A DNA stretch of 32,000 bases from Allobaculum fili (GCF_020969955.1 NZ_JAHDSX010000001.1:1-32000), one strand, 5' to 3'. Shown: positions 1-32,000, counted from the first letter of the stretch. Numbers and translations: made by a program. Notes: a model not told the origin generated them from the sequence alone.

Positions 1-731
1 TCAAGCTCAACGGAAATTTCGTCCATCGCTTCTTGAAGGTAATGAATTCTTTCGGCGACAGCCGGCACCTGAGCCAGCTGCGGATTGTTCTGAATAGCCT
101 GAATCACCTCTTCGCAATAGGAAACGGCGTCTTCAACCAGTCCGGAATTTGCCTTCTTCTTCGAAGGCATCTGTTCTGTCAGGGAAGAATCAAAAGAATA
201 AGCTGTTTTTCGCACAGCCTTGCAGCGTTTGAGAAGCTCTTCTCTGGGAGAGATATGTCTAAAACGAGAGTTTGAATGCGTTGAATCTACAATGATTCCA
301 TTTTTCGCGCTCATAACCCCTTTTTCCAGTGCCAGATCGACCGATCTTTTGATGAGGTCATCAAGAACAAGGTCCTGTGGGAGACGAGTAGAGCGAAATT
401 TGGAAAGAAGAGAGGGATCGATAATCTTCGTCTCTTCAGGATCCAGACCAAGAAAGAACTTCATTTCGAGGTCGAAGGTTGCCTTATGGATCAAATCACG
501 ATCGGAGAGCAAGTGAGCGGCTTTAAGAAGCAAAAGCTTAAGCATAAATTCAGGATCGACCGCCGTTCTTCCATAATCCTGTGTATAGTTCTCGCCAACG
601 ATGTCCCGAATAAAGGAAAAATCGACATTTTCCTTAAGCATTCGCCAGAAGTTCGTTTTGGGAATCAAAATGTCGTAAAGATCAAGGTAAGGGCTGTAGC
701 TAAGAGTCAGAGTATTCGAGTTATTCAGCAT
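1..731 (-). CDS. IS1182-family (IS5-like DDE) transposase, N-terminal ~243 codons; the 3' part lies beyond the left window edge
   Basis: Absent from the ORF track because it runs off the edge. Hand translation of the reverse strand from the ATG at 731-729 gives MLNNSNTLTLSYSPYLDLYDILIPKTNFWRMLKENVDFSFIRDIVGENYTQDYGRTAVDPEFMLKLLLLKAAHLLSDRDLIHKATFDLEMKFFLGLDPEE..IDPSLLSKFRSTRL. This matches the InsH/DUF772-type N-terminal region of IS1182/IS5 transposases. An alternative ATG lies at 743. Confidence 0.8.
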   Translation of the reverse strand, partial: MLNNSNTLTLSYSPYLDLYDILIPKTNFWRMLKENVDFSFIRDIVGENYTQDYGRTAVDPEFMLKLLLLKAAHLLSDRDLIHKATFDLEMKFFLGLDPEETKIIDPSLLSKFRSTRLPQDLVLDDLIKRSVDLALEKGVMSAKNGIIVDSTHSNSRFRHISPREELLKRCKAVRKTAYSFDSSLTEQMPSKKKANSGLVEDAVSYCEEVIQAIQNNPQLAQVPAVAERIHYLQEAMDEISVEL

Positions 732-810
732 AAACTTCACCATCCTATAAATACTATATAATAATATATAATAAAATTAATTCTAAATATTAATAAATTC
801 TATCATCGGT
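1..810 (-). mobile_element. Right-hand part of an IS1182-like insertion sequence (end position approximate)
   Basis: Transposase 5' end followed by a very AT-rich ~70 nt (744-810). Terminal inverted repeats cannot be verified because the other end is outside the window. Confidence 0.5.
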
Positions 811-1336
811 GCGGATACTCCAGGCAAATAAAAATTCCGACATACAATTTACTTATGTATGCCGGAATTTAAAGAGACTTTTTCAGCAGCCTCGCAGCTG
901 GCCATTTTTTTGCACCTCCAGAACGCAGGACCAATATAAAATCGGATTTATCTTCTCTTACGAGCGGCAGATCCGGTTTTTGTTTAGCACAGAAAACCCA
1001 AATGGGTGCGGCGGCCTGAGGGGACCAAAAAAGGACAGAGTGTTCGAAAAAGAGGCAATTGAAAAGGCTGCACGCCATTTGGATCGTCTGCCCAAAAAGG
1101 CAGAGGCATGATCCTGGAGGGGAAAGAATGAAAATGACTCCGGTGCTTAAGGACCTGTGTAAATCTTCCATCCGGGTATGGGCCAGATACAAAAATTCAA
1201 CAGATTTGAGCCATCTCTTTCTTCGTCAGTATCTGAAAAAGACTGGGTAAGGAAAAGCAAAATGCCCAAAGATTCCAGTGCATGCTTATGACGGCAAACC
1301 GATGCATCCGTTTTGAAAAAGAGATGGATCGTATAA

Positions 1337-1837
1337 ATGGACATGGGAAGACTGTATAAAAACATTGGATTTTTTCTGTTTGCCGGACTGCTTGGGATGG
1401 CATTGGTTGGACGGAATACGCCCGTCTTTCTCTCACGCCAAAAACCGGAAACCATAGAAGTCCAGATTGAAGGCGAAGTGCTCCATCCGGGTCTGTATTC
1501 GATCCCAAACGGATCTTCAATCCAGGATCTGATCGCGGTCGCCGGCGGTCTGAAAGACAGTGCGGATCCAGACGACTGGCCGCTTGGACGGGAAGTGCGT
1601 TCTCAGGAAGTGATTTTCATACGGGCGAAAACGGAATCCGGCCAGCCTGATCGAATCAGCATCAATACCGCCGATCAAAACGAGCTCATGGAACTGCCGG
1701 GCATTGGAGAAGCAAGCGCCAGCCGGATTCTCGCCTATCGTGAACTGCATCCTTTCACCTGCGTCGAAGAGCTGATGAACGTTCCGGGTATCGGTCAGAA
1801 AAAGTATGAAAAGCTTCGCGATCGGATTCGTCTGTAA
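1337..1837 (+). CDS. comEA: ComEA-family DNA receptor, intact paralog not followed by comEC
   Basis: 166 aa with an N-terminal hydrophobic anchor (IGFFLFAGLLGMALVG), a 'SIQDLIAVAGG' segment, and C-terminal tandem helix-hairpin-helix motifs (LMELPGIGEASASRILAYRE...LMNVPGIGQKKYEKLRDRIRL). It aligns along its full length with the comEA at 11218 and is clearly diverged from it. Confidence 0.85.
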   Translation: MDMGRLYKNIGFFLFAGLLGMALVGRNTPVFLSRQKPETIEVQIEGEVLHPGLYSIPNGSSIQDLIAVAGGLKDSADPDDWPLGREVRSQEVIFIRAKTESGQPDRISINTADQNELMELPGIGEASASRILAYRELHPFTCVEELMNVPGIGQKKYEKLRDRIRL

Positions 1838-2075
1838 CAGAAGCGGAAAAAGGTCGAAAACAGGAACACGGGGCTCGAAGTTCGGAAAAATCAGGGGCTT
1901 TCTGAGGGGAATTTCAGGACGCAAACCAAGTGAAATCGCTTAACTCGAAACACAAAAAGCGGAAAAGGGGACAAGAGTCCGTATGTCTATACATACCTTG
2001 CCTGCATAATCAGGAGCCAGCTCTAATCATGCTATCGTGGAGATATGCATTACTTGACAAAGGAGGAGAAACAGC

Positions 2076-2969
2076 ATGAACAAACTGTTGTCATCTTTGG
2101 CGGTCCTGTCGCTTGACATGGGCAGCCTCATGGCCCCTGTTTACGCGGCTGAGGATTCGCCTCAGGCCGTTCGCCGTACTCCGGCTAAAGAAGAAGATGC
2201 AGATAATGACTTTGAGCTTCTCAACGAAGGTGATAAGTACCTTCGTACTGGAGACAAGCTGAAGCTGGAGTTCACGAAGACGTATTACAAGGGTGTTCCA
2301 GTAGAGTATGACGTTACCTGGGTAAATCGTCCGGGCGTGATTGAGGTCGATGCAGACGGTGTGCTGCACGTCGAGAAGGCTGGTAACTACTATATGTACT
2401 ATGGACTGGAATATTCGAAGGAAACCTGTGAACGGTTTAAAAATGATGGGCTGCCAGCACTTGTGGATATGAACTTTTTCATGAACTTTGTGGTATCGGA
2501 CGATCCGTTTGTTTTCCGCCTGTATAACCCGAATTCAGGCGAGCATTTTTACACTTCCGATAAGAAAGAACGCCAGTTTCTGATTGATCAGGGCTGGCAA
2601 GGCGAAGGCTATGGCTGGCTGGGATCGGACACGTCCAGACAGCCGGTCTATCGTCTCTATGATCCAAATGCCGGCGATCATCATTTCACAATGGATAAAA
2701 AAGAATACGATGCGCTTGGCAAACTTGGCTGGACCCAGGAAGGAACCGCCTGGTACTGCTCACCTGAGACAGATACGCCAGTCTACCGGCAGTACAACCC
2801 GAACGCACAAGCTGGGCGTCATAACCTCACCTCTAACACGAAGGAAAAAGAGTATCTGATTTCTGTTGGCTGGAAGGACGAAGGCATCGTCTGGTATACA
2901 CCGGTTATTGCCTACTCGGACATAGATCTGGACTGGCTTGAAGAGACTCCGCCTATGGCGCATAACTAA
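2076..2969 (+). CDS. Secreted protein with three C-terminal 'YRLYNPN-G-HFYT...GW..EG..W' repeats (DUF5648-like)
   Basis: Strong SD (aaaggaggag) 5 nt upstream of the ATG. Signal-peptide-like N-terminus (MNKLLSSLAVLSLDMGSLMAPVYAAED). Three ~40-aa repeats, the third with an insertion, in the same order as at the C-terminus of the 17779-20973 protein. Confidence 0.85.
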   Translation: MNKLLSSLAVLSLDMGSLMAPVYAAEDSPQAVRRTPAKEEDADNDFELLNEGDKYLRTGDKLKLEFTKTYYKGVPVEYDVTWVNRPGVIEVDADGVLHVEKAGNYYMYYGLEYSKETCERFKNDGLPALVDMNFFMNFVVSDDPFVFRLYNPNSGEHFYTSDKKERQFLIDQGWQGEGYGWLGSDTSRQPVYRLYDPNAGDHHFTMDKKEYDALGKLGWTQEGTAWYCSPETDTPVYRQYNPNAQAGRHNLTSNTKEKEYLISVGWKDEGIVWYTPVIAYSDIDLDWLEETPPMAHN

Positions 2970-3050
2970 CCAAAATAAACAAACAGCCAATTGAAAAAAT
3001 TCCGAAGCGCCGGATTTACTGGCGTACTTCCATTCCGTCTGGCAAAAGCC

Positions 3051-3128
3051 AGTCCTGGGATCTTTCTGATTTTCATGGGGATTTACCTTGAAGAAAACCA
3101 GAATCGGTCCGTACAGGACTGTTTTTTT
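3051..3128 (+). terminator. Possible long-hairpin intrinsic terminator after the secreted protein gene
   Basis: Outer arms agtcctg (3051-3057) and caggact (3114-3120), with further partial inner pairing (ctgattttc / gaaaaccag), followed by a T7 run (3122-3128). Confidence 0.4.
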
Positions 3129-3721
3129 CATGTGGTAAAACTCACGTCCTCACTTGTCCCGTAACTTAATAGAATGAATAGCTCGTATCCTCCTCATTTT
3201 ATGGTTAGAGATGGATCCTTCTGCACCAACTCGCTTGCGGGACTAGAAGTGTTTCTTGCTGCGTTTGAAAAGGAACTGACGAGATGGTCGGTTTGCGCAG
3301 ACAGTCTTCTGCAGCTTCGAATAATGTAATACTGCTGATCTTTTCCGCGAAGCCGGCCAGTGCCATCCAAACGGTCATCACGATTTCATAAGTATTCAGT
3401 AACAGTATAGCCAGTGGTTTACGTTACTACCTGTCAGGTAAATCGGACTTCCTGATTCTTGTTTCTGGATTGGTTGTGAACCTTGGTAAGGCTTATCCTA
3501 CCCAGACTTGCTACTAAATATAAAAAACTGACGATCAGTTCGTCAGAAGACGGTGCAGAAAATTATGGGGCAGCTGATTCTGGTTTTGCTCTGAGAGTTA
3601 TGGTCCCTCTCAGGGACTTTGGAGGACCACTTTGCGATCTGACGGAACTTTCTGGAGACCGGATTCATAAGACACCTTATTTCTCGCTCAGGATGGGATT
3701 ATCCATGCTGAGGTGATGAAT

Positions 3722-4318
3722 ATGAATTATGCCTATCTTCGCGTTTCCACAAAGGATCAGTGTGAAGACCGACAGATGGATGCACTAACGGGTATGGACA
3801 TCGATCGAGTATTTCTCGATAAAGCCTCCTGTAAAAACTTCGAAAGACCCGAATACCAGAAACTTCTTAGCGTACTGAAGCCAGGGGATTTGCTGGTCAT
3901 CCACAGTATTGACCGGCTCGGCCGGAACTTTGAAGAAATACTGGAGCAGTGGCGGCTGCTGACCAGGGAATATCACGTTCATATCTTTGTGATCACAATG
4001 CCGCTTCTGGATACCCGAAAAGAGAACGATCTGATTGGATCGCTCATCAGCAATCTGGTTCTCCAGCTGCTCTCCTTCGTGGCAGAAACGGAACGAAACG
4101 CCATCAAAGAACGGCAGAAAGAAGGAATTGCCGCCGCCAAAGCCAGAGGAAAAGCCTTTGGGTGGCCAAGAAAGCCGATTCCGCAGAACTTTGAATACGT
4201 GGTATGTCAGTGGGAAAAGAAAGAATTATCCCTGAATGAAGCTCTGGAGCAGTCGGGAATGAAAAAAACAACCTTCTACAGAAGGTATCGAGAATATAAA
4301 AACGGTTCCATAAGGTAG
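3722..4318 (+). CDS. Small serine recombinase (resolvase/invertase family) with C-terminal HTH
   Basis: 198 aa. N-terminal 'MNYAYLRVSTKDQ..DRQ' catalytic-serine motif, 'IHSIDRLGRN' and 'ETERNAIKERQKEGIAAAKARG', then a short C-terminal helical DNA-binding-like tail. SD gctgagg lies upstream of the ATG at 3722; the ORF track starts at GTG 3713. Confidence 0.9.
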   Translation: MNYAYLRVSTKDQCEDRQMDALTGMDIDRVFLDKASCKNFERPEYQKLLSVLKPGDLLVIHSIDRLGRNFEEILEQWRLLTREYHVHIFVITMPLLDTRKENDLIGSLISNLVLQLLSFVAETERNAIKERQKEGIAAAKARGKAFGWPRKPIPQNFEYVVCQWEKKELSLNEALEQSGMKKTTFYRRYREYKNGSIR

Positions 4319-4345
4319 ACCTTTTGGAACCGCTTTTCTTTTCAA
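4303..4345 (+). terminator. Intrinsic terminator overlapping the recombinase stop codon
   Basis: 8-bp stem cggttcca (4303-4310) / tggaaccg (4325-4332), followed by cttttcttttc. Confidence 0.6.
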
Positions 4346-4625
4346 TAATTATATCCGCCTCGATTTTCGGGACAATATCGGCCTCGAAAATTACCAATTC
4401 ACTCCCAAATCGCAATCGTAATGTGCAACTGCCATTACCTTATTCTGGAAAAAGAAGAAAGTTCAAAAAGTCTAAGTTATGACACGTTTTTTATTTTGCT
4501 ATCTGATCTTTTTTTAACGGATTTCTTGTTTTCTAAGGGTAGTGCGAAGGAACTTATCTATGAAGGAAACAGCCTTTAATCGAGGGTAGAGCCATTACCT
4601 GAAAGTTGAAAAGAAAGAGAACGAA

Positions 4626-4893
4626 ATTGAAGGACAGAGACTTGTATATCGGGATATGAAATGACTGAAGAAAATGTGAGGAGCGCTGTGTCTTTGCACC
4701 CTGCTGCTTTTGTCGTCTTCGGGAGGACTTTTTCCCATGCGGTTAGAAAAGCAGGCGCCCGATACGATTCAGGCAGAAATCAAAGTCAAAGCCGCCCGCC
4801 CGGATGTGTACACGATAAAAAATGGTGCGACGATCCAGGATCTGATTGTGGCCGCCGGCGGGGAAACCGAAGGCGTCGATCTTTCGCGCATTT
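4626..4893 (+). repeat. Left copy of a 268-bp diverged direct repeat (comEA upstream region plus first ~79 codons)
   Basis: Gap-free hand alignment with 11188-11455 at a constant offset of 6562 bp: 24/30 identical upstream of the ATG and 197/238 identical from the ATG onward. The longest identical block is aagcaggcgcccgatacgatt (21 nt). Confidence 0.9.
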
Positions 4894-4895
4894 AA
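4656..4895 (+). pseudogene. Truncated, inactivated comEA 5' fragment
   Basis: Same frame as comEA at 11218, but codon 3 is TGA (TGG in the intact copy) and codon 8 is TGA. Homology stops after ...DLSR, with an immediate TAA at 4893-4895. Track ORFs 4661-4936 and 4710-4895 are pieces of this remnant. Confidence 0.85.
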
Positions 4896-5269
4896 GGAAA
4901 TTGAAATGTCTGGAATACCGTCTGAGACTCGCCTGACTAGTTTAGAACGAGAATTTGGAAGATGGATTTCATCGATCTCCATGCCTGTTAAAAAACAAAA
5001 CCATAGTAGATTATCTTGATTGAAGAATGAAACGCAACGATTTTGATGGAAGGACTAAACGCAATGAAGAAGGACCCAAAAGCGGCGTTTACATGTTCAA
5101 TTCATTAAAAATCCAGCAATCTCTTTCAAAATAAAAAAATATTATGAAATTCATTATGAATGGTAATAAGTTAAATATATTCGAACCGCTTTCAAACCTG
5201 TGTTGAATCGGTTGTACTTTGGCTTGCAAGGGTTACTAAGGCAGGCGCGTTTCAAAGGGAGAGGAAATA

Positions 5270-7015
5270 ATGGCTGACAGAATCATTCAGACTGCAGATC
5301 TTTCCACCATTGGAAAGAATTTAGAGGTTCTTAGTGACGGGATTCGCGTCGTTCATGAAGATGTAGTGACGACGAACAAACACGTTATGAACGTCGATTC
5401 AAACGTACGCGTGGTATACGACGAAGTAGAGAAACTAAAGGGAGAATTTCTCAAGTACGTAGATGCTCAGCTGAAGGCGAATCGCCTGCAGCAGGCAAGA
5501 ACTACGATCATTTCCATTCGTCAGGAACTGGAAAAAGAATACGGACATTACGATGAAGTTCGGCGCAGCTGTATCGGAATTTTACAGGCGACCGACCTTG
5601 ATCTGGTCCGAAAAGGAACAATTTCTACAATTTCTGAAAATTTACTGGTAGAGGCGCCCCGCTACTGGCTGGCACCGTGTCTGGTTGCCTTAGCCGCCTG
5701 GATTTCGGATGACAAACCCCTGGCGGATAGAGCGGTTAAGGAAGCGATTCACCGAGATGATGAGAAAACTTCACTGTTTTTCTCGCTTGTAACGCGCAGA
5801 GCTGACCGCAAACAGGCGACGCTCCAGTGGGTAAGCCGATTCATGGAAAATCAGGATTCTGAAAACCTGAATCGTAATGCGGTTATTATTCTGGATGCTT
5901 ATGCGAGCGGGCTTCTTGGGCAGGATACAAAAGGTCTGGTTACAGCGCAAATGGAAAAGTGGCTGAATCACCTGAAGGATAAACCTGGATTTGTCGAAAC
6001 ACAGCGTAAGAACTGGGCATCCGCAATTTTGCTGAAGAAAAAGAAATATGCGGGAAAGGGATATACGTATCTGCCTGCCTGTTCTTCCACCTGGCCTCAG
6101 CTTAGCGATGTGATGGCTGGCGCCATACTGAACACAACGATTTATAACTATTTTGACAGCATTTATAAAAAGCAATCATCAACGGAATCTCTCAAGGAAC
6201 AGCTGGATCAGATTCTGGAAACTCTGGTTACCGAGTTCGATGAAGAAGAACTGCCCTGGAGAAAGAAGGAAAAGTTTGAACAGCTGATTATCGATAATGG
6301 CGGGGACGAAAAACTCGCTCAGAAGAAAATGAAGATCGAGGAAACGGCCTTCGAGGAGAAGAAGGATTTCACTCAGCTGCTGACCGATTCGGCAATGAAG
6401 CCGGAAATTTCCCATGCGTCCCCTTCCACCCAGAAGTTCGCTATTTCGCTGTCTAAAGAATGGATTCTTGAAGGATATCAGGATGTTGTGGCAGGAAATC
6501 GAGCGAACGTTCCTGATGAGATCAATTTATCGGTCGATGGATATTCCTGCTCAACAAGAGACGGGGAGAATGAAAACGAATTGATCGAGGGCTTAAAAAA
6601 AAATATGGAAACGGTCAGAGCGGAACAGCTTGCCCAGTATGAACTTACAGCTGGGGATACCGTGGCTTTTTACGGCGGGATCGCCATTGCAGTAATTGGC
6701 CTGATCATGCTCGTATCCGGAAGCATGCTGTTCGGTCTGATCGCAGTCATTGCTGGATGCATTCTGGTCGTAAAGCATATCAGCAAAAAGAATGCTGTCG
6801 AAAAAGGCAGAGAAGCAGTTAATCAGCAAATTAATGAGCGTATTGAAAAGGGAACACAGGCTTTACGTGCCCTCTGCGCTGAAGTGGTAGATTTCCGTGC
6901 TGAATTTGCCAAAGAGGATGCAGTGAGTGCTCAGGTTCTGGATTTCCTGGAGGCGATCACTCCAAGCGAATACGTAAAGAATCTTACCGAGAACGGAAAA
7001 TCGGTATTAGTCTAG
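5270..7015 (+). CDS. Cassette gene A: 581-aa coiled-coil/helical protein with a C-proximal transmembrane hairpin, unknown family
   Basis: SD gggagagg upstream of the ATG. Heptad-like helical N-terminus (~100 aa), a helical central domain (APRYWLAPCLVALAAWISDDKPLADRAVKEAI..KTSLFFSLVTRR), a K/E-rich segment, the hydrophobic stretch VAFYGGIAIAVIGLIMLVSGSMLFGLIAVIAGCILVV (about 6662-6772), and an amphipathic C-terminal tail. Confidence 0.85.
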   Translation: MADRIIQTADLSTIGKNLEVLSDGIRVVHEDVVTTNKHVMNVDSNVRVVYDEVEKLKGEFLKYVDAQLKANRLQQARTTIISIRQELEKEYGHYDEVRRSCIGILQATDLDLVRKGTISTISENLLVEAPRYWLAPCLVALAAWISDDKPLADRAVKEAIHRDDEKTSLFFSLVTRRADRKQATLQWVSRFMENQDSENLNRNAVIILDAYASGLLGQDTKGLVTAQMEKWLNHLKDKPGFVETQRKNWASAILLKKKKYAGKGYTYLPACSSTWPQLSDVMAGAILNTTIYNYFDSIYKKQSSTESLKEQLDQILETLVTEFDEEELPWRKKEKFEQLIIDNGGDEKLAQKKMKIEETAFEEKKDFTQLLTDSAMKPEISHASPSTQKFAISLSKEWILEGYQDVVAGNRANVPDEINLSVDGYSCSTRDGENENELIEGLKKNMETVRAEQLAQYELTAGDTVAFYGGIAIAVIGLIMLVSGSMLFGLIAVIAGCILVVKHISKKNAVEKGREAVNQQINERIEKGTQALRALCAEVVDFRAEFAKEDAVSAQVLDFLEAITPSEYVKNLTENGKSVLV

Positions 7016-7032
7016 GAGGATCAGTAATTTAT

Positions 7033-7524
7033 ATGCCGAATAATAGCGTAAATATCTGTCCATTCTGCGGAGCTTCGGTAAACGCGGATTGTATTTTCTG
7101 TACACAATGCGGACATCGACTGACGGAAAATCCTCAGAATGACCAGACAGAGCCGTCCGTAACCGGCGAGGAAGTTCTGGACGCTTTCCCGCAGGTTACA
7201 TTCGAATCCTTACCAGATCTTCAGGAAACGGAAAATCCTTTCCCGGAAGATACCTCCAGCAGTGCTCAGGCGAAGCCGGCAGAAGAAATTGAAGAACCTG
7301 CTGCCTTTGAAGAAGACGCTGCTGTACTTGAATTTGATAATTTCTTTACCGAAAGTCCAAAGCAGGAATCCGCTCCTCAAAAGCCTGTGGGCGAGGCATC
7401 GAATCTTGCCCTGCAATCGATGCTGGATAGCATGGAAAAACAGTCCGCGCTGGCTAAAGGCCTTCCAGACTGGGATATTGAGCCGCCTCATTTGATGATC
7501 AATCGCAAGAAAAGGGATAAGTAA
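7033..7524 (+). CDS. Cassette gene B: zinc-ribbon protein with an acidic disordered linker and a conserved-looking C-terminal motif
   Basis: SD aggagga overlaps the stop of A. N-terminus ICPFCGASVNADCIFCTQCGHRL (CxxC...CxxC). About 90 aa rich in E/P/D/Q. C-terminus ...LALQSMLDSMEKQSALAKGLPDWDIEPPHLMINRKKRDK. Confidence 0.75.
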   Translation: MPNNSVNICPFCGASVNADCIFCTQCGHRLTENPQNDQTEPSVTGEEVLDAFPQVTFESLPDLQETENPFPEDTSSSAQAKPAEEIEEPAAFEEDAAVLEFDNFFTESPKQESAPQKPVGEASNLALQSMLDSMEKQSALAKGLPDWDIEPPHLMINRKKRDK

Positions 7525-7526
7525 GG

Positions 7527-7976
7527 ATGAAAGCGCCGGCTACATATTATGAATGGGTACCTGTCTTTGAAGAACTGAAGCGATGCTCTCGCAATGCAGA
7601 GATTATCGATATTCTTCATAGAGGGACCCTGTCCTGGCAAAGCGGAGTTGCTCAGCGTTTTTCCGAGAAACTGGTAGAAGCTGTAAATTATCGGCTCAAT
7701 GCTGCCAATGACACGTTTTCTCGAAACATGGCCCATGCTTCGGATGAACGAGCCATAATCCAGTCCTTACATACTTTACGTAAAGAGATTGAATTTCTTT
7801 ATCAGGCCGTGAACATTCCAGCGGTGCCGGAAAACTATCGAATTCAGTACATGGATATGATTAAAAAACAGGCAGATACGTTCCAGAGTTCGCTGGAAAA
7901 ATCCGCAAAAAGCGACAGGACCGGAAAGTTGGGATACCTGATTCGAAATAATAAAGTGAACCATTTTAAAGCTTGA
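7527..7976 (+). CDS. Cassette gene C: 149-aa predicted all-helical soluble protein, unknown family
   Basis: Starts 2 nt after the stop of B, suggesting translational coupling. No hydrophobic segments and no motif I recognise. Confidence 0.7.
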   Translation: MKAPATYYEWVPVFEELKRCSRNAEIIDILHRGTLSWQSGVAQRFSEKLVEAVNYRLNAANDTFSRNMAHASDERAIIQSLHTLRKEIEFLYQAVNIPAVPENYRIQYMDMIKKQADTFQSSLEKSAKSDRTGKLGYLIRNNKVNHFKA

Positions 7977-7993
7977 AAGGAAGTAAGAATCAT

Positions 7994-9568
7994 ATGAGCG
8001 CCCTACAGGAAGCAAAAAAAAGCATGCTTCAATACGCGACGGCTCGCATACCGCTGGTAACTATTCATTCCATAGAAATTGCCAGAGTTTTAAACATGCT
8101 TGGAGAAGTCAGTGAAGAGAAAGAAATTCCTTATTTTGTTCATACGTCTACAAAAGGGGTTTATGACTTAAAAACCAAAAAGTCAGCGACTGACGATAAG
8201 TCTCTTTATTCTGCTTTGGAATTTATTACTGAACAAATGTCAAGACGCTCAAATTTAACCATAGTATTCACCGAGCTCCCGGATCTGAGTACAGAGAATT
8301 CGGATTCAAGGGCGTTTCTGGCTCTGGTCAATTTAGCTAATGAAACGGGCGGTCAGATTATCCTGCTGACGACCAACACGCTCTGGAATACTTTGCAGCG
8401 TCAGGGAATGCTCATTGACGTGGCCCTTCCTGACGAAGAAGAAATGTATGAAATTATCAACCGGGTTTTGAACGACTACAGGAGCTCGATTTTCGTCGAA
8501 TGGGATGACAGCGACGTGAAAGAAGCAGCAATGGCCCTGGCTGGCGTTTCGCAGGTCGAAGCAGAAAATGTTCTGGTTTCGCTGATCGCAAAACGAGAAG
8601 TTCTGAAATCCGATCTTGTGGAAATCCGGTATGCAAAAGACAAGCTTTTCTCCGATATTTCTGGTTTGGAAAAAATCGTAGTCGATCCATCGGTAAAAAA
8701 TGTCGGCGGTCTGGCTGGTCTGCAAAAATGGCTGGATGAAAAGAAGAGCCTCATGACTCCGGAAAAGAGGGAGTTCTTACGGGCGATGGGACTTCAGCCG
8801 CCTAGAGGAATTCTTCTGGTCGGAGTACCCGGATGCGGAAAATCACTGTCCGCAAAATCGATTTCCGCAAACTGGGAATTGCCTTTATACCGGCTCGATT
8901 TTGCGACTGTGCAGGGAAGCTATGTCGGCCAGACCGAACAGCAGTTAAAAGATGCGCTGACAACCGCAGAAAACGTAGCGCCGTGCATTTTGTGGATCGA
9001 TGAAATCGAAAAAGGATTATCCGGTGCAACAGGCCCGTCTGGAGACGGCGGGGTTTCCACGCGTATGGTCGGACAGTTTTTGTTCTGGCTTCAGGAATGC
9101 AAGAAACCAGTATTTGTAGTAGCCACAGCCAATGACGTCAGTATGCTCCCCAGTGAACTTCTGCGCCGGGGCCGATTTGACGAGCTTTTTTTTGTGGATC
9201 TTCCTACGGCAGATGAGCGGCGTGATATCCTGACGCTTTACATGAGAAAGTACTTGAGAGTGAACTTTACCGGAAAATTTGCTGACCAGATTGTGGATAT
9301 CACCGATGGATTTACAGGAGCCGATCTGGAATCCACAGTTCGAGATCTCGCTTATCGCAAACTCGCAAATTCCGAGTTCCGTCTGGATGCGAAAAATATC
9401 GTAGAAGCTTTTGAAAATGTAGTTCCGCTTTCTCAGACCAGTCCGGAAAAAATTGAAGCTATACGAAACTGGGGAAAAGAAAAAGCGGTTCCTGCATCCG
9501 GAAAACCAATCGGCGACTCTGTACTGAGCGAGAAAAAAGGCGAGCGCCGCCGTAAAGTGCTGATCTAA
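7994..9568 (+). CDS. Cassette gene D: classic-clade AAA+ ATPase, Ycf46-like architecture (degenerate N-terminal domain plus one active AAA module)
   Basis: ATG 7994 preceded by gaaaggaag; the track start at 7973 is a TTG overlapping the stop of C. Walker A GVPGCGKS (about 8822-8845), Walker [10 protein letters not shown] (about 8986-9009), sensor-1 VVATAN, second region of homology/arginine fingers LLRRGRFDE. The N-terminal ~270 aa lack a P-loop. Confidence 0.9.
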
Positions 9569-9741
9569 GTGCTTATTTTCTGACGGAAAAGACAGGAAAC
9601 GCTTTTACCCGGATCGATCCATGGAGCTGCTGCGATCGGGCTGAATTTGTAAGCCTTCCTGGACAGCCGATGCAAAGTCATGCAGAAGCAGAGAATGCAA
9701 TTGAAGAGAGTGCAATAAAAGGTGAATGGAGGAGAGTTGCT

Positions 9742-10221
9742 GTGCCAATTCCAATGCTGAAGAAGCCGCAGGAGCAGGCGAAAACAACCTTATCTGCCTC
9801 GAAACCGAAGAGCAGAACAAAAACACAGTTTGACATGGCCCAGCGGGAAAGACTGCTGCGAAAAAAGCGCTCCAGTGAATATATGAATTTGATTCACAAA
9901 CTGGACGCCGGCGGACATGTTCATAACCGTCATCAGTTAGAAGAAATTCTGAACCAGATCAATGCCGAACTTCCGGATATTGAGCTGGAAGGCTACATGC
10001 TGGGCATTGTCAGCAAGTGCTATTTAGGGGTTCCTTATGAAGTCCATTCTCTCGACTATGCGGGAGGAATTATCACCCACTACAAAAGAAATGAGCCTCT
10101 TCCAAATGGAATGGAAAAAGCCAGGTCGCTGGCTATGCGGGGGGGCTACCAATTCATCGAAGTCTATACCGATAAGATGTGCTGCGTGGACGCCTCTGGC
10201 AGAGTTTCGATTGTGCAGTAA
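9742..10221 (+). CDS. Cassette gene E: 159-aa basic-N-terminus soluble protein, unknown family
   Basis: Strong SD ggaggag (9728-9734) 7 nt upstream of GTG 9742; the next in-frame ATG is at 9754 and the track start at 9670 has no SD. K/R/S-rich N-terminal ~40 aa, then a compact domain (GYMLGIVSKCYLGVPYEVHSLDYAGGIITHYKRNEPLPNGMEKARSLAMRGGYQFIEVY). Confidence 0.65.
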   Translation: MPIPMLKKPQEQAKTTLSASKPKSRTKTQFDMAQRERLLRKKRSSEYMNLIHKLDAGGHVHNRHQLEEILNQINAELPDIELEGYMLGIVSKCYLGVPYEVHSLDYAGGIITHYKRNEPLPNGMEKARSLAMRGGYQFIEVYTDKMCCVDASGRVSIVQ

Positions 10222-10262
10222 AGCCGGGTCAGCCAGAATGTACAGCTGGAAATGAGGAGATT

Positions 10263-11030
10263 ATGGACATTATTTTGACTGTGATCGTTATGGTTCTCGC
10301 ACTCGTCTTTCTGAACGCACTGTTTTTTAAAATGGCGGGTTCCGATGATTACGGGTTCGACAAAGTAATTGAAGGCTTGATTGCAGTGATGATTCTTTAC
10401 CTGGTGATCATTGCCTGCTTTGGGGATTTCATCAATATTAAAGGATTGCCTTTCGTGGATCAGCTGGAAAATTTCGCGGGGATTCACGATATTTATGCGA
10501 ATGACAAGACCCTGTTTTTCACAGAATGTGCAGAACTGGTTTGCCTTCTGTTTGTAATTTCGCTCATTTCACAGTACATCCCCAAAACTGGAGGAAATGG
10601 TTTAGGCGGCAAAATTATTGTTGGAATTCTCACGCTTGGATGCGGGGTAATTCTGAATAACTATCTGGTCACCTGGAGCAAGAGCAACAGCACATGGGAA
10701 ATTCTGCTTAAAGCCGTGCAGTGCGCGATAGCCGGAACGGCGGTTCTGAATATTCCTGTATCTCTGGTGGCTCATTTTATGGGGACGAGTTCAGAGGATT
10801 CCTTTGCTTCCTTTATCGCAAATCATCTGTCGAAAACAAAAGTATCCAAAGCATTAACCGCTTCCGTTACGAATGCGGCAGTGCTGACGGGCGGACTGAT
10901 GGTTCTTGAAAATCAGATGGGAAGCTTAAATGGACTGCTGGCTTCTGCTCCCGCCCTTCTTGAGCTGGGCGGAACGATCGTTCTTATGATTGTCGGAATT
11001 CGCTTAATGATTAAATCGATTTCCCGATAA
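10263..11030 (+). CDS. Cassette gene F: 255-aa polytopic membrane protein (about 6-7 TM helices), unknown family
   Basis: SD gaggag 4 nt upstream of ATG 10263. Successive hydrophobic segments (DIILTVIVMVLALVFLNALFF; LIAVMILYLVIIACFGDFI; AELVCLLFVISLISQYI; IIVGILTLGCGVILNNYLV; AVQCAIAGTAVLNIPVSLVAHF; AAVLTGGLMVL; LELGGTIVLMIVGIRLMI). Confidence 0.8.
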   Translation: MDIILTVIVMVLALVFLNALFFKMAGSDDYGFDKVIEGLIAVMILYLVIIACFGDFINIKGLPFVDQLENFAGIHDIYANDKTLFFTECAELVCLLFVISLISQYIPKTGGNGLGGKIIVGILTLGCGVILNNYLVTWSKSNSTWEILLKAVQCAIAGTAVLNIPVSLVAHFMGTSSEDSFASFIANHLSKTKVSKALTASVTNAAVLTGGLMVLENQMGSLNGLLASAPALLELGGTIVLMIVGIRLMIKSISR

Positions 11031-11062
11031 TTCAGCACAATTGAGCTTTATCTTTCGAGAAA

Positions 11063-11097
11063 AACGGATTCATCATCAGGAATGGATCCGTTTTTTT
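11063..11097 (+). terminator. Strong intrinsic terminator closing the six-gene cassette
   Basis: Stem aaaacggat(tcat) / (atgg)atccgtttt with an 8-nt loop and a T7 run (11091-11097), 33 nt after the stop of F. Confidence 0.85.
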
Positions 11098-11187
11098 GTG
11101 CGTTCAGCCTGCCGTTCTGCCGTATAGAAAGATAGTCGGATCCGACGGATTCAAAACAAAACGGCTTCAAAGAGGAAAAAAAACAAT

Positions 11188-11455
11188 ATTGAAGGACAGT
11201 CTTTCGTATATCTGGATATGAAGTGGCTGAAGAAAATGAGCGGACCGTTCTGTCTTTGTGCTCTGCTGCTCTTGTCGTCTTCGGGAAGACTTTCTCTGAT
11301 GCCGTTAGAGAAGCAGGCGCCCGATACGATTGAAGCGGAAATCAAAGGCGAAGTCGTCGCTCCGGATGTTTACACGATCAAAAATGGGGCGACGATTCAG
11401 GATCTGATTGCAGAAGCGGGCGGGAAAACCGAAGGCGCGGATCTTTCCCGCGTTT
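11188..11455 (+). repeat. Right copy of the 268-bp diverged direct repeat (upstream region and 5' end of intact comEA)
   Basis: See the left copy at 4626-4893: about 221/268 identical by hand alignment, with no gaps. Confidence 0.9.
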
Positions 11456-11712
11456 CCCTTCAGGAAGAAGTGAAAGCGCATGAAGTGATTGTGATCGCCA
11501 AAAAGAAAGCCGATCCCCAGGCGCAGCCGATTCGAATCACCATGGCAAGCAAGGAAGAACTGATGACTTTGCCGGGGATCGGCGAATCGACGGCGCAGAA
11601 AATTCTGGCGTATCGCGAAGAACATGGCTTTTTCAAACTGGAAGATCTGATGGAAGTGCCTGGCATTGGCGAAAAGAAGTTTGAAAAGCTGAAGGATCGA
11701 ATCGCGCTGTGA
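11218..11712 (+). CDS. comEA: ComEA DNA receptor (competence protein), first gene of comEA-comEC
   Basis: 164 aa with an N-terminal anchor, 'TIQDLIAEAGG', and tandem HhH motifs (LMTLPGIGESTAQKILAYRE...LMEVPGIGEKKFEKLKDRIAL). Its stop overlaps the comEC start (GTGA). Confidence 0.9.
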   Translation: MKWLKKMSGPFCLCALLLLSSSGRLSLMPLEKQAPDTIEAEIKGEVVAPDVYTIKNGATIQDLIAEAGGKTEGADLSRVSLQEEVKAHEVIVIAKKKADPQAQPIRITMASKEELMTLPGIGESTAQKILAYREEHGFFKLEDLMEVPGIGEKKFEKLKDRIAL

Positions 11713-13883
11713 GAAAACGGACACGCGCGCAGACAGTCGATCCAGCGGCTGCGGCTTTATCGGCCCGCTCAAATCGAGGACAGAGCCGCTGGAAAAATGG
11801 GTGGGAAAAAGGGAAAGCCTGGGCGAATGCACCAAAAGGCAAGGATGATGCGCCGTGGCTATGCCTGGCGATCGCTTTCTGGCTGATTTTATGGATTGAT
11901 CGATTCTGGCTCTGCGTGGCTGCCATTCTGGCAGGGGCCTTATGGCTGAACTGGCGATTTCGTCACGGCTGGCCTGTCCTGGTGTGGATTGGACTGGGCG
12001 CTTTCGCGATCGGTGTTCTCATGGGATCAGCCGCGGCTTCCCGGCGCGTGCCGCAGGAGGGAGAATACCGGATTTGTGAAATTCGATCCGGCTATGCGAT
12101 GGCTTCGAATAAACGGGATTCGGTAATCGTTTATGAACCGGAATCCTTCATTCTGGATCAGACCGTGTTTCTTTCGGATTTTGAACGCATCCATTCGGCG
12201 GACAATATCGGTCTGTTCAGCTTTGGCCGCTACGTGGCGCAAAAGGGGATTTACTACAGCGCAGCCCCTCCAAAGGACGATCAGAATACTCCACAGGCGC
12301 AGAATCTGGCTCATCCAGAAAAAGCCAGACGACAGGAACCGGAAACGATAAAAGCCAGAGTCTGGCGCTTTGTAAATTCGAGACGAGCTGCGTCGCTGTA
12401 TCGCCTGCTGATTTACGGGATAAACGACAAAGACGAACTGGACTGGATCGGGACGCTCGGACTGCCGCTGATGGGATTGCTGGGGGTAATAAAAAAGCGG
12501 CTGTCGAGAAGACTGTATAAACCGCAGGTCAGTCTGGCGGTGTTTGGAATTCTTGGCGGATTTGCGCTGATCGTTCCGGTTTCGATTTCCGTGATGCGCA
12601 TGGCGGTATTTCTGATCGCTTCAACGCTCTTTGAAAATCGGGCTAAACGCCTGTCCTTTTCTATTCTGACTATGCTTCTGATCTGTCCGCAGTCTGCACG
12701 AAGCATGAGTCTGGTTTTGCCGGGCGCCATTTTGTTTTTTACGCGGTTTGTAGAAGGGAGCGGTCCAAAGCGCTTTGTTTCTTCCTGTGTCTGCATTCTT
12801 TGCCAGATCGCCTTTACGGGCAAGGTCAATTTGTTTTTCCTGCTGGCCTTTACGTGGCTGAGGCAGCTCTTCGGGTGGCTTTTCCTGCTGAGTCTGCTCG
12901 GTCTGTTCTGGGAAGAGTGGGGCACGGTTCTGGAGAAGGGCCTGTCGTCTCTGGATGTTTCGTTTGAAGCCTTCGATCTGCATGGAATGGCACCGCTCTG
13001 GTATTTCGTGCTGCTCTGCATGGTGCTGATGGCGATCTGCTGGAAATGGAGCAAGGGCAGAGCACTGCTTTGTCTGGTGCTCTTTGGCCTTTATCCGGCA
13101 ATATGGCATTTTGATCCTTTTTATCACGTGTATATGCTTTCCGTTGGACAGGGAGACGCCACTGTCCTGGTGGAGCCTTTCATGAAAAGCGTTGTTATGA
13201 TCGATGCCGCCGGGCGATTTAATCATGACAATGCCTCCGAGCTGTTTATCCCGTTTTTTCAAAGCCGCCAGATTTCTCAGCTCGACGCGCTGATCGTAAC
13301 GCATGGCGACTTTGACCATAACGGAGCGGCGGCTTCGCTTTGCGAACAGTTTTCCGTAAAGAAGAAGATCGAGGAAAGCGGCCAGATCGTTCCGGTCGAC
13401 TATCCATTCGAACTGCTGCTGCCGCAGCGACAGGCCGATCCCGACGACGAAAACGATCAGAGCCTGATCAGCCGCTTCGCCTTCGACGGCTTTTTCTATC
13501 TTTGGACGGGCGATGCTTCGACAGCGATCGAAGAGCAGCTGCTCGATCGGTATGTCCTGTCTTCGGACGTGCTGAAACTTGGTCATCACGGCTCTTCGAC
13601 GAGTTCTTCCTGGGACTTCATAAAAGAATGCGATCCCCAGCTGGCTCTGATTTCCGCCGGCTATAAAAACCGGTACGGGCATCCGTCCAATGAAGTACTT
13701 TTGCGCCTGAGCGAACTGGGCATTGATCGTCTGAATACCGCGGATCATGGCATGGTCCATCTGCAGAGTTTTCACGGCTGCATGAAAATTGAAACCGCCG
13801 ATGGCCTGACGGCCTGGATCGGGAACAAAAAAGAAAAGGCAGCCTTGCCAAAACAGGAGACTGCCAGAGAAACAGATTCTTAG
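11709..13883 (+). CDS. comEC: ComEC/Rec2 DNA internalisation channel with C-terminal metallo-beta-lactamase domain
   Basis: 724 aa from GTG 11709; the start is uncertain, and the first in-frame ATG lies after the first TM helices. Many TM segments. C-terminal MBL motifs HVYMLSVGQGDATVLV, THGDFDHNG, LKLGHHGSSTSS. Confidence 0.9.
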   Translation: MRKRTRAQTVDPAAAALSARSNRGQSRWKNGWEKGKAWANAPKGKDDAPWLCLAIAFWLILWIDRFWLCVAAILAGALWLNWRFRHGWPVLVWIGLGAFAIGVLMGSAAASRRVPQEGEYRICEIRSGYAMASNKRDSVIVYEPESFILDQTVFLSDFERIHSADNIGLFSFGRYVAQKGIYYSAAPPKDDQNTPQAQNLAHPEKARRQEPETIKARVWRFVNSRRAASLYRLLIYGINDKDELDWIGTLGLPLMGLLGVIKKRLSRRLYKPQVSLAVFGILGGFALIVPVSISVMRMAVFLIASTLFENRAKRLSFSILTMLLICPQSARSMSLVLPGAILFFTRFVEGSGPKRFVSSCVCILCQIAFTGKVNLFFLLAFTWLRQLFGWLFLLSLLGLFWEEWGTVLEKGLSSLDVSFEAFDLHGMAPLWYFVLLCMVLMAICWKWSKGRALLCLVLFGLYPAIWHFDPFYHVYMLSVGQGDATVLVEPFMKSVVMIDAAGRFNHDNASELFIPFFQSRQISQLDALIVTHGDFDHNGAAASLCEQFSVKKKIEESGQIVPVDYPFELLLPQRQADPDDENDQSLISRFAFDGFFYLWTGDASTAIEEQLLDRYVLSSDVLKLGHHGSSTSSSWDFIKECDPQLALISAGYKNRYGHPSNEVLLRLSELGIDRLNTADHGMVHLQSFHGCMKIETADGLTAWIGNKKEKAALPKQETARETDS

Positions 13884-13894
13884 AGTTTGCGGTT

Positions 13895-14905
13895 TTACTG
13901 CGGATTGGAGAAAGCCCAAAGCTCGGAACACTCGCTAAGAACCGCATCGATGTCCCAGAGCGTATCGCTGTGACGGATGGAATTGGGGTCGTTGATGCGA
14001 AGCTGTCCATTTCCCAGACCGGTCGCCACGATGAAATGACCCGTTCGGGTAAATGTGCCCGGAAGCATGTGCAAAATAACAGGCTTGCCGGCTTCCAGCG
14101 CCTGCCGCAGCGCGTTCGTATCTACCGGCAGCGTTTCACGGTTCAGATCCAGCGCATCAGCGGCTTCGGGAAAGAAGGCGGAGGAGGTGCCCATTCCGGG
14201 ATAGTAATCGCCAAGCGCAACATCCAGATCGGCTAGAACCCGCGGCGTCAGGGTCGGATCCTGTTTGAGCCAGGAAGCGACCATCGACAGGCACGTCGGG
14301 CCGCATCCGCCCACCCAGATCATGGTATCGGCCAGCGGTTGCCAGCCCCAGCGTACGTCCCACTGTAAAAGGCGCGGGACGCTCTTCAGACTTTCCTGAA
14401 GGGAAGAGACAGGGGTCTGATACTGTGCGTCTGCCGATTGCGGCCAGGTTCGAATGAAATCGTATCGATCCGGATCGCGAAGGAAAAAGGCGAGAAGCGC
14501 ATCGGTGTACTGATCGGCGTCCAGAAAGAGAGCGTAGGCTTTCTGCTGATCGGGCCCAGGGGTTAAGGCCGCTTCCTTGAGCGCGTAAAACGTTTCGTCG
14601 CTAATCTGCTCCGGCTTTTCGCGCTGGTTAATTTTTTCTTCGTCCGGTTGCGTGCTCTTTTCCACGGTAGCCCGCAGATGTACAGCCATCGTGGAAAGTG
14701 TATCCGAAAGAACGGTCCGGCTGGCCGAATTCTCTGCCTGCTTTTTTGCACTTGTTTTGGCCTGCAGTGCGCAAAAGCCAAAACTGCTCAGGCTGACCGC
14801 CGCAATCAGAAGGGGCATCGCCAGTGTCATCCCGGTTCTGGATGCAGGCTTCGAAACCGTCTGCCTGGTTTTTAAAGAATTGTATTCTGCGTTTTCCGGC
14901 TTCAT
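13895..14905 (-). CDS. Membrane-anchored C39-like (papain-fold, YvpB-type) cysteine peptidase
   Basis: SD aaaggaga upstream of ATG 14905; the track ORF extends to 14953. TM anchor MTLAMPLLIAAVSLSSFGFCAL. 'QWDVRWGW...WVGGCGPTCLSMVASWL' catalytic Cys context and 'GHFIVATG' His context. Confidence 0.8.
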   Translation of the reverse strand: MKPENAEYNSLKTRQTVSKPASRTGMTLAMPLLIAAVSLSSFGFCALQAKTSAKKQAENSASRTVLSDTLSTMAVHLRATVEKSTQPDEEKINQREKPEQISDETFYALKEAALTPGPDQQKAYALFLDADQYTDALLAFFLRDPDRYDFIRTWPQSADAQYQTPVSSLQESLKSVPRLLQWDVRWGWQPLADTMIWVGGCGPTCLSMVASWLKQDPTLTPRVLADLDVALGDYYPGMGTSSAFFPEAADALDLNRETLPVDTNALRQALEAGKPVILHMLPGTFTRTGHFIVATGLGNGQLRINDPNSIRHSDTLWDIDAVLSECSELWAFSNPQ

Positions 14906-15073
14906 AAAAATTCTCCTTTTCGTTTTTAAATAGGATTTCTGTCTTTCGGTCAAATCATATTGATCCTCCCTGCAGAGTCCGGTCGGTTCAGAACAGGATG
15001 GCAGCCTGCAAAAAAACAGAGGCAGACGAATCGGCCTCTGTTCGTAATCAAGTACAGCTTTGCGGCTTCGGGT

Positions 15074-17023
15074 TTAAGCCTGCTTTTCGGAATCCTCGTC
15101 CTTATGAAGAATTTCCGTGAATTCTTCGCCGGTGATCGTTTCTTTTTCGTACAGATACTTGGCCAGTTCATGAAGTTTCATGACGTGGTCATTCAGGATC
15201 TGGTACGCCTCTTTGTAGGCTTTGTTGATCAGTTCGATCACTTCGCGGTCAATGGCTGCGGAAGTGTCAGAAGAGCAGGCGAGCGAAGTGTCGCCGCCAA
15301 GGTACTGGTTGTTGACCGTTTCAAGAGCGGTCATGCCAAACTGATCGGACATGCCCAGACGGGTGATCATCATGCGGGCCGTCTTGGTCGCCATTTCGAT
15401 ATCGTTGCTGGCGCCGGACGTGATGGAGTGGAAGATCAGATCTTCCGCGGCACGGCCGCCGCAGTACGTAACGATGCGGGAATACAGCTCGTCTTTGGTC
15501 AGCAGGTTGTTTTCTTCTTCATCCACCTGCATCGTGTAGCCGAGAGCGCCTTTGGTTCGCGGAATGATGGTGATCTTGTGAACCGGTGCGGCATCGGTGC
15601 AGTAGGCGGAAACCAGCGCGTGACCGATTTCGTGGTAGGCGACAATCATGCGTTCGCGCGGAGAAATAACTTTGTTTTTCTTCTGTTCGCCGGCAATGAC
15701 GATTTCAATGGCTTCTTCCATATCGCGCTGGGTCACCTGCTTGCGTCCGTCGCGGACGGCGAGCAGAGCGCCTTCGTTAACGATGTTGGCCAGGTCGGCA
15801 CCGGACGTACCGGCGGAAGCGCGGGCGATCATGTTGTAGTCGATATTCGGGGAGGTCTTGACGTTTTTGGCGTGAAGCATGAGGATTTCGCGACGGCCTT
15901 CAAGATCCGGCAGTTCAACCGGAATGCGGCGGTCGAAACGTCCCGGACGGGTCAGCGCCGGGTCAAGCGATTCCGGACGGTTGGTGGCTGCCAGAAGGAC
16001 GATGCCCTTCGAGCCGTCAAAGCCGTCCATTTCCGCGAGCAGCTGGTTGAGCGTCTGTTCGCGTTCGTCGTTTCCGTTGAATCCGGAACCGTCACGCTTT
16101 TTACCGATCGTATCGATCTCGTCGATAAAGATAATGCAGGGCGCGTGCTTTCTCGCTTCCTTGAACAGGTCGCGAACGCGGGCAGCACCGCGGCCGACAA
16201 ACATTTCCACGAATTCCGAACCGGCAATGAAGTAGAACGGAACGCCGGCTTCACCGGCTACCGCACGGGCCAGCAGCGTTTTACCAGTTCCCGGAGGGCC
16301 GACTAACAGCGCGCCTTTTGGCATTTTCGCACCGATTTCGGTGTACTTTTTCGGTTCGTTCAGGAAGTCGACCATTTCCTGCAGGTTCTGCTTGGCTTCA
16401 TCCTGGCCGGCAACGTCCTTGAACGTCGTGTGGGTCATTTCGCCTTTATAGACTTTGGCATTGGATTTTCCCATGCCCATGCCCATATTGCCGAATCCGC
16501 CAAACGGGAATCCGCCACCGGAGCCGCCGTCATCATCGCCGTCGTCATCCGATGGATTGGTGAACTTGAAATCCGCGGATCCGGAAGACATTCTCTTTCG
16601 CATGGAGCGGAAGAGCCACCAGACCATGCCCCAGATGAGAATCCAGGGAAGCAGGGAAATCAGAACGCTTACGAAGACGTTGTTTTCCCGCTGCGGAATT
16701 TCTTCAAACTTCACATCCCCTTCGATCATGCGGTCCACCAGACCGGGATCGTTGATGAGGGTTGTGGTGTAGACTTTGTTTTCGTCGCCTTTCAGCGTAT
16801 AACGGGCGGTATCGCCGCTGATCTGAACTTCATCCACTTTTTTGTCCGTAACTTCCGAAACAAACTGAGAATAAGGCACAGCCGAAGAAGAACGGTTAAA
16901 AACTGTGGAGGGAAAAAGCAGAAGGCAGAAAACAATGATCATCGCAAAGGTGAGGATCAGATATTTCAGGTTCTTTCTGGCGGGCTTTTTCGATCCGCCA
17001 TTTTTGTTTTGAGAAAAGTTCAT
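15074..17023 (-). CDS. ftsH: ATP-dependent zinc metalloprotease FtsH
   Basis: 649 aa with two N-terminal TM helices. Walker A GPPGTGKT, Walker [20 protein letters not shown], zinc site HEIGHAL. SD ggagg upstream of the ATG. Confidence 0.97.
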
Positions 17024-17778
17024 GGAACCTCCATTCCAGGATTCGAACGCGGTTCGATCCGGGGGCTGTTTGAATGAATCCTATTATGACGCAGAATTAG
17101 CACAAGTACAGTAAGAGTGCCAGCCTTCGTCAATTTCACAAAATTTGGATTTTTTCTTCGAAAAGCGGGTAAGAAGGTCGGAAGAAAAATTTATCCATTC
17201 TCTGTAACAATATCGTACCCATCTGTTTCAGTCCTCAAAAATGAACGACAAAATCCTGTCTTGCAGAAGAGAACAGTTTGAAGATACAGGTCCAGAACGG
17301 CTTTGCCAATGGAAGAAATAGAGAATACCTCTCAACAATTTCTTAAGACAGACCGATAAGGTTTGCCCTTGCGCAGGAAGCCTGCCGCAGCCCTTTATTA
17401 GAGCGAAAATAATCGAAAATAATAAGGTACACAGGTCCGGTATCTATCGCGGATCTGATCGTTTTTTCGTACAGAATGACAGGAGTTTTGCCCGAAAACG
17501 GGAAGAGAAAACCAAAAATAAAGCAAAACGCTCGCGATACGCTCATGCTGAATATAGAAAAAGACGTTTCGTTCTTTCAAATACGCACGACAATGTATTT
17601 TCAGCAACAGACGTTGTTTTTAAAAAGAAAACCGTGTGATTTCCAAAAGCGAAACGCCGACAGGCAAAGGATTTTAAGGGGATCCAGGCGAACGAAAACA
17701 GGGGAAAAGAGAAAGCGGCTGCGCGCTGTGGGCAGGCGGCAGTGTACAAAAACAGGGAATTTGAGAAAGGAGACGGAA

Positions 17779-20700
17779 ATGAAAAAAGGACGAAAGATTT
17801 TGTCGGTGATCTTCTCGCTTTCGCTGCTGAGCCAGCCATACTCCATTTATGGAACGTCCGGCCCGAATGCACAGGAAGAAACGCTGCCTGAAACCGGAGA
17901 AGTCCGGCCAATGATTGAAGCCCTTTCGCAAAGCGCCGATCCAGATGCGGTCCTGTCGGCTGACTCTGAAGCGGCATCGCAGCCGCAGGAGAGCGTGCGA
18001 AAGAAGGCGAGCAGCTATCGCTACGCAGACGGATCCCGCGGCTTTTTTGCGTATCGAAACCAGAGCGAGGCGCTCCAGATTCTGAACGAAAAAGCGGCGT
18101 ATACCGAAATGGGCGCCGAACACGACGCGACCAGTCTGAAAAACATGCTGAAGTCGCTGGATATTCTCGAGGATGCCAACACGATCCGCCGCTTTCTGGG
18201 CAAGAGCGAATACAGGATCACGGACGCCCTGATGGCGCATTCGCAGATTCGGGCCAACTGGTCGTACGATCAGTATCACGAAAACGAAAATTACGATCAT
18301 GCGCCCCTCGACTGGGTATCCAAGCCCGCCGGCTGGATCAGCTGGGCGGAAAACCTCGATAATTTTGGATCGCCCGATCTCGACATGCTTCAGCGAGGCA
18401 ATCTGGCAATGCCGCGAAATTCCTTTGACGGCTGGTATTACTACGAAAAGGAACGGTACGAAAGCACAGCGGGAGCCAGTCTGGACGATCCGACGTATGG
18501 CCACTATGCGAACCTGATTCAAAATTACGCGTATGCCGGCGCGGCGTACATTCCCTTTGAGGACTACCGCGGACAGGAATACGGTACGGAACTGCAGAAC
18601 TTTATGAATTATCGAAGCGCACCCGCGCAAAGCTATACGGTCGCGCAGTATCGCCGGCTTTTAGAAGACTATATTCGCCAGCTGCCCGACGCCCCGCTCT
18701 TTGTGAATGCAGTACTTTCCAATGTGCCAGACTGCACGTATACCGGCGAGGCGCAGACACCGGCAGCAACGGTCACCCTGGTCGATGCCGTTCTGATCGA
18801 AGGCCAGGACTATACCCTGCAGTATCAGAACAATGTGAACGCGGGAACCGCCACAATCATCGCGACGGGATGCGGCAAGTATTCCGGAACCGTACGAACG
18901 ACGTTTGAGATTGCGCCCAGATCCATCGAATCGGGATCCGTTTCGGGAATGCCGGGAATGGTGCGCAGTCTGGCCGAACTCGAAGCGGCTGACCTGCAAG
19001 TCGAATGCGACGGCCATCAGCTGGTCAAAGGTGTCGACTTCACGGTGGAATGCGAAGAGCTGCCGCTGGGCGACAATTATCACACGCCGTATCAGGCGAT
19101 GATCCGCGGGATCGGTAACTACTGCGGCGAGAAGCAGGAGCTTGTATTCGGCCCCATGCGCATCGATGTGCTGGCCGATACGTATCCCATTGCGGATGTC
19201 ACGTACACGGGAGAACCGCTCACTCCGCCGGTAACGCTTTCCTACGGACGCATTTTGCAGGAAGGTGAGGATTACACGCTGCGTTATGTGAACAACTGCA
19301 ACGCGGGGGAAGCCTCGGTCGTCATCGAAGGCATCGGCAGTTATGGCGGAACGATTACCCAGACGTTCCAGATTCGTCCCGAGTCGATCGGCAATGCCGT
19401 CGTCTCCAGTCTTCCCGAATCCGTAAACAGTCTGTCTGAACTTCAGAACGTACAGCCGTACGTACAGAACGGCTTCACGCCGCTTATCGAAAATCAGGAT
19501 TACACGGTGGCGCACGAACAGGTGACCAGCGCGCAGGGAACCGATTATTTCCGTCTGACGATTACCGGCAAAGGCAATTACAAAGGAAAACTGGTTCGAA
19601 CCTGGGGCGGACCGAAGACGCTCGAAAATGCGTGGATGTCCAGTCTGGACGATCTGATCTATACCGGAAAGGCGCTTCGGCCCCGTCCAAACCTCTGGTT
19701 TAACGAAACCCTGCTCGTGGAAGGCCAGGATTACCGGCTTCACTATACGAACAATGTGAACGCCGGCGAAGCGACGATCACCGCGATCGGCATGGGAGAC
19801 TATTCCGGAGCGCTTTCCCAGACGTTCCGCATTTCCATCCGCTCCATCAGCAACGGCGTCCAGATTGAGGGAATTCCCGATTACGCGGATCTCGATCAGC
19901 AGATCGACGAAGACGATCCGATTCTGGTCTGTGACGGCGTGGAAATTCCCCGCAGCGACTATACGGTGGACCTTTCGCGTGTCGAGTGGGAAGGGCAGGC
20001 GTACGTCTGGCGTTTTACCTTTACCGGCGTAAACAACTGCACCGGCATTTTGCATAATGCGGTCTACCGCAAGGAAGATCTGTCCAGACTTTCACTTTCC
20101 ATCGACGATCAGACGTTTACCGGGCAGGAAATCCGTCCGGAAATTTCCGCGATTCTCGACGGCGTGCCGTTAAGCGAAAACTGGAACTACACCCTGCGCT
20201 TTCTGCACAATGTGCATGCTGGCACCGCAACCGTCATTCTGACGGGCATCGGCGCCTACGCGGGCGAAAAGCGGGTTGACTTCCAGATTTTGCCGGATAC
20301 GGTACGGAATCTGGATATCGAGGTCGATCACGTACGCGAAATTCAGAACGCCCAGCAGCTTGAGGACAACATGCGCGTTCTCATCCGGGAAACCCGGCAG
20401 CCGGCCGATCCGGCCGACTACATCGCGGAAGTCGTTTCCGTCAATCTCGACACGCACCGCGCTGTGATCCGTCTGACGGGGAAGCGGGACTATACGGGTT
20501 CGCGGGAGTTCATTTTCGATATCGGCGGACCGAGAGAAGATGAAATCAGGCCGGAAGACAGCACGGCAATGTACCGTCTGTACAATCCGAACACCGGCGA
20601 ACATTTTTACACCGCCGATTCGCGCGAACGGAATTATCTTTCGAGCATCGGCTGGAACGACGAGGGACTGGCGTGGATCGCGCCCGTACAGTCGCACACG

Positions 20701-20973
20701 CCGGTGTACCGTCTGTACAATCCCAACGCCGGCGATCATCACTACACGCCGGATCCGCAGGAATATATTTTCCTGCAAAACGCCGGCTGGCAAAGCGAGG
20801 GCATCGGCTGGTATTCCGATGACGCCAGAGGACAGGCGCTGCTTCGTCTGTACAATCCCAATACGACCGGCGCGGGCGCCCATCACTACACCACCGACGC
20901 GCATGAACGCGATTATTTGCAGAATATCGGCTGGAAAGATGAAGGCGTCGGCTGGTACGGAAAAGCTCAGTAG
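17779..20973 (+). CDS. Large secreted/surface protein: signal peptide, CAP/SCP-like domain, eight alternating Ig-like repeat modules, three DUF5648-like C-terminal repeats
   Basis: SD aaaggaga 5 nt upstream of ATG 17779; the track ORF start at 17476 is an upstream open frame. MKKGRKILSVIFSLSLLSQPYSIYG signal. 'GHYANLIQNYAYAGAAY' CAP-like motif. Four 'YTG....P...L.EGQDY.L.Y.NN.NAG.AT' modules alternate with four different modules (about 18700-20530). Three 'YRLYNPN.G.HHYT' repeats at about 20560-20970. Confidence 0.85.
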   Translation: MKKGRKILSVIFSLSLLSQPYSIYGTSGPNAQEETLPETGEVRPMIEALSQSADPDAVLSADSEAASQPQESVRKKASSYRYADGSRGFFAYRNQSEALQILNEKAAYTEMGAEHDATSLKNMLKSLDILEDANTIRRFLGKSEYRITDALMAHSQIRANWSYDQYHENENYDHAPLDWVSKPAGWISWAENLDNFGSPDLDMLQRGNLAMPRNSFDGWYYYEKERYESTAGASLDDPTYGHYANLIQNYAYAGAAYIPFEDYRGQEYGTELQNFMNYRSAPAQSYTVAQYRRLLEDYIRQLPDAPLFVNAVLSNVPDCTYTGEAQTPAATVTLVDAVLIEGQDYTLQYQNNVNAGTATIIATGCGKYSGTVRTTFEIAPRSIESGSVSGMPGMVRSLAELEAADLQVECDGHQLVKGVDFTVECEELPLGDNYHTPYQAMIRGIGNYCGEKQELVFGPMRIDVLADTYPIADVTYTGEPLTPPVTLSYGRILQEGEDYTLRYVNNCNAGEASVVIEGIGSYGGTITQTFQIRPESIGNAVVSSLPESVNSLSELQNVQPYVQNGFTPLIENQDYTVAHEQVTSAQGTDYFRLTITGKGNYKGKLVRTWGGPKTLENAWMSSLDDLIYTGKALRPRPNLWFNETLLVEGQDYRLHYTNNVNAGEATITAIGMGDYSGALSQTFRISIRSISNGVQIEGIPDYADLDQQIDEDDPILVCDGVEIPRSDYTVDLSRVEWEGQAYVWRFTFTGVNNCTGILHNAVYRKEDLSRLSLSIDDQTFTGQEIRPEISAILDGVPLSENWNYTLRFLHNVHAGTATVILTGIGAYAGEKRVDFQILPDTVRNLDIEVDHVREIQNAQQLEDNMRVLIRETRQPADPADYIAEVVSVNLDTHRAVIRLTGKRDYTGSREFIFDIGGPREDEIRPEDSTAMYRLYNPNTGEHFYTADSRERNYLSSIGWNDEGLAWIAPVQSHTPVYRLYNPNAGDHHYTPDPQEYIFLQNAGWQSEGIGWYSDDARGQALLRLYNPNTTGAGAHHYTTDAHERDYLQNIGWKDEGVGWYGKAQ

Positions 20974-21066
20974 ATCCGCCTGCAGGCGCTTCCTGCCCAA
21001 AATCAGTCCAGAAACACAGAAATACAGAAATACACAAACCTGGAAATCCAGAGATACAGATACACG

Positions 21067-21105
21067 AAAAGCCGGCCGCAGTCTGAACTGCGGCCGGCTT
21101 GGTTT
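21067..21105. terminator. Bidirectional intrinsic terminator between the convergent surface-protein gene and tyrA
   Basis: Perfect 11-bp stem gccggccgcag (21071-21081) / ctgcggccggc (21088-21098), 6-nt loop, A-run upstream and ttggttt downstream. Confidence 0.85.
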
Positions 21106-21132
21106 ATGTGCAGAGAAATGGATGGTCCTGGG

Positions 21133-21966
21133 CTAGTCGAATTTCTTTCGGCGCTTGGTGGACAGCTTCATCATTTCCTTCATCGTCCGGGAATCGTCAT
21201 TTTTGAGCGCTTCCTTGAAGTCTTCAAGCGTGGTCTGGAACTGCTCGATTTCCTTGAGCAGCAGATCTTTATTGAGCAGGAAGAGTTCGCTCCACATTTC
21301 CTCATTAATGGAAGCAATGCGGGTCAGATCGCGGAACGAGTCGCCGGTGTATTCGACCAGATGCTCATTTTCGTGGGTATCCATCAGCGTAACGGCGATC
21401 ACGTGCGTCAGCTGGGAGAGAAAAGCGATCATTTCATCGTGCTCTTCGGCGGAAAGAACGGAAATGTTCTTGCAGCCGAGGTCCTTGGCTAAAGAGCTGA
21501 CCTTGACGATGCTGGACGCTGTGTTTTTTTCGTGCGGAATCAGGATGAAGTTGGCTTGCCGGAAAATTTCCGGATTGGCGAATTCAATGCCTTTGGATTC
21601 GCGGCCGCACATCGGGTGAATGGACATGAGCTCAAGGTCGTCGCGAAGAATTTCCTGAACCGGCTCCATGACCGCACGCTTAACGCCGCTGATTTCCAGC
21701 AGCAGCGTGCCGGGTGCAAAGTGGCTCTGCCATGCGGCGATCCAGTCTTTGAGCAGGGTGGGATAAATGCAGAAAATGACCATTTCACACTGGTTCAGAC
21801 CGGAAGAGAAATCCGCAAAGCCTTCATCAATCCAGCCTCTTTCCTTAGCCTGACGAAGGGAATGTCCGTTGGGATCGAAACCGAGAACCCGCCAGCCGAG
21901 TTCCTTCATGCGTCCGCAGAAGGACCCGCCCATTACGCCAAGACCGACAACACCGACAGTTTTCAT
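21133..21966 (-). CDS. tyrA: Prephenate dehydrogenase
   Basis: 277 aa with an N-terminal Rossmann motif VGVVGLGVMGGS and overall TyrA-like sequence. 4-nt overlap with aroA. Confidence 0.85.
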   Translation of the reverse strand: MKTVGVVGLGVMGGSFCGRMKELGWRVLGFDPNGHSLRQAKERGWIDEGFADFSSGLNQCEMVIFCIYPTLLKDWIAAWQSHFAPGTLLLEISGVKRAVMEPVQEILRDDLELMSIHPMCGRESKGIEFANPEIFRQANFILIPHEKNTASSIVKVSSLAKDLGCKNISVLSAEEHDEMIAFLSQLTHVIAVTLMDTHENEHLVEYTGDSFRDLTRIASINEEMWSELFLLNKDLLLKEIEQFQTTLEDFKEALKNDDSRTMKEMMKLSTKRRKKFD

Positions 21967-23255
21967 GAACGTACTACCTTTCCTTTCAAAGCCAGAAGAT
22001 CGTTAAAGAAATGCGGATAGCTTTTCGTGACGGCCTGGGCATCCTGAATCTGTTCAGGACTTTTCGCGCAAAGACCGAAAATGGCCATTGCCATGGCGAT
22101 GCGATGATCGTTATGGCTGTCGATGACAGCCGGATGATCGAGACAGTAGGAAGACTGGCCATGAATAATAATTTCGTCTTCCGTACTCGTAATGTCCACG
22201 CCCCATTTGCGCAGTTCGTCTTCCATCGCCGCAATCCGGTCACACTCTTTGTAGCGCAGCCGGGAAGCGTGAGTAAGAACGGTTTTTCCCGGGCAACAGG
22301 CGCCGAGCACGCAAAGAATCGGTCCAAGATCCGGACAGTCGGCTAGATCAAAGGTAAAGCCGTGCAGCCGGCCTTTGACAGCCTGCAGGCCCTGACTGGT
22401 CCAGTGGAGCGTTCCGCCGGCTTTTTCGATGGCCTGTGTGATGACGGCATCGCCCTGCAGGGAATCGGGATTAAGACCTTCGACGACAATGGACGCGCCC
22501 AGCGCGCCGGCTACGAGAAAGAATGCGGCCTGCGACCAGTCGGCTTCGATGCTTACGCTGGCCGGCTGATAGTGCTGATCGGGCGTGATGCGATAGCCGT
22601 TTTCTGAGGGCTCTTCGATGTGAACGCCAAACGTCTTCATCATGTCCGCGGTCAGGCGCACATAGGACTGGGACTGATACGGCGGAAGCACCGCGATTTC
22701 CGCGCCGCCAATAAGCGGTGCACTCATAAGCAGTCCGGAAATGAACTGGCTGGAAATGCTGCCATCGAGCGTGAACAGACCGCTTTTTAAAGGGCCCTGG
22801 AACGTGATGGCTTCGCCGGACTGTTCAAATTTCAGATTCTGTTCGGCAAAGATGTTCGCATAGACGCCCATCGGCCGGGAAAGCAGGGACGGCTTGCCCA
22901 GAAAGCGGACTTCCTCCGGACCGGCAGCGGCGATCGGAATCAGAAAGCGGATCGTCGAGCCGGATTCAAAGGCATCCAGCACTGCCGGCTTCTGGGGATC
23001 GTTTTTTGCGGGATTGCATCCGCGAATATGAAGGGTACGAAAAAGCGGGCCAGAGCCGGGGTCTTCTTCAATGTGCGCGCCTAAAGCCTGCAGGCAGCCG
23101 ATCGTGGCTTCCATGTCCTTGGAATGGCCAAGATGGGTAATGACGGATTCGCCGTCGGCCAGACCGGCGCAGATCAGGGCGCGGTGGCCGAGCGATTTGG
23201 AAGGCGGAACGCGAAGCGATCCTTCAAGATCGGAGGGTTCAATCCAGACTTTCAT
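21963..23255 (-). CDS. aroA: 3-phosphoshikimate 1-carboxyvinyltransferase (EPSP synthase)
   Basis: 430 aa with 'PPSKSLGHRALICAGLADGES' and further EPSP synthase motifs. The start overlaps the aroC stop by 1 nt. Confidence 0.95.
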   Translation of the reverse strand: MKVWIEPSDLEGSLRVPPSKSLGHRALICAGLADGESVITHLGHSKDMEATIGCLQALGAHIEEDPGSGPLFRTLHIRGCNPAKNDPQKPAVLDAFESGSTIRFLIPIAAAGPEEVRFLGKPSLLSRPMGVYANIFAEQNLKFEQSGEAITFQGPLKSGLFTLDGSISSQFISGLLMSAPLIGGAEIAVLPPYQSQSYVRLTADMMKTFGVHIEEPSENGYRITPDQHYQPASVSIEADWSQAAFFLVAGALGASIVVEGLNPDSLQGDAVITQAIEKAGGTLHWTSQGLQAVKGRLHGFTFDLADCPDLGPILCVLGACCPGKTVLTHASRLRYKECDRIAAMEDELRKWGVDITSTEDEIIIHGQSSYCLDHPAVIDSHNDHRIAMAMAIFGLCAKSPEQIQDAQAVTKSYPHFFNDLLALKGKVVRS

Positions 23256-24427
23256 TACACAGTCTCCTTTCCATCCCCTGCAGAGGGCTGCGGTTTCGAA
23301 TCGGATTTTCCAGAAGCAGGCGCTTCAAACGGGCGCAGCGCTTCCTTAGTCATCCACAAATCGAGCAGACAGAAGGCGGTCATGGCGTCAACGACCGCTC
23401 TGGCCCGGTGAATAATCGCCGGATCGTGCCGGCCCTTGATCGCCAGCTTGACGTTCTGTCGGGTCTGATAGTCCGCGCTGTCCTGTTCGAGATAAATCGA
23501 GGGGGTCGGCTTGATGCACGTCTGAAACAAAATCGGCATGCCGTTGGTAATGCCGCCGTTGATGCCCCCGTTGTTATTGGTTTCGGTATACAGGTTTCCG
23601 CAGTCATCGGCCTGAATCGGGTCGTTGGCCTGCGAGCCCGTCATGGACGCAAAGCCAAAGCCGGCGCCGAAGCTGACGCCTTTGATGGCGGGAATCGAGA
23701 AAAGCCCGTGCGAGAGACGGCTTTCTGCGGAGTCGAAAAACGGTTCGCCTACACCGGCGGGAAAGCCGGTAACGCCCGTCTGCAAAATTCCGCCTACGCT
23801 GTCGAGTTCGGCCGAAGCGTTTTCGATGACCTCCTGCATGCGCGCGCTCACTTCATCGTCCGCGGCTGGAAATTCCAGCGCGGAAAGCTTATCGAGCAGC
23901 GATTCGAGCTCGGCGGGGTTCAGACTGGCCATGGAAACGGCGTTGACATGACCAAGCTGGAGAATCTGGGTGCCGATGTGCACGCCTTTGGATTCAAGAA
24001 TCTGGCGGCAGATCGCACCCGCGGCAACGACCGGCGCGGTCAGCCGGCCGGAAAAGTGACCGCCGCCGCGATAGTCCTGCCAGCCGTTATATTTTTCAAA
24101 CGCGCTCCAATCCGCGTGGCCCGGACGCAGGCGCGTTTTAAGCTTCGCATAGTCCTGCGAGCGGGTATTGGTGTTTTCAATGAGAAGGCAGAGCGGGGTG
24201 CCGGTCGTATGGCCTTCGAAAAAGCCGGAGACGATCCGGACCTGATCGGCTTCCTGCCGCTTTGTGGATAAGGCGCCTTTGGCTTTGCGCTTTTCCATTT
24301 CAAAGTTCAGCTTGTCCAGATCGATTGCAAAGCCGGCAGGCAGTCCGTCCAGAACGGCACCGATCATTTCGCCGTGGCTTTCTCCAAAAATGGTCAGCGC
24401 AATCTGTTCACCGAATGTGTTTTTCAT
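23255..24427 (-). CDS. aroC: Chorismate synthase
   Basis: 390 aa with 'FGESHG..IGAVLDGLPAG', 'RPGHADW' and 'GGGHFSGR' motifs, plus a low-complexity C-terminal tail. Confidence 0.95.
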   Translation of the reverse strand: MKNTFGEQIALTIFGESHGEMIGAVLDGLPAGFAIDLDKLNFEMEKRKAKGALSTKRQEADQVRIVSGFFEGHTTGTPLCLLIENTNTRSQDYAKLKTRLRPGHADWSAFEKYNGWQDYRGGGHFSGRLTAPVVAAGAICRQILESKGVHIGTQILQLGHVNAVSMASLNPAELESLLDKLSALEFPAADDEVSARMQEVIENASAELDSVGGILQTGVTGFPAGVGEPFFDSAESRLSHGLFSIPAIKGVSFGAGFGFASMTGSQANDPIQADDCGNLYTETNNNGGINGGITNGMPILFQTCIKPTPSIYLEQDSADYQTRQNVKLAIKGRHDPAIIHRARAVVDAMTAFCLLDLWMTKEALRPFEAPASGKSDSKPQPSAGDGKETV

Positions 24428-25430
24428 ACGGATCTTCCTCCATCATCTGATCGAGATGCCCAACATCCCGGGTCTCAAAGCGGAAATGGCCGGGTTCATC
24501 GACGATGACGCAGGCGATGCCGGTATCGTTTCCTTTTTTGTCGCTGCGAATGAGGCGGGACGCTTCCTGACGGTCAAAGTCATGAATTTCCGGAAGATGG
24601 AGCTTCTCGTAAATGCGCAGCACGCGCTCTTTGAGTTGAGGATTTTCAATAAAGTAAAGCATGCCTGTCGCAACGCATTCGCCATGCAGATAGTCATGGT
24701 CCGGATAGCTGCCTTCAATGGCGTGGCCGATGGTGTGACCAAAGTTCAGCGCCTTGCGCAGGCCGGCTTCCTTTTCGTCCTGTTCGACGACGATCCGCTT
24801 CAGATCGATCGAACGGGCAATGATGGCGTCGATATCGAGCGTATCCTGTTCAAACATCGCGATGAGTTCGGGATCAAAGAGCAAACCCATTTTCAGCGCT
24901 TCGGCTAGACCGGCTGAAATCTGTCTCGCATCGAGCGTAGAGAGAACGTCGGGATCTATGATGACGGCTTTTGGCTGCCAGAAGGCGCCGACGATGTTTT
25001 TGACCGGTCCGAGATCGACCGCAGTCTTGCCCCCGACGGAAGAGTCGACCTGCGAGAGAACGGTCGTGGGAATGTTATAGAAATCAATGCCGCGCATGTA
25101 GCAGGCAGCAGCAAAGCCAGCCATGTCGCCGGCGACGCCGCCGCCCAGCGCGATGGCCTGACTTTTGCGGTTGAGACCGGCATTGCACATAGCGATCAGC
25201 AGCTGTTCGAAAGTCTGCAGATTTTTCGAACCTTCGCCCTGCTCAAAACAAAAAACGTCCAGATGATCAAACTGTCCTGCGGCCAGATCCACCCATTTTT
25301 TTGGGATCCCGGAATCGCAGACCAGAATCGACGGACGGCTGGTCTCAAGGCGTGAAGAAAGGTTTTGCAAAGCTCCGCGCTCAATCCAGATGGGATACGA
25401 GGAGCCGGGAAGATTTACATTCAGTTTCAT
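24408..25430 (-). CDS. aroB: 3-dehydroquinate synthase
   Basis: 340 aa with 'ALGGGVAGDMAGFAAACYMRGIDFYNIPTTVLSQVDSSVGGKTAVD' and 'LNFGHTIGHAIE'. 20-nt overlap with aroC. Confidence 0.95.
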   Translation of the reverse strand: MKLNVNLPGSSYPIWIERGALQNLSSRLETSRPSILVCDSGIPKKWVDLAAGQFDHLDVFCFEQGEGSKNLQTFEQLLIAMCNAGLNRKSQAIALGGGVAGDMAGFAAACYMRGIDFYNIPTTVLSQVDSSVGGKTAVDLGPVKNIVGAFWQPKAVIIDPDVLSTLDARQISAGLAEALKMGLLFDPELIAMFEQDTLDIDAIIARSIDLKRIVVEQDEKEAGLRKALNFGHTIGHAIEGSYPDHDYLHGECVATGMLYFIENPQLKERVLRIYEKLHLPEIHDFDRQEASRLIRSDKKGNDTGIACVIVDEPGHFRFETRDVGHLDQMMEEDPYEKHIR

Positions 25431-25453
25431 AATCGGTTTCCTTTTTACACGCT

Positions 25454-25462
25454 ATTTTAGCA
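25454..25462 (-). promoter_or_regulatory. Candidate extended -10 element (TGcTAAAAT) for the aro operon
   Basis: The reverse strand reads tgctaaaat about 25 nt upstream of the aroB ATG, with SD aaagga in between. No strong -35 is seen. Confidence 0.3.
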
Positions 25463-25550
25463 TTCCTTTACACGACATCCGAATATCGGGAAGGATCGCC
25501 CGGACAAATTGATTTTTAAATGCACCAAACGGTCATTTTAAAGCCGCTGG

Positions 25551-25593
25551 AAAAGAGAAAGACGAAGACCGGAAAATCCGTTCGATTCCGGTC
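25551..25593 (-). terminator. Second hairpin plus U-rich tract between the GT2 gene and aroB (tandem terminator or attenuator)
   Basis: 8-bp stem gaccggaa (25567-25574) / ttccggtc (25586-25593), followed on the minus strand by ttcgtctttctctttt. Confidence 0.35.
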
Positions 25594-25697
25594 GAACCGG
25601 CCTGGCGAACGAAGGAGATGCGAGAACGAATCCGCCCGAATAGGCTCTGCGCTTCTTTCTTTCGTGCGGTTCGGGTGATTCGTGCACATCCGCCCAT

Positions 25698-25722
25698 AAA
25701 AAAACGCCAGCCTGAGCTGGCG
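25698..25722 (-). terminator. Intrinsic terminator of the GT2 gene
   Basis: 7-bp stem cgccagc / gctggcg with a 4-nt loop, followed on the minus strand by a T7 run (A-run 25698-25704 on the plus strand). Confidence 0.8.
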
Positions 25723-25801
25723 CGATGGGCGAAAGGGGATGGAAAGCGGCGATCAAGTGCAGGCGAGCGTGCGTCAGCGGACCGATTGCTTCATTCGATG
25801 C

Positions 25802-26824
25802 TTAAAGCGTATTTTCGAGAATCAATTCTTCGGTTTCACCGGAAAGCTTCTTGTCGAACTTTTTCTGATCGTGAATGGCTTTTTCCAGACGGCGGTCCTG
25901 GTCGTGTTCCAGACGCATCATCGTCAGCGCGTGCTCAAACTGCGTTTTCTGCGATTTGCGCAGAGACGTAAGAATTACGCCGGTAAAGAAGTTCAGGAAG
26001 GCGAACAGGGCGATCATCGTGATGATCATCAGTGTCGGCATTTTGAGCACCAGACCGGTGTTGAGGAATTCAATCCAGATCGGGATGAACAGCGCGAGGG
26101 CGATGATCATCAGAATAATGGCGATGGTATTGAAAAACGCGAACGGACGCGTATCGCGAAGAAGACGGCCGATGGTGTACAGAACTTTCGTTCCATCGGA
26201 AATCGTGTTCAGTTTGGAAACGCTGCCTGCCGGACGGTCGCGGTAGCGGATCGGCAGCTCTTCGAGCTTCATGTTGTGGTCGAGGGCGAAAATCGTCATT
26301 TCGGTTTCGATTTCAAAGCCTTTGGACGTAACGGGGAAGGATTTTACAAAGTCCCAGGAAAATGCGCGAAGACCTGTCATGATGTCGCGGACGTTGGAAT
26401 CAAAAAACGTGTTGATCAGGCCGCGCACCAGACGGTTTCCGGTGTTGTGGAACAGGCGTTTGTTTTCGGTGAAGTACGTGGAAGAAAGGCGGTCGCCGAT
26501 GGCCATGTCTGCGCCGTGCTCCAGAACGGCTTTTTCCAGTTTCCTGGCATCTTCGGCCGGGTACGTGTCGTCGCCGTCCACAATGATGTAGCAGTCGGCA
26601 TCGATGTCGCGGAACATGCTGCGGACAACGTTGCCTTTGCCCTGTTTGTGTTCGTAGCGGACGATGGCGCCGGCGTTTCTGGCGATTTCATCGGTGTGGT
26701 CGGAGGAGTTGTTATCGTATACGTAAATCTCTGCGTGCGGGAACGCTTCGGCGTAATCGCGGACGACTTTTTCGATTGTGGCCGATTCGTTATAGCAGGG
26801 GATAAGAATTGCAGTCTTTTTCAT
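25802..26824 (-). CDS. Family 2 glycosyltransferase, polyprenyl-phosphate sugar transferase-like (GtrB/CsbB/DPM1-like) with two C-terminal TM helices
   Basis: 340 aa from ATG 26824 (MKKTAILIPCYNE...). 'VDGDDTYP' DxD-type motif. C-terminal hydrophobic segments FAFFNTIAIILMIIALALFIPIWI and TLMIITMIALFAFLNFFTGVIL. The track ORF extends 83 codons further upstream. Confidence 0.85.
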   Translation of the reverse strand: MKKTAILIPCYNESATIEKVVRDYAEAFPHAEIYVYDNNSSDHTDEIARNAGAIVRYEHKQGKGNVVRSMFRDIDADCYIIVDGDDTYPAEDARKLEKAVLEHGADMAIGDRLSSTYFTENKRLFHNTGNRLVRGLINTFFDSNVRDIMTGLRAFSWDFVKSFPVTSKGFEIETEMTIFALDHNMKLEELPIRYRDRPAGSVSKLNTISDGTKVLYTIGRLLRDTRPFAFFNTIAIILMIIALALFIPIWIEFLNTGLVLKMPTLMIITMIALFAFLNFFTGVILTSLRKSQKTQFEHALTMMRLEHDQDRRLEKAIHDQKKFDKKLSGETEELILENTL

Positions 26825-26839
26825 AATGAGTCCATTATA

Positions 26840-26879
26840 AAGAAAAAAACAGAGGGCATAAAGAAAAACAGAGGGCATA
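26840..26879. repeat. Tandem ~20-nt direct repeat immediately upstream of the GT2 start codon
   Basis: aagaaaaaaacagagggcata (26840-26860) and aagaaaaacagagggcata (26861-26879), followed by a partial third copy aagaaaata. Confidence 0.8.
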
Positions 26880-27095
26880 AAGAAAATAGGATGGGCCCCC
26901 CATTCGGATGTTTTTGCCAAAGGCCATGGAGGGAAGAAACAGCCCCAAACGCGGTCTGGGTTCTTTCCAAACCGCCGTCCTGGCCAGGAACCGGCGAAAC
27001 CGGAAGCGCTGCCCTGCCTCTTTCCTTTACGCCCTTTGCAGCAGAGAACACTCTGCTTGAGGGCAAAGTTCATACAGACAAAAAGAGGATTTGAT

Positions 27096-27668
27096 ATGGC
27101 AAAAAGCTTTAATGTAAACCCCTGGCTGTTTCCGATGCCTGCCTATATGATCGGCACTTATAACGAGGACAGAACTACCGACATCATGATGATGGCCTGG
27201 GGCGGCATCTGCGCCGAAGACATGGTGGCGCTGAATCTGGCTGAAGAGCACAAAACGGTCGCCAATCTTAAGGCGAAAGGCGCCTTTACCCTGGCTGTAC
27301 CGTCAGTAAAGACGCTTCGCGAATCCGATTATCTGGGCACGGTGTCCGGGAATCGCGTTCCGGATAAGTTCGAGCGTACGGGCCTGCATTCTGTGAAGAG
27401 CGAACATGTCGACGCACCGGTTATCACGGAGTATCCCATGACGCTCGAATGTGAAGCTGTGGAAATGCAGGAACAGCCGTACGGTCTGCGCATTCTTGGA
27501 CGAATCGTCAACATCCTCGCCAGTGAGGACGTTCTCGATGAGCAGGGACGCATCGATGCAGGCAAGCTGAACAGCTTTGTCTTCGATTCGATGCGAAACG
27601 GTTATTACGCCAGCGGCGAACCAGTCGGTCAGGCCTGGCATTCCGGAGCCGGCCTGCTGAAGAAATAG
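27096..27668 (+). CDS. Flavin reductase-like (FMN-binding split-barrel) protein
   Basis: 190 aa from ATG 27096, with SD aagagga (27083-27089). The overall sequence (PMPAYMIGTYNEDRTTDIMMMAWGGI...VDAPVITEYPMTLECE) resembles the flavin reductase-like domain family. Confidence 0.7.
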   Translation: MAKSFNVNPWLFPMPAYMIGTYNEDRTTDIMMMAWGGICAEDMVALNLAEEHKTVANLKAKGAFTLAVPSVKTLRESDYLGTVSGNRVPDKFERTGLHSVKSEHVDAPVITEYPMTLECEAVEMQEQPYGLRILGRIVNILASEDVLDEQGRIDAGKLNSFVFDSMRNGYYASGEPVGQAWHSGAGLLKK

Positions 27669-27679
27669 AAGGTCTTGCC

Positions 27680-28240
27680 ATGGCAAAACGCATTGTGATT
27701 CTCAATGGAAGTCCGCAAAGAAAAGGAAATACCGCGGCGCTGACGAAAGCCTTCAGCGAAGGGGCAAAAGCGCGGCCCATACGGTCACGGAGTTTTTCCC
27801 GGACGATCCCGGACGATATGAACATCCACGGCTGGCGCGGCTGCTTCTGCGCAAACAGCGCGCTGGAAATGCCGTGCGTACAGCACGACGATATGGCTAA
27901 AATTTATCCGGCCATTAAGGAAAGCAATGTCGTCGTCCTCGCTTCGCCGCTCTATTACTGGACGCTCAGCGGTTAGCTTCGTGCGGCGTTTGACCGGCTG
28001 GTCGCGCTCGAAGAAGGCAGGGAAAATCTTCTGCGCGGTCATGGTCGGGCCTGCGCGCTGCTGATGTCTGCCGCCGGCGATGAGTTTGAAGATGTCCTGG
28101 ACTATTACAATCATCTGGCCGAACATCTCCGCTGGAAAAATATCGGCCATGTTCTGGCTGGAGGAAACGACAGAGATGGCGATGCTGCCGGCTAGCCGGA
28201 ACTGGAAGAAGTCCGCAGACTGGTCGCATCGATTCAGTAA
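27680..28240 (+). pseudogene. Flavodoxin-like / NAD(P)H-dependent FMN reductase family gene with compensated frameshifts and two in-frame TAG codons
   Basis: MAKRIVILNGSPQRKGNTAALTKAFSEGAKA, then a 13-codon out-of-frame stretch, then DDMNIHG..PCVQHDDMAKIYPAIKESNVVVLASPLYYWTLSG-TAG-LRAAFDRL...AGGNDRDGDAAG-TAG-PELEEVRRLVASIQ-TAA. Family-like sequence continues in frame across both TAGs (27974-27976 and 28193-28195). Confidence 0.75.
27798..27817 (+). repeat. 10-bp perfect tandem duplication (cccggacgat x2) inside the flavodoxin-like pseudogene
   Basis: Read directly: 27798-27807 and 27808-27817 are identical. Removing one copy joins ..AHTVTEFFPDD to MNIHG in a single frame. Confidence 0.9.
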
Positions 28241-28291
28241 CTTTTACAAATTCTATTATCCGCAGGCAAAGTGAATCGAAAGAACGGCAAA

Positions 28292-28330
28292 AAGCAGGAG
28301 GCGTTTCATCGGGGCAGCCTCCTGCTTTTC
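28292..28330. terminator. Strong intrinsic terminator after the flavodoxin-like pseudogene
   Basis: Perfect 11-bp stem aagcaggaggc (28292-28302) / gcctcctgctt (28317-28327), 14-nt loop, T-run downstream and A-run upstream. Confidence 0.85.
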
Positions 28331-28526
28331 TGTCCGAATCTGGCCCTCCAGAGCGAAAAGAATCCCCATCGAGAGAATCTGAAAAAGAACGGGAAAAGAA
28401 CGCGTAAGAGAACGTGTAAAAAGCGCAGAGAATCCGACGGAATCCGCCTGAGTTCTCCCGCGTACCATGCCGGAAAAGGAAAACAATCGAATCGCCAGAA
28501 GACGCGATGATAGAATAGGCACGGTG

Positions 28527-29621
28527 ATGTCTATGAATTCGCTTGAAAAAGCAAGAAACACAATTGATAAGATTGACGAGCAGCTGGCTTCGCTTTTTGA
28601 AGCGCGTATGAAACTCACGGAAATCGTTGCTGCCTATAAAAAAAAGCACGACATGGCGGTCTTTGATGAAAGCCGTGAAGCGCAGGTTCTCGAAAAAGCA
28701 AAACAGAGAATCAGCAAGCCGGATCTGAAGGGCGATTTTGCCCAATGGATGCAGACGCTGATGGATCTATCCAAAAAACAGCAGCGGCAGATGCTCAACG
28801 CCAACAAAGTGGCTTACTGCGGCGTGGAAGGCGCGTTTGCCTGCTCGGCCACCCGTACGCTGTTTCCGCAGGCGGAAGCCGTATCCTGCGCGAGCTTTGC
28901 GGACGTGTTTAAGAAAGTGCAGGAAAACGAAGTCCGCTATGGCGTTGTGCCTCTGGAAAATTCGAATTCCGGTCTGGTCGGCGAAGTGCTCGATCTGCTT
29001 TTCGAATCCGGCCTGTACATTGTTGAGGCCGCGGACATCCGCATACGCCAGTGCCTGCTTGGCGTAAAAGGGGCGCAGCTCAAGGAGGTGCGCTGGGTGT
29101 ATTCGAAAGATCAGGCGCTCTGGCAGTCCAAGACGTTCCTGGACGCGCTGGGCGTGGAGACGATCTGTTATCCGAATACCGCCATGGCTGCCCAGTATAT
29201 CGCGCAGCAGGCCGATCCGGCAAAAGCCGCGATTGGAGCCAGAGACAACGCGAGCCTCTACGATCTGGACATTCTTGCCGAAAACATCGAAGGCAGCGCC
29301 TCGAATACCACCCGCTTTCTGGTCATTTCAGCCGTTCCGAATGCGCAGGAAAATGAGGTTTCCTCTTTGCTTCTGACGGTACCGGACAGCGCGGGCGCTC
29401 TGGCGAAAGCCATTAACGTCATTGCCGCTTTTGATCTCAACATGGACAATCTGCAGTCGCGCCCGGTCAAGAGCCGGCCGTTTGAATATTATTTCTTCGT
29501 ACAGCTGGCCGGTCATACGTCCAGACAGAATGTGGAAGCCTGTCTGCAGGCGTTAAGTGCCGTCTGTACGTCTGTCCGTTCACTGGGCAGCTATTCCATC
29601 AGAAAGGACGATCAGTTATGA
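28527..29621 (+). CDS. pheA: Bifunctional chorismate mutase / prephenate dehydratase (P-protein)
   Basis: N-terminal CM helix bundle (IDKIDEQLASLFEARMKLTEIVAAYKKKH), a PDT domain (VAYCGVEGAFACSA..VVPLENSNSG) and a C-terminal ACT-like region. The start may be ATG 28527 or ATG 28533 (SD-like ggtga); the track start at 28467 is less likely. Confidence 0.9.
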   Translation: MSMNSLEKARNTIDKIDEQLASLFEARMKLTEIVAAYKKKHDMAVFDESREAQVLEKAKQRISKPDLKGDFAQWMQTLMDLSKKQQRQMLNANKVAYCGVEGAFACSATRTLFPQAEAVSCASFADVFKKVQENEVRYGVVPLENSNSGLVGEVLDLLFESGLYIVEAADIRIRQCLLGVKGAQLKEVRWVYSKDQALWQSKTFLDALGVETICYPNTAMAAQYIAQQADPAKAAIGARDNASLYDLDILAENIEGSASNTTRFLVISAVPNAQENEVSSLLLTVPDSAGALAKAINVIAAFDLNMDNLQSRPVKSRPFEYYFFVQLAGHTSRQNVEACLQALSAVCTSVRSLGSYSIRKDDQL

Positions 29622-30847
29622 GTTTTGTAAAAGACAGCGTAAACCGCAAACCGATTGTGGACACAGTATTTGCGATCGTGGATCAGGCCAAAAAGGCCAA
29701 GGAAGAACTGGGCGCGGAAAACGTAACCGACGCGGTTATCGGTTCGCTATATACCGAAGACGGCGTTCTGTGCGCGTTTGATACTGTGTTTTCGACGCTG
29801 AAGTCGCTCGACAATAAGAAACTGGCCAAATATGCGGTCAGCTTTACCGGAAACCCGGATTTCCAGGAAGATGTTCTGGACTGGGTGCTCGACGGCAATT
29901 CCGATTTGTATAAGGAAGTCATCGCCACGCCAGGCGGAACCGGTGCGGTCGGCATGTCGATTGAAAACTGCCTCGAAGCCGGTCAGACGCTGATCATTCC
30001 GGAAATCGCCTGGGGCTCTTACTCCCTCATGGCGCAGATGCACAATCTGAAAACGAAATCGTATTCGCTCTTTGAAGGCGATCATTTCAATCTCGACTCC
30101 CTGAAGGCGACATGCAAAGCCGTCATGGAAGAGCAGGACCGTCTGGTTCTGATCATCAATGACCCGTGCCAGAATCCGACCGGCTATTCGATGACCAGAA
30201 AAGAATGGGAAGACGTGATCGAATTCCTGAACGAATGCTCCAAAACCCATTCGGTCGTTCTGATCAATGATATTGCCTACATCGACTTTGCCTATGAAGG
30301 TGCGAAAGCCAAGGAATATTTCCGCTGCTTCGACAAGATTTCGGACGACGTTGCTGTAATCGTTGCCTTCTCCATTTCCAAATCGCTGACCTCTTACGGT
30401 CTGCGCTGCGGTGCAGCCATTCTGATGGCGAAAACGCAGGAAGGCGTGGACGAACTGAAAGTCGTCTTCGAAAAGACCGCCCGCGCGACCTGGTCGAACG
30501 TCAACAATGGCGCCATGGAAACGTTCTCGACGATCATGCGTACGAAAAAGGATGAATACCTGGCAGAAAAACAGAAGTATGTGGATCTGCTTAAAGCCCG
30601 TTCGGATCTGTTTGTAAAACAGGCCGAAGAAGCCGGTCTGGTTCACTACCCGTACAAGGAAGGCTTCTTCGTCACGCTCGCAATGGACAATGACAAGTGC
30701 GACCGCCTGCATGCGGCCCTGATGGAAAACCAGATTTACACCGTCAAGGTCAACAAGGGCATTCGCATCGCCGTCTGCTCCATGCCGCTTCACGTCATCG
30801 ACGGTCTGGCCGCCCGCATTAAAGCGGTCGAAGACCAGCTCGACTAG
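29618..30847 (+). CDS. Class I (aspartate/aromatic) PLP-dependent aminotransferase
   Basis: 409 aa with an ATGA overlap with pheA. 'FSISKSLTSYGLRCGA' PLP-lysine context. The genomic context fits phenylalanine/tyrosine biosynthesis. Confidence 0.85.
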   Translation: MSFVKDSVNRKPIVDTVFAIVDQAKKAKEELGAENVTDAVIGSLYTEDGVLCAFDTVFSTLKSLDNKKLAKYAVSFTGNPDFQEDVLDWVLDGNSDLYKEVIATPGGTGAVGMSIENCLEAGQTLIIPEIAWGSYSLMAQMHNLKTKSYSLFEGDHFNLDSLKATCKAVMEEQDRLVLIINDPCQNPTGYSMTRKEWEDVIEFLNECSKTHSVVLINDIAYIDFAYEGAKAKEYFRCFDKISDDVAVIVAFSISKSLTSYGLRCGAAILMAKTQEGVDELKVVFEKTARATWSNVNNGAMETFSTIMRTKKDEYLAEKQKYVDLLKARSDLFVKQAEEAGLVHYPYKEGFFVTLAMDNDKCDRLHAALMENQIYTVKVNKGIRIAVCSMPLHVIDGLAARIKAVEDQLD

Positions 30848-30940
30848 ATCGTTCCAAACAGAAAAAAACGGCGGAAAACCGTTTTCGATTTTCCAGCCGC
30901 ATCAGTATTTCCCTTTTCCTGTTTTTTCTTCAAGTCCGCA

Positions 30941-30966
30941 AAGCCGCAAGGCCTGCGGGCTTTTTT
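30941..30966 (+). terminator. Intrinsic terminator after the aminotransferase gene
   Basis: Stem aagccgca / tgcgggctt (one bulge), loop aggcc, then a T-run. Confidence 0.55.
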
Positions 30967-31366
30967 ACTGCCGAAAGCCGCGCATTTCTGTCCGGCTGAA
31001 GGCGCGGCCGAATCCCTTCAGAATCCGCTCCGGGACAAAATGTGAGAAATTAACAGGTTTTGAGAGATTTAACATCATATAAAGACAATTTTTATGCACA
31101 ATAAAAGCAAGCAGATAAAAGTGAGAAAAAATCCTCACTCTGCGCGAAGACAAAATGAGCTGAAAATTACGAGAGGTATCGCGAATTTTAATGGATGGTA
31201 AACAAAATCGAATTCGAAATAATTATCAATTCATTGTCAATTATTATGCCGGACAGAACAGAAAAACTAAAATAAATGCGTTAAAAAAATACGCTTTATG
31301 ATAAAATATCCGTGATTATACAGAAAAGAAATAATGAAAACGAAATAGATTTGGCAGGTGAAACTA

Positions 31367-32000
31367 ATGGAAAGACAAGCTGGAGTCCTTCTTCCTCTTT
31401 TTTCAGTTCCTGGAAACCAGGGAATAGGAGACCTCGGACAGAAAACTCAGATGATGATCGATGAACTGACAGATGCCGGATTCAAGATCTGGTCTATGCT
31501 TCCCATCAATCCTGTACACGAACACAATTCGCCGTACAGTGCTGTAACTGCCTATGCCGGGGATCCGATTTACATCAATATTGATCGCCTGGCGGAGATG
31601 GGACTTCTGACCCAGAGCAGCGTCATCAACTGCAACAAGTTTAAAAACGCTGTGGACTACGATACAGTCCGTCAGTTTAAAGAACCCTTTTTTCAGAGAG
31701 CCTTTAAGGCTTTCCGCAAAAACTATAAAAAATGGAAAGAAGAATTCGAACAGTTCAAGCGTGAAGCGTTCTGGCTGAACAACTGGACCGTTTATGAACT
31801 GTTCCGCAATCTGAACGACGGCAAAGGCTGGACCGAGTGGGAACTCGATTACCAGGTATGGCCGGAAAAGCAGGGCATCAACCTTCGTCCTTACGTCGAA
31901 GAAGTGTTCTATATTCAGTTTTTGCAGTTTATTTTTTATAAGCAGCTTGACGAAATTACCGCGTACGCGCGCAAGAAAGGCCTCCGGCTCATGCAGGATG
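31367..32000 (+). CDS. malQ: 4-alpha-glucanotransferase (amylomaltase, GH77), N-terminal part; continues past the right edge
   Basis: Absent from the ORF track because there is no stop in the window. Hand translation from ATG 31367 gives MERQAGVLLPLFSVPGNQGIGDLG...PINPVHEHNSPYSAVTAYAGDPIYINIDRL...YIQFLQFIFYKQLDEITAYARKKGLRLMQD, which matches typical GH77 N-terminal motifs. Confidence 0.85.
   Translation, partial: MERQAGVLLPLFSVPGNQGIGDLGQKTQMMIDELTDAGFKIWSMLPINPVHEHNSPYSAVTAYAGDPIYINIDRLAEMGLLTQSSVINCNKFKNAVDYDTVRQFKEPFFQRAFKAFRKNYKKWKEEFEQFKREAFWLNNWTVYELFRNLNDGKGWTEWELDYQVWPEKQGINLRPYVEEVFYIQFLQFIFYKQLDEITAYARKKGLRLMQD

Follow-up and report, generated by a model that had tools for sequence, protein, structure and literature searches.

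In the window analysed here, a 32,000-nt stretch of the gut bacterium Allobaculum fili (GCF_020969955.1 NZ_JAHDSX010000001.1:1-32000) matched by a complete Allobaculum genome (CP078088.1), a horizontally acquired insert with six genes is flanked by direct repeats of one fragment of comEA. The upstream copy of this fragment is 3´-truncated, while the downstream copy is complete. The direct repeat is confirmed: positions 4613–4893 and 11175–11455 align without gaps over 281 nt at an offset of 6562, with 230 of 281 positions identical (82%). This identity is about 20 SD over chance, as the same 281-mer slid across the whole window gives a background of 25.2% ± 2.7%. The identity is evenly spread along the repeat (14–18 per 20 nt), and the two copies differ by 51 substitutions and zero indels over 281 nt, with an overall dN/dS of 0.29. 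Weak, gapped similarity reaches slightly further upstream, to around 4600 and 11162. The hand counts of the initial annotation (24/30 identical positions before the ATG and 197/238 from it onwards) were exact on recount. The longest identical run between the copies comprises 21 nt, AAGCAGGCGCCCGATACGATT, and is centrally placed within the repeat (4749–4769). No att-like identical core was found at the repeat edges, either in the repeat alignment or at both junctions.

The right repeat, copy C (11175–11455, + strand), contains the promoter-proximal region and codons 1–79 of a functional comEA and, as had been described, continues into intact comEA–comEC. The gene comEA_C (11218–11712, +) encodes an intact ComEA of 164 aa, with the SLBB (3.3e-10) and HHH_3 (7.3e-19) domains and a score of 62.7 against TIGR00426 (cut-off 53.1). 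The protein has the N-terminal membrane anchor, the SLBB domain and the C-terminal helix-hairpin-helix DNA-binding domain that define ComEA, and it is 77% identical to ComEA of the sister species A. mucilyticum. The following gene, comEC (11709–13883, +; 724 aa), overlaps the comEA stop codon. Its product shares 62% identity with ComEC of A. mucilyticum, and the synteny downstream of comEC is conserved.

The left repeat, copy B (4613–4893, +), corresponds to the comEA promoter-proximal region and codons 1–79, and is a pseudogene fragment that keeps only the membrane anchor and a degenerate SLBB domain. Its homology ends at about codon 79, followed immediately by a stop as previously noted, codon 80 being TAA at 4893–4895. 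Copy B had been considered dead owing to TGA at codons 3 and 8. Both triplets are present in the window, but the one at codon 8 is strain-specific (TGA in the window strain, AGA in L022-type strains) and the one at codon 3 is perhaps outside the ORF, since the A. mucilyticum comEA start is called at Met7 and the same start in B would leave it upstream. Copy B is still degenerate, as the conserved KGEV motif reads KVKA. It starts 294 nt past the stop codon of the upstream resolvase gene, with its ATG 338 nt past that stop. The conserved 125-nt block ahead of it also follows the resolvase gene in A. mucilyticum. This location supports the view that B occupies the ancestral site and is a remnant in decay. 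The promoter retained by B may now drive the cargo by read-through.

To the left of the repeats, the window opens with the right end of an IS1182-family insertion sequence (1–893, −), whose transposase gene runs from around 731 off the left window edge. One locus extending the window leftwards (L025) carries the complete 510-aa transposase (DUF772, DDE_Tnp_1, DDE_Tnp_1_6), and the same-strain contigs L001, L002 and L004–L006 all end at 864, approximately k-1 nt inside this multi-copy element. A third comEA-like gene, comEA_A (1337–1837, +; 166 aa), is full-length, intact and divergent, with SLBB and HHH_3 domains and a TIGR00426 score of 54.4 (cut-off 53.1). Its product is 54% identical to ComEA_C, being more distant than any outgroup ComEA, and no close homologue was found outside the species. 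A promoter-proximal motif is common to copies A, B and C. The next gene (2076–2969, +) encodes a DUF5648-repeat small protein and is a native syntenic neighbour, 58% identical to the A. mucilyticum gene at the same relative position.

The gene closest to copy B (3713–4318, +) encodes a recombinase of 201 aa and of the resolvase/invertase type. The YLRVSTKDQ motif, the size and the N-terminal catalytic domain (PF00239, 100.5 bits, residues 6–147) assign it to the small serine recombinases. The nearest solved structures are Sin/Bin3, together with gamma-delta resolvase and DNA-invertase, and the protein matches phrog_125, ‘DNA invertase’ (5.8e-51). The resolvase terminator hairpin (arms 4300–4316 and 4319–4335) and a conserved non-coding block (4316–4444) indicate what originally lay upstream of comEA. 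Over 134 nt, the block shares 83.6% identity with A. mucilyticum, where it is found directly after the resolvase 3´ end. The initial annotation included neither comEA_A nor the serine recombinase gene, nor an inverted comEA fragment of A. mucilyticum (fragment F, see below).

The cargo between the repeats is a six-gene operon within a block of ~6.2 kb, with a GC content below that of the flank (0.46 for 894–11131 vs 0.53 to the right of 11132). An AT-rich leader or intergenic region (4894–5269, +; GC 0.36) forms the left end of the insert; it contains a 27-nt tandem pair at 5013–5066 and showed no similarity to comEA 3´ or comEC 5´ sequences. The signature gene of the module, g1 (5270–7015, +), encodes an all-alpha protein of 581 aa with a C-terminal transmembrane hairpin and has more than 2000 homologues, at ~54% identity; its AF2 model reaches a pLDDT of 73, with no significant fold match in the PDB. 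The product of g2 (7033–7524, +; 163 aa) is a zinc-ribbon protein (Zn_Ribbon_1, 6e-05, below the curated cut-off), only weakly similar to its Mordavella counterpart. Two further members of the core module, g3 (7527–7976, +; 149 aa) and g5 (9670–10221, +; 183 aa), encode proteins 47% identical to the Mordavella counterpart and 50% identical to a 166-aa Mordavella protein, respectively. Between them, g4 (7973–9568, +; 524–531 aa) encodes a classical-clade AAA+ ATPase (PF00004, 97.9 bits) with a family-specific N-terminal domain, which matches phrog_8638 over its full length (1.8e-102) and shares 73% identity with the Mordavella homologue. The last cargo gene, g6 (10263–11030, +; 255 aa), encodes a predicted membrane protein; the identical protein occurs in 40 collection blocks, with comEA–comEC following it in 10/10 places listed. 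A terminator-like hairpin and T-run (11060–11100, +; inverted repeat 11060–11073/11082–11095, then TTTTTTTG) ends the operon.

No recombinase or transposase family was detected among the six proteins of 4894–11174 with Pfam, NCBIfam, PHROGs or PADLOC, and the sole recombinase found sits outside the repeats. The anti-phage system IetAS, composed of the IetA ATPase and the IetS serine protease, was considered for the cargo and rejected: only the AAA domain of g4 (residues 261–502, 1.7e-31) resembles IetA, and no other cassette protein matched the PADLOC models, IetS included.

Judging by its homologues, the cargo is a widely travelling accessory operon with a four-gene core (g1, g3, g4 and g5). 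The four core genes co-occur at two loci of the collection (L119 and L120), and cargo homologues are also carried by an element with two large serine recombinases. In Mordavella the homologues form an operon away from comEA, while small plasmids contain g1 homologues. Furthermore, the Streptococcus phage satellite Javan368 (MK448457.1) harbours homologues of g1, g3, g4 and g5 in the same order at its accessory end.

In the sister species A. mucilyticum the genes follow the same order (DUF5648, resolvase, comEA, comEC, C39 and FtsH), but the cassette is missing. Because the flanking synteny is shared, the 6.2-kb block is an insertion, in agreement with the initial annotation, and two further relatives also have a single comEA–comEC. 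The search for an empty site in related genomes, which had been suggested, succeeded in part: the cassette is absent in A. mucilyticum, but no precise empty site was recovered. The A. mucilyticum interval is itself rearranged, with an IS remnant and an F–Y–X insertion, and its resolvase gene is a pseudogene with remnants at the same place as the window gene. Fragment F is an inverted C-type comEA 5´ fragment inside this resolvase gene, 91% identical to C, and the genes upstream of F differ from those of the window. The junction of F lies inside the recombinase gene and shows just 2 nt (CA) of microhomology, which argues for an illegitimate rather than a site-specific event. The 21-nt run shared by B and C stops exactly at the F truncation point. 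The homology to C fades within ~20 nt of the same pre-promoter point in both fragments, at 11158 for F and at 11162–11175 for B.

Within the species, the same layout was found in all the sampled contigs and genomes spanning the cassette–comEA junction, with a uniform SNP density over the island and its flanks. No empty site was detected among the contigs and genomes that span the site, the cassette being absent only in other species. The insertion is an old, fixed scar rather than an active mobile element, and the fixed layout and uniform SNP density agree with the previous statement that the duplication is not recent. On the other hand, the excision of a 6562-bp circle by recombination between the repeats, proposed on the same occasion, finds no support, because no recombinase gene lies in the insert and the repeats share no identical run longer than 21 nt; neither an att-like core nor an empty site in the species was found. 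An integrase-bearing integrative element (prophage, ICE or attL/attR island) was rejected for the lack of its own recombinase, of an att core and of empty sites in the species. A sister-strain breakpoint maps at 11131–11132, where the contigs of four samples carry, leftward, 29–30 nt of unrelated, apparently multi-copy sequence; this 29-mer is absent from the window, from the other fetched loci (up to 6 mismatches) and from viral_contigs.

The B-derived changes are distributed over codon positions as 8/6/9, with 8 synonymous and 15 non-synonymous changes, a neutral pattern (p = 0.33), while the C-derived changes are distributed as 1/3/6, with 6 synonymous and 5 non-synonymous changes and thus a synonymous excess (p = 0.03); these branch tests include only 23 (B) and 11 (C) substitutions, and Fisher's test of B vs C is not significant. 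The number of third-position changes is similar, 9 on the B branch and 6 on the C branch. In comparison with outgroup comEA, C is 76.5% and 79.7% identical at the nucleotide level over its 5´ part, against 73.9% over its 3´ part, or 78% vs 76% at the protein level. Copy C does not appear to be chimeric, its 5´ and 3´ parts being about equally distant from the outgroup. This similar distance, combined with B changes that look neutral from the start, speaks against the initial proposal of an element that brought its own diverged comEA-like 5´ end. The neutral B branch and the constrained C branch suggest that the two copies were probably nearly identical when the structure was formed, although the dN/dS of 0.29 and the zero indels leave room for earlier divergence. 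In the phylogeny of the 5´ segments, previously proposed to identify the native copy, the tree is ((C,F),B), with the C 5´ end nearer to F. C shows no 5´/3´ discontinuity against the outgroups. Since F resides in A. mucilyticum with other upstream genes, this tree indicates that comEA 5´ segments moved between Allobaculum lineages. Import from a close relative is conceivable, given that a C-type fragment moved into A. mucilyticum.

On balance, an old, fixed insertion-duplication of resident comEA sequence, of the Campbell type, is somewhat favoured. Campbell-type insertion-duplication is the single-crossover integration of a circular DNA carrying an internal or 5´ gene fragment, and it is used for mutagenesis in naturally transformable Firmicutes. 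The ancestral locus would have contained DUF5648, the small serine recombinase, a short spacer, comEA and comEC. A foreign segment of ~6.2 kb (4894 to ~11170, comprising leader, six genes and terminator) would have integrated at comEA codon 79/80, duplicating ~290 bp with the comEA promoter-proximal region and the first 79 codons. Probably a circular DNA bearing the 5´ fragment recombined once with the chromosome. Such a single crossover leaves exactly this arrangement, in which a 3´-truncated copy lies to the left of the insert and a full-length copy, preceded by its own promoter, to the right. With promoter and entire reading frame preserved in the right copy, comEA–comEC would have stayed functional, while the left copy would have become a pseudogene and drifted neutrally to 82% identity. 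As in the laboratory procedure, the homologous fragment forms direct repeats with only the right copy complete, and the unit between equivalent points (6562 bp) is the presumed size of the circle. Unlike it, the Allobaculum case is natural and ancient, with copies 18% diverged and an insert without vector or replicon functions. Several points weigh against this scenario. The circle that served as donor is hypothetical, and the insert contains nothing that would account for its circularisation. The absence of indels among 51 substitutions is somewhat unexpected under pure neutrality and would fit selected divergence in another lineage, to which the dN/dS of 0.29 also points. The small substitution numbers of the branch tests, the ((C,F),B) tree, which leaves room for import models, and the want of a precise empty site in a close relative count on the same side.

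One-step duplication of resident sequence fits better than an element carrying its own diverged 5´ end. According to the latter alternative, which is rather unlikely, the cassette came from a related Allobaculum lineage, already joined to the comEA promoter and first 79 codons of that lineage. It would have entered as an element's terminal part or through recombination with one homologous arm in comEA, which would make the C 5´ end foreign and leave B as the native end that was displaced. The ancestral, resolvase-proximal position of B agrees with this, as does the closer similarity of the C 5´ end to F (91%) than to B (84%), which implies that C-type modules with variable upstream genes cross species; the dN/dS value, the lack of indels and the common upstream point at which F and B lose homology to C can be counted on the same side. 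However, C lacks a 5´/3´ discontinuity against the outgroups, the B branch has no constrained phase, the insert has no integrase, the F junction is illegitimate, with 2 nt of microhomology, and a one-armed linear fragment should replace its target rather than duplicate it. It is quite improbable that the comEA promoter and N-terminus act as a portable adaptor, by which C-type-linked cargo moves between Allobaculum species and lodges at the comEA/resolvase locus without inactivating uptake, possibly aided by the recombinase. If so, the four-gene AAA+ module of phage satellites would sit behind a competence-gene promoter.

A tandem duplication of comEA and its promoter, after which the cassette took the place of the spacer and of the 3´ portion of B, the upstream paralogue, is an improbable course of events. 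The full-length copy A, 3 kb upstream, suggests that comEA duplication can happen, and the promoter-proximal motif is common to the three copies; nevertheless, A separated long before B and C did, being more distant than every outgroup. Neither insert edge retains a comEA 3´ or comEC 5´ remnant, local alignments being no better than shuffles, the neutral B branch leaves no functional period, and the model needs two events that both stop precisely at the duplication junction. Most improbable of all is a site-specific system, integron-like or resolvase-type, in which the adjacent small serine recombinase captures or excises cargo at a comEA 5´ site and the repeats are functional recombination sites. 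The intact recombinase gene 294 nt upstream of B, the association of the same gene with an extra comEA 5´ copy in A. mucilyticum and the end of the longest conserved run exactly at the F truncation would all suit such a system. They are opposed by the position of the A. mucilyticum junction inside the recombinase gene itself, with CA microhomology only, by the lack of a shared dyad-symmetric site at the three places, by the pseudogene state of the A. mucilyticum recombinase and by the absence of presence/absence or orientation variants in any contig of either species. Invertase-driven switching of gene ends (shufflon-like) was likewise rejected, as the window copies are direct and the single inverted copy of A. 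mucilyticum has the same orientation in 4/4 loci.

Mobile DNA landing in competence genes usually disables them. Known examples are the Listeria comK prophage, the pneumococcal prophages at competence-inhibiting attB sites and the AbaR islands in comM. These elements bring an integrase of their own and short, identical att cores; they vary between strains, and the gene they enter is usually inactivated. The Allobaculum locus shares with them the lodging of foreign DNA within a DNA-uptake gene, but its insert has no integrase or att core, is fixed in the species and leaves the gene preserved by duplication. Mobile elements in competence genes have been placed in the context of an arms race (PMC12637031, PMC11472951). 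The outcome observed here would be the opposite one, with the duplication of promoter and 5´ end having let a foreign operon settle in comEA with the uptake genes intact.

The rearrangement is ordinary genome evolution and involves no new mechanism. The islands at the 3´ ends of tRNA and tmRNA genes also carry a replacement gene end, but there the duplicated stretch is short, the site is specific and the element itself encodes the recombinase. In both cases a second copy of the gene end allows the target to go on functioning once the insert is in place; in comEA it is ~290 bp of 5´ end plus promoter that are duplicated, and the evidence favours resident sequence. The locus thereby offers a dated natural example of scar decay, with one copy neutral and the other constrained.

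Finally, the window module has the same four core homologues in the same order as the accessory end of Javan368, but contains the extra genes g2 and g6 and lacks a satellite backbone. The uncharacterised four-gene AAA+ module, found in a phage satellite, plasmids and integrative elements, is a sensible choice for functional work, for instance on anti-phage activity.

Two copies of the start of comEA lie in direct orientation in the window. The left copy (copy B, 4613-4893) and the right copy (copy C, 11175-11455) align ungapped at a constant offset of 6562 bp with 82% identity (230/281), against a background of 25.2% ± 2.7% identity when the same 281-mer is slid over the remaining window, the next-best match there being a third comEA copy, in register at 1300. 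The initial annotation had described such a repeat, and its counts by hand (24/30 identical positions ahead of the ATG, 197/238 from it onwards) are exact. It had also called the left copy dead and the right copy functional, which agrees with the sequence: copy B has TGA at codons 3 and 8 and its homology ends at a TAA at codon 80, while copy C is the start of an intact comEA gene (comEA_C, 11218-11712) that encodes 164 aa with SLBB and HhH domains and overlaps comEC (11709-13883). A promoter scan of both copies revealed no strong sigma-70 match at either of them.

The codon-8 stop of copy B (window 4677) is polymorphic: window-type strains carry TGA there and other strains of the species (L022 type) carry AGA, and in the latter an ORF from Met7 would stay open for 73 codons. 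If translation begins at Met7, the start called in A. mucilyticum, the codon-3 stop falls outside this ORF. Copy B is degenerate even with the Met7 start, because the invariant KGEV motif reads KVKA.

The FtsH protein assigns the window to Allobaculum, with 85% identity to its counterpart in a MAG of an uncultured Allobaculum and 81% to the one in the complete genome of A. mucilyticum strain 128. The gene order in A. mucilyticum is FtsH, C39, comEC, comEA, remnants of the same small serine recombinase gene that lies left of copy B in the window (3713-4318), and a DUF5648 gene. None of the six genes between the repeats (0/6) is present at the A. mucilyticum locus, and two more distant relatives carry a single comEA-comEC each, which indicates that the block between the repeats, about 6.2 kb from 4894, is an insertion in this lineage. 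Furthermore, a non-coding block of 125 nt immediately downstream of the recombinase 3' end in A. mucilyticum is 84% identical to window 4316-4444. This conserved block, combined with the spacing of copy B, which starts 294 nt past the recombinase stop, places copy B at the ancestral position of the comEA start.

The conservation of the 125-nt block between the two Allobaculum species (about 84%) compares with only about 70% for the adjacent coding genes, and the block may serve in regulation or recombination. Between this block and copy B there is also a perfect 10-nt direct repeat, GCCATTACCT, at 4431-4440 and 4591-4600 (160 nt apart), a pair possibly left behind by a small insertion or a local duplication.

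Copy B is the sister of copy C, on a long branch. The two halves of the intact gene are about equally close to the outgroup: ComEA_C is 78% identical to A. mucilyticum ComEA in its N-terminal half and 76% in its C-terminal half, and at the nucleotide level the 5' part of comEA_C matches the outgroup at 76.5% and 79.7% and its 3' part at 73.9%. Therefore, copy C shows no chimeric break at codon 79. The differences between copies B and C were polarised with two outgroups, A. mucilyticum comEA and the outgroup locus L012. The B-derived changes are distributed 8/6/9 by codon position (8 synonymous versus 15 non-synonymous), which fits neutrality (p=0.33), and the C-derived changes 1/3/6 (6 synonymous versus 5 non-synonymous), with a synonymous excess (p=0.03); third-position changes are alike on both branches (9 in B and 6 in C), all of these being small substitution counts. 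The simplest reading of these sequence patterns is that B and C were nearly identical at formation and that B has since drifted while C has been under selection. The pairwise dN/dS of B versus C (0.29) and the zero indels over 281 nt leave room for some divergence between them before the event.

A further comEA 5' fragment (F) is found in A. mucilyticum, where the recombinase gene is split (NZ_CP078089.1, ~17960-19720, and the loci L117 and L118). Recombinase codons 1-20 are fused to F, an inverted piece spanning -60 to comEA codon 38, beyond which lie two unrelated genes, one for a membrane protein of 209 aa with a zinc ribbon and one for a lipoprotein-like product of 179 aa. The 3' end of the recombinase gene comes next, then the conserved block, and an IS4-like remnant lies between that block and comEA. 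The same arrangement is found in 4/4 A. mucilyticum-type loci, and a JGI metagenome scan with a 27-mer common to C and F recovered only two loci, both of A. mucilyticum type. F is 91% identical to copy C, 83.5% to copy B and 79% to A. mucilyticum's own comEA, and the tree of the 5' copies, with the A. mucilyticum gene as outgroup, is ((C,F),B). F shows that 5' pieces of comEA have passed between species, out of a lineage near that of the window, and have settled at this same locus. The F junction has only 2 nt (CA) of microhomology and is thus illegitimate; a site of recombinase action common to the 5' end of the resolvase gene and comEA codon 38 was rejected for the same feature.

The mechanism that we consider somewhat better than an even bet is insertion-duplication, in which a circular DNA with a comEA 5' fragment recombined with the chromosome by a single crossover. 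Such an event would leave exactly the observed order of a truncated left copy, the insert and a right copy that is complete and has a promoter of its own, in a unit of 6562 bp. It has alternatively been proposed, in the initial annotation, that the cassette arrived together with a foreign comEA 5' end. The cross-species history of F is the main reason to keep this import in view, and the continuity of copy C across codon 79 speaks against it, so that we regard it as rather unlikely. The earlier interpretation is partly supported: it holds in seeing an old insertion and a left copy that is the decayed remnant of a gene start; the diverged 5' end of its own that it ascribed to the element is not needed.

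A tandem duplication of comEA followed later by the insertion is more doubtful still, as no remnant of the comEA 3' end or the comEC 5' end is present at the insert edges. A search after the third comEA-like gene found no such remnant either. A platform driven by the recombinase is given very little credence. The recurrence of extra comEA 5' copies beside the recombinase gene in two species is a lead in its own right. The event as a whole is of a known kind, of which the locus is a further example. No report of this locus was found in the literature, where the papers retrieved treat elements that inactivate competence genes.

The layout is identical in all contigs and genomes of the species that span the region, among strains 99.1-99.9% identical, in agreement with the previous view that the insertion is old. 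The between-strain SNP density is even over the island and its flanks. No empty site emerged from exact-protein look-ups with ComEA_C (the 164-aa and the called 137-aa forms), ComEA_A, ComEC, g1 and g6, of which g6 by itself appears in 40 indexed collection blocks. The excision of a 6562-bp circle, also suggested earlier, is unsupported: B and C share no identical stretch longer than 21 nt, and their alignment contains no att-like core at the repeat edges. Terminal inverted repeats were sought at the insert ends with no convincing case.

In a sister strain (99.2% identical; 4 samples, L007-L010, positions 1-29), the sequence left of 11131|11132 is replaced by CGTATACCCGTCGATTGTTTGACACTTAC, a 29-mer absent from the window, from the set of loci retrieved and from viral_contigs. 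This junction was considered as an insert boundary or as an alternative or empty site and rejected, given that the foreign tail has a length of exactly k-1 nt and is the same in the 4 samples. Such a tail is expected where a multi-copy element, for instance an IS, adjoins 11131|11132, and CGTATACCCGTCGATTGTTTGACACTTAC is probably the end of one. The complete genome CP078088.1 (491414-498181) differs from the window by 0 mismatches and 19 gap openings, which break g4, comEA and comEC into pieces in its annotation; they look like sequencing errors in homopolymers rather than genuine pseudogenes.

The insert comprises a 376-nt AT-rich leader at its left end, six genes (g1-g6, 5270-11030) and a terminator hairpin, and GC content is 0.46 left of 11132 and 0.53 right of it. 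No recombinase or transposase is encoded in the insert, as judged by Pfam, NCBIfam, PHROGs and PADLOC. A tandem 27-nt pair with 78% identical units (5013-5066) lies in the leader upstream of g1 and may be an operator or other regulatory repeat; Rfam and tRNA scans detected no RNA elements in the window. Homologues of the cargo form an operon in Mordavella, where they do not adjoin comEA, and those of g1, g3, g4 and g5 occur together on IMG/VR contigs, in one case (L119, 5583-10119) beside two large serine recombinases. In Javan368, a phage satellite of Streptococcus (MK448457.1, 9674-14257), the g1-g3-g4-g5 core makes up the accessory end, and g1, which has >2000 homologues at ~54% identity, is found apart from the other module genes on small Komagataeibacter plasmids. 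These several mobile settings indicate that the cargo is a widely travelling accessory module.

The g4 product is an AAA+ ATPase of the classical type that matches an uncharacterised phage family over its whole length. No match that would point to a function of g1 came from Pfam, NCBIfam, PHROGs, PADLOC or a profile search of the PDB. Its AF2 model shows an all-alpha fold that includes a transmembrane hairpin and has no significant structural match; in Foldseek this model resembled ClyA-type toxins weakly at most (TM <=0.27). The module fits no system listed in PADLOC, and a defence role can only be guessed from where it occurs. The uncharacterised four-gene AAA+ module is a second lead.

The ComEC protein has very few database relatives, and a scan of GTDB genomes with ComEC as the sole query gave no matches. 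Only the metallo-beta-lactamase domain was matched in Pfam for this protein and its relatives P0001-P0004. The Competence (PF03772) and DUF4131 domains, present in other ComEC proteins, go undetected in this lineage, and the channel domain is therefore unusually divergent.

Left of copy B, the initial annotation had omitted the recombinase gene, an IS1182-family element at the left edge and the third comEA-like gene (copy A). The IS element (window 1-893, extended leftwards by 1-1851 of the locus L025) encodes a 510-aa transposase that crosses the left edge of the window, and its multi-copy nature explains why most same-strain short-read contigs break at 864. Copy A (1337-1837, 166 aa) is a full-length, divergent comEA-like gene, intact in all strains and flanked by the IS and a native DUF5648 gene. 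Its product is 54% identical to ComEA_C, a greater distance than that of any outgroup ComEA, and has no close homologue beyond this species. The small DUF5648 gene is also present in A. mucilyticum as a native neighbour of the locus. The two DUF5648-repeat proteins of the window (2076-2969 and 17476-20973) have in common diverged repeat units of ~66-71 nt, which form the families D2 and D3.
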